From assembly GCA_964500005.1 (NCBI GenBank), contig CAZCMP010000002.1, positions 128,934-192,933 of the forward strand: DNA of 64,000 bases. Reading direction: 5' to 3'. The notes under the pieces were generated by a model. The model did not search any database. It saw nothing but the letters and a program-made list of their open reading frames with translations, and was not told the origin of the DNA. A program made the position numbers and the translations under genes. Below, in pieces: positions 1 to 64,000 of this stretch (its first letter is position 1; the number at the start of each line of letters is the position of its first letter). The DNA comes from an uncultured Thermococci archaeon (GTDB taxonomy: Archaea > Methanobacteriota_B > Thermococci > Methanofastidiosales > Methanofastidiosaceae).

Positions 1-53
1 AATAGTAAAAAGCTTTTTAAAAATATAAAATCATTATAGTCTAGAGGGATTTT

Positions 54-596
54 TTGATAGAGATAAGATTTCACGGTAGAGGCGGACAGGGTGCGGTAGT
101 TGCATCAAATTTACTAGCTGATGCAGCTTTTAGAGAAGGAAAATACGTTCAGGCTTTTCCATACTTTGGCGTAGAAAGAAGAGGTGCCCCTGTTGCATCC
201 TTTACAAGAATAGACAAAAATCCTATTAAAATAAAAAGCCAGGTTTATACACCAAACTATATTATCGTCCTTGATCCAACGTTGATGGATGTAACTGACG
301 TAACTTCTGGTCTAGATAAAGACGGAGTAGTTCTAATAAATTCAGATAAAGATCCAAAATACTACAATCTTTCTTTTAAGACTGCAACTGTTGATGCTAC
401 TTCTATTGCAATTGAAAATAAATTAGGCTCAAAAATGTCCCCAATTGTAAATACTTCTATCCTTGGTGCTTTTGCTAAGATATCTGGAGAAGTAATGCTT
501 GAATCTATAATTTTAGCAATAAAAGAAAATGCTCCTTCTAAAAAAGAAGAGAACATTAAAGCCGCAAAAGAGGCTTATGATAAAACAATAATGTAA
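54..596 (+). CDS. porG: pyruvate:ferredoxin oxidoreductase gamma subunit
   Basis: N-terminus [21 protein letters not shown] is typical of the 2-oxoacid:ferredoxin oxidoreductase gamma subunit. It is the first gene of a porGDAB arrangement. Confidence 0.85.
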
Positions 597-603
597 TGAT
601 CAT

Positions 604-891
604 ATGAAAAAGTTAGAAAAATTATTATCAATAAAAGATTTGCCAGAGGCTCCTGTTTCAAATGTTCCTTCCTTTAATCAGAAGACTGGAACATGGAGAG
701 TTTTCAGACCAAAGGTAGATAAAGAAAAGTGTATTAAGTGTAGTATTTGCTGGAGATGTTGTCCTGACATCTCAATTGATGTAGATGAAGAAGGTTTTCC
801 GGTTATTAATTATAATTACTGTAAGGGTTGTGGTATATGCGCCCACGAATGCCCTAAAACTGCCATTAGAATGGAAAGGGAGGGAAAGTAA
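604..891 (+). CDS. porD: pyruvate:ferredoxin oxidoreductase delta subunit (2x[4Fe-4S] ferredoxin)
   Basis: Two CxxCxxCxxxCP motifs (CIKCSICWRCCP, CKGCGICAHECP). It is 95 aa and lies between porG and porA. Confidence 0.85.
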   Translation: MKKLEKLLSIKDLPEAPVSNVPSFNQKTGTWRVFRPKVDKEKCIKCSICWRCCPDISIDVDEEGFPVINYNYCKGCGICAHECPKTAIRMEREGK

Positions 892-2069
892 TGGTAAAGA
901 AGATAATGACTGGCAACATAGCTGCTGCTTGGGGGGCAAGACTTTCTAGGGCAGAAGTAATTGCTGCCTATCCTATAACACCACAGACCATTATCGTTGA
1001 AAAACTTGCGCAATTTGTTTCAGATGGAGATCTAAAAGCGGAATATCTTCATGTAGAATCAGAGCATTCTGCCATGGCCGCATGTATTGCAGCATCTCAA
1101 ATGGGGGCTAGAGCTTTTACGGCAACATCCTCCCAAGGTCTTTTATTGATGCATGAACTTCTTCATTGGGCTTCCGGAGCAAGAACTCCAATAGTAATGG
1201 CAAATGTCAATAGAGCTTTGGCACCTCCTTGGAGTGTATGGGTTGAACATACTGATATGATGTCCCAAAGAGATACGGGATGGATCCAATTCTATGCTGA
1301 AAGTAATCAAGAGGTTCTTGATACCATATTAATCTGCTATAAATTATGTGAAGATAAAGAAATACAACTGCCAGCTATGGTAGGTTTAGATGCCTTTTAT
1401 TTATCTCATACTTCAGAAATCGTTGATATCCCTGATCAGGAATTAGTTGATAAATTCTTACCAAAATATGAATCTCAGTATCCAATAGATATTGAAAATC
1501 CTCTAAGCGTGGGCTCTCTTTCAATGCCCCATCAATGGTACCCTGAATTTAGATACAAAATATATGAAGCAATGGAAAGAGTAATGCCCAAATTAAATCA
1601 GATTGAAAAAGAATTTTATAAAGAATTTGGAAGGGAATATAATGGGCCTCTAGAATTATATAATACCAAAGATGCAGAAGTAATAATAATTGTTTCAGGT
1701 GCAGCTGCTGGAACTGTTAAAGAAACTGTAGATATACTAAGGAAAAGGGGCGTTAATGTAGGGGCCATAAGACTAAGAATGTTTAGACCATTTCCCAAAG
1801 AAGAATTAGTTAAAGTTTTATCAAATGTTTCATTTGTTGGAGTTATTGATAGATCTTTCTCATTTGGTCACGAAGGTGCAATATTCTCAGAAGTTAAAGC
1901 ATCTTTGTATGGGGCAAAAATTTCTCCTCCAATGAAAAATTATATTGTTGGAATTGGAGGGCGAGACATTACAACAGATACAATTAAAAAAATATTTGAA
2001 AATTGTTTTAATTGTTTAAAAAATAATAAAATTGATTCCCATGTAGAATGGGTTGATATTAAGGTGTAA
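891..2069 (+). CDS. porA: pyruvate:ferredoxin oxidoreductase alpha subunit
   Basis: N-terminus MTGNIAAAWGARLSRAEVIAAYPITPQT is the conserved PorA/VorA start. Its start codon is adjacent to the porD stop (translational coupling). Confidence 0.85.
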   Translation: MVKKIMTGNIAAAWGARLSRAEVIAAYPITPQTIIVEKLAQFVSDGDLKAEYLHVESEHSAMAACIAASQMGARAFTATSSQGLLLMHELLHWASGARTPIVMANVNRALAPPWSVWVEHTDMMSQRDTGWIQFYAESNQEVLDTILICYKLCEDKEIQLPAMVGLDAFYLSHTSEIVDIPDQELVDKFLPKYESQYPIDIENPLSVGSLSMPHQWYPEFRYKIYEAMERVMPKLNQIEKEFYKEFGREYNGPLELYNTKDAEVIIIVSGAAAGTVKETVDILRKRGVNVGAIRLRMFRPFPKEELVKVLSNVSFVGVIDRSFSFGHEGAIFSEVKASLYGAKISPPMKNYIVGIGGRDITTDTIKKIFENCFNCLKNNKIDSHVEWVDIKV

Positions 2070-2071
2070 TT

Positions 2072-2968
2072 ATGAAAAGAGCAGGTATCCCAACTGAAGA
2101 ATTTATTTATTCTGGCCATACTGCATGTCCTGGATGTGGGGCCATGCTAGTTTCCAGATATCTTCTAAAAGGATTGGGAAAGAATACAATAATGAATATA
2201 CCTGCCTGTTGTTTTGCAGCTATACCTGGAACATTTCCAGAAACATGTTTAGGTATACCATTATTGTACAATGCTTTTGAAACAACTGCGGCAACAGCTT
2301 CTGGAATTGAAGCTGCCTTGAAAATTAAAGGAAAAAAAGAAAAAATTAATGTGGTGGGCTTTGCAGGTGATGGGGGTACTGCTGATATAGGAATTCAAGC
2401 TCTATCTGGTGCCATAGAAAGGGGCCATGAAATTATCTATGTCTGTTATGATAACGAAGCTTACATGAATACTGGAATACAGACTTCCAGTCTCACTCCA
2501 ATGGGGGCTACAACTACTACCAATCCTGTTGGTAAAAAAGGTGGTTGGAGAACTAGAAACAAAAAAAACATGATGGATATAGTAGCTGCACATGATATCC
2601 CCTATGCTGCTACAGTTAATCCTTCATATCCGATGGACTTTATCAAGAAAATAGAAAAGGCAAAAGAGATCAAGGGACCTTCTTATATTCATGCTTATTC
2701 CGTGTGCCCAACGGGATGGAGATATCCGCCAGAACTTGGCTTGGAAATAGGAAGGCTTGCAACAGAAACTGGAATATTCCCATTATATGAATTTGAAAAT
2801 GGAAAATATAAAATTAGTTATAAGAAAAAGACAAAAGAAGTTCTTGAATACTACAAATTACAGGGAAGGTTCAGACACTTGTCAGAAGATTTCATAAAAG
2901 AAGTACAAGCAAACATAGATAAAGAATGGGAAAAACTGCTTCTAAAAGAAGAGTGTAGTAATAAGTAA
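2072..2968 (+). CDS. porB: pyruvate:ferredoxin oxidoreductase beta subunit (TPP-binding)
   Basis: TPP-binding signature GFAGDGGTADIG and N-terminal Cys cluster (CPGCG). It follows porA by 2 nt. Confidence 0.85.
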   Translation: MKRAGIPTEEFIYSGHTACPGCGAMLVSRYLLKGLGKNTIMNIPACCFAAIPGTFPETCLGIPLLYNAFETTAATASGIEAALKIKGKKEKINVVGFAGDGGTADIGIQALSGAIERGHEIIYVCYDNEAYMNTGIQTSSLTPMGATTTTNPVGKKGGWRTRNKKNMMDIVAAHDIPYAATVNPSYPMDFIKKIEKAKEIKGPSYIHAYSVCPTGWRYPPELGLEIGRLATETGIFPLYEFENGKYKISYKKKTKEVLEYYKLQGRFRHLSEDFIKEVQANIDKEWEKLLLKEECSNK

Positions 2969-2992
2969 TCTTAATATTCATCTAACTAATAA

Positions 2993-4549
2993 GTGATTTA
3001 TATGGCCAAAAATACATCGTCTAAACTTATAATTAGAAATGCAATAATGAAAGATGTCAAGGAAATTCATGAACTATCAATTAAAACATACGCAGAGATG
3101 CCCCCGTATTCTCTAGATATTATAAGGGCGCAGATTAATAATTTTCCAGAAGGGCACTTCATTGCAGTTTATGATGGAAAAATTGTGGGTTATTGTTCTA
3201 CAATAAGGGTTTCTGAAAAGTTGGCTTTGGGCCACCACAGCTGGAAAGAAGCAACTGGGGGGGGATATGGATCTACTCACGACCCTAATGGAACATATCT
3301 ATATGGTATCGATATTTTTGTAGATGGCGATTATCGTGGACTTAAAATTGGTGAGCGATTCTATAGAGAACGGAAAAAGTTATGTAAATATTATAGACTA
3401 AAAGGGATTGTTTTCGCTGGCAGAATGCCTTTGCTTTCTAAACGTATTAAAAAAGTTGGAACTGTTGAAAATTACATTGAACAAGTTAAAAGTAAGAAGA
3501 TTAGAGATCCAGTCATTTCTTTCCAAATTAGAAATGGATTTGAAATCATAGGAATACTTAAAGGATATTTGCCCATCGATAGAGAATCTCTAGGCTATGC
3601 GGCACACATGATATGGAAAAATCCAGAATATGCGGATTCACCTGTTTCATCGGTAATTTCACCTTCCAGGATACCTCAAAGTGTGAGAGTTGCAACAGTA
3701 CAGTATCTTCAAAGAAGAATCAATTCATTGGATGAATTTAATCAAATATTTAGATATTTTGTTGACGTAGCATCTGACTATCATTGTGACTTTGTGCTTT
3801 TTCCTGAATTATTCACTATGCAACTTTTATCAATTGAAAATGAACCGTTGTCCCCTCATGAATCAATTGAACGTTTAACTAATTATACGGATACGTTGAA
3901 GGCCTTTTTTAGTGAAATGGCAATTAAATATAATGTCAACATCATAGCAGGGTCACATCCGGTAAAGATGGGGGAGGAAGTAAAAAATATTTCATTTATT
4001 TGCCTAAGGGATGGTTCAATCTATGAACAAATGAAAATACATGCTACCCCAAACGAAAAATATTGGTGGAACATAAGCGGTGGTGAAAAATTAAGTGTAA
4101 TTGAAACTGATTGTGGAAATATTGGGGTACTAATTTGCTATGATATTCAATTCCCGGAGTTGGCAAGGCATTTGGTAGATCAAGGCGCCAATATACTTTT
4201 TGTCCCATATATGACTGAAGAAAGACAAGGATATAATAGGATAAGGTACTGTGCTCAAGCGAGAGCTATAGAAAATCAATGCTATGTAGTTATGTCTGGA
4301 AACGTTGGCAATTTGCCCAGAGTCCACAACATGGACATAAACTATGCACAAAGCTGTATTATAACCCCATGTGATTTTCCATTTGCAAGAGATGGAATAG
4401 CCTCTGATACCACTCCAAATGTAGAAACAATCGCAATATCCGATATAAGCCTTCAAAATCTATTTGAATCTAGAAATGCTGGAACTGTACAAAACTTAAA
4501 GGATAGGAGACATGACCTATATAGCGTTACATGGAATAAAAAAGATTAG
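2993..4549 (+). CDS. fusion protein: N-terminal GNAT-like acetyltransferase domain plus C-terminal carbon-nitrogen hydrolase (nitrilase superfamily) domain
   Basis: The C-terminal half has the CN-hydrolase catalytic Cys context (GVLICYDIQFPE) plus upstream E and K residues. The N-terminal ~180 aa resemble a GNAT fold. True start is uncertain (several in-frame Met). Confidence 0.55.
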   Translation: MIYMAKNTSSKLIIRNAIMKDVKEIHELSIKTYAEMPPYSLDIIRAQINNFPEGHFIAVYDGKIVGYCSTIRVSEKLALGHHSWKEATGGGYGSTHDPNGTYLYGIDIFVDGDYRGLKIGERFYRERKKLCKYYRLKGIVFAGRMPLLSKRIKKVGTVENYIEQVKSKKIRDPVISFQIRNGFEIIGILKGYLPIDRESLGYAAHMIWKNPEYADSPVSSVISPSRIPQSVRVATVQYLQRRINSLDEFNQIFRYFVDVASDYHCDFVLFPELFTMQLLSIENEPLSPHESIERLTNYTDTLKAFFSEMAIKYNVNIIAGSHPVKMGEEVKNISFICLRDGSIYEQMKIHATPNEKYWWNISGGEKLSVIETDCGNIGVLICYDIQFPELARHLVDQGANILFVPYMTEERQGYNRIRYCAQARAIENQCYVVMSGNVGNLPRVHNMDINYAQSCIITPCDFPFARDGIASDTTPNVETIAISDISLQNLFESRNAGTVQNLKDRRHDLYSVTWNKKD

Positions 4550-4958
4550 TTAGGATAATACCAATTATATTTTAAAAAGTAGAAGCTCAAGTATTAATGA
4601 ACTTTACTTGGATATCAAATAAAAATCAATGCAATTAAAAAAATTCCTCTTTTATAATAGATATTGGACAAACTTCCAGTAGAAATAAAGGGGTAGTAGA
4701 CATTAGAGTATTGTCTGAAAAAGGATATTGGACGTTTGAGCAATTAATATTTATTATAGGATTATTTATATTTAATTTATAATATATAAAGAATAACCAG
4801 AATTAGTTTATAATTATTAAATAATCTAGAATCTATAAAATTATAGAAAAATTATGAATATTTAAAAAAAAGGAAAAAGCAAAATATATATAAAAACTAA
4901 ATTATTAGATAATTTGGTGGTAAATATTTGTAGCGTTGGTGGAAGTTTTGATGTAGAT

Positions 4959-5075
4959 ATGGCTGAAGGGCCAGAAGGTTATGTTTGTACAGAATGTGGT
5001 ACACAATTTAAAGGGATTGGAAAAGATCCAAAGTGCCCAAAATGCTCATCAGACAAGGTTATTAAAATTGGATAA
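4959..5075 (+). CDS. small Zn-ribbon protein (38 aa), not in the ORF track
   Basis: Hand translation gives MAEGPEGYVCTECGTQFKGIGKDPKCPKCSSDKVIKIG with two CxxC pairs. It sits at the end of a 400-nt AT-rich intergenic region. Confidence 0.4.
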   Translation: MAEGPEGYVCTECGTQFKGIGKDPKCPKCSSDKVIKIG

Positions 5076-5553
5076 GGATTCATTTGTTAGTTTAAATGAT
5101 GATGAGATATTATTTATATCTCACAATTATTACTTTTTAGCAGTAGTAAAAACTCTAGGTAAATCCTTTTTATTGGAGACAGATAAAGAAGAGATAGTTC
5201 TTGGAACAGAAAAAGAAGATATACTTGCAGTTTCTTCTTTAGTAAATGGTTCTAAAATGAAAAACATAATGATTTCATCACTATACTCCCTAAGAGAACT
5301 TTCTTTTCCACTTATAATCTTAAATAAGGGCCATCCTGCTTCCAATAGGCTTAAATTAGTCTATGGATGTGGGGATAAAATAATTCTTGATTCTTGTATA
5401 GAAGCGGGGACACATCCAAATCAACGCCTTCTTTGCTCGACAGAATATTTAACAGGACTATGTGTATTGGCGGAGAGAGGAGGGGTAGAGATAATTGATC
5501 CTTTAAAGAGAAAAATTATAATTGAAAAGGTGCCTTTTGAGTTAAAATTATAA
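4981..5553 (+). CDS. hypothetical protein, start uncertain
   Basis: 190-aa ORF from the track. The first ~32 codons overlap the Zn-ribbon ORF in another frame, so the real start is probably internal (for example Met93 at ~5257) or a TTG. No recognisable motif. Confidence 0.35.
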   Translation: MFVQNVVHNLKGLEKIQSAQNAHQTRLLKLDKDSFVSLNDDEILFISHNYYFLAVVKTLGKSFLLETDKEEIVLGTEKEDILAVSSLVNGSKMKNIMISSLYSLRELSFPLIILNKGHPASNRLKLVYGCGDKIILDSCIEAGTHPNQRLLCSTEYLTGLCVLAERGGVEIIDPLKRKIIIEKVPFELKL

Positions 5554-5567
5554 AATCACTTGTCTTA

Positions 5568-5831
5568 TTGAGAAATATGAAGATTCTTTATTTTGGAGAT
5601 TTAAAGAATATTACTTCTAAAAGAGAAGAGAATATTGAAGAAGATTTAATTAAAATTGGTGATTTAAAGAATCTGCTCTCAAAAAAGTATCCTCTTCTAA
5701 AGGAATCTTTTTTAAAGGACGAAATAAGGATTATAATAAATGGAAAGGACTATTCTTTTACAGGCGGAGATGAAACTTTAATTTCCAAAGGATTTGAAAT
5801 AGCTCTTTTTTCTCCTGTGGGGGGCGGATAA
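5568..5831 (+). CDS. MoaD/ThiS-family ubiquitin-like sulfur-carrier protein (C-terminal Gly-Gly)
   Basis: ~85 aa beta-grasp-like protein ending ...ALFSPVGGG, with the stop fused to the tgtA start (GGATAAATG). Track start is TTG; an ATG at 5577 (MKILYFGDL) is the likelier start. Confidence 0.6.
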   Translation: MRNMKILYFGDLKNITSKREENIEEDLIKIGDLKNLLSKKYPLLKESFLKDEIRIIINGKDYSFTGGDETLISKGFEIALFSPVGGG

Positions 5832-7586
5832 ATGTTTGAAATAAAGGCAAAAGATGGGCTAGGAAGGATAGGAGTACTATCAATAGGTAAAAAGAAAGTT
5901 GAAACCCCAACACTGATGCCTGTTATAAATCCTAACAAGATAGTAATTGCCCCAAAGGATATGCCAAATTATGGGGTAGAGATGATTATTACAAATTCAT
6001 ATATTATTTATAGAACTCAAAAACTCAAAGATACCGCTCTTGAAAAAGGCGTCCATAAAATGCTTAACTTTGATGGAGTCATTGAAACTGATTCCGGCTC
6101 TTTTCAGATGGCAGCTTATGGAGATATAGAAATAGAAAATAAGGAAATAATTCAATTCCAGAAGGATATTGGGGTTGATATTGGAACTTTTCTTGATATA
6201 CCAACACATCCAGATGAATCCCATAAGAAAGCATTTTCAGATCTAGGAATAACTCTAGAGAGGGCAAGAGAAGCAATTGGATTTGATCTAGATTTAAATG
6301 GTACGATACAAGGCGGGACTCATTTAGATTTAAGAAAAAAATCGGCAGAAGAAATGAGTAACTTATCTTTTACTGTAAATCCAATTGGCGGTGTTGTTCC
6401 ATTAATGATGGAGTATAGGTTTAGTGAATTGGTAGACATCATTCTTACTGTAAAAGGAAGTCTTTCTCCTTCAAGACCTGTACATCTTTTTGGCGCAGGC
6501 CATCCAATGTTGTTGTCTTTGTCTGTTCTCTTAGGTTGTGATCTTTTTGATTCTGCTGCTTATGTTCTATATGCACAGGATTCAAGGTATCTCACATCTT
6601 ATGGTACAAAAAAATTAAATGAAATGAAATATTTGCCATGTAACTGTCCAGTTTGCAGAAAGTATACTGCACAAGAATTAATTAATCAGAATGATCAAAA
6701 AAGAGTTGAGCTTCTTTCTAGTCATAACTTATATGCTACTTTTGAAGAGATTAAAATAATCAAAGAAGCTATTCATGAAGGGACATTATTTGAATTAGTT
6801 GAAAGTCGAATTAGGGGCCATCCACGTTTACTGCTTGCATACAGGAGAATTAAGGATTATTACGATATTCTAGAAGAATATGATCCTTTTACAAAAAGAT
6901 CGTCAATATTTTATACTGGCGAAGAGTCTAACTTAAGACCAATAGTAAAAAGAACTAAGGAACGGATAAAAGATATTAAATCTAAGAAATATGACGAACA
7001 TCTGTTCTTTGGTAAATTCCCAAAAGAACTTGAGTTTACATACCCTTTTGGTCAATGTGAAATGGAAGAGGAAAGAAGGGACAAAGGAGATCCCGAGCTA
7101 AAAGATGAAGATATAGTAAAAGTAATTGCAAACTACCAATTTGGACCTAATGTAGGTGAAAAACTGTTTCACGATGTAGTTGTTAAAAGATCCAAAACTG
7201 GAATGATACGCTATGTCTTTGATAAGAAAGGAAATATGCTTGCAACTTTAAGGGCTAGAGACGGCCTATTTACTCCAAATGTTGAAGGATTAAAAAGATT
7301 AAAGGAAATAATACCATTCCCTAAGTACAGAATAGTTGTTAATGACGAAGCTGCACCTTTCATAAAAGATGGAGCAAATGTATTCTCAAAGTTTGTTTTA
7401 ACAATTGACACTAATCTTAGGGCCTATGAAGAAATTCTTATTGTAGATTCAAATAATAATCTTTTAGGTACCGGAACTTTGATGCTTTCACCAAAAGAAG
7501 TTAAGGCATTCGAAAGAGGTATGGCCGTTAGGACAAGATGGGGGATAGAAAAAAATACTACCCAAGAATCCCAGATAGAAGATTAG
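5832..7586 (+). CDS. tgtA: archaeosine tRNA-guanine transglycosylase (ArcTGT) with C-terminal PUA domain
   Basis: N-terminus MFEIKAKDGLGRIGVLSIGKKKVETPTLMPVINP, zinc site CNCPVCRKY, 584 aa with C-terminal extension. This is an archaeal hallmark gene. Confidence 0.9.
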   Translation: MFEIKAKDGLGRIGVLSIGKKKVETPTLMPVINPNKIVIAPKDMPNYGVEMIITNSYIIYRTQKLKDTALEKGVHKMLNFDGVIETDSGSFQMAAYGDIEIENKEIIQFQKDIGVDIGTFLDIPTHPDESHKKAFSDLGITLERAREAIGFDLDLNGTIQGGTHLDLRKKSAEEMSNLSFTVNPIGGVVPLMMEYRFSELVDIILTVKGSLSPSRPVHLFGAGHPMLLSLSVLLGCDLFDSAAYVLYAQDSRYLTSYGTKKLNEMKYLPCNCPVCRKYTAQELINQNDQKRVELLSSHNLYATFEEIKIIKEAIHEGTLFELVESRIRGHPRLLLAYRRIKDYYDILEEYDPFTKRSSIFYTGEESNLRPIVKRTKERIKDIKSKKYDEHLFFGKFPKELEFTYPFGQCEMEEERRDKGDPELKDEDIVKVIANYQFGPNVGEKLFHDVVVKRSKTGMIRYVFDKKGNMLATLRARDGLFTPNVEGLKRLKEIIPFPKYRIVVNDEAAPFIKDGANVFSKFVLTIDTNLRAYEEILIVDSNNNLLGTGTLMLSPKEVKAFERGMAVRTRWGIEKNTTQESQIED

Positions 7587-8400
7587 ATCCGATAATGAAC
7601 CTAAATGAAAGGTAACCTATTGCTGTCAAGATAATACTATGTTTAATTCCTGAAAACAGAGAGTTTGTTGTCATCTTTCCTATCATAAGCCCGGCTAATG
7701 CACCGTGAATGATTAACATGTTTTGGAATGTCGTCTTAAATGCTTCTTTACTGATACTTTCTTTAGCTGTTGGAAGAGTAATATCTGAAAATACTTCTAC
7801 AAATTGAGTCTGTAGTAGGAAAACTACTGAAACAAAAACAAGATAAGAAATGTAAATAATCCCTGTATACTGACCTAACTTTGAGGCTTGTTCCTTTGCA
7901 AGCCCCCTCATCATTCTTGCACTTTCTGCTGCAGATTCTAAAATCTTTATTATATTTCCTCCTGCGTGGTGGGCTATTACAATAAGGGATACTGTTCCTT
8001 GAACATTTTCACTCTTCACCTTGTCTGCAAATGATGTTAGTACCTCATCAAATGGGACCCCCCAAGAGATCTTAGATGCCATGACCTTAATTTCATCTGT
8101 AAGTCTCCCATAGTCATCTTCTTGCGCCATCTTTATGGCTTGTGGAAGGGTCATCCCTGCAGCCTGAGAGTCTGCAAGCGCTCTTAAGAATTCGGGGAAT
8201 TGATCCTCAATTTCGGTGATCCAAGCTTGTTCTCTCATCTTAATAAAAAGATAAGGTCCTACTGCTACGGCAATACCTGCTATAGCTAGCTCACTTAAAT
8301 TTAAAACGAAAAAGCCAATTAGGCCCAATATTATCCCAGAGGCCACACTTCCAATCATGACGTACATGTTGTAATTTCTTTTTCTCAAATTTTCACCCAC
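7558..8400 (-). CDS. type II/IV secretion system F-domain membrane platform protein (TadC/FlaJ-half-like)
   Basis: Polytopic membrane protein with a cytoplasmic T2SSF-like domain (…LPQAIKMAQEDDYGRLTDEIKVMASKISWGVPFDEVL…). Last gene of the operon; overlaps tgtA convergently by 29 nt. Confidence 0.7.
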   Translation of the reverse strand: MGENLRKRNYNMYVMIGSVASGIILGLIGFFVLNLSELAIAGIAVAVGPYLFIKMREQAWITEIEDQFPEFLRALADSQAAGMTLPQAIKMAQEDDYGRLTDEIKVMASKISWGVPFDEVLTSFADKVKSENVQGTVSLIVIAHHAGGNIIKILESAAESARMMRGLAKEQASKLGQYTGIIYISYLVFVSVVFLLQTQFVEVFSDITLPTAKESISKEAFKTTFQNMLIIHGALAGLMIGKMTTNSLFSGIKHSIILTAIGYLSFRFIIGSNLLSGILG

Positions 8401-8401
8401 A

Positions 8402-9376
8402 TTACCTCTTTGGAGCTACCTGGTCAACTGCTATTATGAACAAAGCGTAACCAATTGGTAATCCAAAATAAACTACAAGATTATTAATTAAATTGACTTG
8501 GGACATTGGAGTCCCCATTATACCCATAATTGTGGTCATGATGATAATAAATACTGGACCCACAACTAAAGCTGTGACATAGGCTTCTGCTATTAAACCA
8601 ATAGTTTCTATTGCTGCTTCAGTTTTCATTCTTTCTGCTTCCATTAATCTGTTTCCTTCAAGATACAAATACTCTTTGAGATTTCCACCAGTCCTTATTG
8701 TAGCTATCATCTTCCACATAAGCTCACTAAATATGGGGGATGGAGATCTGTTTGCTGCCCTCTGAAGCGCTTGAACTAAATCAAGTCCAAAATTTTCAAT
8801 GTCATTTAAAATCTTCTCTGATTCTCTTGAAACTTCTCCATATCTCCTAAATTCTACAAGAGACCAAAAAATAACTGCCGGGGGAACACCGGTTCCAGCT
8901 ATAGTTGCCATTGTGTTTACTGCACTTGTAAGAGACAGATTAATTTTTCTAGACCTTTCCCCAGATTTAAAAGAAGGATAAGCCCAAAATATAATGAAAC
9001 TCATAACTGCAAATAAGATTGAAAAGATTAGAATCAAAACTATATTAAAAGTAGTATCAACAGGCCTACCTGGAGATACTATTGAATTTATCAATTCCCC
9101 TAAGAAAAGAGGGACAATCAATATTAGAACTAAAAAAGAAACAATACCTACAATTACTGAAGTAAGAATCATAGAACTGACATATGCACCCAAGTTTAGA
9201 GGGATGTCCCCCTTCCTCAAAGGGGCATGGAGCTCCTCAAAGAATTTAAGCCTATTATCTACTAGAAAACCTAATCTTTTGTGGGCCATCTTCCCATAAT
9301 TCATGAAGAAGCCCTTTTTTTCATATTTTTCTATTTCTTGGATTTTAAGGTCTGTTTCTTTTTTTCTACCTAACAT
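8402..9376 (-). CDS. type II/IV secretion system F-domain membrane platform protein (TadB/FlaJ-half-like)
   Basis: Second T2SSF-like membrane protein immediately downstream of the ATPase. The pair mimics the bacterial TadB/TadC split rather than a single fused archaeal FlaJ. Confidence 0.7.
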   Translation of the reverse strand: MLGRKKETDLKIQEIEKYEKKGFFMNYGKMAHKRLGFLVDNRLKFFEELHAPLRKGDIPLNLGAYVSSMILTSVIVGIVSFLVLILIVPLFLGELINSIVSPGRPVDTTFNIVLILIFSILFAVMSFIIFWAYPSFKSGERSRKINLSLTSAVNTMATIAGTGVPPAVIFWSLVEFRRYGEVSRESEKILNDIENFGLDLVQALQRAANRSPSPIFSELMWKMIATIRTGGNLKEYLYLEGNRLMEAERMKTEAAIETIGLIAEAYVTALVVGPVFIIIMTTIMGIMGTPMSQVNLINNLVVYFGLPIGYALFIIAVDQVAPKR

Positions 9377-9380
9377 AAGT

Positions 9381-11240
9381 TCAACTTTGTATCTTTTTCA
9401 ATATAGCCTCAGGATCCCTAGTATATTCTTTAATTACATTTCCCACGTCTCTATAATTAACTATGTTGTTTTCAGCCATCCAGCCTAATACAAGAGATCT
9501 CCTGTTTATTTCTTCCCATACCTCTTCTTGAGTCATGCCCCTGGATACGGATATTCTCTTCACTATGCTACTCTCTTTTGTATCATAAACAAATTCATCG
9601 GGCCCAGGATCCCATCTGAAAACTGTTTGATAAATAGGCTCTCCTTTTTTTAGATCCATACCAGTTATTTCAATTACTTCTTTTACTCTCCTGATTGCTT
9701 TTCCTTCTATTTTTGCATGGGTTAATAAGAAACAAATGTTTAATGATTGAAGAAGTGCTGGAGAGAGGTTAATGGGCCTAGTTGTAAGTCTATTAATTAG
9801 AGCCTCCATTGAATCGGCATGTATTGTTCCCATACCTGGGTGACCTGTTGCCATACCAGTAAACATGACGTTTGCTTCGGCCCCTCTAATTTCACCAACT
9901 ACTAGATAGTCTGGCCTCTGTCTTAATGCAGCTCTTAATAGGTCAAACATGTCAACTTCCCCCTGTTTCTTCCCCTCAGTATTAGTAGCTGATCCAAATC
10001 CAGATCTAGTAACTGCTGGCAACCAATGCTCTTGCGGAAGATTCAATTCTTGGGTATCTTCAATTGTTACTATCTTTGCTTCAGGAGGTAAAAATATGGC
10101 AAGTGCATTAAGCATAGAAGTCTTACCAGTGGCAGTTCCACCAAAAACAAGCGTTGAGGCGGTGTAGGAGTGCTCAAGTGCCAACCACATATATGCAAAT
10201 ATTCTTGGTGGACAAGACTTGTAGTTTATCAATTGTATTGGGGTCATTGGATCAGTTTTAAATCTTCTGATGGTAAAAGTGGGACCATGTTGTGTTACTT
10301 CTCTGCCAAATGTAGCTTGGACTCTAGAGTTATTTGGTAATCTTCCATCAAGTAGAGGTTCTGCTACTGAAATGTGTCTGTTACATCTCTGCGCCATCTT
10401 AATTATTATACTGTTAGCATCATCATCCGAGCTAAAGAGTATATTTGTAGGAAGGGAACCATATTTTGCATGATAGACATAAATTGGTATTCCAGTTCCA
10501 TCACAACTTATATCTTCTATTAGGGCATCGTGGAAAAAGGGTTCTATTGGTCCAAGCCCAATATAATTTCTTCTTAAATAATACATTATCTTTTCAAAAG
10601 CGTCTGGCTCTAAGCGTAAGTTTAATTCATCGATAATTTCTAAAGTTTTGTTTTCTAGGTAATCAACTAATTCACTCTTTTCTTGGAGGCTTTTAAAATC
10701 TACTTCAAGTTCTTCTTGAATAATTCCTTGGATTGTACTGAGTCTAGTTTTTTCTAGTTCTGAAAGTTCAGGTTCTTCGATTAGATATGTTAATTTAGAT
10801 AATTTTTCGTCCCATTTTATTCTTGCATAAGCATATGGATCTATTAATGGGTATCTTTCATTAAATCCTGTATAATCTTGTGTCCTCCATTTTTGAGGGA
10901 TAATAAGTATATCTTGATCCTTCATTATTACTCTCTTTTCTTCTTCTAATGAAGGAAGCCTCCCCCCTTGTATTGTAACAGGGCCAGATATAACAAAAGT
11001 TGTAGTTCCAGCTGCAGGTGCAACTTCTTTTGGAACTTGATCTATAGAATCAATCTTTATTTTTTCAGAAGTACCCTCTTTTTGTTTTTTTGATTCCCCT
11101 AAGGATACGCCTTCTTTCTTTAAAAAGTCAACTTCACTCTTTTTTTTGAGCTTCTCATAATTTGATTTAGGTTCATTATCTAGTAAAACATCTGATTCTT
11201 TTAATTTTTTTATTAACTTGAGAGCCCCTCTTTTTTTCAT
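9381..11240 (-). CDS. type II/IV secretion (FlaI/TadA/PilB/VirB11-family) assembly ATPase with a ~190-aa Lys/Glu-rich N-terminal extension
   Basis: Walker A GGTATGKTSMLNAL, Walker B DYLVVGEIRGAEA, His box MGTIHADS. Confidence 0.85.
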   Translation of the reverse strand: MKKRGALKLIKKLKESDVLLDNEPKSNYEKLKKKSEVDFLKKEGVSLGESKKQKEGTSEKIKIDSIDQVPKEVAPAAGTTTFVISGPVTIQGGRLPSLEEEKRVIMKDQDILIIPQKWRTQDYTGFNERYPLIDPYAYARIKWDEKLSKLTYLIEEPELSELEKTRLSTIQGIIQEELEVDFKSLQEKSELVDYLENKTLEIIDELNLRLEPDAFEKIMYYLRRNYIGLGPIEPFFHDALIEDISCDGTGIPIYVYHAKYGSLPTNILFSSDDDANSIIIKMAQRCNRHISVAEPLLDGRLPNNSRVQATFGREVTQHGPTFTIRRFKTDPMTPIQLINYKSCPPRIFAYMWLALEHSYTASTLVFGGTATGKTSMLNALAIFLPPEAKIVTIEDTQELNLPQEHWLPAVTRSGFGSATNTEGKKQGEVDMFDLLRAALRQRPDYLVVGEIRGAEANVMFTGMATGHPGMGTIHADSMEALINRLTTRPINLSPALLQSLNICFLLTHAKIEGKAIRRVKEVIEITGMDLKKGEPIYQTVFRWDPGPDEFVYDTKESSIVKRISVSRGMTQEEVWEEINRRSLVLGWMAENNIVNYRDVGNVIKEYTRDPEAILKKIQS

Positions 11241-11313
11241 ATTCTATTCCTCTAATATTTTTTTTTCTATTAATGTATATAAATAATTATCGGTATTGTA
11301 ACATTATATTTAA

Positions 11314-13746
11314 TTATTGATATACTTTAAAGTTATAATATTGGCTAGTTTCTTTTTTTATGCCGTCTATTTCAAATGAGTAAGTGAATAAGACCAAGTA
11401 ATCGCCAGGTCTCCTTACATAATACTGATTTGTTGAAATAATGGTTGTAAACTCCTCTATGTTTACTCTTCCTGATCTTTCCAATATCGGTGCATATTGG
11501 TAATATGGAACTCTTCTTAATAATACTCTATTTACTTCGTCAGGAGAACTTAATTGAGCATTTCCATCATCATGGAATGGTATGATAGATACTATTTCAA
11601 ATCCTACACCGCCAGAGTAGAATATTTGCCCAGGATACAATTTATTACTCCCATCAATAGTGATATACTCTTCTCCTAGGTCAATTATTCCATTTTTATT
11701 TCCATCATACGTTATTCTAATATATTTGCTAAAAGAATTAACTTCAAACTCGCATAAAATGTTTCCAAGCCAACACTTCTGGCCATTAGCAGGATAATAA
11801 ACATCATATTCATAGAAAAATTGATTATCGATTAATGGAAAACTTACAATTATACCTTCTGGAGTAATAAAAGTAGAATTTGTTTCATAAGTATTAGTTG
11901 GTGTTTTAGAGTCTATAATCAATTTCTGGTTAATAGTATCAAAATTGTATTCCCAAGTATTTATTACTTCATATTCATTGTTCCAACCATAAAATAATCT
12001 AGTATACCCTACAGGGAATCTTTTTTTCTCTGATTCCATATCAAAATACCTGAAGATAACATGCCATTTTTCATCATATCCTAGATAGTTTGTACCATCA
12101 AAAATAACAAGATAATTGCCCAGTATTACGGGATCACCAATCTTGAGAACGATATCATTTCCTAATGGCGGGTCTATTGTAACTAGTGTAGCATTGACAT
12201 ATCCTAATGAATTCTTTTTAGGATATACCCTATATAGGCTACCACCAACTCTAAATTCTCCGTAATCGAATTTATATGCTTCAGTTTGAATTAAGTTCTC
12301 ATCTTTATCTATTCTAACGTCAAGCATTCCATTATTTCTTCTTAGAAAACTTACAGTAGGGGGTGTTATGTCACTTACTATGTATTCCTCTCCGCCTAAT
12401 TGAAATTTGAAACCTTCTTCTATTGGATATGCAGAATTACAAATTAGATTTCCCAAAATATCTCTTTCACACCTTTGAATATCAATCAAATTTTCTTCAT
12501 TTCCCTCATATATGCCTATAATTTTATCATTTGTACTGTCAATTTTAACTTTGTATCTTGAATTCTCTGAGTAAAATACTCCATCTTCTCCGATTAATAC
12601 AACTTTTATAATTTCCCATACGTTTAGTTTGCTTCCCAAGCCTTTTGAATTATTAAAATCTTTATCAGAAATGGGCCCCTCTAAGTCATTATGAATCATT
12701 GTAGTAAATACTACTTTATCCCCATTATAAATTAAGGAGTCTTTTAATCCATTTTGTTTTTGGACGTTTAAACTTAATAGTCCATAACGCAAACCAGGAT
12801 CTTCAATTGGATCAAACCATTGTCTTCTTTTTTCAGTTTCTTGCAGGGAGATTTGTATATTCATTATTACATATCTAACGTAATCATCTTTCTGTCCATT
12901 AATTAGATAATTTATCTCATTAATCTTAATTAAATAGGTTCCCAATAGAAATACATCATTTTCATAAAAGATAGATTTTCCATCCAATGTAACTAACTTA
13001 TCTCCAGAATCTCTTATTTGAACGTAGTTCATACTACCGTCATTTCCTATAAAAAAAGAATAGTTGTCGATAAAAGATGCCCTGTTTTCTATGCTATTCA
13101 TTCCCCCATAAGCGATTCTGCTTTCTCCAATAGTATATGCCCTCTCTCTATAAATTATTCTTGAGCCAGAAGAATAATTGGCTTCTCTAAACAAGACTTC
13201 ATTTTGTTCGTTTTTTATGACATAAGGGTTTGAAGAGCTAGGCTCTCCACCGTTCAAAGGCTCAACAATAAAATTACCTATGTCTGATTGCATTTGGTAT
13301 ATTTTTGGATTATCCTGCGTTTTCGTTATTCCAATCAATATTTTTCTATTAAAATTTCCTACTTCAAAAATAGATGGGCCCGTAAATAGTATATTATCAT
13401 CAAAATCAATATTACTTGACTTAACTACTTCATTTCCAACATCAAGTTGGGATAAGTAATAATTAAGTTCTTTTTCTTCTATTTCATAATGGGCAGAATA
13501 AATACTAGAAAATGCTCTATGAGGAGTAGTTAAATCTCCTGTAGCATAAATATTTTCTAAAGAATTTCTAGAAGTTTGTCTTATTGAGCTTTCAATATAA
13601 CTTGCAATGTAAGGTATATCTGAGAATGGGACGTCCTCTAAAGTTTGAGATATTTGCCTCGATGACATCAAGGAATACTGTATCACAAAAAGTGAGAACA
13701 CTACTAAAACTGCTGCAAAGATGAAAAATTGGGATTTATTGTTCAT
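11314..13746 (-). CDS. secreted/surface protein (810 aa) with putative class III (prepilin-like) signal peptide
   Basis: N-terminus MNNKS|QFFIFAAVLVVFSLFVIQ fits the pattern K-S followed by Q then a ~20-aa hydrophobic helix. It is Asn/Tyr/Gly-rich and its start overlaps the upstream gene by 4 nt (ATGA). Confidence 0.5.
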   Translation of the reverse strand: MNNKSQFFIFAAVLVVFSLFVIQYSLMSSRQISQTLEDVPFSDIPYIASYIESSIRQTSRNSLENIYATGDLTTPHRAFSSIYSAHYEIEEKELNYYLSQLDVGNEVVKSSNIDFDDNILFTGPSIFEVGNFNRKILIGITKTQDNPKIYQMQSDIGNFIVEPLNGGEPSSSNPYVIKNEQNEVLFREANYSSGSRIIYRERAYTIGESRIAYGGMNSIENRASFIDNYSFFIGNDGSMNYVQIRDSGDKLVTLDGKSIFYENDVFLLGTYLIKINEINYLINGQKDDYVRYVIMNIQISLQETEKRRQWFDPIEDPGLRYGLLSLNVQKQNGLKDSLIYNGDKVVFTTMIHNDLEGPISDKDFNNSKGLGSKLNVWEIIKVVLIGEDGVFYSENSRYKVKIDSTNDKIIGIYEGNEENLIDIQRCERDILGNLICNSAYPIEEGFKFQLGGEEYIVSDITPPTVSFLRRNNGMLDVRIDKDENLIQTEAYKFDYGEFRVGGSLYRVYPKKNSLGYVNATLVTIDPPLGNDIVLKIGDPVILGNYLVIFDGTNYLGYDEKWHVIFRYFDMESEKKRFPVGYTRLFYGWNNEYEVINTWEYNFDTINQKLIIDSKTPTNTYETNSTFITPEGIIVSFPLIDNQFFYEYDVYYPANGQKCWLGNILCEFEVNSFSKYIRITYDGNKNGIIDLGEEYITIDGSNKLYPGQIFYSGGVGFEIVSIIPFHDDGNAQLSSPDEVNRVLLRRVPYYQYAPILERSGRVNIEEFTTIISTNQYYVRRPGDYLVLFTYSFEIDGIKKETSQYYNFKVYQ

Positions 13747-14903
13747 AACTTTTTCCTCCCCATTGCCAAAGAAACATAATACGCTTTTGTTCCTGTGGTA
13801 TCTGATATCGAAACTATTCTCTTTGAAGATACGGAAGTTTCATAGTAACCTGGGCTTTCTATATTAATTATATTATTCCTAAATGGTATAATATTAATCA
13901 CTAAATGACCATTTATTCCATCAAAAGAAATCAAACTAATTCTTCCTTTATATCCAAGTCCTTTTTGTCCTTGTAAGAAAAATACCCAAGTATCCTCAGT
14001 TAAATCTTCTAAATATGTTGCATAGATTAAAGGCTCGCTTATTTTTCTTTCAACTTTTAATTTATCTAGATTTCCATTTTCACTTAATTCGAATCTGAAA
14101 TATTGGTCAAAAATAGGAACAATCTTAGTACTTTCATCAAAGTTTATTGAGATTGTTTCATCTATAAGGGCTAAAGAGATAGAATTGCCATCCTTTGAAA
14201 TGTTTGAAATTTGATATGTAAAGTAGTAAGTAACTCCTTCCACACTAGTTTTAAATTCAATTGTGTCCCCTAACCTAAAAGGAGTTGAGCTAGAAAGTTT
14301 AGTTGATGAAGAGGTAAAATCAATTCCTTCCATATTAAAATAAACAGTATCATAACCAGATACTTCATCAATTATATCTACAATCAAAATAGCATATACA
14401 GTAATTGGATTTCCATTTGGTAAAACAAAAATATATTCTCCTGGCCAACCTTCTTCTGATTGATGGTATTTCCATACCATGGAACTATTTTGGACGGTAT
14501 CTCCTACAACGTACCCATTCGATAGATTTTGTCCATCTTTAACTCCTTCACCAAAAGTTTCTATAAATATTTCATTTTCAAGAGAATAGATGTCAAATTT
14601 ATAAGCGTAACCTGGGGGTATAAGAGAATCTAATTTAATCTTAATATTTTCATCTGAAGGATTATTAATAAATTGACTTATTAAATTATTATTACTATCT
14701 TGGCCTTTCTCGATTACGACTAAGATATCTTCGGCCGTATTTTTAGCATTCAATACTTCCCAAGAAGGATTAACAGAATAGGTTGCACCAGGCGAAGTTA
14801 AAATAAAGGAAATCCCAATTATCATAATGACAGCGGCGATTATTGCTTCAAATGTTCTCATTACTCCTTTGTTGTTTAAGAACATAACTTCTTTCCCCCC
14901 CAC
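13743..14903 (-). CDS. pilin-like protein (386 aa) with putative class III signal peptide
   Basis: N-terminus ...NNKG|VMRTFEAIIAAVIMIIGISFIL with Glu at +6 after Gly. It overlaps the upstream gene by 28 nt. Confidence 0.5.
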   Translation of the reverse strand: MGGKEVMFLNNKGVMRTFEAIIAAVIMIIGISFILTSPGATYSVNPSWEVLNAKNTAEDILVVIEKGQDSNNNLISQFINNPSDENIKIKLDSLIPPGYAYKFDIYSLENEIFIETFGEGVKDGQNLSNGYVVGDTVQNSSMVWKYHQSEEGWPGEYIFVLPNGNPITVYAILIVDIIDEVSGYDTVYFNMEGIDFTSSSTKLSSSTPFRLGDTIEFKTSVEGVTYYFTYQISNISKDGNSISLALIDETISINFDESTKIVPIFDQYFRFELSENGNLDKLKVERKISEPLIYATYLEDLTEDTWVFFLQGQKGLGYKGRISLISFDGINGHLVINIIPFRNNIINIESPGYYETSVSSKRIVSISDTTGTKAYYVSLAMGRKKL

Positions 14904-15802
14904 ATGATAAGGACAATTCTTTTTTCTGTTAAATTACCAAATTCTTCTACTAAAGCCACTCTAGAAATAACTAACACTATATCTGAATAACTTCTTCTTG
15001 CACCAATTATTTTGTCTGCGGAGTCAATATTCAAAATTTCGGCGCCTTGTCCTGATTTATAAATGTCCGTGACAATATATTTTTTAGATTCTAAACTAAA
15101 GTTTTGGTCTTTAATGAATCCAGACCTATTAATTCCACCAGCTATTCCATAAAAACCCCTATCAACTTCATCTTGAAAATCTCTATTTTGATTTACATCA
15201 ATAAAAAGCCGATCATATTCTCCATCCTTATTTTCGTCTGCAATCAAAAATTCATATGGTTTGTCTGAGATATACACCTTATCTGTATTGAAAAATAGTT
15301 TATCTGCAACAGAATATCCGTCTGGCAAAGAATAATTAAAATCGTCAAGGTCTGACTGGTTTATAATAGCAATTGTGGGCACCAGTATGTATGTGGATGA
15401 AATCATTATCTGTAAATCATAAATTGAAGATTTAGCGTTATAATCAATTAATCCTAATTTATTTAGTAATACAATATAGCTATTCTCAGAATTATTCAGA
15501 GGGCATACTGGATACATGTATGTATCCTCCCTTGATGCAAAATCTACTAGTTTATCATAAGATACAATATGATCTCTAGAAACTATACCATAAGTAGGGT
15601 CTGATATGATTTTTTCAATTGAAGAGAAGGCAGTAAGGTGAACATCTACATATTCACTAGTTTCAATTACGGGATTAATTGAATTGGCGGCTACATAAAC
15701 TACATATAGAAAAGCGATAGTAAAAATACCCAATGCTATGATGTTATCTATTATATCTTGCCCTTTTCTTTGGCGCTTAAACTTAATTAAAATTTCAATC
15801 AT
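14876..15802 (-). CDS. pilin-like protein (308 aa) with putative class III signal peptide
   Basis: N-terminus MIEILIKFKRQRKG|QDIIDNIIALGIFTIAFLYVV is a textbook archaeal prepilin-type (KGQ + hydrophobic) signal. Confidence 0.55.
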   Translation of the reverse strand: MIEILIKFKRQRKGQDIIDNIIALGIFTIAFLYVVYVAANSINPVIETSEYVDVHLTAFSSIEKIISDPTYGIVSRDHIVSYDKLVDFASREDTYMYPVCPLNNSENSYIVLLNKLGLIDYNAKSSIYDLQIMISSTYILVPTIAIINQSDLDDFNYSLPDGYSVADKLFFNTDKVYISDKPYEFLIADENKDGEYDRLFIDVNQNRDFQDEVDRGFYGIAGGINRSGFIKDQNFSLESKKYIVTDIYKSGQGAEILNIDSADKIIGARRSYSDIVLVISRVALVEEFGNLTEKRIVLIMWGGKKLCS

Positions 15803-15804
15803 AA

Positions 15805-18800
15805 TTACCCCACAGATGGGTTTGGAGTCAAATATGCTCCATAGCTAGTGATAACTACATATTTATTTTTTGAAGTACTTGAGATTGTTCCATAAATATT
15901 TATTCCCCTAGTCTCTCTTAGGTACTCAATTTGTGGATTATTTGGGTCATATATTCTCAATTTATTGCCTAATCCTTCAATTATATAATCTCTACTGCCT
16001 ATTTTATTAGGAATATCCAAACTTATCCATATGCCTTCTTCGATCTGAATATTTTTTGTGGGCGCAGAAGTATATGCCATTATATTATTAAAAAGTTTGA
16101 TGATTCCTCTGTCATAAAAAGTTAGTAAATATTTATTGTTTAGTATGTCTCCATATATAGACTCTAAAGCAAAAGTATGTTCAACTCTCCTTCCTTCATA
16201 AGTGTCAATATCAAGCTGAATAAGTTCTTTTGTATAGAGGGCTCTTTCATCATTAATATCATTATTTTTATTTGTATCTATTTTAATCCAAGAATCAGTG
16301 AAATATGAGCTGAAAATATTCTGGTATGATGGCGATCCAAGTCTAAAGTCGGATAAGAAAACAAATTGATCGTTATAAGGATCTGTATCTCCTTTGAAAT
16401 CTATAGCTTCGACTTCAGACATCTTGTACGTGCTTGGATTTAGATTAGTTAGTGTGTTTGCAGTTCCATGTAAATCATGTCTATTAAAACTCCACCTAGT
16501 ATAATTACTGGCTGCATCGAGAGAAATTAATCTTCCGTCAAAAGTCATAAAAACTATTTCTGATTTCCCATCGTTATCTATATCATCAACTACTACTGCA
16601 GAGCGTATTGGACTTTGAGGATTTGTTGTATATTGCCAATTGTTAACAATGGCATTTTGGCTTGCCTGATCAGTATCCCTATATGAATGACAATATAAAA
16701 TGCCGTTTTCATTTCCTAGTAAGATATCGGAAAAAAACGAGTCATTGTCTCTGCTATAAGTAGTATAATTATTTATTTCTACTATTACTGGAGTTGCGTA
16801 AGAGTGATTGATTCTATCAATTCCTTGCCAGCCCCCATTAATCGCCTCATCTTGGACTATATGCGTTCCATCTAAATGTGCCACTTTAATGTTTGAGCCT
16901 ACGGGAACAAATACTTGAGGGCCTCTGTGTGATTGACCGTTAGGTGAATGTATAACGGGGCTCCCCCCAATGGTCTCATTAGACCTAGAATTTATTCTAG
17001 CACCGTTTGCATTTGTAAATTGATTTCTATAAATTATAGATCCATTACTTCCGTCAAGCATTACCGTAAATATTCTATTATTATTATCAGTTCCAGTATG
17101 GACATTTGATATTATTATGTCATCATAATCATTTTTATAATTTGTTTGTGCGATAGCCGGAGATGAGCATATATAAGATAAAGGATTTTGAGATGTTGTT
17201 ATACGATTTGGAAAGCCTAAACTTCTAGTCCATAATGGAATTAAAGAATAGTTTCCTCCTACGTCTCTAGTTCCTCTATATGCCCTAACATTTCCATCAA
17301 TTGCACCCCATACAATGTCTAGTTCGCCATCACCTTTTATGCCCATATTTCCATTGCCGTTAAAATGCCCTACTGCCGGTGAAGAGGTCGGAATCATGAA
17401 CTCTACAACGTTAGAGACCACTCTCCCAAAGAAACGGGGATCATAAGTTTGTGATGTTGATTGTTTTAATAATAAAGAGTTATTTATTCCACTATACACA
17501 TATAGTGTGTTGGTAATAGTTGGATTACTTGTAAATACTTTAGTAGTAGTAACATAGCTTAGATTTTCAATTCTTGTATCTACTAGAATAATATCTTCAT
17601 ATCCGTCTTTGTTAATATCTGCTAAAATTGGAGAAGACATTAACGCTCCATCTATTGGTAAACTTCCTAATAAGTCGCCATTCATACCATCTAAAATAGA
17701 AACTGCTGATGGTAAAGTATTAACTGTCATTATTTTATTATTGTAATTGAAAACTGACCGTATATTCGCTCCGCCAATAATCACTTCCAACGAATTGTCA
17801 TGATTTATATCTCCAATTGCTGGAGATCCAGAAATGCCTGCATAATTATAATAGATATCTCCATCCCTAGTGGGGTTATTTAAAGTAAAAAGTGATTTTT
17901 TCCAGATTATACTTGGTAAGGAGCTATCGCCCCTTATTACTGTTACATTTCCATCCCTTAGTCCAACAACAATATCAATTACGCCGTTACCGTCAACATC
18001 GGCACTAGAAGGAGATGAAACATTCATGAAAATAGGATAACTATCTCTGTTAATAATATAGCTATTATCAAACTTAGTTTCTTTGAAAGCATATTGATTG
18101 TCTAATTGAATCGACCATTTTTGACTATGAGAATCATCTCTAGTCCTATAACTCGGTATTATCGCTTTTTTTCCATTTTCTTCTATATCAAAATAGATAT
18201 AATAATATCTAGTTTGGCCAGGATAAGTTTGAGAATAGGTTATGCCTTGAGTTTCTTCAGTAGCCCCCATAACAAAATAAACGTGAAATGGTGGGTATTC
18301 TTGCCAGAACAACAAATCAGGAGCAGGAGATCTTCTTTCATAGAGCCTAAAAATAACATTCTGATACCATGTTAAAGTTCCATCATCAGGAACATCCATT
18401 TTTAACCTTATTTTATTCTGACCTTTATAAAAATATTTTTGAGGCAATACAACACTATACCCATCAGGGCCATCGTTTGGCCCGCCATCATATGGGTCCC
18501 AATAACCAGGCATATTTGTTGGATTGGAAGCAGGAGGCAAATGCACTAGCAATTCCTTAACTGGAATATCGTTAATAGTAATATTAAAATCGGTGTTAAT
18601 TCCTGGGGATGGTTCATCTTTATGTTGAGCTCCTGTTGGTATTTCCATTTCGAGCCTTATGTCCTTAGGATCATTTAATTCAAAAAAAATTGTGTGCTCG
18701 TGAAACTCTTTTGGAACTGCTCTATAGCCTGCCTCTTCAAGATTGGGCCTAAATGGGTAACTTTGACTTGGTATTTCCACAAGGTTATTACAGTCCCCGC

Positions 18801-20259
18801 CTATCAGTTCAACTACTCGGATAGAATCAAAATCAATAGTGGTAGTTTCAAGATTAAGGAATCCTTGATTGGCTAATTTATTAATTTCATCTGTTGGGTC
18901 AATTATTACTTTAATTGGCTCATTTATGTGGGTAATACTGCCTGAATTTACTGCTACAATTTTTCTAAAATGCCAATCTTCTCCACTGCCTAGACTAGTT
19001 GGATCCCACCAAGGGCAGACCGTTGTATTACAGTCTATTAAAGCTTTAACGTCTATTGGGATTGTAGTAGCAATTATTTTACCTGCACCCCAATTTGATA
19101 TAATTAATGAAGGATTACTATTATCTTTATTCCCAAATGGTGTTTCTCGAATTAGAATATCGGCGTTTGGACCATCAAAATATGGTTCTAAAATGGTCGC
19201 TTCAGCAGAATAATAACTACCTGCGATCTCATAAGGTAAAAGATTTGATGTTATATTATGTTGTTTTGATACGCCAATTGTATCATAGTTTCCTTTATCA
19301 AAAATTACACTTATTGGTAAAAAATCATATTTTGTTTTTTGATCATTATATTGGGATAAAAGAATTATTGAGCCTCCATCTTTAACATAGTCGCTTAAAA
19401 CTTGTTTATTTTTGAAATCACTTAATGAGTCTAACATAGTGGAATTAGACGGTATAAGGATATTTGTACAATATCCTATATATCTATCATCAATTCCATA
19501 TGAATCTGAATTTAGTATATAGTAATTAAAAGGATATACGGAATATGTGTTATTTCTACTATCAAAGTATTGGCTCCAATCTTTTTTAGGGTATTCAAGT
19601 AAAAAACAACTCTTTGCTAGAGATTCTGGAGGATGGCCTGCATCACCTATTACTGCTGATTTAAAAGTTGGGGTTAAGTAGACTATATAATCTTGAGTAT
19701 TTTCTGCTGGCTGTTTATCCATCTTGAAGAATTGAAAATCTCCAATAATATTCTTATCTCTAAGTGTTGAATTAGTAGGGTTAGAGTATATGTTGTATGC
19801 TCCATCAATATAAAATCTACTATTGGCGGCGACATTATGTTTTTCGGCGCCTTCTGGGCTTAAAATTAAATCGCCATTTTGATTTTTAGGGTATACCCTA
19901 ATATAATTCCAATCAGTATCATGCTCTACTTTGAATAATTCATTTTCACCAACAAAATAAGTATTGTCGTTCAAATTAATTTGTTTTAAAGGAATTACTA
20001 TATTTGTTTCAACTAGTGTCCTTTCAATCCATGCTATCTCGTTGTAAGCAACGACATTTTCTATATAAGAGGCAATATTCTCAAAACTTTTTTTGTCTAT
20101 TTCGTCAGAAAAGCTTTTAGAAAAAGTTTGGGAAGTCCTCCAAAAGAATACCATTGCTAGAAGAAGTATTGCTATGAGCATTATGGCCATTACTACGTGC
20201 ATCTGAGATTTTTTGTTTTTAATAAAATTATTATATCGCATTTCATGATTATTTTCCAT
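15805..20259 (-). CDS. giant (1484 aa) surface protein with class III-like signal peptide and FG-GAP/VCBS beta-propeller repeats
   Basis: N-terminus ...NKKS|QMHVVMAIMLIAILLLAMVFFW. Repeated Dx[DN]xDGxx[DE] calcium-binding-like motifs (DVDGNGVIDIVVG, GDINHDNSLEVIIGG, ADINKDGYEDIIL, DDIDNDGKSEIVFM). Confidence 0.6.
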   Translation of the reverse strand: MENNHEMRYNNFIKNKKSQMHVVMAIMLIAILLLAMVFFWRTSQTFSKSFSDEIDKKSFENIASYIENVVAYNEIAWIERTLVETNIVIPLKQINLNDNTYFVGENELFKVEHDTDWNYIRVYPKNQNGDLILSPEGAEKHNVAANSRFYIDGAYNIYSNPTNSTLRDKNIIGDFQFFKMDKQPAENTQDYIVYLTPTFKSAVIGDAGHPPESLAKSCFLLEYPKKDWSQYFDSRNNTYSVYPFNYYILNSDSYGIDDRYIGYCTNILIPSNSTMLDSLSDFKNKQVLSDYVKDGGSIILLSQYNDQKTKYDFLPISVIFDKGNYDTIGVSKQHNITSNLLPYEIAGSYYSAEATILEPYFDGPNADILIRETPFGNKDNSNPSLIISNWGAGKIIATTIPIDVKALIDCNTTVCPWWDPTSLGSGEDWHFRKIVAVNSGSITHINEPIKVIIDPTDEINKLANQGFLNLETTTIDFDSIRVVELIGGDCNNLVEIPSQSYPFRPNLEEAGYRAVPKEFHEHTIFFELNDPKDIRLEMEIPTGAQHKDEPSPGINTDFNITINDIPVKELLVHLPPASNPTNMPGYWDPYDGGPNDGPDGYSVVLPQKYFYKGQNKIRLKMDVPDDGTLTWYQNVIFRLYERRSPAPDLLFWQEYPPFHVYFVMGATEETQGITYSQTYPGQTRYYYIYFDIEENGKKAIIPSYRTRDDSHSQKWSIQLDNQYAFKETKFDNSYIINRDSYPIFMNVSSPSSADVDGNGVIDIVVGLRDGNVTVIRGDSSLPSIIWKKSLFTLNNPTRDGDIYYNYAGISGSPAIGDINHDNSLEVIIGGANIRSVFNYNNKIMTVNTLPSAVSILDGMNGDLLGSLPIDGALMSSPILADINKDGYEDIILVDTRIENLSYVTTTKVFTSNPTITNTLYVYSGINNSLLLKQSTSQTYDPRFFGRVVSNVVEFMIPTSSPAVGHFNGNGNMGIKGDGELDIVWGAIDGNVRAYRGTRDVGGNYSLIPLWTRSLGFPNRITTSQNPLSYICSSPAIAQTNYKNDYDDIIISNVHTGTDNNNRIFTVMLDGSNGSIIYRNQFTNANGARINSRSNETIGGSPVIHSPNGQSHRGPQVFVPVGSNIKVAHLDGTHIVQDEAINGGWQGIDRINHSYATPVIVEINNYTTYSRDNDSFFSDILLGNENGILYCHSYRDTDQASQNAIVNNWQYTTNPQSPIRSAVVVDDIDNDGKSEIVFMTFDGRLISLDAASNYTRWSFNRHDLHGTANTLTNLNPSTYKMSEVEAIDFKGDTDPYNDQFVFLSDFRLGSPSYQNIFSSYFTDSWIKIDTNKNNDINDERALYTKELIQLDIDTYEGRRVEHTFALESIYGDILNNKYLLTFYDRGIIKLFNNIMAYTSAPTKNIQIEEGIWISLDIPNKIGSRDYIIEGLGNKLRIYDPNNPQIEYLRETRGINIYGTISSTSKNKYVVITSYGAYLTPNPSVG

Positions 20260-20268
20260 GTGAACATC

Positions 20269-23200
20269 TCAATCCAATAGTAGTTCATGACCACATGCCC
20301 AGATTATGATATTGCTCTCAAGATTTCTAGCCAAATCCCCATATACTTCATCTTGGTGGAAATTCTGTCCGTTTGGATTAGTATTATTCTTATATCTGTC
20401 CAAATCCATTGTGGTAACTACAACACTTCCCTCAAGATTATTAAAAGAATTTCTTCTTTCCTTAATTAGAAGAACTGGGCCTCCATTTGCTTGTGGTGCT
20501 AAAACTGCACCCCCCACAAGTTTTCTTGCAAGGCCGGGAGGAAGTGTTTCCGTGGGTGGGTCTCCCCTCTCCTGGTATATTTTTTGGAAAGTTTTTAAGT
20601 TAACCATAACGTTGTTTCCAGCCCAACCTGTGTCTATTAAATCAAAATATCCATGTGCACACATAGTAAATTCGTTTGGTAGTTTATTCATTATTGGATT
20701 TTCTAGGGACAATTTTTCTAAATTAAACATACGCCCAGATAAATCTAGATCCATGTTAACTGTCATCCAATCAGGAGGTAAGAAGGGAGGTCCCCCTCCA
20801 CGCCCTGGAGGCCAAGTTTGACCCGTTGATGCATCTGGATCAAATTTGAATACAGATGGAATCTTACCATGATCCCATTCGATCTTATTTCCATCTTCAT
20901 CGATGTAAAGAATTCCAGACCATTGCTCTGAGACTACAGTGTTTCCTTGTTTATATTTTGTCCACCCATAATAAGCTATAGGAACATTTCTATGGACATC
21001 ATTTGTCTGGCCGTAAATTTTATAGTTCAGCCCAACTGGTTCATTTGATACTCTGCCAATTGAGAGATCACTTCCATAAAATGTCGGTAGCCAAGAATAT
21101 TTTCCGTAATAATAGTTGTTTGCACCTAATGTATATTTATATTTTGAAGTTATTAAATAAGTATCTGCCCAAGAGTCCCAATCCCGATCATTTACTACGG
21201 TTACTATTACCGGATTATTAAGATCACCAGCATAGTCTGGAACTGTAAATGTAATTCTCTTATCACCTAGAGGATTATTGACTTTAAATCCATATGTAAA
21301 TAGATTTCCGTCTGTACACCCACCTGCAGAATATGTTACTGCAATGTCTGCTGGGCCTCCGGGAAGAGAATCTGCAGTTCTTACAAGCTTTGCAACGCCG
21401 CCAACTCCGTCAGGTACATATCTAATTTTTCCCAATTTTCCTATTGTAATATTTATTTCTTTGATTGCATCATAAGAATTTAGATTGTTTGAACACTGAA
21501 TTGCATCAAAGCTAAGGTAAACTAGTTCTCCTTCAGAAGCCCTATTGCTAGATAAAGATAAGTTTTGTATTACTGGTGACTGTGAAGTAGTGATATAGTA
21601 CCATGTCCTAGAAGATTTATTCCCAATTTTATCCGACGCTTCAACTGAAACATTAATCTTATTCGTATTCTCCCATGGCCATGATGGTTTGTAAATTACT
21701 TCATATCCATTCGCTACTTGTGTTATATAGAGGCTATCCGTTACTTCCATATTTATAACACTTGAATTAGAGTAAGATTGACCTAAGATAAACATCCTGA
21801 TTGAATTTCTATCCACCCCGGCGTTTACATCTGTTATAGTAACTCTTATAGGGGCGGTAGGTAGTGCTGTTGCGTTATTAGCAGGTATTTCCCCTGTAAA
21901 AGTAGGGCCATAATTCTTAACGCGTATTATTTTATCATAAACTGGTGAAGACCCTACATTTCCTGCAAGATCGGTCATTGTTATCTGAACATCGTAAAGT
22001 CCATTTGGAACATTTGGTATATCTAATACACCAATTATTGTATGTGTACCGCCAGCACTAACATTGTTCATATTAGGTGTATTGATGACAGTTGTAGTTT
22101 GTCCCACTAATGTTGAACTATCATCATACAGCTTAATTGTGTAGGAAGCGGGATATAGTTCAGTATATGTAAAAGTTATGTACGCTTTATCTCCGGTCTT
22201 TGCATTTTGTGGAGTGCCAGGTATAGGGTCACTAATAGTAATGGTATTTGGAGGCACTGTATCGTATACTACCCATTTAGTTGTTATAGCATCATATGGA
22301 GAAGTATCACCATCAGCTTTAATCCTTATTATGTTAACTCCAGCGCTTAAATTTACTCCAAAATTAATATTGGGGCCTGAATTAGAACCTATTGGAGAAG
22401 CATTAATGTCAAGTGTAACATTTCCATTTGTTGAAGTTGTTCCAGATATATTAATCGGAGAGCTATTTGTAAAAGTCAAAAATGCCTGAGGTTGAGTTAT
22501 AGTCACAGTTGGTCCTTGAGAGTTAATATTGAAACTCCAAGGATATACTAAGAAATTACCCAAATCATCCTCAACATATACAGATGCTACATGAGTTCCT
22601 TCAAATTGATTTATTCCTGGGGCGTATGAAACAGAACTACTTCCAGAACCTCCTGTAACCCCAGTAAATACTCCATCTAAATAAAGTCTAGACCATTGTA
22701 TCCCCGCCCCAACATCATTATAATCGATACTAATCTGGGGGGGATTATCACTTATTGTTCCTTGAGGAGAAGGATTTGAAGTTAGAGGTGAAGATGTATC
22801 TTTTAATATTGTTATGGTCTGAGTTAATGAATTTTGAGCTCTGTCATATGTAAGTATGGAATAATCAACATTTCCTTCAGAAAGCGGTAAATAATGATAA
22901 TATGTATGTATGTCGCCCCATAGTGGATTACCTTGATGCTGTAAATTTAGAGTTCCATAAGTCGATCTTTGAATCCCACTCAATCCATCTTGAACTGAAG
23001 AATTTATTCGTGTATATGGGCTAGTTGTTACCAAGAATAAGCTAGAATTTATAGGAGACATGGGAGGGGCTAGAGAATCTTTTCTAATTTCTATCTCAAA
23101 CTGTAAAGGATCGTAAGGACTAACAGGATTGAGAAAAGTTGAGCGTTCTAAATAATTTGCAGAATCATCAGTTGCTTTTACGGAAACTTGGTAAATCCCA

Positions 23201-25173
23201 TCAATAAATGTATCGCCTATGGTCCACTGCCCGGTGTATGTGCCATCGCTAGCCAATCTATCTTTGCCCAAACCATTATCATAAATTATTGTTCCTCCTT
23301 GAATAACTCCGCTCTGTAAAACGTTAATGCCTACGTAGTTAACATTGCTTGCATCTTTTACATATGCATAAAATACTGCTTTCCCTCCTGAATCATTAAT
23401 CCAAATTACGGGATGAGGAAATTCAGAAGGGTTCTGGCCGTCTTGCCCATCTGGAACAATGTTAACGTTTTGTATTCTTGGTGGATCAACGTCATTAAAT
23501 AAAGAGGGATAAGGTAAGTACAATGGATTGTTTAAATCATCAGGATCAATATTATCAAATTCAGAGAACTGCCCAAAAACTATAAGGCTACGGGCATAAT
23601 CAACACCTTTGAATTTGAATCTCCCTAATGAAACAAAATTAGAAAGTGAAGTCCTATGTATATCCTTATTTAATTTTTCCAAAACTTTATTATCATTTGT
23701 AGCCCCGGAAGCAACTATTACCAAAGAAAAATCTTCATAATTCAGTACATTTGGATTTCCTCCAATTCCGGCAAGATCTTTAAACATTAGGTAATCTCCA
23801 TAATCTGTAGGGGATTTAGTAAAAGATGGATCTAAAAGCCACTCTAATGGGTATATTCTAAGGCCTTGCGGAGGATCGCTTCCGGGATAATTAAACCAAT
23901 TGCCACCACCTGTTCCTATTCCTTCGCCGCTAGAAGAATCTGTTCCGCCGTAAACAACAAAATAATTGGATTGGTATGTGCCTCCAACTGTATTATCAAA
24001 TGCATCCATTACATCAAACAAAAGATTATCATAATCACTATCATTGACATTAATTCCCTCTCCAAGGGTATCGTCTAACAAAACAATTGCAATAGGCACA
24101 TTCTCAATAATATCTTGTTTTGTTAATTTATACAAAGGTATATTAAAAAATCCGGGGCACTCACAAATTATAGGAGAGGTGTCACAAACACCGCCTTCAT
24201 TAAAGAATGCTTCTGCTGAGTTCCAAAAATCATTGTCGCATTTTCCTGTACTACTATTCATGTTTACTTTCCATGTGCCAAGATTTTTATTAAAATCCTT
24301 ATGGTATATATCAGTTTTAGCATAAATAGTTGATGAGCCATCATTTTCTTTCATTGCGTAAGAAGGTAAGGAAACCTGGACATATAATTCCAGATCTAAA
24401 ACACCATCTGATTTTGGGATTTTTACCGCATACCTTCCTTGGGAGTTAGTTTTTGTTACTGCAACAATTTCAGATTTTTTGTTAATGAAGGTAATCTCTG
24501 CCCCTGCAAGAGGTGCGTCATCAATTGCATCGAATATTTTATCATTTTGTGGGGAGTTGTCCATTGAAGGCTGGTTCTCATCTTTAAGCCCATCATTATT
24601 GCCTCCTTCAGTATTATCATAAACGTACCCCTGTAATGTCCAACTATCTCCTGTAATTGGAATATCGGGTGATAACCCCAAAAGGACGTCATTTGACCCC
24701 TTGTTTTGGATATAAATTCTATATTTGCCCGCACTCAAAAGCTGAAATCCAGATAAAATTTCTATTTCCCCGCCATACTGAAGCTTAATATTAACTGCAC
24801 TTCCACTAAAATAGGTATCCATACCCATCTGTTGGGATACAGATTGTACATTTGGTGCGTCCATTAAGAACCAAATTATGTCTTGATTCTGATCCGCACT
24901 AATAGTACCCTTATCAAAATTAATATCAATGTAACGTTGTGCGCCTTCCCCTTCAAACCTAACTTCTCTAATCTTTTTATCAAGTTCTAAAAAAGCACTC
25001 TGCATTGAATTAATTCTTGAAACGTCTCTTGACCTTTCAATCTGGGGTGCTGCAAATTGGTATGCAGCAAAAACAGCCGCAACTGTAATTGCGAGAATTA
25101 GCATTACTGTAATTACTTCTACTTGGGCCTTTTTTGATACTTGCCCTCTTTTTCTTATTATCCTAAAACTCAT
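20269..25173 (-). CDS. giant (1634 aa) surface protein with class III-like signal peptide, CarboxypepD_reg-like and Ig-like beta-sandwich regions
   Basis: N-terminus MSFRIIRKRG|QVSKKA|QVEVITVMLILAITVAAVFAAY. Segment LAGAEITFINKKSEIVAVTKTNSQGRYAVKIP resembles a carboxypeptidase-regulatory/transthyretin-like domain. Long Thr/Ser/Asn/Gly-rich repeats. Confidence 0.55.
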   Translation of the reverse strand: MSFRIIRKRGQVSKKAQVEVITVMLILAITVAAVFAAYQFAAPQIERSRDVSRINSMQSAFLELDKKIREVRFEGEGAQRYIDINFDKGTISADQNQDIIWFLMDAPNVQSVSQQMGMDTYFSGSAVNIKLQYGGEIEILSGFQLLSAGKYRIYIQNKGSNDVLLGLSPDIPITGDSWTLQGYVYDNTEGGNNDGLKDENQPSMDNSPQNDKIFDAIDDAPLAGAEITFINKKSEIVAVTKTNSQGRYAVKIPKSDGVLDLELYVQVSLPSYAMKENDGSSTIYAKTDIYHKDFNKNLGTWKVNMNSSTGKCDNDFWNSAEAFFNEGGVCDTSPIICECPGFFNIPLYKLTKQDIIENVPIAIVLLDDTLGEGINVNDSDYDNLLFDVMDAFDNTVGGTYQSNYFVVYGGTDSSSGEGIGTGGGNWFNYPGSDPPQGLRIYPLEWLLDPSFTKSPTDYGDYLMFKDLAGIGGNPNVLNYEDFSLVIVASGATNDNKVLEKLNKDIHRTSLSNFVSLGRFKFKGVDYARSLIVFGQFSEFDNIDPDDLNNPLYLPYPSLFNDVDPPRIQNVNIVPDGQDGQNPSEFPHPVIWINDSGGKAVFYAYVKDASNVNYVGINVLQSGVIQGGTIIYDNGLGKDRLASDGTYTGQWTIGDTFIDGIYQVSVKATDDSANYLERSTFLNPVSPYDPLQFEIEIRKDSLAPPMSPINSSLFLVTTSPYTRINSSVQDGLSGIQRSTYGTLNLQHQGNPLWGDIHTYYHYLPLSEGNVDYSILTYDRAQNSLTQTITILKDTSSPLTSNPSPQGTISDNPPQISIDYNDVGAGIQWSRLYLDGVFTGVTGGSGSSSVSYAPGINQFEGTHVASVYVEDDLGNFLVYPWSFNINSQGPTVTITQPQAFLTFTNSSPINISGTTSTNGNVTLDINASPIGSNSGPNINFGVNLSAGVNIIRIKADGDTSPYDAITTKWVVYDTVPPNTITISDPIPGTPQNAKTGDKAYITFTYTELYPASYTIKLYDDSSTLVGQTTTVINTPNMNNVSAGGTHTIIGVLDIPNVPNGLYDVQITMTDLAGNVGSSPVYDKIIRVKNYGPTFTGEIPANNATALPTAPIRVTITDVNAGVDRNSIRMFILGQSYSNSSVINMEVTDSLYITQVANGYEVIYKPSWPWENTNKINVSVEASDKIGNKSSRTWYYITTSQSPVIQNLSLSSNRASEGELVYLSFDAIQCSNNLNSYDAIKEINITIGKLGKIRYVPDGVGGVAKLVRTADSLPGGPADIAVTYSAGGCTDGNLFTYGFKVNNPLGDKRITFTVPDYAGDLNNPVIVTVVNDRDWDSWADTYLITSKYKYTLGANNYYYGKYSWLPTFYGSDLSIGRVSNEPVGLNYKIYGQTNDVHRNVPIAYYGWTKYKQGNTVVSEQWSGILYIDEDGNKIEWDHGKIPSVFKFDPDASTGQTWPPGRGGGPPFLPPDWMTVNMDLDLSGRMFNLEKLSLENPIMNKLPNEFTMCAHGYFDLIDTGWAGNNVMVNLKTFQKIYQERGDPPTETLPPGLARKLVGGAVLAPQANGGPVLLIKERRNSFNNLEGSVVVTTMDLDRYKNNTNPNGQNFHQDEVYGDLARNLESNIIIWACGHELLLD

Positions 25174-25251
25174 AGGATTACCTTGAGTATATAATAAAAA
25201 ATAATAAAGATTATTTAATGTTTATCCTATGTTTTGCGAATACCTCAAAGA

Positions 25252-26472
25252 TTAGATCACTATCTTCTTTCTCGAAAACTCTGTTCCCATAACTATGGCA
25301 AGGGCTGAAGAGAATATAAGTATCAATGAAAGCGCTAGGTCGAGGAATACCCCAGGATCAGGTAAAGAAATCCCTAAAGGTCCTTTGAACACAAGGAATA
25401 GTATGCCTGAAATAATCCACAATGCACCGATAACATAGAGCACAGCGTTATCGCTTCCCTTAGAACCAGATTGTGTTCTTGCCTTCATTGCAAAGAGTAT
25501 TGGCGGTATACCTGTAATCATCATTACTATGTAGAAAACAACTCCCATAAATCCAGTTCTCAGAACGTTAAATATTGAAGATATTGGATTGTTTGCAGTA
25601 AATATCCCCATACCATTGAACAAAAAGAATATCGCAAATATGAGCCATATGAATCCTAAGAGATAAAGTGTTATTGGTGCAAAGATAGAACCAGAAGCTT
25701 TTGTTTTTGTTTCGCCTTTGAGATCTTTCATAAGCTCTTTGGTATCGATTCCAAGCTCTTCTGCCTCTCGTAAAATCTCATCCAATGACGGCTCCTCGTT
25801 AATTAATTCAGTCCCCATCCCAGAATCTATTCTCTTTTTTGAGAAAATTGTTTCAATCCTTTCTTCTGGAAGAACTTGATTTACTTTTTTTAGGAATTCA
25901 CTTTCAGAAAAATCTTCAAGTGCATCGTCTATTACCTTTTCATGTTTTTCCGTAATTGAAGGTTCTGCTTTCTCTTCAGAAATTTGTTTTTTAATGTCTT
26001 CAGCTATTTTTCTTTCGAATTTCTCTTCAAGTTCGTACTGTGACTTTCTTGGTAATTCTTGTTTCGTTGCAAAACTCTGCCCCATTGTCTTAAAAGTTTT
26101 CTCCATCTCCTGAAGTTTTTCTGTGTTCATTTTGATTGATTCAGCTACACGTTCCATAGTTGTGGCAACGTTTGATAGAGATTCCATCAATTTGTCCTCT
26201 TCGTTTTCTGCGTCTTCAGAACTCATGCTTGATTCTAATAGGTTAATCAGTTTCTCTAGTCTTCCAACAAGGGGATCTTCATAAGCCCCGCCCTCTTCGA
26301 CTGCGGCAGCGCTTAATATTTCTTTTATCTCATCGAGCTTCGTGACGATTTCCTTTGATTCTAGTGGAACACCGCTGTATCCCATTCGAGGCATGATCTG
26401 CATGAAAGTATCAAGCTGTTGCTTTAGCTTTACATACTCCATCTTGAGGTCATCATAATCATTGCCAACCAT
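25252..26472 (-). CDS. membrane protein: ~235-aa acidic coiled-coil cytoplasmic region followed by ~5 TM helices
   Basis: Glu/Lys-rich heptad-like N-terminal region and hydrophobic C-terminal third. It is the first gene upstream of the pilus-like operon (78-nt gap). Confidence 0.45.
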   Translation of the reverse strand: MVGNDYDDLKMEYVKLKQQLDTFMQIMPRMGYSGVPLESKEIVTKLDEIKEILSAAAVEEGGAYEDPLVGRLEKLINLLESSMSSEDAENEEDKLMESLSNVATTMERVAESIKMNTEKLQEMEKTFKTMGQSFATKQELPRKSQYELEEKFERKIAEDIKKQISEEKAEPSITEKHEKVIDDALEDFSESEFLKKVNQVLPEERIETIFSKKRIDSGMGTELINEEPSLDEILREAEELGIDTKELMKDLKGETKTKASGSIFAPITLYLLGFIWLIFAIFFLFNGMGIFTANNPISSIFNVLRTGFMGVVFYIVMMITGIPPILFAMKARTQSGSKGSDNAVLYVIGALWIISGILFLVFKGPLGISLPDPGVFLDLALSLILIFSSALAIVMGTEFSRKKIVI

Positions 26473-26628
26473 TCTATCATCTCATTAATGCTAATGTATG
26501 TTATAACTTATAAATTTAACTATTTAAAGTTTTTCTATAAAAAAATGTAAAATTATAAATATTGCTTACCGATTTTCAGTATTAAGTAGTAGTTACCTTT
26601 TTATTGGATTTCTAGTTAATAATTTTGA

Positions 26629-28218
26629 ATGAAGGAAAACATACACCAAATCCTTGAAAAAGGTGAGAGAAGAAACATAGAGTTTAAGTCGGCTTTATGT
26701 GAAGAACACCTGCTAAAGGATAGAAGAGAACGATTATCCTCTCAGATGAAGTACAGATTAAAAACTGGAGGGGGAAAGGCTTACTATATAATAGGTGTAT
26801 CAGACGATGGTGACGTAGTTTGCCAATCAAATGAAGAGTTTGAAAAAACGATTGATGTGATAAAACAACTTGCAGAAGGGATTGGTGCTAAAATAGTTGA
26901 TGTAGAAAGATACAATGAAAATGGGTTTTTTGGAAGAATTAGAATTGAAGAAGTAAATTCTGAAAAAGGTGTTAAGGAACACATCACCATCGGGACTATA
27001 GGGCATGTAGACCATGGAAAATCAACACTTATAGGAACTCTACTTACGGGAACGGAAGATGATGGTGTTGGTAAAACTAGAATATTCCTAGATTTTCTTC
27101 CCCACGAAATTGAGAGGGGATTAACAGCTGAGATTACTCATGCCGTGTTCGGATTTAAAGATGATCAAAGAATATACCTTAAAAATCCACTTAACAAAAA
27201 AGAAGTTGCCGATTTGATTGATAGGTCGACAAAGATTGTTTCTTTCGTTGATTGCCCCGGCCATGCGCCTTGGCTTAGAACTACAGTAAGGGGGATACTT
27301 GGTCAGAGGGTTGATTATGTTCTTTTGATAGTTGCTGCAGACGACGGGGTGACCCCCATAACAAAGGAGCACCTTGGAATAGCACTTGCAATGGATATTC
27401 CTCTGATTATCGTTGTAACAAAAATAGACAAAGTTTCCTACGAAGATACAAAACAAGTTATATCTGAAGTTTCAACCCTTTTGAGAAGAGTAGGAAAAGT
27501 TCCCCTCAATGTCAAGGACAAAGAAACAGCACAGAATATCTCAAAGAAGGTGTCTGAAAGGTTCTTAATTCCAATAATAAAGGCTTCCTCAATAACACTA
27601 GAAGGTCTTGATATTCTAAATGAGCTTTTTTTGCAATTGCCTGAAAAAACAAGCGAAGAACTCTACAAAAAATCATTTTTAATGTATATAGATAAAGTCT
27701 ACAAAGTTAGGGGAGCTGGAACAGTTGTAACTGGCCGAGTTAAACAGGGTATTGTAAAAAAGGGGCAAGAGCTACTTTTAGGTCCAATAAATGATGTGTA
27801 TGAGACTGTTTCTTGCCAGTCAATTAAACAACACCATCTAATTCAGACTAAAGGTGAAGTTGGTGACATTCTTGGTATAGCAATAAAGGGTGTAGATGCA
27901 GACCTTATAAGAAGAGGGATGGTAATAAAAGATGAAAATGGTGAAAGAAAATCTGTAAGGGAATTCCTAGCAGAAGTCTTCATATTAAATCATCCAACAA
28001 GAATAAAGGAAGGTTATGAGCCAATAATACATCTTGAAACAGTGTCAGAAACTGTCACTTTTGAAAAGATCTATACACAAGAGTACTTGTCTACAGGAGA
28101 TCGGGCTTTGGTAAAAATGAAATTTAAATATAATAGCTATTATCTAAGCGAAGGGGACAAGTTCATTTTCAGGGAAGCTAAATCAAAAGGAATAGGTGGA
28201 ATAAAAAAAATATTATGA
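26629..28218 (+). CDS. EF-Tu/EF-1alpha-superfamily translational-type GTPase paralog, likely GTPBP1-like, with ~110-aa N-terminal extension
   Basis: G1 GHVDHGKSTL, G3 DCPGH, G4 TKID, plus beta-barrel domains II/III. N-terminal region has an ...RRNIEFKSAL... motif reminiscent of AlbA_2/Schlafen-like DNA/RNA-binding domains. Confidence 0.55.
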   Translation: MKENIHQILEKGERRNIEFKSALCEEHLLKDRRERLSSQMKYRLKTGGGKAYYIIGVSDDGDVVCQSNEEFEKTIDVIKQLAEGIGAKIVDVERYNENGFFGRIRIEEVNSEKGVKEHITIGTIGHVDHGKSTLIGTLLTGTEDDGVGKTRIFLDFLPHEIERGLTAEITHAVFGFKDDQRIYLKNPLNKKEVADLIDRSTKIVSFVDCPGHAPWLRTTVRGILGQRVDYVLLIVAADDGVTPITKEHLGIALAMDIPLIIVVTKIDKVSYEDTKQVISEVSTLLRRVGKVPLNVKDKETAQNISKKVSERFLIPIIKASSITLEGLDILNELFLQLPEKTSEELYKKSFLMYIDKVYKVRGAGTVVTGRVKQGIVKKGQELLLGPINDVYETVSCQSIKQHHLIQTKGEVGDILGIAIKGVDADLIRRGMVIKDENGERKSVREFLAEVFILNHPTRIKEGYEPIIHLETVSETVTFEKIYTQEYLSTGDRALVKMKFKYNSYYLSEGDKFIFREAKSKGIGGIKKIL

Positions 28219-28650
28219 TTCAACTTCTATGAATGTTTTAATTATTACCTCTGTTGAAATCGAGTTTCCAATGAAACATCTTTCATTTGCAAGTTTTATA
28301 GCTTCTTCTGCCCTCGGAACGTCCTCCTTTGTGGCAACTGTTACATATACATTTATTAGGATTTTACTAAAGATAAATCCATTAGGCGATCTTTCTAAAA
28401 ATCCTTTTGCATCGCTTTTAAAGCTCTTAAAGTTACAGTTTACAAGTTTTGACCTTGAAAGAAATGTTGTAAAGATACAGACATTTTCCGCAGCAACATA
28501 GAGATCTTCTGGCGTTATAATCCCTTCATGTCCTTTAAACTCAGGAGGTGTAGCAACTTCAATTGTTGGCTTTCCTTCCCATGTCAAATCTCCAATCTTT
28601 TCCTTTTTCCAAGTGACAGTGTTTTCATATGTAAAAAAATCTTCTGGCAT
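28213..28650 (-). CDS. OsmC/Ohr-family peroxiredoxin-like protein
   Basis: ~145 aa with two conserved Cys (…AAENVCIF… and …ERCFIGNS…) in OsmC-like spacing. Confidence 0.5.
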   Translation of the reverse strand: MPEDFFTYENTVTWKKEKIGDLTWEGKPTIEVATPPEFKGHEGIITPEDLYVAAENVCIFTTFLSRSKLVNCNFKSFKSDAKGFLERSPNGFIFSKILINVYVTVATKEDVPRAEEAIKLANERCFIGNSISTEVIIKTFIEVES

Positions 28651-28731
28651 TAAATCACCAATTATTTTTGATATTTATTCATTATAAAAGTTGTGGTTTA
28701 AGAAAAGATGGAAAAAAATTTTATAAAAAAA

Positions 28732-29010
28732 TTAACCGACTAGTCTTCTAACGTCAGTTACCTCTACCTGGGTAACATTCTCAATATTTGAGAGATTGTT
28801 TTCAAGTTCATCAGTTCCGCCAGCTTGATCCTTCCCTAGTAACATGACCTTCAAAGATACAAGCCCAAAAGCGACCGGTATTTCTTCAATTTTATGAAGC
28901 TTCATGTTAGAAGGTACTGCAGACTCAATTGCTTTTTTCATTACACCAATATCAACATCAGGGGAATCTGGCATAATCATTGCAGTTATACTTAAATTAA
29001 AATCAGCCAT
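28732..29010 (-). CDS. translation elongation factor aEF-1 beta
   Basis: MADFNLSITAMIMPDSPDVD…IEEIPVAFGLVSLKVMLLGKDQAGGTDELENNLSNIENVTQVEVTDVRRL matches archaeal EF-1beta. Track ORF starts at an upstream GTG, but the ATG at 29010 has an SD-like AGGTGGTG 5 nt upstream. Confidence 0.8.
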   Translation of the reverse strand: MADFNLSITAMIMPDSPDVDIGVMKKAIESAVPSNMKLHKIEEIPVAFGLVSLKVMLLGKDQAGGTDELENNLSNIENVTQVEVTDVRRLVG

Positions 29011-29023
29011 TAAAACACCACCT

Positions 29024-29179
29024 TTATGGTCCAACAAATTCTCCACATTTGCACTGATACTTATTTACAAGTACCCTACATCTTTCGCATCTTATTATAA
29101 TCTCATCACAAGAAGGGCAGGGAAATTGAACGGCCTGCTCATTTGAGTTAATCTCTCTCTTACATGATGTACATTTCAT
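29024..29179 (-). CDS. small Zn-ribbon protein (51 aa) of the type found upstream of archaeal ef1b (COG2888-like), not in the ORF track
   Basis: Hand translation: [51 protein letters not shown], four CxxC pairs, GGAGGA 5 nt upstream of the ATG. Confidence 0.55.
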
Positions 29180-29189
29180 GATAATCCTC

Positions 29190-30173
29190 CTAACGGGTAT
29201 CCTTGATGGGTTTATCTAGCTTTATTTTATATGTCTTTCCTTTCTTTTCTCTGAATATAATTCCTTTTGATTCAAGATCCATTACTAGTCTTGTAATCTT
29301 TGGTCTAGAGAAATTTGTGGCTTGAGGTAGCTTATCTTGTCTATCTTCTCCATTCTTAAGGGCCTGGACAAGTTTTCTTTCATCTTCTGTTAAAACAAAC
29401 ACAGGTACAGAATTATCTTTCTTAAATCTAAAAATTAATAAAAATGCAATGGCTCCTATGACTAGTCCAGAAAACAAAGAAATTGCATCAATTTTAAGAT
29501 TAAGGCCTTCTTCTTCAAGATTTTTTATATCCGATATATTGATATCTTTACCAAGTCTTTCTACAACTATACCCCTTGAAGAAAGGTCTTTTACAACATT
29601 CTCAGATATCATCGGCCCTACAACATAGACTTTTTTAGCATTTATCTTCTCTAATGCCTCTTGGGTAGAAGATGGAAGCTCTGCCTCATTTGTTATGAGG
29701 ATTGGTATGCCTCTCTTCATTGCAAACTTTGAGGCTATAAGGTAGGACTCCTCAATATTTCCGTTAATTATCACAGACTCTCTAGAGGATTTCCACAAAT
29801 CTATGGCAACACGTGCAGCTGTGCCTGCTCTATCCCAATCCCATATTCTTGTTACCTCATATCCAATGCTAGATATATCGGCCTCAATACTTTCTGAAAT
29901 GGCATCGGTTGTTCCTCCTATAAGAAGGACCTTTCTTGCACCTTCGTCATAAAACCCCATCAGCTCCTTTTTTGATGATCCTGAAAGAGTCTTTGGGTCT
30001 GTCAACAGAATAGGTATCTTCTCCTTTTGGGAATATGCTTGGGCAACTGTATAGTCAATTAAAATATCGCCTCTAACGACTATTGCATCATAATTAGAAG
30101 TCTCTGCAAAGCTAGGGCCAAGTATAGACAAAAACAATAAGAAAAAAACTATAATTGCTCCCCATTTATCCAT
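29190..30173 (-). CDS. membrane-anchored putative one-component regulator: signal peptide, CWB2-like repeats, TM helix, C-terminal winged-helix
   Basis: N-terminal signal [23 protein letters not shown]. Three ~90-aa repeats with an ...PILLT... motif resembling cell-wall-binding-2 repeats. TM helix [19 protein letters not shown], then a wHTH-like tail (…[49 protein letters not shown]…). Confidence 0.45.
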
Positions 30174-30209
30174 AAAAAATAACTGGTATTCCCGCTTAAA
30201 AGATTTCTG

Positions 30210-31109
30210 TTAATCTTTCCATATAAGAATCCCATCTTCTATTTCAAAGTCAGCCTTTCCAGTATTGTAGAGATAGTGAAGAAATGCTTTAGTTGTTATT
30301 GTGACATAAATATATTTTGTGAAGTCGTATTTTATGGAAAGCTTTTCTGCTATTTCCTTTTTCAATTGCTCTTCACTTTTTCCTTCTTTGATTAGACCCA
30401 AAATCATTTTTTCTAAAGAGTCAAGCTTTTTTCTATTCTCAGCTAATGCTATTTTGAAATTCTTAATTCCTCTAATTGGAAGTCCATGTGCGGGCAAACA
30501 ATACTCTACTTCATATTTAGAAAGAGTATCTAGGTCTCTAAATTGGGACTCAATATCTGTATAAAATGGCATTTTAAAAATGCTCAATGAAGGAACTGAA
30601 TAAAGGCAGTCACCGGAAAATAATACTCCTTTGCACAGTATCCCTATGCCAAGGGGGGAGTGTCCTGAAAGTGGCATAATCTCCATATCTTCACCATCTA
30701 TTGTTACATTGCCTTTATCAATTATTCCATCTACTTTGATTCCTTTGAATTCTAGTGGTGTGTCAGCTACCTTTAAAGGGGACGTTGATGAAAAATAAGA
30801 ATAAAATTCGAGATAGGGATTTTCAATAAATGCTTTTTCGATTGAAGAAGAATAGACCTTCAATTTGGGGAATGCTTCTTTTATTTTAACAATGCCATAA
30901 AAATGATCCCAATGCCCATGTGTTATTATTACAGAACTGGGGCGCAGATTTTCCTCTTCCAATAATTTGAGAATTTCATGCCCATCTTCTTTTGATCCAC
31001 CTGCATCTATTAGGATGCAAGAGTTATCGTGTCGTATAACACCAATATTTGTATCAAGAGAGATATAATTTATGTTGTCCTTTATATTAAGGAATACCAT
31101 AAAAATCAA
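30210..31109 (-). CDS. metallo-beta-lactamase-fold hydrolase
   Basis: HxHxDH motif (ITHGHWDHFYG) and downstream His/Asp ligands. Confidence 0.7.
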   Translation of the reverse strand: MIFMVFLNIKDNINYISLDTNIGVIRHDNSCILIDAGGSKEDGHEILKLLEEENLRPSSVIITHGHWDHFYGIVKIKEAFPKLKVYSSSIEKAFIENPYLEFYSYFSSTSPLKVADTPLEFKGIKVDGIIDKGNVTIDGEDMEIMPLSGHSPLGIGILCKGVLFSGDCLYSVPSLSIFKMPFYTDIESQFRDLDTLSKYEVEYCLPAHGLPIRGIKNFKIALAENRKKLDSLEKMILGLIKEGKSEEQLKKEIAEKLSIKYDFTKYIYVTITTKAFLHYLYNTGKADFEIEDGILIWKD

Positions 31110-32657
31110 CTAACATGGCTCTATTGTCTGTGGTGGCTTGTGACTTATGAAGTATGCAACTGAAACTACTTCGGGAATCTCATTTGTTATTCTTGTTGAT
31201 ATACTCTCAAGTAAATCCCAGGGGAGCTTCTTAAAGTTGGCCGTCATTGCGTCCTGAGATTCTACAATCCTAAGGCCAACTATCCTACCAAACTTTCTTT
31301 GATCGCCCACGACACCGACTACCTTATCTTCTAAAGTAACTGCAAATGCCTGCCATATATTTTCAATTGAGGCTTTTTCAAGTTCCTCTTCAACTATTGC
31401 TGAAGCTTCCCTACATATCTTAATATTCTCCTCTGTTACAGGCCCTGTTATTCTAACAGCAAGCCCAGGTCCTGGAAATGGGTATTGATCTATTATTTTA
31501 TCTGGAAGCCCTAGCTTTCTTCCAACTTCTCTGACTTCATCCTTATACAAATCCCTTAAAGGCTCAATAATCTCCTTGAAAGAAATCGACTCTGGTAGTC
31601 CTCCAACGTTGTGATGAGATTTTATTGTATCGGCATGCTGGGATCTGCCACTTTCAATTACATCTGGGTATATAGTTCCTTGAACAAGAAACTCTGCCCC
31701 TATCTTTTTTGCCTCTTCCTCGAATATTCTGATAAACTCCTCGCCGATTACCATTCTTTTTTTCTCCGGGTCTAAAACAGAATCTAACTTTTCAAAAAAT
31801 CTTTGCTTCGCATCAATCTTCTTGAAGTTTATATCATGTCCTAAAAAAGCCTTTGAAACTAGCTCTGCCTCACCTTTTCTCAATAATCCGTGGTCGACAA
31901 AAACTGCAAATAATCTATTTCCAATAGCTTTTTCAGTTATTGCAGCTGCAACAGAGGAGTCTACACCTCCACTCAGAGCAATTACTGCCTTTCCATTTCC
32001 TATCTTATGTTTAATCTTTTTTATATTCTCATCAATAAAATCAGATAAATCCCATGTACCCTGACAATTACAAACGTTGTAGACAAAATTAGAAAGTATT
32101 TTCTTACCATTTTTAGTGTGAACTACTTCAGGATGCCACTGAAGGCCATATATTTTTTTAGAATTATCTCTAAATGCCGCTATTGGAGAGGTATCAGTTT
32201 TAGAGGTCACAACAAAACTTGGAGGCATATTGAAAACTTGGTCCCCATGACTCATCCATACTGTTTCTTTTTTCTCTAAATCTTTGAATATGCCCTCCGA
32301 TTCAAGTATATCAACAGTTGCTATACCATATTCCTTTCTTTTCTCCCCTTTAACATTTCCGCCCATCTTAAATGCAATAAGTTGGTGTCCATAACAAATT
32401 CCTAAAATAGGGATGCCTTTTTTAATAATATAATTGAATACATCATCACCTAGAAGAGGTGCATCTTTTTCATAAACGCTCCTTGGGCCCCCAGACAGTA
32501 TTATGCCTTTTGGGGATATTTTTTCAATCTCGGAAACTTTAATCTCTGGAAAAACTATCTCAGAATATACCTTAAGTTCTCTAACTCTTCTTGCTATTAG
32601 GTGGGCATATTGACTTCCAAAATCAACAACAAGTATAACCTCTTCCTCTATACTCAT
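31110..32657 (-). CDS. guaA: GMP synthase (glutamine-hydrolysing), fused GATase + ATP-pyrophosphatase
   Basis: GATase class I GICYGHQL, PP-loop SGGVDSSV. The likely start is the ATG giving MSIEEEVILVVDFGSQYAHLIARRVREL; the track starts 18 nt upstream at TTG. Confidence 0.85.
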   Translation of the reverse strand: MSIEEEVILVVDFGSQYAHLIARRVRELKVYSEIVFPEIKVSEIEKISPKGIILSGGPRSVYEKDAPLLGDDVFNYIIKKGIPILGICYGHQLIAFKMGGNVKGEKRKEYGIATVDILESEGIFKDLEKKETVWMSHGDQVFNMPPSFVVTSKTDTSPIAAFRDNSKKIYGLQWHPEVVHTKNGKKILSNFVYNVCNCQGTWDLSDFIDENIKKIKHKIGNGKAVIALSGGVDSSVAAAITEKAIGNRLFAVFVDHGLLRKGEAELVSKAFLGHDINFKKIDAKQRFFEKLDSVLDPEKKRMVIGEEFIRIFEEEAKKIGAEFLVQGTIYPDVIESGRSQHADTIKSHHNVGGLPESISFKEIIEPLRDLYKDEVREVGRKLGLPDKIIDQYPFPGPGLAVRITGPVTEENIKICREASAIVEEELEKASIENIWQAFAVTLEDKVVGVVGDQRKFGRIVGLRIVESQDAMTANFKKLPWDLLESISTRITNEIPEVVSVAYFISHKPPQTIEPC

Positions 32658-32757
32658 AATGAAAAATCTAAACAATAAGATATAAAATTAACTAATAAGA
32701 ATTAGAAGATACGAAATATACTAAATCTTTTTAAGAGGATATAATTCCCTAAAAATC

Positions 32758-33012
32758 GTGGAAATAATAACTGTTTTGGGTCTTTTAGCCGGAGCGCTTA
32801 CAACGATATCATTTGTACCCCAGGTAATGAAAACATGGAAGTTTAAAGAAACTAAAGATATCTCTCTTTTAATGTACATAATATTTTTCACAGGGATATT
32901 ACTATGGTTTTCTTATGGAATCATAATAAAAAATACGCCCATTATCATTGCAAATGGAGCATCTTTGGTATTGGTATTTATCGTATTGACTCTTAAAATT
33001 CGCTACGATTGA
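32758..33012 (+). CDS. SemiSWEET / PQ-loop small sugar-transporter-like membrane protein
   Basis: 84 aa, three predicted TM helices, and a PQ motif in TM1 (ISFVPQVMKTWKFK). Confidence 0.5.
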   Translation: MEIITVLGLLAGALTTISFVPQVMKTWKFKETKDISLLMYIIFFTGILLWFSYGIIIKNTPIIIANGASLVLVFIVLTLKIRYD

Positions 33013-33031
33013 TATCTTGATTAATTTGTAT

Positions 33032-33499
33032 TTACTTTTTGCCAAGATCTTCTGCAACTTCAAAACATTTTTTAGCTTCTAAATGCTGGCCCAATTTATC
33101 AAGTGCTATAGCTTTTTGGTGCCACGCATTCTTAAAATTTGGATTTATACCAATAGATTTTTCATAGCATTTAATCGCATCTTTATAAAACGCCTCTGAT
33201 AAAACAGGGGATAGTTGGCAATTGACGCAATATGTTACGCCCTCTGAATTTTTACCCTGACTTAGGAGGACATTTCCTTTGCCGTACCATGCCAATGCAT
33301 TTTTTTTATCTAATTTTATTGCTTTTTCATAGCATTCAAATGCATCCGGATATTTTTGTTGGTTAAGGAACTTATCCCCCTCTCGAATTAAGTCAAATAT
33401 TTTTTTTAGGTCATACCCACATTTTCCACATCTACCAATATTGAGATCCACTGTATTAGAACATTTTGGGCATTTGTTTTCCATATTAATCTGATACAT
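33032..33499 (-). CDS. TPR-repeat protein with N-terminal Zn-ribbon
   Basis: CPKCSN…CGKCGY at the N-terminus, then TPR-like AWYGKGNVLLSQGK and AWHQKAIALDKLGQ repeats. Confidence 0.6.
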   Translation of the reverse strand: MYQINMENKCPKCSNTVDLNIGRCGKCGYDLKKIFDLIREGDKFLNQQKYPDAFECYEKAIKLDKKNALAWYGKGNVLLSQGKNSEGVTYCVNCQLSPVLSEAFYKDAIKCYEKSIGINPNFKNAWHQKAIALDKLGQHLEAKKCFEVAEDLGKK

Positions 33500-33928
33500 T
33501 TACTCCATTTCTTCCTTTAATAATTCCAATCTATTGAGCATTTCTAATAGAAGCCCACTTTCAATTACATCTGCAAAGAATCCTTCGTTATATTTGTCAT
33601 GTCTAACAATCATTGTGAAAAGTCTTCTCAAAGTAACGAGATCTGCATCTTCCAATAGCTCAAAGTAATGGGACAAATTTTCAAATTCTTTATCAGAATC
33701 AAGCCAGTTAAAGTTTGTAACAAACCCCTGTTCGTGCAACTCCCGATAAAACTCTGTAAATTTTGCTGAATATTTGACATAGATATATTCAACTATATTT
33801 CCAGCATCTCTTTTAGGGGGAATTATCTCAAAAAAGTTCTGAGATTTATCCTCAAAATAGGGCAGATAGTTTAAGATTACTTCAATATTTTTATTTGTCA
33901 GAGGGACAGATTCAGATACAATAGGCAT
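33500..33928 (-). CDS. hypothetical protein (142 aa), adjacent to (and likely co-transcribed with) the TPR gene
   Basis: ORF only; its stop abuts the downstream TPR gene start. Confidence 0.35.
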   Translation of the reverse strand: MPIVSESVPLTNKNIEVILNYLPYFEDKSQNFFEIIPPKRDAGNIVEYIYVKYSAKFTEFYRELHEQGFVTNFNWLDSDKEFENLSHYFELLEDADLVTLRRLFTMIVRHDKYNEGFFADVIESGLLLEMLNRLELLKEEME

Positions 33929-33997
33929 ACCATCACCTTTAGTTACAATAGAATTTGGTATATTTAAAAATATGCAATTTAATTCTAAAATTCATTT

Positions 33998-34318
33998 TTA
34001 TTTACATTTATTGCAAATGCCAAAGAAATTCGTATTTGTAGACTCAATTTTAAATTCTTTCATGTTTTTGATTAATTCTAAAGAAAATTCAGTTAGTTCT
34101 TTTGATTCGAAGTCTATTATAGAGCCACAGCTTTTACATATAATATGGTGATGCGGAGTTATATTCGGCTCAAATCTTGAAACACCTTTGATATTGACTT
34201 CTTGAATTAAACCTTTATTAGAAAGAAACTTAAGATTTTGGTAGACTGTAGCCTTACTTATCCTTGTTAGTTTCTTTTTTACACCTTCATAAACATCTTC
34301 TACAGTAGGATGTGACAA
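33998..34318 (-). CDS. Fur-family metal-dependent transcriptional regulator (N-terminus probably extends upstream)
   Basis: …ISKATVYQNLKFLSNKGLI… (HTH), HHHIICKSCG and C-terminal CNKC metal-site motifs. The called start is TTG; the same frame stays open and Fur-like (…ESIKYTNQRVEILNFLQGNL…) up to 34411 with no ATG/GTG. Confidence 0.65.
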   Translation of the reverse strand: MSHPTVEDVYEGVKKKLTRISKATVYQNLKFLSNKGLIQEVNIKGVSRFEPNITPHHHIICKSCGSIIDFESKELTEFSLELIKNMKEFKIESTNTNFFGICNKCK

Positions 34319-34703
34319 ATTGCCTTGAAGAAAATTTAGGATTTCGACTCGTTGATTAGTATATTTTATACTCTCAGCTCCTTCATAATTATATATAGTA
34401 TCAACTGATATTTAATATTAATTATAACTAAATAAAGAATAAATGAAGGTATTATGTAGATTTAAAAATGAATAAATCAGATTACGAATAATCTAAATAG
34501 AAAAATATAATGGGATACAAAACGGCATTATTGGATGTCAAAAATAAATAGATATGAGAATCCATTTTTGTAGCTATTATCCAATGAAATGAAATTCTAA
34601 TAGGGGTGACTATTTTCATTTAAGAATAATGGTATCCAATAACTTTATATAGTATAATTGATTTATAGGTGATGGTAGTTATCAAATAATGGAGTGTGAA
34701 TTC

Positions 34704-34787
34704 ATGGCAGAAAAAAAGAAAGTAGAAAAGAAGGTAGGAAAGAAACCACAAGCAAAAGGTAAAAAGCCAGCTGCTAAGAAAAAATAA
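34704..34787 (+). CDS. small highly basic peptide (27 aa, 14 Lys), not in the ORF track
   Basis: Hand translation: MAEKKKVEKKVGKKPQAKGKKPAAKKK. GGAG 9 nt upstream and a T-run (T10) ~25 nt after the stop. Confidence 0.3.
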   Translation: MAEKKKVEKKVGKKPQAKGKKPAAKKK

Positions 34788-34856
34788 AGACTCAAATCCT
34801 TCTACCTAAATAATTTTTTTTTTCTTAAAAGTTTTTAGAACACTTATTAAAAACAA

Positions 34857-34931
34857 AGCCCCGAGGGGGATTTGAACCCCCGACTTGCTGATTACAAGTC
34901 AGCCGCTCTAGCCAGGCTGAGCCACCGAGGC
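34857..34931 (-). tRNA. tRNA-Thr (anticodon UGU)
   Basis: Minus-strand read GCCTCGGTGGCTCAGCCTGGCTAGAGCGGCTGACTTGTAATCAGCAAGTCGGGGGTTCAAATCCCCCTCGGGGCT folds into a cloverleaf: 7-bp acceptor stem, D-arm GCTC/GAGC, anticodon stem GCTGA/TCAGC with loop CTTGTAA, T-arm GGGGG-TTCAAAT-CCCCC. No encoded CCA. Confidence 0.85.
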
Positions 34932-34964
34932 ACAATTCTTAAAGAACTATAACAATTTATAAAT

Positions 34965-35951
34965 TTAATCCTCCCAAGGTTCCTTCTCGAATAATCCCAA
35001 TCCATAAGTTTCCTTCAATACTAAAATAGCTGCTTGTGGAGCTATCAAACCTTTTTCAGTTATTATCAAATCAATGAACTCGGGTGGAGTAACATCAAAT
35101 GCAGGATTATTTACTTTAAGCCCTTTAAGTTTTTTATAATCCTCTTTTGAAATGACTTCAAAGATGTCCCTCTCTTCAATTTCTATTAATTCGCCGGAGT
35201 AAGTATGGGGATTGAATTTGTAAGTTTCTGCTGCAACGATTACCTTTACCCTTGCTTCGTTTGCAATTGCGGCAAGTGTGGCTGTACCCACCTTGTTGAC
35301 AACTGCCCCGTTTGCAGTTACCGCATCTGCCCCAATTATAACATGATCTGCCTCTCTTATAAATATCCTAGCGGCGGAATCTACAATTAAAGTAACATCT
35401 ATCCCTTCGTCCAAAAGCTCCTTTGCCGTGAGGAGTCCCTGGAGTCTTGGTCTTGTTTCATCTGCATAAACTTTAATCTTTTTTCCATCCTTGTGTGCCT
35501 TCTTAATAATTCCAAGTGCCATGGAGCTATTACAATGGGTAAAGATTACATCCCCATCTCTTATGCGCTTTGCCCCTATTTCGGCTATCCTCTCAAGCGC
35601 GAGCTTTGAATTCTCACAAAAATCGTCGGAGGCCTTTGAAACAATTTGTTTTAGGGATGCAACACTATCCCCTTTTGTATATCCCTTCCCAAGCTCAACT
35701 AATACATACCTAAGCGCATTTTCAAGTGAAACTGCAGTTGGTCTTGTAGCAAGAAGAAATCTGGATGTTTTCTTAATATCTTTTAAAAAATCTTTAGGAT
35801 CATTTCCTTTATAGCTTTCAGCCTCTATCTTTAGGGCTTCTGCAACAGTTCTTCCTATTTTTGCGGCTCCTCTTATCTTCATTCCTTTTATGTCATTTGC
35901 TATATCAATAACTTTTTTATCCATCCAATCGGCTCCTATATAACTTTTCAA
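34965..35951 (-). CDS. eIF-2B alpha/beta/delta-family isomerase; probably ribose-1,5-bisphosphate isomerase (alternatively MtnA)
   Basis: 328 aa with e2b2-family features (…GAAKIGRTVAEAL…, …THCNSSMALG…, …GADAVTANGAVVNKVGT…). A form III RuBisCO is present in the window. Confidence 0.6.
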   Translation of the reverse strand: MKSYIGADWMDKKVIDIANDIKGMKIRGAAKIGRTVAEALKIEAESYKGNDPKDFLKDIKKTSRFLLATRPTAVSLENALRYVLVELGKGYTKGDSVASLKQIVSKASDDFCENSKLALERIAEIGAKRIRDGDVIFTHCNSSMALGIIKKAHKDGKKIKVYADETRPRLQGLLTAKELLDEGIDVTLIVDSAARIFIREADHVIIGADAVTANGAVVNKVGTATLAAIANEARVKVIVAAETYKFNPHTYSGELIEIEERDIFEVISKEDYKKLKGLKVNNPAFDVTPPEFIDLIITEKGLIAPQAAILVLKETYGLGLFEKEPWED

Positions 35952-36840
35952 TGTCTTCTTTTTTAACTTTTAAGATGGCGCCATAATTTTGGATGCAAAA
36001 ACTTGCGGCCGCATTTGCATACCTTAATGAACTTCTGATATCAGAAGTCCTAATATAATTACTGATGAAAGCTGCAGAAAAAGTATCCCCCGCACCCGTG
36101 GGGTCAATGACCTTAGATGTAAATGCCTTTTCATGAATATAGGTTTTACCAAAATAATAAGCTCCGTTTTTATCTGCTTTTACTATGACATTTTTGGCCC
36201 TTCTCTTTTTTAGATACTTTCCCCCTTCCTCGATGTCATTTGATCCTATCAAAGCAGAAAGCTCATGTCTATTGATAAAAAGGAAATCTACATTCTTTAT
36301 AATTTTTAAAATTTCTTCAGAGTGGGAGTAACAGAGCTGCTCTCCTGGATCAAAACTCACAATATTACTATTCTCTTTTGCTATATTTATTGCATGTTCA
36401 GCGATTTCAATTTTTGTTGGTGAAATATGGACAAACCTATACTCCTTGAATACCTGGTAGTTTATCATATTTTTTTCAAATTTATCATTGGCGCCTTTAT
36501 AGAAGAGAAACATCCTGTCATTTCCTTTGTTAATGATAAACATCCTACCTGAAGGTGAATTTTGAAGAACAAGGTTTGAATAATCAACATTATAATTTTT
36601 CAAGGTCCCTATTATGGCATCGCTATCAGTTCCTACGGCTGCCAAAATCCCAGAATTTAGCCCAAGTATAGAACTATTGACGGAAACGTTGAAAGCTGAC
36701 CCGCCATATCTGATTTCAAGGCCTTCTATTTTTGACTCGCCATTGGGTACTGGAAAAGACTCAACTCCCATAATCGTATCTATATTGACATTTCCAATAC
36801 ACAATAAGTCTTTCAGCTTAGCCACCCTCCCTAAATTCAA
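35917..36840 (-). CDS. PfkB/ribokinase-family carbohydrate kinase (candidate ribose-1-phosphate/nucleoside kinase)
   Basis: PfkB signature DPTGAGDTFSAAFI and N-terminal GG sugar-binding motif. Its 3' end overlaps the e2b2 gene by 35 nt. Confidence 0.75.
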   Translation of the reverse strand: MNLGRVAKLKDLLCIGNVNIDTIMGVESFPVPNGESKIEGLEIRYGGSAFNVSVNSSILGLNSGILAAVGTDSDAIIGTLKNYNVDYSNLVLQNSPSGRMFIINKGNDRMFLFYKGANDKFEKNMINYQVFKEYRFVHISPTKIEIAEHAINIAKENSNIVSFDPGEQLCYSHSEEILKIIKNVDFLFINRHELSALIGSNDIEEGGKYLKKRRAKNVIVKADKNGAYYFGKTYIHEKAFTSKVIDPTGAGDTFSAAFISNYIRTSDIRSSLRYANAAASFCIQNYGAILKVKKEDIEKLYRSRLDG

Positions 36841-36881
36841 TTGATGTAAAGTTTATAAAGATTGTTAGGAACTCATTTATA

Positions 36882-37706
36882 ATGATTGAGATAAAAGAGC
36901 TTCATTTCAAATACCATTCCCAAACTGAAGAAGTTCTGAAAGGGGTAAATCTTGATATAAAAAAGGGGGAGTTTGTCTCAATCATAGGGCCATCTGGTTG
37001 CGGTAAATCAACGCTATGCCTTACCCTAAACGGAATTATACCAAAGACAATAAGCGGGGATTTTTCCGGAGATGTCATTATTGATGGCATTAACACAAAG
37101 GATCGGGAGGTCAGCGAATTTTCAAAGAAAATTGGCATGATACTCCAAAATCCGGAATCTCAGCTTTTTGCAATGACTGTTGAAGAGGAGTTAGCCTTCG
37201 GCCCAGAAAATCTTGCCATTTCAAGAGAAGAAATTGAAGAGAGGATATCTTGGGCACTTTCCATAGTCAATATGGAGGATAAACTAAATGAATTCCCTGG
37301 AAACCTTTCTGGGGGGCAAAAACAAAGGGTGGCAATAGCTGCTTCCCTAACAATGAAGCCTGATATACTTGTCTTGGATGAGCCTACAAGTCAGCTTGAC
37401 CCAGTTGGAAAAAGAGAAGTATTTTCTGTTTTAAAAGAACTCCATGAAAAAGAGAAAATGACAATCGTACTAGTTGAGCATAGGACTGAACCTATTGCAG
37501 AGTTATCTGATAGAGTAGTTGTAATGGATAATGGATCAATAGTCTTGGAAGGTACTCCAAGACATGTATTTGAAAAGGTTCCTATGTTAAGAGATCTCGG
37601 GATAATGGTTCCTGACATCAGTTACCTTACCTACCTTCTAAAAGAGGGGGGATATGTAAAAGACATAGCGCTAACAGTTGAAGAAGGGAGGAGGCTCTTC
37701 ATATGA
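36882..37706 (+). CDS. ECF-type ABC transporter ATPase (EcfA/CbiO-like)
   Basis: Walker A GPSGCGKST, signature LSGGQKQRVAIA, Walker B ILVLDEP. Confidence 0.8.
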   Translation: MIEIKELHFKYHSQTEEVLKGVNLDIKKGEFVSIIGPSGCGKSTLCLTLNGIIPKTISGDFSGDVIIDGINTKDREVSEFSKKIGMILQNPESQLFAMTVEEELAFGPENLAISREEIEERISWALSIVNMEDKLNEFPGNLSGGQKQRVAIAASLTMKPDILVLDEPTSQLDPVGKREVFSVLKELHEKEKMTIVLVEHRTEPIAELSDRVVVMDNGSIVLEGTPRHVFEKVPMLRDLGIMVPDISYLTYLLKEGGYVKDIALTVEEGRRLFI

Positions 37707-38506
37707 AAGCAATTGAAGTAAAAGATATTCATTTTAGTTATCCTGAATCCGAAGAAATACTAAAAGGTGTAACACTGTCTGTAAAGAAAGGTGAATTTCT
37801 TTCTCTAGTTGGTCAGAACGGCAGTGGTAAAACGACTTTGGCAAAACATTTCAATGGACTATTGAGGCCAAATAAGGGTAAAGTCTTTATCTTAGAAGAG
37901 GATACTGCCAAATTTTCAATAGCAGAGCTTTCAAGAAAGGTAGGGCATCTTTTTCAAAATCCGGAAAATCAAATCTTTGAAGAAACTGTTTTTGCTGAAA
38001 TAGCTTTTGGCCCAAGGAATCTCAATATCCCAGAAGAGGAAATACAAGATAGAGTTGATAAAGTCTTAAAGACAACTAGGCTTTCAAAATATAGGGATTC
38101 TCATCCTTTATCCCTTTCTGGTGGAGAAAAACAGAGATTAGCCTTGGCATCTGTTGCGGTAATGGAGCCCCAAATTCTTGTTTTGGATGAACCCACTACG
38201 GGCCTTGATCTGTTATCGATTAATGGAATTTTGGAGATAGTAAAAGAGCTACACAAGAAAAATGTAACAGTTGTATTGATAACTCACGATATGGGGCTTG
38301 TTTCAGAGTTATCCGAAAGGGTAGTTGTTATGGGCGAAGGCAAAATTATTGGTGACGGAACGCCAAATGAGATATTTGCAGACGATGATCTGTTAAATAG
38401 AGCAAGTCTTGAACCTCCTCAGATAATGAAGTTTTCAAAAATACTTGGATTAAAGCCTGAAGTTAAAGTGGATAATCTGTACAATAGGATTATTGAGACG
38501 CTCTAA
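37703..38506 (+). CDS. ECF-type ABC transporter ATPase, second copy (EcfA'-like)
   Basis: Walker A GQNGSGKTT, signature LSGGEKQRLALA. It overlaps the first ATPase by 4 nt. Confidence 0.8.
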   Translation: MKAIEVKDIHFSYPESEEILKGVTLSVKKGEFLSLVGQNGSGKTTLAKHFNGLLRPNKGKVFILEEDTAKFSIAELSRKVGHLFQNPENQIFEETVFAEIAFGPRNLNIPEEEIQDRVDKVLKTTRLSKYRDSHPLSLSGGEKQRLALASVAVMEPQILVLDEPTTGLDLLSINGILEIVKELHKKNVTVVLITHDMGLVSELSERVVVMGEGKIIGDGTPNEIFADDDLLNRASLEPPQIMKFSKILGLKPEVKVDNLYNRIIETL

Positions 38507-38524
38507 AATAAAAGTTCTTATGCC

Positions 38525-39565
38525 CTAGTATTCAATTTTTCTTATTATTTCTTCCCCTAAATAGTCCTCAATATCTTTTTTAAGTTTATTAAAATCTGAT
38601 TTCAAAATAGTTTCTCCTTTAAAAAAATGAAATCTTATTCTGTCGCCCGATACATCATCCCCCTCTACCTCAAAAAGAACTGAGCCTCTATAGAAATGCT
38701 CTCCCTTGATAACCCCATCTTTATCGCCGTCAACAATTCCAATCAAGGGCAACCCAAACCTCTTCAAAATATACCCAGAAATTCTTGTTGTGTCGTCCCC
38801 AACAGTTACGGCGCCACATAAATTTGATAGATTTTTGTATATTGAATATGCGTCATGATTTATTAATAGGATATTCTCACCCTGAATCTTCCTAAGTACA
38901 GGCGCATCTCGTGTCTCAAATCCATCGGTGCTATCAACTTTCAAGGAGAGGATATCTAAGTTTCTTATTTTATCCAATCCATGACTTTTTGTTTCCGCCC
39001 CTTGGATTCGTTCTATCTGATTATCTTTGACATATATCCTGACGTCCTTATCAATAATCTTACCCACTACAAGCCCGTTAAACAATAAAAGCTCACCGGG
39101 GTTACATCCCCTTATAGTCCTTATAAGAAAGCTATCCTCTTCCTTTACATCTATTCCCTTACCAGTTGCCTCTTCATTAAATCCAAGAGAAATCAAATAA
39201 TCTTTGATATCGGAAAATCCTCTTTTTACATCAAAGAGAGACTTTGTTTTGATGTCAACGCCCAAGATTTCTCCCTCGAAAGTTGTCCTTTCCCCTATAG
39301 CGCCAAGAAAAGTTCTTGCAGTTTCAATTGATCTAGCTTTCAACACAATCAAGATTGAATTAAATCCTTTAAGTTCTGATATGGCAACTGAAGGTCTTTT
39401 AAAAATAAGTTCAACGCCCTCAACACCGCTATCAAAAAGAGATGTTATTCCCATGGTCCCAACAATATATGACTTTACACTATACCTACTATTTAGTTTA
39501 CTTAGAATATCTTTACTTTGCTCATCGTAAAATATATCGATCCCGTGAAATAATAGGGCTAACAT
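38525..39565 (-). CDS. hypothetical protein (346 aa)
   Basis: ORF with coherent composition and Gly/Asp-rich segments (IGIVDGDKDGVIKGEHF). No family recognised. Confidence 0.4.
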   Translation of the reverse strand: MLALLFHGIDIFYDEQSKDILSKLNSRYSVKSYIVGTMGITSLFDSGVEGVELIFKRPSVAISELKGFNSILIVLKARSIETARTFLGAIGERTTFEGEILGVDIKTKSLFDVKRGFSDIKDYLISLGFNEEATGKGIDVKEEDSFLIRTIRGCNPGELLLFNGLVVGKIIDKDVRIYVKDNQIERIQGAETKSHGLDKIRNLDILSLKVDSTDGFETRDAPVLRKIQGENILLINHDAYSIYKNLSNLCGAVTVGDDTTRISGYILKRFGLPLIGIVDGDKDGVIKGEHFYRGSVLFEVEGDDVSGDRIRFHFFKGETILKSDFNKLKKDIEDYLGEEIIRKIEY

Positions 39566-40914
39566 GGGGTGTTCATCAAAATTTTTATTTCTTCTACAAG
39601 TTTTTTTGCCTTTTCCATAACCTTTGATTCTGCAATAATTCTAACAATCGGTTCCGTATTTGAGGGCCTTATATGTATCCAAGAATCGTCAAGATCAAAC
39701 TTTAATCCATCAATATCTGAGTATGGATAACATTTGAAAAATTCTTTTAAGTAAGGTAGATTTTTTTCAAATGCCCCTCGTGATATATTTATTTTGTCTT
39801 TTATCATATAATATTTCGGAATTTCCGACACTATTGAAGATAAGGGCCTCTTAGATTTCAATAGCCCCAAGAGAACTAATGAGATGGCGGAAAGAGAATC
39901 TCTTGCATATTGCACCTTTGGAAAGATCACTCCTCCGTTTCCTTCTCCGCCAATTATTGCATTGACCCTGATCATTTCCTCTACAACATTTATCTCTCCA
40001 ACCTTCGCCCTTAGAACTTCTCCTCCAAAAGACGAGACTATATCGTCAAGTGCCCTCGTAGTTGATAGATTTGTGACAACAGTTTTAGTATCTGGATTCA
40101 TATGTTCGATGAAAAATTTTGATGCAAGAACTAAAGTATTTTCTTCTCCAATATAATTTCCTTTTTCGTCAAGTATGGCCACTCTATCTGCATCACCATC
40201 AAGGGCAAATCCGATATCGATATTCCCCCTATTCTTGATAAAATCTGAAAAATATGTAAGATTTTCTTTTAAGGGTTCAGGATTTCTAGGAAAAGAAGCT
40301 TTAACATCACAGTTCAATTTAACTACCTTAAATCCAAGCTTCTCAATGAAGTTTGGAATAAAATCAGATCCAGCGGCATTACATGCGTCAACTGCAACTG
40401 TTAGATTGTCTTTACCTTGACAATCAAAATCAATCGCTTGAAGAACAGAGTTAATGTGAAGATCTTTTGAACTTGGGTCTTCGATTAATTTTCCTAGTTT
40501 ATCACATGGTTTGTAATCAAAATTATTTTCTTCTAGATTTTTTTTAATTGAATTAATCTTTTTTTCATTGAAGAAGATCCCGTTGCTCTCGATGAACTTT
40601 AATCCGTTCCATTTCTCAGGATTATGGCTTGCAGTTATCGATATGCCACCGGAAGCATTTTTTATTTTTGTAATAAATTGTACTGTAGGCGTAGGGGCAA
40701 TTCCTATATCAAGAATATCAAATCCCCGAGATTTAAGTGATGAAACAACTGCATCTTTTACCATATCTGCAGAAATTCTTGAATCATTTCCGATTACTAC
40801 TGTTCCCAAAGGTATCTCTTTTGCAAAAGATAAAACGTATTTAGATATTATTTCTGGGGATAGGTTCTCTCCAACAATTCCTCTAAGCCCAGAAACTCCA
40901 AATATAATGTTCAT
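39559..40914 (-). CDS. glmM: phosphohexomutase (phosphoglucosamine mutase / phosphomannomutase family)
   Basis: Active-site Ser motif GISITASHNPEKWNG and Mg-binding DGDADR. Confidence 0.8.
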   Translation of the reverse strand: MNIIFGVSGLRGIVGENLSPEIISKYVLSFAKEIPLGTVVIGNDSRISADMVKDAVVSSLKSRGFDILDIGIAPTPTVQFITKIKNASGGISITASHNPEKWNGLKFIESNGIFFNEKKINSIKKNLEENNFDYKPCDKLGKLIEDPSSKDLHINSVLQAIDFDCQGKDNLTVAVDACNAAGSDFIPNFIEKLGFKVVKLNCDVKASFPRNPEPLKENLTYFSDFIKNRGNIDIGFALDGDADRVAILDEKGNYIGEENTLVLASKFFIEHMNPDTKTVVTNLSTTRALDDIVSSFGGEVLRAKVGEINVVEEMIRVNAIIGGEGNGGVIFPKVQYARDSLSAISLVLLGLLKSKRPLSSIVSEIPKYYMIKDKINISRGAFEKNLPYLKEFFKCYPYSDIDGLKFDLDDSWIHIRPSNTEPIVRIIAESKVMEKAKKLVEEIKILMNTPC

Positions 40915-40918
40915 TGAT

Positions 40919-42196
40919 TCACCCTATAGAGAATTTATTGCAGGATACATTGCATTCTTTCCTTTCATTTTTTGTATGTTCAAATATATTTTTCATCAGT
41001 TCTTCATACTCTTTGGTCAAATGAACTCCCCTTCTTTCTGCCGCCCTAGAATATGTAGTTATGGCAGAATCAAGAAACAGTTCGGAAGGTTCTGAGCCAA
41101 GAGATTTTGCCCACATACAAAAGCTTGGAACATCTTCAGATATTGTGCCATGGATATGCGCTGCAAATCCTATCTTTTTCCCCGTGTATATCATCGTTCC
41201 TATAGAAGATTTCGAATTGTCTCCAGCCACGCAACCGAAAAACTGCTCGCCTGAATCAATTGTCTTTCCACCTAACTTGTATTTTATTTTCCCGTAGGTA
41301 TCTTTTAAATCGCTATTAGATGTACCTGCCCCAAAATTTACCCATTCTCCGAGGTAGGAGTGGCCGATAAATCCATAGTGTTGTTTGTTTGAATACCCAT
41401 GAAATATAGAATCCTCTATCTCTCCTCCAATTTTACAAACATCACCTATGGAGCAGTCTTGGATTCTGCCACTTTTGATGAGGCATTTTTCTCCGATATA
41501 TGTTGGCCCGGCAATCCTGGAAAATGATCTAATATCGGTATTGGGACCTATATAGATTGGCCCCTTTCTGGTATCAAAAACAATGTATTTCTCAAATTCA
41601 ACGTTCTTGTCTATATATACAAGTTTTTTATCTCCAATGATGTCTACGTCGGTTGAGGTAATACTTTCTCCCCTGCAATAATTGAAAAATTCCCTCTCAA
41701 TCTCTTTTTTATTTTCTTTTATAATATCCCAGGGGTATCTCACAAGAGTGATATTAGAAATTTTGAACTCTTTTAACTTCATGTTTCTTATTTTCTCAAT
41801 ATCTTTGTACCCCGAAATATTTATTGAATCAAGTGATTTTTCTTTAAGATAAATAAATGCGATTTCATTATTAAAATAATAAATGCCTTCTTCGCGGATA
41901 TCCGGCCTTTCCTTTAAGATAACCCTACCGTTAATGAAAAGTATGCCCCCTTTGAGTGGTCTTTCAAGGATGCGACCATTTTTTGAAAATAAAGGTTTTA
42001 GGTAGTCCCTCATCAAAAAATATGTAGTTGAATTGGGAAAATGAAATTGAGTTTTTTCTCTTAGAGTTTTAAATCCGCATCTCAACTCAAAAAGAGGTCT
42101 TGAATAGGTAAGGGGTAAAAAGTTCTCATAAAGACTGTCTTCAAATATACATATGTTTTCCAATGAATCCCCTAATATTTTTTCATAGATATACAT
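40919..42196 (-). CDS. GlmU-like protein: degenerate nucleotidyltransferase-like N-domain plus C-terminal left-handed beta-helix (hexapeptide) acyltransferase repeats
   Basis: C-terminal hexapeptide-like repeats (…IGEKCLIKSGRIQDCSIGDVCKIGGEIEDSIF…). The N-terminus has LPLTYSRP but lacks a clear GxGTR(L/M) motif. Adjacent to glmM. Confidence 0.45.
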   Translation of the reverse strand: MYIYEKILGDSLENICIFEDSLYENFLPLTYSRPLFELRCGFKTLREKTQFHFPNSTTYFLMRDYLKPLFSKNGRILERPLKGGILFINGRVILKERPDIREEGIYYFNNEIAFIYLKEKSLDSINISGYKDIEKIRNMKLKEFKISNITLVRYPWDIIKENKKEIEREFFNYCRGESITSTDVDIIGDKKLVYIDKNVEFEKYIVFDTRKGPIYIGPNTDIRSFSRIAGPTYIGEKCLIKSGRIQDCSIGDVCKIGGEIEDSIFHGYSNKQHYGFIGHSYLGEWVNFGAGTSNSDLKDTYGKIKYKLGGKTIDSGEQFFGCVAGDNSKSSIGTMIYTGKKIGFAAHIHGTISEDVPSFCMWAKSLGSEPSELFLDSAITTYSRAAERRGVHLTKEYEELMKNIFEHTKNERKECNVSCNKFSIG

Positions 42197-42252
42197 TTAA
42201 AAGTTGTGATTAAAATAAGAAAATCAATAAAAATATACTTCAGAAGATAGAT

Positions 42253-42729
42253 TTGATGAAAGACCTAGAATTATTTCTTAAAACAGTCCTTAAAAAAAAA
42301 CTGGTCATAATAGGGGTGGGTAGTGAGCTTCGTGGCGATGATGGAGTCGGGCCATATCTATCGGAAAAACTTTCACAATTTAATGGTGAAAATTTTCTGA
42401 GTATAAATGGCGATTTAGTCCCAGAGAACTTTACCCAGGATCTACGAATGTTCAGGCCTGAGGAAGTAATTTTAATAGATGCAGCCTTTATGGAAAAATC
42501 TCCTGGCGAAATAGATATTATAAAAGTAAACGAATTATCGGGCGTGTCATTTTCATCTCATTCAATGCCACTATCGGTACTTGGAAGATACCTATCAAAT
42601 GAAATTGGGGCCAGTGTACATATTCTTGGGATACAGGCAGCGAATGTTGAGTTTGGAAACGATATTTCCCCAAAGGTTAAAGATGCTGCAGATAAAATAT
42701 TTGAAATCATTAAAATAGTGGTAGATTAG
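42253..42729 (+). CDS. [NiFe]-hydrogenase maturation endopeptidase (HycI/FrhD/HyaD family)
   Basis: Signature LVIIGVGSELRGDDGVGPY (GxGNxxxGDDGxG) in a ~158-aa protein. Confidence 0.7.
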   Translation: MMKDLELFLKTVLKKKLVIIGVGSELRGDDGVGPYLSEKLSQFNGENFLSINGDLVPENFTQDLRMFRPEEVILIDAAFMEKSPGEIDIIKVNELSGVSFSSHSMPLSVLGRYLSNEIGASVHILGIQAANVEFGNDISPKVKDAADKIFEIIKIVVD

Positions 42730-43202
42730 TCCCCATTTAATTTTTCTAAAAGTTTTGTTATTTCTGTGTCACTAAGTTCTTTAATTCTATATTTTTTCAA
42801 AAGCTGATCGCGATTATGAATTAGTTGTGATTCTTCTTTTTTTAAGTCTTTTAAAACAATGCATTCAGGATGGGATACCTTGATCATATCGATGCCATCC
42901 AAATTTAACCTAACAACAGAAACTCCGCACCTTTGAGATTCAAAAGGATCTTGAAGCCCGCATTCGTTGCCATATAAAAATTCATCAGTGTTTTGTAATT
43001 TAAGAGACCCACCTAAGATTTCTCCTTCAGAAAGAATGATCTTTATCTCTTCCTCATACTCGCCCTTATCAGCTAATATCCTTAGATAACCAGTAAAGCC
43101 GTCAAATTCTTTTATAGTTTCTTTGACAAATTCTTCAAGAGAATTTTTCTTCAGATTATATTTAACAGAAGTCTTTACTATGTGCCCTTTTGGGAGCTTC
43201 AT
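42726..43202 (-). CDS. hypothetical protein (158 aa)
   Basis: ORF only. Confidence 0.3.
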   Translation of the reverse strand: MKLPKGHIVKTSVKYNLKKNSLEEFVKETIKEFDGFTGYLRILADKGEYEEEIKIILSEGEILGGSLKLQNTDEFLYGNECGLQDPFESQRCGVSVVRLNLDGIDMIKVSHPECIVLKDLKKEESQLIHNRDQLLKKYRIKELSDTEITKLLEKLNGD

Positions 43203-43220
43203 AAAAACAACTAATATTTT

Positions 43221-43709
43221 TTAGTCTTTAAATCTTTCGAAGGATACAATGCATGGCTCGTTCTCATTGAATTCAAAGTTATACTTGTATTTTAGAGACT
43301 CTCCCTCCAAATTGTAATCTAGAGAGCCAAGTAAGGTTATAGCTCGAAGGCACGCAATTTCTTTTTTTTCTAAGGTCAATTTCTTGCAATGAGATTTGTA
43401 AGGGCATTGAATGGCCTTGAAGGTAAAATTTTTATCATCGCCTCCAAATTCAAAATCATCAGGATTAAAAAACTGAGCTGTTACAAGTGCATCAATGAAC
43501 ATCTTGACAGTTTCATAAGGGCTTAATCCTTTTTTAAACTCCATGCCCAGTTCGCCCCATGCCTCAATGAATGGATGAATAGCCATTGTCCCCCATTTCC
43601 TGTAAAATAACTTGGGCCTATCGAAAAAAACATTGGCTGTTGACTCAACGCCATAAAGCCATGCGTTCATAATAACTTGCGTAAATTTTAACTTCCTATC
43701 TACTGACAT
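43221..43709 (-). CDS. hypothetical protein (162 aa)
   Basis: ORF only. Confidence 0.3.
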   Translation of the reverse strand: MSVDRKLKFTQVIMNAWLYGVESTANVFFDRPKLFYRKWGTMAIHPFIEAWGELGMEFKKGLSPYETVKMFIDALVTAQFFNPDDFEFGGDDKNFTFKAIQCPYKSHCKKLTLEKKEIACLRAITLLGSLDYNLEGESLKYKYNFEFNENEPCIVSFERFKD

Positions 43710-43836
43710 ATGCTCTACCTCACTAAAAATTAATTTCGGTTAATATTTATTATATGTTTCTTTTATTTAAGTTTTTCTAGAATTAATCATTAAATTTAAA
43801 TTTGTTTTAGATATCAATTTTCTGGAGAGTAAAAAA

Positions 43837-44364
43837 ATGCATATAACAAAAAACGAAGATATTAAGATGCTTTCATCACTTGGCGAATGGGAGCTAATTG
43901 ATCTTTTGCTTTTCAACATAAAAAATCTTTGGAGGGTTGATGGTCTGTACTTTTTAGGTATAGAAGAGAAATTTGGAACAGATCAAGCCATTGAAATAGA
44001 TTCCAGGTGCTGGGAGTACATAGCAAAGATTGAATCTAATTATTTGAAGGATATGTTTTCACTTGAACCAAACTTAGAAGGTCTTGCAAAAGCATTGAGA
44101 TTAACAAGCTGGGCACTTAATCATCCCTCAAAAGAGATAGAAATTAAGGATAACGAGCTCATATTTAGAATAACAGATTGTCACACTCAAAAAACAAGAG
44201 CAGAAAAAGGACTTACAATATTTTCATGCAAAAATGTAAGATTAAATTACCTAAAAATATTTGCCGAAAATTTTTCTCCTAATATTAACGTATGTTGTAG
44301 TATATGCCCTCCCGATGAACATCCGGAGAATATTTGGTGTGAATGGCGTTTTACAATGAAATAA
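43837..44364 (+). CDS. hypothetical Cys-containing protein (175 aa)
   Basis: ORF with C-terminal Cys cluster CCSICPPDEHPENIWCEW. Confidence 0.35.
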   Translation: MHITKNEDIKMLSSLGEWELIDLLLFNIKNLWRVDGLYFLGIEEKFGTDQAIEIDSRCWEYIAKIESNYLKDMFSLEPNLEGLAKALRLTSWALNHPSKEIEIKDNELIFRITDCHTQKTRAEKGLTIFSCKNVRLNYLKIFAENFSPNINVCCSICPPDEHPENIWCEWRFTMK

Positions 44365-44576
44365 CAATAGAAAAGGTTAAAAATAAGGTTGTCCTAAAAT
44401 TTGAAAGTGAGATTATGGCTACGTGGAAAAATACCTCAAATGACATAGTCAAATGCCCCAAGTGCGGCTTTGTCTTTTCAAAGCAATACTCAAGAGTAGT
44501 ATCGTGCAAAACATGCCCTATGGCGACATCTGGGTGCGTTTTGATAAAGTGTCCCAGATGCCAAGAGGAATTCTAA
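44343..44576 (+). CDS. Zn-ribbon protein (77 aa)
   Basis: CPKCGF…CKTCP…CPRC pairs. Overlaps the upstream ORF by 22 nt. Confidence 0.35.
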   Translation: MAFYNEITIEKVKNKVVLKFESEIMATWKNTSNDIVKCPKCGFVFSKQYSRVVSCKTCPMATSGCVLIKCPRCQEEF

Positions 44577-44716
44577 AGATTAAATACTGATAATATTCCC
44601 TGTAGTTATATTAATACCGAAAAATATATAAAGAATGGCATAAAAGAAAATTTGGGAGGAGAGAATATATTCCGATTATGATTACCCTCCTTTATGTCCA
44701 AAAGATTCCATAGGAT

Positions 44717-46075
44717 TTGCCCTTTGGGCTCTCTCCTCCTAAAAATGAGGTAGATACATTGCAGTATTGGGATAAACAGATAGAAACAATGAAAAGAGAT
44801 GAACTGGAAGCATTCCAGCTCAAACATCTTAAACATATGGTAAATCATGCTTACAACAATAGTGAATACTATAGAAATAGTTTTAGGGAAGCTGGATTAT
44901 CCCCTGAAGATGTTAAGAGCCTCTCGGATCTTAGCAAACTTCCAACTATTCAAAAGGACAATATCAGGAAGGATCAAGAAGCCTGTCCCCCTCTAGGAAA
45001 AATGACTGCGGTGCCTGAAGACGAGGTAGTATACATATCAGTTTCAAGCGGGTCAACGGGAATGCCAACTGCATCGCCTTTTACATTTCAAGATTTTGAA
45101 GATTTTATGGATTTTGAAGCAAGACTATTCTATTCATCAGGTATGAGAAAAAACGATAGGTACTGTCATGCTTTGAATATGTCGCTTTTTGTTGGTGGAC
45201 CATGTGTATTGGGCGCTCAAAAGATTGGGGCCTTGTGTATCCATGCAGGAACAATCCCTTCAGAAAGATTACTTAGAATAATGATGCAATTCCAGCCAAC
45301 GATTACTTGGACAACGCCATCTTATGCATGGTATCTTGGCGAAACTGCAGAAAAACAAGGCATTGATGTAGCTCATGATACCTCAATAAACAAAATCTTT
45401 GTTGCAGGAGAGCCTGGGGGCTCTATTGACGCAACAAAAAAGAGAATTGAGCAGCTTTGGGACGCCGATGTGTATGATTACTATGGATTGTCAGATATAT
45501 TTGGTGCTTGTGCCGGAGAATGCGAGGAAAAAGCGGGGCTCCACTTTGCTGAAGACCACATGATAGTTGAAGTCTTAGACCTAAAGACTGGAGAGCCTGT
45601 AGGTGAAAATGAAGAAGGTGAAATGGTACTCACAACAATTAAAAAAATGGCAAGACCTATGATAAGATTTAGAACTGGCGACCTTGTTTCATATGAGATT
45701 GATAAATGCGCATGTGGAAGAACACACAAAAGGTTGATGGGGATATGTGGAAGAACAGATGACATGCTCATCATTAAAGGAGTAAATGTATTACCTTCAA
45801 GTGTGGAGCCAGTGGTAAGGAACAACAAAAAACTTTCTGGGGAATACAGGCTTGTAGTAGATAGAGTAAATCACCTTGATGTCCTGACTATCGAAGTTGA
45901 AAGTGTATGCGATTACAAAGGAGAGCCAAAATTATTAGAAAGTGAAGTTCAGCGTGATCTTAGGGCAGTCTTGGGTATAACACCTAAGGTAATATTATAC
46001 CAAGATGGCACATTACCAAGAGAAACGCACAAAGCCAAAAGGATTAAAGACAACAGAAAAAACGTCTGGAAATAA
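44717..46075 (+). CDS. phenylacetate-CoA ligase / coenzyme F390 synthetase family (adenylate-forming)
   Basis: AMP-binding motif YISVSSGSTGMPT and PaaK-like N-terminal region (…DELEAFQLKHLKHMVNHAYNNSEYYRNSFREAGLSPEDV…). Confidence 0.75.
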   Translation: MPFGLSPPKNEVDTLQYWDKQIETMKRDELEAFQLKHLKHMVNHAYNNSEYYRNSFREAGLSPEDVKSLSDLSKLPTIQKDNIRKDQEACPPLGKMTAVPEDEVVYISVSSGSTGMPTASPFTFQDFEDFMDFEARLFYSSGMRKNDRYCHALNMSLFVGGPCVLGAQKIGALCIHAGTIPSERLLRIMMQFQPTITWTTPSYAWYLGETAEKQGIDVAHDTSINKIFVAGEPGGSIDATKKRIEQLWDADVYDYYGLSDIFGACAGECEEKAGLHFAEDHMIVEVLDLKTGEPVGENEEGEMVLTTIKKMARPMIRFRTGDLVSYEIDKCACGRTHKRLMGICGRTDDMLIIKGVNVLPSSVEPVVRNNKKLSGEYRLVVDRVNHLDVLTIEVESVCDYKGEPKLLESEVQRDLRAVLGITPKVILYQDGTLPRETHKAKRIKDNRKNVWK

Positions 46076-46106
46076 AATTTTATTTTATATAAAATTAAAA
46101 AATATT

Positions 46107-47756
46107 TTAGAATATATCTATTGCCCTAGAGAGAACGTTGCTTCCCCTATATTCAGGAAGTATCATGGGTGATTTTCTACTCTCCGGAACGCCTGCTTTT
46201 TTCAGCTGTTCAGAATATTTTGTAATGTGCGAAAGTGTTAGATTTCCAACAGATGCTTTCTTTGCATATCTTGCTGCAGAAATTCCTGCCCTTCTCCCAA
46301 AGACGGAGTAGTCCAGAAGAGAGTTTCCCATTAGCCTGTTCTTTCCATGAACTCCCCCAGTGACCTCTCCTCCAGCAAATAGCCCTTTTAATTCTGTTGC
46401 ACCACTTGCGTCTATCACTATCCCTCCATTTTGGTAGTGCAATGTAGGGAATACGAGTATTGGATCTTCAACCATGTTTATGCCAAACCTCTTAAACATC
46501 CTGTACATAGCAGATAGCTCCCTCTCTGTAACGCCTTCTCCTTTCAACATATTAATCATAGGCGAATCAAGCCATACTCCCTGCATTCCAGTCGGAGTTT
46601 CAACACCACCTGCTGCCCCATAACACTCTTTTATGAACGCTGCGCTTTCAACATCCCTTGGCTCAAGGGGGTGTACAAACATTTCCCCCTCTCTGTTCAA
46701 AGGCTGTGCTCCGAGACCTCTGACTTTTTCAGTTATTAATAGACCAACTATTTGTTCCGGGAAAGCGGCCCCTGTTGGGTGATACTGCACAGAATCCATA
46801 TCCCTAAGTCTCGCTCCGCACCTGTAAGCCATTGCAAGCCCATCTGCTGTTGCCCCATAATGATTTGTTGTTGGAAATCCTTGAATATGAAGCCTGCCAA
46901 ATCCGCCTGTTGCCATAACAGTTGCTTTAGCCCTAACGACGTAATATTGGGAGGTCTCGATATTGAAAAGAATGGCTCCAGCTACTTGGCCTTTATCGTC
47001 CATCAAAAGTTCTATTGCAGGTGAAAACTCAACTGCAGGGATTGATAAGTTTATGAATTCATCCCTAATAACCCTGAGTAGCTCCATTCCAGTATAGTCT
47101 TTAGCAGAGTGCATCCTTTTTCTTGATGTGCCACCACCATGGATGGTAATCATTGTTCCGTCCTTTTGCTTGTCAAACATGACCCCTTTTTCTTCAAACC
47201 ATTTTATCAAAGCAGGACCATCAGTAACTAGCGCGTCTACTAGTTCTGGATTATTTGCAAAATGGCCTCCTCCTATGACATCAAGATAGTGGATTTCAGG
47301 AGAATCGTTGGATTTGTCTGCCGCTTGTATCCCTCCTTGTGCCATAATCGAGTTTGAATCGCCGTGCCTTAACTTAGTTGTCATGAGTATATCGTCTGGA
47401 TCTATGCCCTCATACGTGGCCCAGATGCCTGCCATTGTTCCTGCCCCGCCTCCTCCAATAATGAGAAGGTCAACATCATAGTCGATGTTAGAAAGATCAA
47501 TATCTTTTTCAGATATACGGGGATATGCTTCAATTAAATCGGCAACTTCAAATGGAACTATCTCTCCCTTTGAGGAACCAACTGAAAGAGTTCTCTTTAC
47601 CTCGGGTTTGTAGTCTGGATGGTACTTGTTTAGAACATCGTCCCTCTCTTCCATTGACATCTGTTTATACTGTGCTTTGAGTCTTTTCTCCCTGGTCTTT
47701 TCAACCTTCTCAATAGATTCCCTCATAGATTCTGGATAACCTTTAATAAGCTTCAT
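46107..47756 (-). CDS. fumarate reductase/succinate dehydrogenase-type flavoprotein subunit (thiol:fumarate reductase TfrA-like) with ~95-aa N-terminal extension
   Basis: FAD Rossmann DLLIIGGGGAGTMAG, conserved FrdA/SdhA-type segments (…HYGATADGLAMAYRCG…, …HPTG…). Confidence 0.8.
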   Translation of the reverse strand: MKLIKGYPESMRESIEKVEKTREKRLKAQYKQMSMEERDDVLNKYHPDYKPEVKRTLSVGSSKGEIVPFEVADLIEAYPRISEKDIDLSNIDYDVDLLIIGGGGAGTMAGIWATYEGIDPDDILMTTKLRHGDSNSIMAQGGIQAADKSNDSPEIHYLDVIGGGHFANNPELVDALVTDGPALIKWFEEKGVMFDKQKDGTMITIHGGGTSRKRMHSAKDYTGMELLRVIRDEFINLSIPAVEFSPAIELLMDDKGQVAGAILFNIETSQYYVVRAKATVMATGGFGRLHIQGFPTTNHYGATADGLAMAYRCGARLRDMDSVQYHPTGAAFPEQIVGLLITEKVRGLGAQPLNREGEMFVHPLEPRDVESAAFIKECYGAAGGVETPTGMQGVWLDSPMINMLKGEGVTERELSAMYRMFKRFGINMVEDPILVFPTLHYQNGGIVIDASGATELKGLFAGGEVTGGVHGKNRLMGNSLLDYSVFGRRAGISAARYAKKASVGNLTLSHITKYSEQLKKAGVPESRKSPMILPEYRGSNVLSRAIDIF

Positions 47757-47764
47757 AAAAACAC

Positions 47765-48451
47765 CTACTCAATCGACCTCTTCTTGTAAAGCTCCTTTAT
47801 TTCATCCGGCTTCATAGATTTTAACTTTGAAATCTCTTCCTTTGTAATTCCGCTATTAACTTTGGCTACTGCTTCTTCTGTGTGGGCTGCTTTTGGAGCA
47901 ACAAACTTTCCATTAAGCCTTCTTGCAAGTTGCCCAACATGATACTGGGTAATTTCAGCTGGGCATCTAAAAGCACAAAGCCCGCACTGAACACAATCAA
48001 ATGATAGGGTGGCTGCCTTTTCTATATCCCCCCTTAGTGAAGCCTGGACATAATCCATTACCTTTAGCTCCTGTGGACAGACTTTTGTGCAGCTGTTGCA
48101 ACTGATACACCTCGCTATTTCAGGATACTCTTTTAGAAGTGCGTTGTGGGCAATATTGAGTTTTTCCATATCATACTTTTTCTTATTAGCAGGAGTAAAC
48201 GGAAGGTGGACAAGATACATGCCGTCCTCAACGGTGGTCTGGCATGCCAATGCTGATTTTAGCTTATAATCATTCTTTAATCTGTAAATGGTAGCGCAAG
48301 CACCACAAAAGCCAGCTCTGCAACCTGCCCCTCTTGTATACCTGTAGCCTGCATACTCCATGGACTTCATCAGGGTTAAGCCTGATGGAACTTTATACTC
48401 CTTACCCATAATAAATACACTTACCAACGGGATCTGATTTTTTTCAGCCAA
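47765..48451 (-). CDS. iron-sulfur subunit, SdhB/FrdB-like (N-terminal half of a TfrB-like protein)
   Basis: [2Fe-2S] motif GCRAGFCGACA and two CxxCxxCxxxCP clusters (CISCNSCTKVCP, CVQCGLCAFRCP). Confidence 0.7.
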   Translation of the reverse strand: MAEKNQIPLVSVFIMGKEYKVPSGLTLMKSMEYAGYRYTRGAGCRAGFCGACATIYRLKNDYKLKSALACQTTVEDGMYLVHLPFTPANKKKYDMEKLNIAHNALLKEYPEIARCISCNSCTKVCPQELKVMDYVQASLRGDIEKAATLSFDCVQCGLCAFRCPAEITQYHVGQLARRLNGKFVAPKAAHTEEAVAKVNSGITKEEISKLKSMKPDEIKELYKKRSIE

Positions 48452-49339
48452 CTATAACCCCCCTCTTTCTTCAAATTTATTTTTAATAAACATATAATCC
48501 TCCAAATATTTTTCATTGTTCTCTGAAAGAGAAATTCTCAATAATTCTGATAAATAAATAACAGGAGTTTTGTGATTTATTTTTCCTTTTTCAAACAAAC
48601 TCTTCTGTGCAGTTGTGAGATTGTATTGACAAAGTGGGCATGGGGTGACGATTACATCAGCCCCCTTGCTTTGAGAAATACTGACAATCCTCTGAACGCA
48701 ATCTGAGACCGCTTCTTTGTTTGTTATAATCTGATGTGCCCCACAGCACTCAACTGTCATTGGATTCTCAATAACTTCTGCCCCAAGAGCAGAAAGTATG
48801 TCGCCCATAATGTGCGGGGCGTCTTGATCATCTAGTGCGATTGTTTTTGGCCTAAGCAGCATACATCCATAATATGGGTCAACCTTTAGGTTTTTTAGAG
48901 GTGTTTTTACCTTTTCCTTAATTTTTTCAGGGCCTATATCATTATACAATACTTCTAGAAAATGCATGACCTCTATATTTCCTAAATAGTCTTCTTCTGT
49001 ATCCATGAAAAGGTTGACGTTATAGAGCTTGTCCGGATTGTTTTTATACAGCAAATTAACCTGTTTTAAAACGTTGTAGCACATTGAGCAAAGGGTCACA
49101 AGCTTATTAGTCTTAAGCTCCCTTCCCATTTCTTGTGCTCTTATCAGAGTCCTTGTGGCGGACAGATGGTCAGCCATAACATCTGACGTTAAGTTATATA
49201 CAACGCCACAACATGTCCAGCTAGGAAGCTCCTTTAGTTCAAATCCCAAAAGTTTTGCGACTTCAAATGCCGCCTCTTCATCCTTCTTCCCAGTAGTCTT
49301 TAGTGTACAACCTGGGTAATAAGGATACTCCATCACCAT
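48452..49339 (-). CDS. HdrB-like protein with two CCG (Cys-rich) domains
   Basis: Two CCG motifs (WTCCGVVYN…CSMCYN; VECCGAHQ…TPCPLCQYN). Abuts the SdhB-like gene with no gap. Confidence 0.75.
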   Translation of the reverse strand: MVMEYPYYPGCTLKTTGKKDEEAAFEVAKLLGFELKELPSWTCCGVVYNLTSDVMADHLSATRTLIRAQEMGRELKTNKLVTLCSMCYNVLKQVNLLYKNNPDKLYNVNLFMDTEEDYLGNIEVMHFLEVLYNDIGPEKIKEKVKTPLKNLKVDPYYGCMLLRPKTIALDDQDAPHIMGDILSALGAEVIENPMTVECCGAHQIITNKEAVSDCVQRIVSISQSKGADVIVTPCPLCQYNLTTAQKSLFEKGKINHKTPVIYLSELLRISLSENNEKYLEDYMFIKNKFEERGGL

Positions 49340-49737
49340 ACCCCCTTCTTAATTGCGGCAACTATTGCCATCTGGGGTATCTCTTCAATCATCTTTTCTA
49401 TGAATTCTTTGGAGTAGATATTTATGAAATCTTGATTATTTCTAAGCATGACGTTTCTCAAAGCTTCCATTATCTTTGCTATGTCAACGCTTCTTGGGCA
49501 TCTGGCAGAGCAGGTAAAACATGCTGCACATACCCAGAAGGTATTTTGGTCTAAGACTTCAAGATCGCCTATTTGGACAAACCGTATTACTTTGTTTGGG
49601 GCCATGTCCATACTGTCAACAACTGGGCAAGTTGCTGAGCATTTTCCGCACTGATAGCACTGGAATATATTCTGTCCCGATATCTCTTCAACAGCTTTTC
49701 TTAATTCCAATCCTTTCTCAGAAACGGTAAAGACCAC
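49333..49737 (-). CDS. HdrC-like 2x[4Fe-4S] ferredoxin subunit
   Basis: CYQCGKCSATCP and CAACFTCSARCP. Confidence 0.65.
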   Translation of the reverse strand: MVFTVSEKGLELRKAVEEISGQNIFQCYQCGKCSATCPVVDSMDMAPNKVIRFVQIGDLEVLDQNTFWVCAACFTCSARCPRSVDIAKIMEALRNVMLRNNQDFINIYSKEFIEKMIEEIPQMAIVAAIKKGVW

Positions 49738-51194
49738 TATATGCCCCTCCCAATCCTCTTGACAATCTCCATTTTCTTATTATACACCGATATCTCAATA
49801 GGTGATGTTCCAGGAAGGCAGTGTGTGGCACATGCAAAGCATGGGTCATAAGCTCTAAAGGCCATCTCTACCTTGTTTAATATACCATCATTGACTTTTC
49901 CGTTTCTAATCATGCCCTTTGCTGCGTCCCTTACAGACATGCATATGGCACCAGCATTGTTTGTGGTGGCGACTATCATATTTGCTTTCTCAATCGTTGC
50001 ATCCTCTGTTAGCTTGTAATGGTGGAATAATGTTCCCCTTGCAGCCTCTACTACCCCAACTCCTTCCGTTGGGAGGCCAACTTTGTTCCTAAGATCCTGC
50101 TTTAGAACATCCTTATCCCTAACAAGCTCCAAGGCCCTTTCAGAAACATATAGCAGCTCTATCAGCCTCGCCCAGTGGAAGGCGAGTGTTGAGTTCACAG
50201 GTTTTCCGAGTGTTTCAATCAACTCCTTGTATGATTCATTTGCGAGAGGTGTTGAGAATCCATCAATAACATTAATCCTACCCAATGGCCCAACGCGGTA
50301 GACCCCACTTTCAACACCACCTACAAGCCCTTTCCATCCAATATCTTTTAGATATGGGAACTTCATATAGGTCCAAGGCTCTACATGCTCCTCTATATAG
50401 TTGGCATAATCTTTTGCTTCAAAGCAAGCATACTCCTCATCTAGCGGACTCTTTACCCTTACCATTCCATCATAGAAGTTAAGATTGTTATTTTTATCTA
50501 CAAGCCCCATATTGTAAGTTTCAAGTGTATACGCATCACTTTTTATAAGGTCAAGATATCCCTTATTCTTTAGAACTGTATCTTTAAAGAAGTTTAATGA
50601 AAATTCAGAAAATTTAACGCAAGACTCGGCCATTTGCTCAATATCATTTCTTTCCTCTTCGTTCAGCCCTTTTGATATCCCACCGGGAAGCCCGCATACA
50701 GGATGTGTCGGTTTGCCGCCGAGGATCTTTGTTATCTTCTGACCATATGCCCTGTGCTTTATGACCTCTTTTCCTATCTCAACCCCAACTTTTCCTATAA
50801 CGCCTATGATGTTTCTATCACCTTTTGGAGCATCTGGCCCCACAACAAAGTCGGGCCCTCCAAGGAAGTAGAAGTGAAGTATATGGTCATATATAACGTA
50901 ACCACAGTACATTAACTCTCTTAGTTTTTTTGCAGTTTCTGTTGGCTCGGTATCAAAGGCAGCGTCCAAAGCTTTAGTTGAGGCAAAATGGTGGGCCACG
51001 GGACATACCCCACATATCCTTGAAGTAATCTGTGGCATATCTTCTGCCAATCTTCCTTCACTAAACTTCTCAAATCCTCTAAGCTCCGGTATCTGAAGAT
51101 AAGCATTTTCAACGTTACCTTTATCGTTTAGAAATATCTCTATTTTGCCGTGTCCTTCAAGTCTAGTTATCGGGTCAATTGTAATTCTTTTCAT
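49737..51194 (-). CDS. mvhA: [NiFe]-hydrogenase large subunit (F420-non-reducing hydrogenase MvhA-like)
   Basis: N-terminal Ni-ligand RICGVCPVAHH and C-terminal DPCFACATH motif; Cys, not Sec. Confidence 0.85.
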   Translation of the reverse strand: MKRITIDPITRLEGHGKIEIFLNDKGNVENAYLQIPELRGFEKFSEGRLAEDMPQITSRICGVCPVAHHFASTKALDAAFDTEPTETAKKLRELMYCGYVIYDHILHFYFLGGPDFVVGPDAPKGDRNIIGVIGKVGVEIGKEVIKHRAYGQKITKILGGKPTHPVCGLPGGISKGLNEEERNDIEQMAESCVKFSEFSLNFFKDTVLKNKGYLDLIKSDAYTLETYNMGLVDKNNNLNFYDGMVRVKSPLDEEYACFEAKDYANYIEEHVEPWTYMKFPYLKDIGWKGLVGGVESGVYRVGPLGRINVIDGFSTPLANESYKELIETLGKPVNSTLAFHWARLIELLYVSERALELVRDKDVLKQDLRNKVGLPTEGVGVVEAARGTLFHHYKLTEDATIEKANMIVATTNNAGAICMSVRDAAKGMIRNGKVNDGILNKVEMAFRAYDPCFACATHCLPGTSPIEISVYNKKMEIVKRIGRGI

Positions 51195-52162
51195 TTTATC
51201 ACCTTTCTCTTAATAAAGGATGAAGCAAGTGAATATCTGTAAAATGTCCCAACTGGATCCTTAATTTTAGAAACAAGTTCCTCTACCTTTTTCTCGTCTA
51301 ACTCTAACTCATTTTCAACTGCAAGTACTGAAGCTAGTGCTGATATCATCTTTGCACCTTGATCAGTTACCTCAGGGGTCTTGCCAAAGCAACCGGTACA
51401 AGGCATATTTCCTTTGATGCACTGATGGCCACAACCCGACCTTGTTGCAGGCCCCATGCATATTATGCCCTGATCAAGGAAACACTTTTCTGGGTCAGCT
51501 TCCTTCTCATAGACCCTGTAAATTGTTTCTATCATTTTGTCCTTCTTTTTCCTTGGGCAGTCATCACACAAAGCCTTTACAGGTGCTAAAACTGCACCTT
51601 TTGGCGGTAGATCGCCAGTCAAGAATTTAGTAAAGGCATCCTCCACAATATTTGGAGTTGGGGGGCACCCAGGTATATAATAATCAACATCAACAACCTG
51701 ATCAAGGGTCTTTACCGTATCGTAAAACTCAGGTATGTGAATCTCCCCTTCCTTGACTTTAAAAGAAGGTGTGGGCAAAATATTGTCTTTATTTACTGTT
51801 GTTTCAGTTTCCTGGTACGCCCTATCAAATATCAGGTTTTTGTTAAATAGGTTAGCCAGCGCAGGTATGCACCCTTCATGTGCGCAGGAGCCAAATGCAA
51901 CAAGGAGCTTAGATTTTTGCCTAAGTAACTTTGCAAGCTCTTCGTTTTCACTAGTTCTTATAGCCCCATTAAAAAAGCAGACATCAATAGACTTGTCCTT
52001 CATTTTTTTGAGATCTTCGTACTTGGTGTCCATGGCAACAGGCCACATCAGAATATTTGCTTTTTCAATTACATCTAGTATTTTTTCATTAATATCTAAA
52101 ACAGCAATCTCGCAGCCACCACATGAAGCGGCCCAGTAAAATGCTATGTTGGCTTTACTCAT
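51191..52162 (-). CDS. mvhG: [NiFe]-hydrogenase small subunit (MvhG-like)
   Basis: N-terminal YWAASCGGCEIA proximal-cluster motif and further Cys ligands. Confidence 0.8.
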   Translation of the reverse strand: MSKANIAFYWAASCGGCEIAVLDINEKILDVIEKANILMWPVAMDTKYEDLKKMKDKSIDVCFFNGAIRTSENEELAKLLRQKSKLLVAFGSCAHEGCIPALANLFNKNLIFDRAYQETETTVNKDNILPTPSFKVKEGEIHIPEFYDTVKTLDQVVDVDYYIPGCPPTPNIVEDAFTKFLTGDLPPKGAVLAPVKALCDDCPRKKKDKMIETIYRVYEKEADPEKCFLDQGIICMGPATRSGCGHQCIKGNMPCTGCFGKTPEVTDQGAKMISALASVLAVENELELDEKKVEELVSKIKDPVGTFYRYSLASSFIKRKVIK

Positions 52163-52581
52163 TTTGATTCCTCCATTTTAAGTGGAGATGGTCCTATCTC
52201 CTTAAGTTTGATAACCATATCATTGACAACATTCCTAAATTTGTTTCCTTCACTTGCCGAGATCCACTCTAATCTTAACCTTTCTTCTTCTAATCCCATA
52301 TCTTTTAACATCATTTTAAGAAGTTTTACTCGTCTAAGTGTTTTGTAGTTACCTTGGGCGTAATGGCAGTCCCCGGGATGACACCCCCCAACAAGGACCC
52401 CATCTGCACCTTTGGCAAAGGCATCTAGAATAAATGATGGGTCGACCCTTCCTGAACACATTACTCTTATTGGGACGGCATTTGGTGAGAATTTTAATCT
52501 TGAAACACCTGCAAGGTCTGCCCCTGCATAAGTGCACCATTTGCATAAAAAGGCTATAATTTTCGGTTCAAACTCATTCAT
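52159..52581 (-). CDS. mvhD: MvhD-like [2Fe-2S] hydrogenase/heterodisulfide reductase linker subunit
   Basis: 140 aa, Cys-containing (…FLCKWCTYAGADLAG…CSGRV…GGCHPGDCHY…), located between hdrA and mvhG. Confidence 0.7.
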   Translation of the reverse strand: MNEFEPKIIAFLCKWCTYAGADLAGVSRLKFSPNAVPIRVMCSGRVDPSFILDAFAKGADGVLVGGCHPGDCHYAQGNYKTLRRVKLLKMMLKDMGLEEERLRLEWISASEGNKFRNVVNDMVIKLKEIGPSPLKMEESK

Positions 52582-52586
52582 AAAAT

Positions 52587-54572
52587 CTACTCCAGTATGA
52601 CCTCAATCATCTTAAACATATTCTTAGATTCATCATTTCTCATTGTGGCAGCGCCACTTGGGCAAGCCGAAGCACATGTACCGCAACCCTGGCATAGCGC
52701 TTCATTTAATTTTGACCTCTTTATTTCCTTGCCATCTTTATTTGTAATCTCTGCCTCCAATGCTCCGTAAGGGCAAAGGGCGATACAGACCCCGCAACCG
52801 CTGCAAACATCCTCATCTATCTGACAAATCAAAGGCTCTTTGTGAAGGAAATCTGATGAAAACATCGAAAGGACTTTTGATGCTGCTGCTCCTGCCTGGG
52901 AAACTGATTCAGGTATGTCCTTTGGCCCTTGTGCTGCTCCAGCAAAGAATATGCCTGATGTCATGCTTTCAACTGGCCTTAACTTTGGATGCGCCTCCTT
53001 TAAGAATCCGTTTTCATCTAAGGATATTTTCAGTTTTTGTTTGATGTCAGCTATCCCTGATGAAGGCTCTATTGCCATAGCCAAGACCGCAAGATCAGCT
53101 TTCACTTCGACCTTTTTGCCAGTGAGGGTATCAACGCCCCAGACAATGACCTTATCGCCGTCTTCAAAGATTTTTGAAACTTTCCCCCTTGTGTAAAGGG
53201 CATGGTCCTCTTCTGTTGTCCTGTAATAAAACTCCTCATAGTCCTTTCCGGCAGTTCTAACATCAATATAGAAGACATACGCATTCCCATCGTGAACCTT
53301 GTGCTTGAACAGCATCGCATGTTTTGCTGTGTACATGCAACATATCTTTGAGCAGTAAGGCTTGTGCTCCTCTATATCCCTTGATCCTGCGCACTGGACG
53401 AATACAACATCCTTAACAGGCTTGCCGTCAGATGGCCTTACAATCTCCCCGCCTGTGGGGCCTGAAGCGGATAAAAGCCTCTCAAACTTGAGTCCGCTTA
53501 TAACATTCGGATACCGTCCTCCCCCATAGTCTGAAAGATTTTGAACAGGATATTCTTGGTAGCCTGTTGCAACAACAATTGCGCCTGCATCAACTTCAAT
53601 TATTTCCTCCTTCATATCAAAATCAATTGCCCCTAGCTTACATGTCTTTTCACAGATTTTGCATATCCCCTTAGTATAGTAAATGCAGTTTTCTCTGTCA
53701 ATTACCGGTTTGTTCGGAACAGCCTGCGGGAATGGTGTGTATATGGCCTTTCTTTTAGAAAGACCCTCTTGAAACTCCGAAGGAACTTTTACAGGACACT
53801 TTTCGTAGCAGTCACCGCAACCTGTGCAAAGGTTCCAATTGACAGATGTAGGCTTTTTCTTTATCTTAACTTTGAAGTTTCCAACATATCCTGTAACGCC
53901 CTCAAGTTCTGAGTATGTCAAGAGCTCAATGTTTGGATGATTAGAAGCCTCCACCATCTTGGGAGTTAGAATGCATTGGGAGCAGTCAAGTGTTGGAAAA
54001 GTCTCTGATAGCTTCGCCATCTTTCCCCCAATCGAAGAATCCCTTTCGACAAGGTAGGTCTTGTAACCGCCATTTGCAATGTCAAGTGCAGCCTGTATTC
54101 CTGTGACACCGCCACCAATGACAACGGCCTTCTTTGTGATTGGAACTTCTATATCTGTAAGGGAATTATCATTTTTTACCTTTTCAACGATGCTTTTAGT
54201 GATCTTGATTGCCTTTTCTGTAGCCCTATCCTTGTCTTCATGAACCCAGCTGCAGTGCTCCCTTATATTAGAAATCTCACACTGGTATGGGTTTAGCCCT
54301 GCATTTTTTGAGTTGACGCGAAAAGTTTTTTCATGTAATGTGGGAGAGCATGCGGCAACGACAACACGGTCAAGTTTTTCCTTTTTGATTGTCTCCCTCA
54401 TGAGCTTTTGACCGGGATCGGAGCACATGTAGATATAGGTGCCCGCGTATGCGACACCTTCCATTTTGGATACCTCTTGGGCAACTTTCTCAACATCAAC
54501 TGTTCCGGCAATGTTGGAGCCACAGTGACAAACAAAAACACCTACCCTAGGGGAAGAAGAGTTAGCATCCAT
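52587..54572 (-). CDS. hdrA: heterodisulfide reductase subunit A (FAD, multiple [4Fe-4S])
   Basis: N-terminal Cys cluster VFVCHCGSNIAG, FAD fold VVIGGGVTGIQAALDIA, internal and C-terminal ferredoxin motifs (CTGCGDCYEKCP; CSGCGVCIALCP, CQGCGTCASACP). Confidence 0.85.
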   Translation of the reverse strand: MDANSSSPRVGVFVCHCGSNIAGTVDVEKVAQEVSKMEGVAYAGTYIYMCSDPGQKLMRETIKKEKLDRVVVAACSPTLHEKTFRVNSKNAGLNPYQCEISNIREHCSWVHEDKDRATEKAIKITKSIVEKVKNDNSLTDIEVPITKKAVVIGGGVTGIQAALDIANGGYKTYLVERDSSIGGKMAKLSETFPTLDCSQCILTPKMVEASNHPNIELLTYSELEGVTGYVGNFKVKIKKKPTSVNWNLCTGCGDCYEKCPVKVPSEFQEGLSKRKAIYTPFPQAVPNKPVIDRENCIYYTKGICKICEKTCKLGAIDFDMKEEIIEVDAGAIVVATGYQEYPVQNLSDYGGGRYPNVISGLKFERLLSASGPTGGEIVRPSDGKPVKDVVFVQCAGSRDIEEHKPYCSKICCMYTAKHAMLFKHKVHDGNAYVFYIDVRTAGKDYEEFYYRTTEEDHALYTRGKVSKIFEDGDKVIVWGVDTLTGKKVEVKADLAVLAMAIEPSSGIADIKQKLKISLDENGFLKEAHPKLRPVESMTSGIFFAGAAQGPKDIPESVSQAGAAASKVLSMFSSDFLHKEPLICQIDEDVCSGCGVCIALCPYGALEAEITNKDGKEIKRSKLNEALCQGCGTCASACPSGAATMRNDESKNMFKMIEVILE

Positions 54573-54617
54573 TAAAAGTCATCTCTCTAATTTTGTAATA
54601 TTAGTATAATATTTCTA

Positions 54618-54710
54618 AATTTAAACGTTTTGGTTATAGGGAATAGATTATGCCAAATATTAACCAATAAATAAAGTTATTTTCGGATAAAATTGACAAT
54701 AAGTTTAATT
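54618..54710. promoter_or_regulatory. bipartite conserved upstream element, copy A (18-nt module + 43-nt module), ~96 nt upstream of the hdrA start
   Basis: aatttaaacgttttggtt (54618-54635) and taaataaagttattttcggataaaattgacaataagtttaatt (54668-54710) recur at 56532-56549 and 56581-56623 with 17/18 and 42/43 identity and the same internal spacing. Confidence 0.5.
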
Positions 54711-54742
54711 TTCCCGTATATAAAAGATATAAAAATTTATTT

Positions 54743-56482
54743 TTAAGAGTTGCCAATTTTTTTAAGCTCCCCGTTATGGAAAGCATATACGGTATTGATA
54801 AAAGAAGGTATTTCAGGATCATGTGTTATCATGATCAAAGTTTTATTTTTGCAAAAATCCCCTACATTCTCCAAGAGTAAATTTTTAGTGTCCAAATCCA
54901 AGTGGGAAGTTGGCTCATCCAATATCAAAATTTCTGGATCCTCCAAAAAAACTCTAGCTAGGGCAATACGTTGTTTTTGACCACCAGATAATTTAGAGCC
55001 TCTGTCCCCAATTATATACTCATAAGACATCCCTTTTTTATTCACAAAGTCATTGCAGCACGCCAGTTTGCACGCATTGTTCAATTTATCCTTCTTTGTG
55101 TCTTTTTGGCCCCAAGTAATGTTTTCTTCAATTGTTCCGTAAAATAGGTACGGGTCTTGCCCCATCCAACTTAAGATTTTATGCCAACTTTCTTTTTTGA
55201 TTTTTTGTATAGGTATGGTGTCTATAGTCAATTTGCCTGATTTAGGGTATATTAACCCCAAGATTAAATCAATTAGGGTGCTCTTGCCAACACCTGTTGG
55301 CCCAAAAATAGCAATTTTATCCCCTTTGTTTATAGTCAAATTAACGTTTTTTAGAACGCTCTTATCTGAATAGCTAAAATTGACATTTTTGAATTCAATT
55401 TTGTCATTGAAACTATTGATTTCTGTATCGCCGTCTTTTTCAAGATTCTTAGAGCCTTCGTTAATCAATGCATCAACTGCATTCATCGAAGGGATCTCAA
55501 ATTTGATTCTGTAATACTCAGTTTGAATTGATTTAAGATCACCGCTTAGCTTTAAGAAAACATATATCATTATTCCAATGACAGATATCGGTACATAAAA
55601 ATAAGTCATAGTTATGTAAATTATTATTAAGATCGGAACAAAGTTAGCAGGTTCGTGCAGATAAGTAACATAATTCATTTTGTCATTCATTTCATACCTT
55701 ATCTTTGACAAATACTCTGTTTTTTCATAAAGGAGTTTTCTAACAAAATTTTCTTTAGACATTGACTTGATGTTCTTAAGGCCATCAAGAGAGGCCAGAG
55801 TTTCTTTCATGAAGAGATTTCTTTGGCTCAGGATAGTTGACCCGCTGTATCTGGCATTTTTTACTAGCCTACCCAGTACCAGAGTAACTCCGCCTATAAC
55901 TAGAAAGATCAGTATTGTAATCTTAAAGGACAATAAAAATAAAAGAATAATATAAACTAACAAGAGAAATATCAAAGGAAGTAAATTTAGTGTCCTAAGG
56001 TATACATCCCTATCCTTTTCTATTTCATTTGTAAGGATGTTTGTTATGTAACTTCTCATAGACCCGTTAATGAAAACCCAATCGGAATACAGGATTATAT
56101 CGCATATCTTTTTCCTTCTGCTTATTTCATACCACAGCTTCTCCTTGTTTATCAATGAAGCCAAGAGGATATTTATCAACGCTTTTGAAATAAAAATTAA
56201 CGCGATCCCAATAAAAAGAGAAAGTACCGTATATTCTACATTTATAAGAGAATAGATTCTTTTTATATAGGATATAATCTGAATATTAACCTCTGTAGAC
56301 TGATTTAATATTTGCTCTAGAGCTGGCACCAATAAACTAATTGACAGCATCTCAAAAAAACTTACAACTATGGACAATAGAATTATTATTATCGATTGTT
56401 TTTTTCTTTTCTTGAATAAGCTTCTGATGACAGACCTTACCGAATATTTTTCAGAAATTGTGATATCTTGATTTAATACCAT
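54743..56482 (-). CDS. ABC exporter, fused transmembrane + ATPase domains
   Basis: 6-TM N-terminal domain; Walker A GPTGVGKSTL, signature LSGGQKQRIALAR, Walker B ILILDEPTS. Confidence 0.8.
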   Translation of the reverse strand: MVLNQDITISEKYSVRSVIRSLFKKRKKQSIIIILLSIVVSFFEMLSISLLVPALEQILNQSTEVNIQIISYIKRIYSLINVEYTVLSLFIGIALIFISKALINILLASLINKEKLWYEISRRKKICDIILYSDWVFINGSMRSYITNILTNEIEKDRDVYLRTLNLLPLIFLLLVYIILLFLLSFKITILIFLVIGGVTLVLGRLVKNARYSGSTILSQRNLFMKETLASLDGLKNIKSMSKENFVRKLLYEKTEYLSKIRYEMNDKMNYVTYLHEPANFVPILIIIYITMTYFYVPISVIGIMIYVFLKLSGDLKSIQTEYYRIKFEIPSMNAVDALINEGSKNLEKDGDTEINSFNDKIEFKNVNFSYSDKSVLKNVNLTINKGDKIAIFGPTGVGKSTLIDLILGLIYPKSGKLTIDTIPIQKIKKESWHKILSWMGQDPYLFYGTIEENITWGQKDTKKDKLNNACKLACCNDFVNKKGMSYEYIIGDRGSKLSGGQKQRIALARVFLEDPEILILDEPTSHLDLDTKNLLLENVGDFCKNKTLIMITHDPEIPSFINTVYAFHNGELKKIGNS

Positions 56483-56531
56483 TCAATCAGCTAAACAGCA
56501 AACTAATTATATATGCCAATTTTTATGTTTT

Positions 56532-56623
56532 AATTTAAATGTTTTGGTTGTGGGCATGTAAGGCGCCGAATAATAATTATTAAATAAAGATATTTTCGGA
56601 TAAAATTGACAATAAGTTTAATT
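56532..56623. promoter_or_regulatory. bipartite conserved upstream element, copy B, ~99 nt upstream of the ABC exporter start and in the divergent region shared with fumA
   Basis: See copy A; same order, orientation and spacing of both modules. Confidence 0.5.
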
Positions 56624-56819
56624 ACTCCGGATAAAATGTTTAACGTTTTATCTGTTAAATGAAAATATGTAAGATATTTTCACATTATTTGATTTTTTAA
56701 GGTATTAAGTTTGTGATTTTTATACAAATGCCCAAAATATTATAGATATTTGTATAAACAATATCTTTTTAAAGTGAAAAAACAATACATATACGGAACT
56801 CTCTTTTTCGGGGGATTAT

Positions 56820-57701
56820 ATGATAGATGAAACCCTAGTAAAAAATACGGTAATTGAACTTCTAAGGGACTCATCAACGAAGCTTCCTTTAGATGTCAAA
56901 AATGCCTTGAACAAGGCGTATGAAATCGAGGAAGGGCCGGCAAAGGCCCAGTTAGAGGCCATATTAAAGAATATAAAAATGGCTGAGGAGTCTTCAACGC
57001 CACTTTGCCAGGATACTGGCGTCCACATATTTTTTGTTAAATTAGGGGACATTGGAAACCCTAAACTTGAGAAAAGATTGCCAAGCATTATCATAGAAGG
57101 GGTGAGGGAGGCCACAAAGAAAGTCCCCTTAAGACCCAATGCCGTTCATCCCATCACAAGAAAAAACCCCGGCGACAATGTAGGGGCTTATATGCCTTAT
57201 ATTAATTTCACGCCGATTGATACAGACTATATAGAGATAACTGCAATGCCCAAGGGGGCTGGGAGTGAAAACATGTCAAAAGTTGCGATGCTAAATCCCT
57301 CTGATGGTCTAAAGGGGATAAAGAAATTTGCACTCGACACGGTAGTTAGCGCAGGATCTAAACCTTGCCCGCCAACAATAATCGGGCTTGGCATCGGGGG
57401 GAGCGCTGACATCTCTATAAAGCTTGCAAAGATGGCATTGCTTAGGCCGATAGACCAGAGGCACCCAGACCCTGCTATAGCTGCTTTAGAAAAAGAGCTT
57501 TTTGATGCTTTTAATGCCCTTGGTATTGGAGTGATGGGTCTTGGAGGAAAGACAACTGTAATTGGTGTCAATGCAGAGCTTGGCTACTGCCACACAGCAT
57601 CACTTCCCGTTGCAATAAATGTCCAGTGCTGGGCAGGAAGAAGGGCAACTGCAAGAATCTATAAAGATGGGAGGGTAGAGCATCTGACCTACAAAAGGTG
57701 A
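56820..57701 (+). CDS. fumA: class I fumarate hydratase (Fe-S hydro-lyase), alpha subunit
   Basis: Motif PLCQDTGVHIFF and Fe-S hydro-lyase alpha architecture. Followed 4 nt later by the beta subunit. Confidence 0.85.
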   Translation: MIDETLVKNTVIELLRDSSTKLPLDVKNALNKAYEIEEGPAKAQLEAILKNIKMAEESSTPLCQDTGVHIFFVKLGDIGNPKLEKRLPSIIIEGVREATKKVPLRPNAVHPITRKNPGDNVGAYMPYINFTPIDTDYIEITAMPKGAGSENMSKVAMLNPSDGLKGIKKFALDTVVSAGSKPCPPTIIGLGIGGSADISIKLAKMALLRPIDQRHPDPAIAALEKELFDAFNALGIGVMGLGGKTTVIGVNAELGYCHTASLPVAINVQCWAGRRATARIYKDGRVEHLTYKR

Positions 57702-57705
57702 TGAT

Positions 57706-58302
57706 ATGGACAAAATACTAAATTTACCGCTTGATGAAAAAACTGTTAGGGATCTAAAGGTTGGAGAGACAGTTTATCTTAACGGGATTTTTTTTACTGC
57801 CCGAGATGAGGCCCACATGCATGCGCTAGAGTATGCCAAGGAGGGGAAGAAGATTCCCTATGACTTCAAAGGTGCGGCAATCTACCACTGCGGGCCCATA
57901 ATGGCAAAGGAAGGAGATAAATGGAGGGCTGTTGCAGCCGGCCCAACAACATCTACAAGGATGAACTCCTTGGAGCCGGAGTTTATCGAGAAGTTTAAGG
58001 TTTCGGCAATAATTGGAAAGGGAGGGATGTCCAAACCCACTGTTGATGCGATGCAAAAGTTTGGTTGTGTCTACCTTGCCATAACAGGCGGGGCTGCAGT
58101 CCTTGCAGCCAAGGGGATCAAGGAAGTCCTTGGTGTAGAGTGGTATGAGCTTGGGATGCCCGAAGCTTTGTGGGTCTTAGTTGGAGATAAGTTCGGCCCC
58201 TTAACTGTTGCAATTGATGCACACGGCAACAGCCTCTATGCTGATGTGGAAAAGGAAGTAGAGAAAAACATACCGAAGGCAAAGGAGATATTAAAGATTT
58301 AA
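57706..58302 (+). CDS. fumB: class I fumarate hydratase, beta subunit
   Basis: ~198 aa Fe-S hydro-lyase beta-type protein (…AIYHCGPIMAKEGDKWRAVAAGPTTSTRM…) directly downstream of the alpha subunit. Confidence 0.85.
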   Translation: MDKILNLPLDEKTVRDLKVGETVYLNGIFFTARDEAHMHALEYAKEGKKIPYDFKGAAIYHCGPIMAKEGDKWRAVAAGPTTSTRMNSLEPEFIEKFKVSAIIGKGGMSKPTVDAMQKFGCVYLAITGGAAVLAAKGIKEVLGVEWYELGMPEALWVLVGDKFGPLTVAIDAHGNSLYADVEKEVEKNIPKAKEILKI

Positions 58303-58311
58303 GGTGATTAT

Positions 58312-59667
58312 ATGGAGAAGTTATCAAAGGAAGATTTGATTAAAAAGGCATCAAAACCTGCAGAAGATGCCATGAAGCTTCACCCTTTTTACAAGGGAAA
58401 GATTGAGATCGCCTCAAAAGTTTGCATAAGGGATTTTTCTGATTTTGCTATATGGTACACGCCCGGAGTTGCGGAGCCATGCAAAGCCATAAACAAAAAC
58501 AAAGAAGCTGTTTTTGATCACACAAACAAGGGAAACGCGGTCGCTGTAGTTTCTGATGGGACAAGGGTTTTGGGCCTTGGAAATATTGGGCCAGAGGCCG
58601 CAATGCCGGTGATGGAGGGAAAGGCCCTACTTTTTAAGTATCTTGGAGGTGTTGACGCCTACCCGATATGCCTTGATACAAGGGATCCAGACAAGATTAT
58701 CGAAACATGCAAACTGATTAAGCCCACATTCGGCGGGATAAATCTAGAGGACATTGAAAAGCCCAAGTGCTTCTTTGTTTTGGACAGACTAAGGGCTGAC
58801 AAAGAAATGGACATACCCGTCTGGCATGACGACCAGCAGGGCACAGCAACAGTTGAAGTTGCGGGCGCCATAAACGCATTGAAGGTCGTTGGAAAGAAAT
58901 TAAATGAGGCGAACATAGTCCTTGTGGGAACTGGGGCTGCAAACATTGCAACTTCAAGGGTCTTAGTTGCTGCTGGTGCAAATAAGAAGAATATTATGGC
59001 AGTTGACTCTAAAGGGATATTGAACGCACAGAGGAAAGACCTTGAGATGGACAGACACAACAACCCCTTCAAATGGGACCTATGTGTCAATTCAAACAAG
59101 GAGCAGAGAAGTGGCGGGATAAAGGAAGCGCTAAAAGGTGCGGACATCTGCATAGCAGCGTCAAAGCCCGGTCCAGACACAATTAAGAGAGAGGAAGTAG
59201 CAGGGATGGCAACTGATGCAATCCTATTTGCTTCTGCCAATCCAATGCCAGAGATATGGCCATGGGAAGCGAAGGATGGAGGGGCAAGGATTGTGGGGAC
59301 TGGGAGAAGTGACTTCCCCAATCAGATCAATAACTCAATAGTATTCCCAGGAATATTCAGAGGTGCATTGGATGTTAGGGCAAAGACCATAACTGATGAG
59401 ATGTGTGTTGCTGCTGCTTTTGAGATTGCAAAGACTGCTGAGGACAAGGGGCTTTCTGATGAGTACATCGTTCCAAAGATGAGCGAGTGGGAGGTATTCC
59501 CAAGGGAAGCTGTTGCTGTTGGAATGAAGGCGATTGAGCAGGGCATTGCAAGGGTGAAATACAATAAAAACGAGCTCTACGAGATTGCTGAAAAGACAAT
59601 CAAAAAAGCAAGGGACGAAACACACATGATGATGAAGCACGGCATAATAGAGATGCCACCTGAATAA
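58312..59667 (+). CDS. NAD(P)-dependent malic enzyme (small prokaryotic type)
   Basis: N-terminal malic-enzyme segment (…LHPFYKGKIEIASKVCIRDFSDFAIWYTPGVAEPC…), NAD-binding LVGTGAANIA, 451 aa. Confidence 0.85.
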   Translation: MEKLSKEDLIKKASKPAEDAMKLHPFYKGKIEIASKVCIRDFSDFAIWYTPGVAEPCKAINKNKEAVFDHTNKGNAVAVVSDGTRVLGLGNIGPEAAMPVMEGKALLFKYLGGVDAYPICLDTRDPDKIIETCKLIKPTFGGINLEDIEKPKCFFVLDRLRADKEMDIPVWHDDQQGTATVEVAGAINALKVVGKKLNEANIVLVGTGAANIATSRVLVAAGANKKNIMAVDSKGILNAQRKDLEMDRHNNPFKWDLCVNSNKEQRSGGIKEALKGADICIAASKPGPDTIKREEVAGMATDAILFASANPMPEIWPWEAKDGGARIVGTGRSDFPNQINNSIVFPGIFRGALDVRAKTITDEMCVAAAFEIAKTAEDKGLSDEYIVPKMSEWEVFPREAVAVGMKAIEQGIARVKYNKNELYEIAEKTIKKARDETHMMMKHGIIEMPPE

Positions 59668-59701
59668 AAAAAAATTTTATTTTTTAATTATTTTTAATAA
59701 A

Positions 59702-61129
59702 TTATTTTTTAGAGAAAAACTCTATAGCCTCTTCCAACTCTTTGTGCGACTTGGCGTACTCCTTGATGTCAATCCCTTTTTGGTAGGCCTCACATGCCTG
59801 GACTAGTGCCTTTGCACCAGCTGTTGTCCCTCTTGGGTGTGCGTGGCAGCCTGCACCCATTGTTGTGATAAAGTCGATATTTCCCATCACGTCAATAAAT
59901 GGCTTTAGTAAAGTTGGATTTAATCCTCCTGAAACAATAGGGCAGCATTTTTTCATCCCCCTCCAGCTGTCGTCTTCTAAGATAACGTGGCGCGCTGTGT
60001 CAGCTTGAGCAAGGGCTATCGCATCCTTGTCCCCCTCAAAAATCTTTGACCATTCCTGCTCAAAGTAGTGCCCCGCTGATTTAAAGTGCAAGATGTTCTG
60101 TGCGGCAACGACGTCCTCTTCCGGGCTTCCTTGCATCTTTCCAACACCTGCAGTCCCTGTGTGAATCCCAGATGCACCGGCTAGTCTAGCAAACTTGGAA
60201 AGGACCAATACCGAAAACCCTAGTGGATTTTCTACCCTTGTGTATGCGCCGTGGGCTGCCCTGTGGAAGTGTATGAAAACATCGGGATATTTCCTTCTCA
60301 AAGTCTGTACAGCCATCCACCCCGCTGTAATCCCGTCGATTAGGAAGGCATAACTTCCAGGTTCAAACCCAGCGTTTCTTATGAGTTCACACCTTTCAAT
60401 CATTGTGTCAAAATCCGCCGCAGAAACATTGAATGAATGGACTTTTTTCTCGCCTGTTTCCTTGACAGCTTTGTCCATCGCAGCTTTGACATTCTTCACC
60501 ATCTTCTCATATGGGCAGAAATCCTGATTCGCCTGTGGCTCATCATTTTTGACAAAGTCCCCGCCGCCTACCCAAAAGTCATAAGCTGCTTCAGCATACT
60601 CTGCCGAAGTTAGCCCCATCTTAGGTTTAATGATGGTCCCTAGAATTGGTCTGTCGTATACATCAAGATACTTCCTCATATCATCGAGCGTGTAGCTTGG
60701 GCCGTCATACTGCTCAAGCATTGCCGGTGGAAACCAGACATCGAGCAACTTTAACGCGCTTACCTCCTTCATCCCGAGGACATTTCCGACAAGATATGTC
60801 AGTATATTCTGAACGTTACCGCCCCTATCAAAAAGCCTCCAAGGGTATGCAAGCCAGACAAGGTTCTTCTGCTGGTCGATTTTATAGACAAGAGCGTTCA
60901 TCTCTTGTGAGAAGGGTGTTTCAGTCTTCACGTTGAAGTTTGTACCTGTCGAAGACTCCGCCGCAACTTCTGCTGCGGCCTGCAAAATATTTAGCTTCCC
61001 CCCGGACACCAAATGAAAAATGGCAAGGAGGTACTCCCCATTTCTTGGATTAGGGATATCAAAATTAACGTACCCGCTCTGGTGTATGTTGAGCGTCTTA
61101 ATCAATTGTTTTTCGTTTATCGCTATCAT
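59702..61129 (-). CDS. rbcL: ribulose-1,5-bisphosphate carboxylase large subunit, form III (archaeal type)
   Basis: Active-site region GGGDFVKNDEPQ (carbamylated-Lys context) and other conserved RuBisCO segments; 475 aa; no small-subunit gene adjacent. Confidence 0.9.
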   Translation of the reverse strand: MIAINEKQLIKTLNIHQSGYVNFDIPNPRNGEYLLAIFHLVSGGKLNILQAAAEVAAESSTGTNFNVKTETPFSQEMNALVYKIDQQKNLVWLAYPWRLFDRGGNVQNILTYLVGNVLGMKEVSALKLLDVWFPPAMLEQYDGPSYTLDDMRKYLDVYDRPILGTIIKPKMGLTSAEYAEAAYDFWVGGGDFVKNDEPQANQDFCPYEKMVKNVKAAMDKAVKETGEKKVHSFNVSAADFDTMIERCELIRNAGFEPGSYAFLIDGITAGWMAVQTLRRKYPDVFIHFHRAAHGAYTRVENPLGFSVLVLSKFARLAGASGIHTGTAGVGKMQGSPEEDVVAAQNILHFKSAGHYFEQEWSKIFEGDKDAIALAQADTARHVILEDDSWRGMKKCCPIVSGGLNPTLLKPFIDVMGNIDFITTMGAGCHAHPRGTTAGAKALVQACEAYQKGIDIKEYAKSHKELEEAIEFFSKK

Positions 61130-61196
61130 AATAGCTAACTGTTTTTATTTATTTATATAATTTCCTTATTATTTACTGAATTTATGCGCAAAAGTA

Positions 61197-61916
61197 CTAT
61201 TCTAAGAATATTATCTTTGACAAGAATACCGTTATAGCTACACCTAAGACTGCTGGTGCCACCATGCCCGCCATTATTGCGATAAATGTCCAGAAAATAT
61301 TGCCTAAAAATGCTGTTAGGAGCAGGTTATTGTTCGGCTTTTCAGTCTTTAATGTCTTTAATATTATAGTCATCCCGATAAATCCAGAAAGGAGCCAGCC
61401 AAAAAAGTTACTTATTGGCACGTTGTAGTATGTACCTTGTGGCGACCAGATCCAGAAGTTTAGGGCGACAGCGCTTGGATCGAGCACTAGGTCAAAAATC
61501 GTTATTATCACACTTCCTGCCACCACTTTTTTTAAGATGGAAGTTTGATTTTTTAGTAGCCTCTCTGTTAGGGTCCAGGAGGCGATTACAAGCGGGACCC
61601 ACCCAAAGCTTACTGTCCAGGGGACCACGCCAATCTTGGGACCTAGGTTTGTTGTATATGAAAACAATCCGTAGGGAAGGCCTGTTAGAACACCTATTGA
61701 TTCTATAATCATTGAAAAAATGGACAAAATCAGGATTGCTGTTATTGCTTTTGTGGGATTAGTTTTTCTTATGAGATAGAAATATGTCGGGATTGAAAGA
61801 GAGACCATGAAAAAAATTGAGATGGCAAAATATTCCTGTTTGAATTCTACAAGGGATATAAATATCGCAGCTATTGCAATCGATATAGACATGACGGCTA
61901 TTATTATCTTTCTCAT
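61197..61916 (-). CDS. polytopic membrane protein (239 aa, ~7 TM), function unknown
   Basis: Hydrophobic helices throughout; no motif recognised. Confidence 0.4.
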   Translation of the reverse strand: MRKIIIAVMSISIAIAAIFISLVEFKQEYFAISIFFMVSLSIPTYFYLIRKTNPTKAITAILILSIFSMIIESIGVLTGLPYGLFSYTTNLGPKIGVVPWTVSFGWVPLVIASWTLTERLLKNQTSILKKVVAGSVIITIFDLVLDPSAVALNFWIWSPQGTYYNVPISNFFGWLLSGFIGMTIILKTLKTEKPNNNLLLTAFLGNIFWTFIAIMAGMVAPAVLGVAITVFLSKIIFLE

Positions 61917-61941
61917 AACTTGGACCTTTTTTAGAGAGTTT

Positions 61942-62430
61942 TTATTTATTAAAAGTTAAGAGTAGCTTGTTCCTGAATCTTGTTATCTCGTTTTCATTTA
62001 ATGAATCAATAAATCCAATAATCTCTGAATTAAAAGATTCGGCAACTTTAATCATTTTTTCTAGCTCCTCTTTAGTAACATGAAAATCTACGTAATACTG
62101 ATTGTCAATCCTTTCTCTTTTTGCTTTTTCTAATTCTCTTGTGTCTATCCCAAAGATGCCTTTTAGAAGGATTATGCTAGCTGTATGATTCTCACATTTT
62201 AATCCAATTCTATAGAAAAGAGCCAAAACTGAATGGTACATAGAATAATAAGTCAACGCGATTGAATCATTTAGATTTCCTGTGCCGGCTAAAATTTTTG
62301 AGGACGCCAAAGACTCTTCAGACCTTTTGAGATAAGCATTTTTAAGATTCTCACTTGGCTCGATTATCTGAATCTTTTTCTCATCGATTAGCCTAGATAA
62401 AAAATCTGTTTTTTTCATAAAATTGTTCAA
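61942..62430 (-). CDS. HEPN-domain protein (putative toxin/RNase partner of a nucleotidyltransferase)
   Basis: ~160-aa all-helical protein overlapping the upstream HTH-nucleotidyltransferase gene by 38 nt (typical HEPN/MNT pair). Confidence 0.5.
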   Translation of the reverse strand: MNNFMKKTDFLSRLIDEKKIQIIEPSENLKNAYLKRSEESLASSKILAGTGNLNDSIALTYYSMYHSVLALFYRIGLKCENHTASIILLKGIFGIDTRELEKAKRERIDNQYYVDFHVTKEELEKMIKVAESFNSEIIGFIDSLNENEITRFRNKLLLTFNK

Positions 62431-62941
62431 TTCCTTTTAGGATTATATGATTAACCTCTATCTCTTTTATTAATAAGTTTTCTCTATCGTATCTACCTAT
62501 TTTAACGCTTAATCTCGAATCTATTGTCTCAATTTCTTTTTTTAAATCGAGGTTTTCTGATTCTATATAAAGGTCTATGTCGCTTGATTTGTTGGGAATG
62601 CCTTTTGCGTATGATCCGAATATTATTGCCATTGGGATATTTTCTTTTTCTATTATCTTTTTGATTACCCCTTTTAGTTTAGGGTATTTTTCCAAAAACA
62701 AAATAAGGCTATAGCTTTCAGACATTACGACAAAACTTCTTGCCTCTAAACTTTTCTTAATATAATAAACATAATTCTTTCCTTCTACCCTATAGTCAAC
62801 TATGTTTTTTTTGTATAGCTCGTCAAGCCTTCTTTTAACTGAAGTCTGGTTTGTTTTTAGTTTTCTTGCTATTTCTCGGATATGATTCTCTCCTTTTATA
62901 AGTGCGAGGATTATTTCATAATCGTTACAATTTTGTAACAT
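62393..62941 (-). CDS. wHTH + minimal nucleotidyltransferase (MNT, Pol-beta superfamily) protein
   Basis: NTase motif AIIFGSYAKG…SDIDLYIE and N-terminal HTH (…ILALIKGENHIREIARKL…). Confidence 0.65.
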   Translation of the reverse strand: MLQNCNDYEIILALIKGENHIREIARKLKTNQTSVKRRLDELYKKNIVDYRVEGKNYVYYIKKSLEARSFVVMSESYSLILFLEKYPKLKGVIKKIIEKENIPMAIIFGSYAKGIPNKSSDIDLYIESENLDLKKEIETIDSRLSVKIGRYDRENLLIKEIEVNHIILKGIEQFYEKNRFFI

Positions 62942-63092
62942 ATGTAATATTTATGTTACAATTATATTTAAATGTTTGTGTTGATCTAATCTAAAATAAG
63001 CATTTTAGAATAGAATAAATAGAGATTGATTCTATAGGCAGTTCAGCTTATGACCAATAAGTTTAAATAATATTGTATAACTAATTATACAT

Positions 63093-63695
63093 ATGTATAA
63101 TTTATTAAACAATTCTCTTGGTATAACAGAAAATGGTTTGAGAATTCTTTCTTTATTCACTATTAGTTATAAAAAAGATTTTTATATTAGGGAGATAAAC
63201 AGAGCGCTTAACATAAGTCCAAGAACTTCACAATTGATACTTGATGACTTGGAAACTAAAGGTATTTTGGAATCAATAACTCGTGGAAAAATAAAAACAT
63301 ACGCCTTGAGAAAAAATCAGACAAGCGAATACTACCTTACGTTGGCTGAGGCGTACAAAACAACACTATTCATGGAAAATAATCCCCTAATAAAAGAAGT
63401 TATAGAAAGAATTCTTCCGCTTATATCTGGGATTGGTATTATATTTGGGAGCTATGCAAAAGGAGAGCAAAGAGGGGGCTCTGACCTTGATGTCTTTTTA
63501 GTAGGAGATGCAGACAATAAAAAAATAAGGGATATTTCAAAAACATATGGGATTGATATTAATTTGATTACTTACCCTTTAGAGAAATACAAATCGGCTA
63601 TAGATAAAGATATATTCCTGAAGGAGGTAATAGAGAATCATATAGCGATTTCAAACATTGACGGATTTGTATCCTCGGTGATGAAAAATGGGTAG
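63093..63695 (+). CDS. wHTH + minimal nucleotidyltransferase (MNT) protein, paralog, divergently oriented
   Basis: NTase motif IIFGSYAKGEQRGGSDLDVFLVGD. Same architecture as the 62393-62941 gene. Confidence 0.65.
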   Translation: MYNLLNNSLGITENGLRILSLFTISYKKDFYIREINRALNISPRTSQLILDDLETKGILESITRGKIKTYALRKNQTSEYYLTLAEAYKTTLFMENNPLIKEVIERILPLISGIGIIFGSYAKGEQRGGSDLDVFLVGDADNKKIRDISKTYGIDINLITYPLEKYKSAIDKDIFLKEVIENHIAISNIDGFVSSVMKNG

Positions 63696-63795
63696 AATAA
63701 TTTAATTAATAACTTTTATAACGAAATAATTTGAAGATAAAACACCGATGAGAGTTCATAGCAATACTTAAAAACATGCAATTGTAATAATATTT

Positions 63796-63984
63796 ATGGA
63801 AATAATTGTCCATGCACGAATAAAAGATGGAATTATTTATCCTCTTGAGAAGATTAACATTGAGGATAAGGAAGTTTTGGTTAAAATAGACGATAAAATA
63901 TCTGATAGGTCTGCTTTTAGCGTAAGTTTTGACGTTTCTGATGAAGTATTCCAAGAGATATTAGAAGATGAGGATATATCTTGA
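63796..63984 (+). CDS. DUF104-like small antitoxin (partner toxin presumably starts at the window edge)
   Basis: MEIIVHARIKDGIIYPLEKINIEDKEVLVKI resembles archaeal VapB-like DUF104 antitoxins (…GVLKPLE…L.EGE.V.I). The acidic tail and its stop overlap a possible GTG/TTG start at ~63981. Confidence 0.4.
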   Translation: MEIIVHARIKDGIIYPLEKINIEDKEVLVKIDDKISDRSAFSVSFDVSDEVFQEILEDEDIS

Positions 63985-64000
63985 GTGTAAATATTAATCT

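Follow-up and report, generated by a model that had tools for sequence, protein, structure and literature searches.

The 64-kb stretch of DNA analysed here (the window) belongs to an uncultured methanogen, Candidatus Methanofastidiosum. Two adjacent transcription units in it are preceded by copies of one sequence of about 110 nt, which we interpret, with a probability of roughly 0.6, as a duplicated archaeal promoter region. One copy lies upstream of hdrA and the other upstream of an adjacent gene for an ABC exporter. The initial annotation had described an 18-nt and a 43-nt module in each copy, at 54618-54635 and 54668-54710 on the hdrA side and at 56532-56549 and 56581-56623 on the ABC side, and the sequence agrees with it in position and in identity, the two sides matching at 17/18 and 42/43 positions. 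The equal spacing that it reported also holds, the modules being 50 and 49 nt apart (start to start) in the two copies and the 43-mer lying 96 nt from the hdrA start codon and 99 nt from that of the ABC gene. The bipartite element of about 93 nt that it delimited is indeed duplicated, but in a gapped alignment the homologous region is longer, some 110 nt from approximately -145 to the TATA box.

The repeat stands out clearly from its surroundings. An exact core of 33 nt occurs twice in the window, as compared with 0.00 occurrences expected from shuffled sequences, and a repeat scan of the 64 kb returned one long direct repeat, the top-ranked family D1 (72 nt at 85% identity). A profile of the distal part, built from sequence only, scores 69.2 bits at the ABC site and 66.9 bits at the hdrA site; the best of the other matches in the window reach 11.4 and 9.7 bits.

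Genes at the locus

The gene assignments made initially (an hdrA operon, an ABC exporter and fumAB) are right, as judged by domain and family matches. The hdrA gene (52587-54572, minus strand) is the first of an operon that spans 46107..54572 on the minus strand and comprises hdrA, mvhD, mvhG, mvhA, hdrC, hdrB and the genes for an Fe-S protein and a TfrA-like flavoprotein. The operon is tightly packed: no gap is wider than 42 nt, and most adjacent genes either overlap (by 1-7 nt) or are separated by 5-8 nt. Between the two module copies sits the ABC exporter gene (54743..56482, minus strand), a segment that is deleted in three related lineages. It encodes a protein of 579 aa with fused membrane and ATPase domains (Pfam ABC_tran) that fell below every cutoff in an NCBIfam search, and the identity of its homologues falls from 81% to 30% beyond Methanofastidiosum. 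A divergent unit of fumA, fumB and the malic enzyme gene (56820..59667, plus strand), whose synteny is kept in all relatives, shares a 337-nt intergenic region with the ABC-side module copy.

Among the neighbouring proteins scanned no transcription-factor gene was found adjoining the locus, and integrase, transposase and recombinase domains were absent from 29 neighbouring proteins (about 35-64 kb of the window). The sole helix-turn-helix (HTH) match in the neighbourhood is part of a nucleotidyltransferase/HEPN pair.

The predicted core promoter

The proximal, 18-nt module is predicted to be the core archaeal promoter, with a BRE/TATA element of the form AAC-N-TTTAAAT. On the hdrA side (54618..54635, minus strand) it reads AACCAAAACGTTTAAATT, with the TATA-like TTTAAATT at 54618-54625, 46 nt 5′ of the hdrA start codon; on the ABC side (56532..56549, minus strand) it reads AACCAAAACATTTAAATT, with the TATA-like box at 56532-56539, 50 nt 5′ of the ABC start codon. 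Both copies take the form AACCAAAAC(G/A)TTTAAATT, in which a purine-rich BRE adjoins a TATA-like octamer in the orientation of the gene. The window contains 10 matches to the general pattern AAC-N(0-1)-TTTAWAW; eight of them are intergenic, though intergenic DNA makes up 6.5% of the window, and five precede a start codon by 24-50 nt. The proximal module is near-invariant across all orthologues, and its ABC-side copy is kept in the ABC orthologues, including those of the deep clade (GACCCAAACGTTTAAAT). Part of the likeness between the two 18-mers reflects the generic promoter consensus of the genome.

From these positions transcription would be predicted to start about 20-25 nt 5′ of each start codon. 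The ABC-side copy would drive the ABC exporter gene, and the hdrA-side copy the hdrA-mvhDGA-hdrCB-tfr operon immediately downstream of it.

The distal module

Upstream of each core promoter lies a putative distal control region of about 80 nt, at 54651..54729 before hdrA and at 56564..56642 before the ABC gene (both minus strand), with the 43-mer as its core. Each region is composed of three imperfect units of about 31 nt, and every unit ends in a box of the (A/T)T-N-CGG type. On the hdrA side the boxes are ATACGGG (54713-54719), TATCCGA (54683-54689) and TATTTGG (54653-54659), spaced 30 nt apart; on the ABC side they are TATCCGG (56627-56633), TATCCGA (56596-56602) and TATTCGG (56566-56572), 31 and 30 nt apart, all on the minus strand. 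Two further features of the hdrA region are ATTGTCAAT (54692-54700) and the TATA-like TTTATTTA (54668-54675). A self-similarity scan peaks at an offset of 30-33 nt (z of 4-5), and Tandem Repeats Finder found nothing in the region because the units of about 31 nt are too diverged. The sites are helically phased in both copies and, since each unit ends in a box, the boxes would all face the same side of the DNA helix. All of the surrounding DNA is AT-rich, which makes short motifs in it weak evidence.

The small inverted repeat ATTTT-CGGAT-AAAAT, pointed out in the initial annotation, is present in the window copies but not kept in their orthologues, and was rejected as a conserved operator. An alignment of 10 sequences contains no conserved palindrome or dyad half-sites: ATTTT-N5-AAAAT is restricted to the window, and ATTG-N-CAAT to the ABC-type copies. 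A LysR-type T-N11-A box was considered and set aside, the dyad of the window copies not being kept in orthologues.

The distal array is most likely a shared binding array for a putative transcription factor, which would bind the three boxes co-operatively and so set the activity of both core promoters. The location of the array, upstream of the BRE/TATA element, favours activation. The two neighbouring units are probably co-regulated, and the exporter would in that case be expressed together with the heterodisulfide reductase/hydrogenase operon.

Tandem promoters offer a possible but unlikely alternative to such an array. The distal TTTTATTTA would then be the TATA box of a second core promoter and the TATCCGR just upstream of its BRE position the factor site, giving two transcription starts per unit and placing the 18-mer inside the leader (about 70 nt) of the longer transcript. 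The stretch TTTTATTTA(T/A)T is in fact among the most conserved of the module, and in the deep clade TTATCCGG occurs 12 nt upstream of a TATA-like ATATATAAA in the mvhG promoter. However, TTTATTTA lacks the AAC-type BRE of the genome's other promoters, the distal TATA-like motif is altered in lineages L012 (TCATATTA) and L006 (TTTTTTTA), and one extra promoter leaves the 30-31-nt phasing of three boxes unexplained.

Conservation and gene conversion

In five species the module is found at both positions, and the distal element, which lies outside the core promoter, is conserved in these species and in the single-copy genomes. The distal profile has exactly two matches per ABC-carrying locus of the clade, one per locus that lacks the ABC gene, and none in the deep clade. 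The mean pairwise identity of the two intergenic regions is 0.76 and 0.73, as compared with 0.485 at the 4-fold sites of hdrA. This comparison across relatives shows that the module duplication is ancient, probably dating from the common ancestor of the clade to which the window organism belongs, and that the duplicated modules are evidently maintained by purifying selection. In every lineage that has it, including the deeper clade, the ABC gene lies between fumAB and the mvh genes; the deeper clade has this arrangement and yet no distal module. The hdrA gene of the deep clade was not identified, the HdrA homologues stepping from 92% identity directly to 65% (bacterial). The intergenic regions are well conserved throughout, modules included, and the boxes are therefore not singled out by conservation.

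The two distal cores of the window genome are closer to one another than to any orthologous core. The two window cores match at 42/45 positions, as compared with 22-39/45 to any orthologue (33-39/45 for the ABC-side core and its own orthologues), and two derived states are common to the two window copies only. The 5′UTRs, the spacers and the sequence flanking box 1 on its 5′ side instead group by positional orthology. This pattern points to homogenisation of the distal cores by gene conversion in the window lineage. Within-genome identity of the copies is 26/45 in L012, 33/45 in L003 and L006, 39/45 in L007, and 42/45 in the window.

The upstream part of one copy could be a non-functional passenger left over from an old duplication, looking conserved only through conversion from the functional copy, and the conversion evident in the window lineage, together with the wide range of within-genome identities, is in keeping with this. 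We consider it improbable. The most diverged hdrA-side copies (those of L003, L006 and L012) keep the boxes, their spacing and the TTTTATTTATT-like stretch, and diverged copies do so while 4-fold sites are near saturation. Moreover, genomes without the ABC gene retain their sole copy intact.

Conservation of a module at a fixed distance from two coding regions might also be expected of a transcribed leader acting as a structured element, for example a riboswitch or an attenuator. The evidence makes such a cis-regulatory RNA a very improbable identity for the module. No Rfam family matched it (the only Rfam match in the window is a tRNA), and RNAalifold returned no structure worth the name, with a consensus of -1.98 kcal/mol, seven pairs and zero compensatory changes. 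In addition, the 5′UTRs proper are unrelated between the two units, and a good BRE/TATA element lies downstream of the distal module.

Loss of the ABC exporter gene

Three groups of related loci (L049/L105, L055 and L123/L125/L126) lack the ABC gene and show the order fumA, single module, hdrA. Their single modules are chimeric, the 5′ part being of the ABC type and the 3′ part of the hdrA type, and the crossover points differ, lying after the distal core in L105 and inside the 18-mer in L055. The same ABC-lacking junction recurs in independent assemblies. In the phylogeny the ABC-lacking tips are sister to ABC-carrying tips with 100% bootstrap support (L105 with L003, and L055 with L007), the outgroup being the ABC-carrying deep clade; the placement of L123 has 70% support. 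The segment is thus absent, one chimeric repeat is left, and the phylogeny polarises the change as a loss, which is the pattern of deletion between direct repeats.

The differing crossover points indicate at least two independent deletions caused by the direct repeats, and the ABC gene has been lost by recombination between the copies at least twice, probably on three occasions. In mechanism, the copies would act as direct repeats that allow the ABC gene to pop out by homologous recombination, leaving one chimeric promoter region before hdrA. The count of independent deletions is blurred by recombination between lineages, since the trees of the left and right flanks are incongruent for the L007/L055 lineage. 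Between L003 and L006 the ABC gene is 93.9% identical and the flanks about 86%; this difference and the incongruent flank trees are compatible with exchange of the gene as a cassette, though they do not demonstrate it. A cassette moved by site-specific (att-like) recombination was rejected as a candidate, given the differing junctions among the ABC-lacking lineages and the absence of a recombinase among the 29 neighbouring proteins.

As its second possibility, the initial annotation had taken the repeat for the trace of a duplication or insertion event by which the ABC gene arrived. The duplication stands, and the delivery does not: the gene occupies the same place in the deeper clade, which has no distal module, and the events that are observed run the opposite way, as losses of the ABC gene by repeat recombination. 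A recent insertion of the gene between fumAB and the hdr operon, with duplication of the target or promoter sequence, would account for the direct repeats that flank it, and the relatives in which fumA lies beside hdrA with a single module do resemble empty sites. These ‘empty sites’, however, are chimeras with different junctions, and the well-supported nesting of the ABC-lacking lineages within ABC-carrying ones places them as derived. Comparison of the neighbourhood in relatives also argues against recent arrival, with the ABC gene differing by 6-29% in nucleotide sequence between lineages, a divergence similar in scale, if not equal, to that of the flanks. There is no close ABC homologue outside the genus and no integrase or transposase nearby, and recent insertion is accordingly very hard to credit.

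Copy number

In the 64-kb window and in 117 kb from related loci, profile and pattern searches found no further copies of the module. A scan of a genome collection with the 20-mer TTATTGNCAATWTTATCCGR gave 73 matches, mostly in bacteria (many of them Bacillaceae) and presumably unrelated to the element, and five matches of the Methanofastidiosum type, at one locus per genome; this genome-wide test consists of one fairly strict 20-mer, which is too strict to exclude diverged copies in a regulon. Within these searches the element precedes two adjacent units only, and the same operator was not found at unlinked loci. The shared promoter or operator proposed initially is thus partly supported, by its BRE/TATA form, its distance from the genes and a distal module kept in five species, and its extension to a regulon signal is not, nothing beyond the two adjacent units having been found in the window, the 117 kb of related loci or the 20-mer scan.

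Insertion of a dispersed or MITE-like mobile element into two intergenic regions, a case that the initial annotation had itself raised against a regulatory signal, might be suggested by two near-identical short copies in AT-rich intergenic DNA, but it can be dismissed in view of the two copies in the window, the one locus per Methanofastidiosum species genome in the 20-mer scan, the synteny of the copies in all species and the lack of apparent terminal inverted repeats (in an inverted-repeat scan) or target-site duplications.

Relation to known systems and significance

Direct-repeat homologous deletion and the concerted evolution of duplicates by gene conversion are general and well-established mechanisms. 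As in known cases of repeat deletion, two direct repeats bracket a gene and derived genomes have one chimeric repeat and no gene; as in known cases of concerted evolution, the copies within one genome are closer to each other than to their orthologues. Unlike the repeats of IS elements or rRNA operons, those described here are short (blocks of 18 nt and about 45 nt within about 110 nt) and are predicted promoter regions, and the gene has been lost more than once, in separate lineages, within a single uncultured genus of archaea.

In Methanococcus voltae the vhc and frc hydrogenase operons share an intergenic control region that responds to selenium and involves the LysR-type factor HrsM. Both systems concern hydrogenase or Hdr-related operons of methanogens, with conserved elements outside the core promoter and one signal for two units. 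The vhc/frc signal is a single intergenic region between divergent operons, whereas the region described here is duplicated in tandem. Also unlike vhc/frc, the present locus has no LysR-type gene nearby, shares no sequence similarity with that region, and has a T-N11-A-like dyad that is not kept in orthologues.

Upstream activation has been described for several archaeal promoters. Ptr2 of Methanocaldococcus jannaschii recruits TBP from a binding site that lies upstream of the TATA box; further cases are TFB-RF1 (Pyrococcus furiosus) and the UAS of HhpR (Pyrococcus yayanosii). HhpR is described, and the other two are discussed, in PMC11705074. The present arrangement is similar in that a BRE/TATA element is preceded by a conserved repeated element, here at about -60 to -140, in a position that would favour recruitment of TBP or TFB. 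It differs in having three direct units phased at about 31 bp rather than one or two palindromic sites, and in having no adjacent regulator. In the literature searched we found no description of the module motif and no work on promoters or regulation in the Methanofastidiosum lineage, and the Methanofastidiosa have no cultured representative (PMC7302380).

A bolder proposal, which we regard as a long shot, is that a regulator not yet described uses the phased three-box array as its operator. Through it this methanogen, which lives on methylated thiols, would express its energy-conserving Hdr/Mvh/Tfr complex in step with an ABC exporter specific to the lineage, and the exporter would be a dispensable pop-out cassette that populations lose, and perhaps regain via the conserved flanking modules, according to habitat. 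If this were true, the exporter might, for example, remove the thiol that remains after demethylation.

The mechanisms involved are all well known, and the general significance of the locus is therefore modest. It would nevertheless offer a clean natural case of a duplicated promoter that evolves in concert and drives the repeated loss of the gene it brackets. It would also explain the patchy occurrence of the ABC exporter among Methanofastidiosum genomes, where its absence appears to be real rather than a gap in binning. For the organism itself, the analysis defines a conserved candidate cis-element before the Hdr/Mvh operon, which is central and electron-bifurcating. The boxes, now placed, can be targeted by mutation and may serve as bait for the regulator.

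The duplicated upstream regions and their gene setting

Two sequence modules on the minus strand are duplicated in front of hdrA and of an ABC exporter gene: a distal 43-mer (54668-54710 and 56581-56623) and a proximal 18-mer (54618-54635 and 56532-56549). Re-reading of the window sequence bore out the position and sequence reported for both in the initial annotation, together with their spacing, the module starts lying 50 versus 49 nt apart and the 43-mer 96 versus 99 nt from the start codon. The gene names assigned there (hdrA operon, ABC exporter, fumAB) likewise agree with annotation. The hdrA unit comprises, in order, hdrA, mvhD, mvhG, mvhA, hdrC, hdrB and the genes for an Fe-S protein and a TfrA-like flavoprotein. 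A fused membrane/ATPase exporter is the product of the ABC gene (54743-56482, minus strand), and fumA, fumB and the malic enzyme gene are divergently oriented. A repeat scan identified the module pair as the sole long direct repeat within the 64 kb, with a 33-nt exact core occurring twice against 0.00 times expected from dinucleotide shuffles. In a gapped alignment the similarity of the two upstream regions stretched to about 110 nt, bounded by a box containing CGG (about -145) on one side and the TATA-like box on the other; the aligned window copies show no likeness in the sequence between 43-mer and 18-mer or in the 5′ leaders.

Close homologues of the ABC protein are named Methanofastidiosum, and identity falls from 81% to 30% beyond that group. 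Loci of relatives (L-numbers) came from exact look-up of proteins, from a scan of metagenomes and from a pattern scan over a genome collection, and the same neighbourhood recurs in many assemblies. In the five species of the window's clade (the window, L003, L006, L007 and L012/L107/L122), fumBA is divergent from ABC, which is followed by hdrA-mvhDGA-hdrCB. In a deeper clade (L008, L013, L014), with ABC 81-83% identical, fumBA is also divergent from ABC and mvhGA follows directly, the locus being without hdrA, mvhD, hdrCB and tfr-like genes. Past mvhG-mvhA the deep clade carries AMP-binding, DUF6125, DUF2226 and HycI genes, as does the window, and its mvhG promoter has TTATCCGG 12 nt 5′ of the TATA-like box. 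HdrA (52587-54572) is 92-93% identical within Methanofastidiosum. Its best outside matches reach about 65%, those with a name all being bacterial (Fermentibacteria, Aegiribacteria, Marinimicrobia, KSB1, Zixibacteria), and the homologue search outside Methanofastidiosum returned no named match from another methanogen.

Elsewhere in the window, a HEPN-domain gene overlapping a nucleotidyltransferase gene with an N-terminal HTH (61942-62941) and a second, divergent nucleotidyltransferase gene (63093-63695) look like HEPN/MNT-type toxin-antitoxin modules. Two adjacent, very large ORFs of 1484 and 1634 aa occupy 15805-20259 and 20269-25173 on the minus strand.

Architecture of the promoter region

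The 18-mer shares the form AAC-N(0-1)-TTTAWAW with the upstream regions of other window genes. This form occurs ten times in the window; eight occurrences fall in the intergenic part (6.5% of the window), and five, both studied copies among them, sit 24-50 nt 5′ of a start codon in the correct orientation. Such enrichment and placement point to the 18-mer as the predicted BRE/TATA core promoter of the hdrA and ABC units. It is almost invariant across all orthologues, a similar box lies 5′ of ABC in the deep clade, and the 17/18 identity of the window copies owes something to promoter consensus alone.

Alignment of the distal module in ten sequences (five species at two positions) revealed four conserved features: a box with CGG at its end, TTATTG-N-CAAT-(T/A)TTATCCG(A/G), TTTTATTTA(T/A)T, and TAATATT(C/T)GG. 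The three CGG-type boxes are 30-31 nt apart in both window copies. The mean self-similarity of the ten sequences has a sharp maximum at offsets of 30-33 nt (z about 4-5); the majority of other offsets stay no more than about 2 SD from the shuffle mean, and +2.5 is not reached by any of them. The region therefore consists of about three imperfect 31-nt units, a length predicted to bring all boxes to the same side of the helix. The small inverted repeat ATTTT-CGGAT-AAAAT described earlier is present and specific to the window; a palindrome scan found no conserved palindrome in the distal region. An RNA element was rejected, as the modules have no Rfam match and the consensus fold reaches only -1.98 kcal/mol with 0 compensatory changes.

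A further conserved motif of the fumA-ABC intergenic region, ATTTGTATAA, is paired with its complement TTATACAAAT on the stretch that separates the distal module from the fumA promoter (56719-56758 and its equivalent in relatives). In L122, for example, the two arms are 10 nt long, match perfectly and lie 45 nt apart, and in the window adjacent arms of 20 nt are present. These inverted repeats may serve the divergent fumA unit as an operator of its own.

Constraint and copy number

At hdrA 4-fold degenerate sites mean identity among the five species is 0.485, judged to be close to saturation for an AT-rich genome, versus 0.76 and 0.73 in the two intergenic regions, where many columns inside the modules are invariant. 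This difference argues for purifying selection on the promoter regions, a constraint covering the whole intergenic regions without singling out the boxes.

Model R1, a profile of the distal region built on sequence alone, recovered the two window copies at 69 and 67 bits, everything else scoring at most about 11 bits. Across 117 kb of relatives' loci it matched twice per ABC-containing locus of the window's clade, once per locus lacking ABC, and not at all in deep-clade loci. A pattern scan for TTATTGNCAATWTTATCCGR in one genome per prokaryotic species found five Methanofastidiosum-type genomes with one locus each; the remaining 68 matches were scattered, for the most part in bacteria. With two copies only in the window and one locus per Methanofastidiosum-type genome, a dispersed repeat, which the genome-wide search suggested earlier could have exposed, was rejected; no wider regulon was seen either, although so strict a genome-wide pattern could miss diverged members. 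Among the bacterial matches to TTATTGNCAATWTTATCCGR are some two dozen genomes of Bacillaceae (Neobacillus, Peribacillus, Metabacillus, Priestia, Bacillus and relatives), a number above that expected of scattered chance; the 20-mer probably lies in a conserved gene there, unrelated to the archaeal element. A weak partial R1 match at 43725-43763 (minus strand; 9.7 bits, E 0.058, GC 0.13), in the leader of a 162-aa gene without assigned function that adjoins DUF2226 and the hydrogenase maturation protease gene hycI, is probably due to chance in AT-rich DNA.

Concerted evolution and loss of the ABC gene

Over the 45-column distal core the window copies agree at 42/45 with each other and at 22-39/45 with any orthologue, and two derived states are confined to them; in spacer, box-1 flank (box 1 being the first CGG-type box) and leader, each copy is nearest its positional orthologues. 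This pattern is the expected signature of a short gene-conversion tract. In other genomes the two copies are less alike: 39/45 in L007, 33/45 in both L003 and L006, 26/45 in L012.

ABC is absent from L049 and L105 (two independent MAGs), L055, and L123/L125/L126 (assemblies of separate sequencing runs), in which fumA is followed by a single region of ~334 nt and then hdrA. This region is a chimera of ABC-type and hdrA-type parts, as the L105 and L055 sequences illustrate. The L105 flank 5′ of box 1 is of ABC type, its distal core matches the L003 ABC copy at 43/45 versus 33/45 for the hdrA copy, and its leader is of hdrA type (44/45); its spacer matches L003 poorly (20/31 to the hdrA copy, 16/31 to the ABC copy) and resembles hdrA-side spacers of other species (24-26/31). 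In L055 the box-1 flank and spacer are of ABC type (29/31 to the L007 ABC copy), and the switch to hdrA type falls within the 18-mer. Mis-assembly of these junctions is unlikely, since the same junctions appear in independent assemblies and the L003 copies share only a short exact match, the longest visible by eye being about 17 nt (ACCAAAACATTTAAATT).

In a tree of the 2,850-nt fumA-fumB-malic block, with the ABC-containing deep clade as outgroup, L105 is sister to L003 and L055 to L007, both of which carry ABC (100% bootstrap each); L123, a distant species of its own, falls within the window's clade at 70% support. Between lineages 6-29% of ABC nucleotides differ, the same scale as in the flanks, and ABC is therefore an old resident rather than a recent arrival. 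The earlier suggestion of a duplication or insertion that delivered ABC thus stands as to duplication and fails as to recent delivery, given this divergence, the presence of ABC in the deep clade and the chimeric regions; the comparison of ABC neighbourhoods does not support insertion, lineages without the gene being sisters to lineages with it under an outgroup that has it. The simplest reading is that recombination between the direct repeats has removed ABC, in at least two events given the differing junctions and probably in three. In L055 (MAG 'Methanofastidiosum sp. SO_2016_LW2_109'; 3401-4039, minus strand) hdrA is shortened to 212 aa and runs into mvhD, with CHCGSN changed to CHCDSN, GGGVTGIQ to GGGIAEIQ and one Cys of LDCSQC gone; it looks like a decaying gene in a genome that lost ABC too.

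Exchange between lineages

The fumA-alone tree groups L007 and L055 with L107/L122 (100%), the hdr/mvh-side tree groups L055 with L105 and L003 (mvhGA, 100%), and the hdrA genes of L007 and L003 share 90% identity. Such incongruent flank trees imply DNA exchange between lineages around the locus and point to between-species recombination whose breakpoint lies close to the promoter modules; for this reason the exact number of ABC losses is uncertain. The ABC genes of L003 (6001-7752) and L006 (6001-7749) are 93.9% identical, with flanking genes at about 86%, and those of L003 and L007 are 79.8% identical, below their flanks (86-90%), values compatible with swapping of the ABC segment between lineages via the conserved flanking modules.

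Proposed function

Besides concerted evolution and recurrent deletion of ABC, the locus displays a conserved promoter region in duplicate, with a core promoter of the type usual in this genome and a phased three-box array upstream. Of the shared promoter/operator proposed in the initial annotation, the shared conserved promoter region is upheld, and no regulon beyond the two units was seen. Of the two nearest known kinds, one is archaeal promoters with upstream activating sequences; the other comprises gene conversion and direct-repeat deletion, both general phenomena. The literature search found no paper on how genes are regulated in this uncultured lineage; neither the motif nor its setting has been described, though the kind of element is familiar.

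The main rival explanation is that of tandem promoters, with the conserved TTTTATTTA acting as a second TATA box. Under the preferred reading, which is inferred, a regulator would bind the three-box array co-operatively. Since the array sits upstream of the predicted BRE/TATA, it would more likely activate than repress, in parallel with archaeal activators recruiting TBP or TFB (PMC11705074). The array would thereby co-regulate the exporter and the Hdr/Mvh/Tfr operon.
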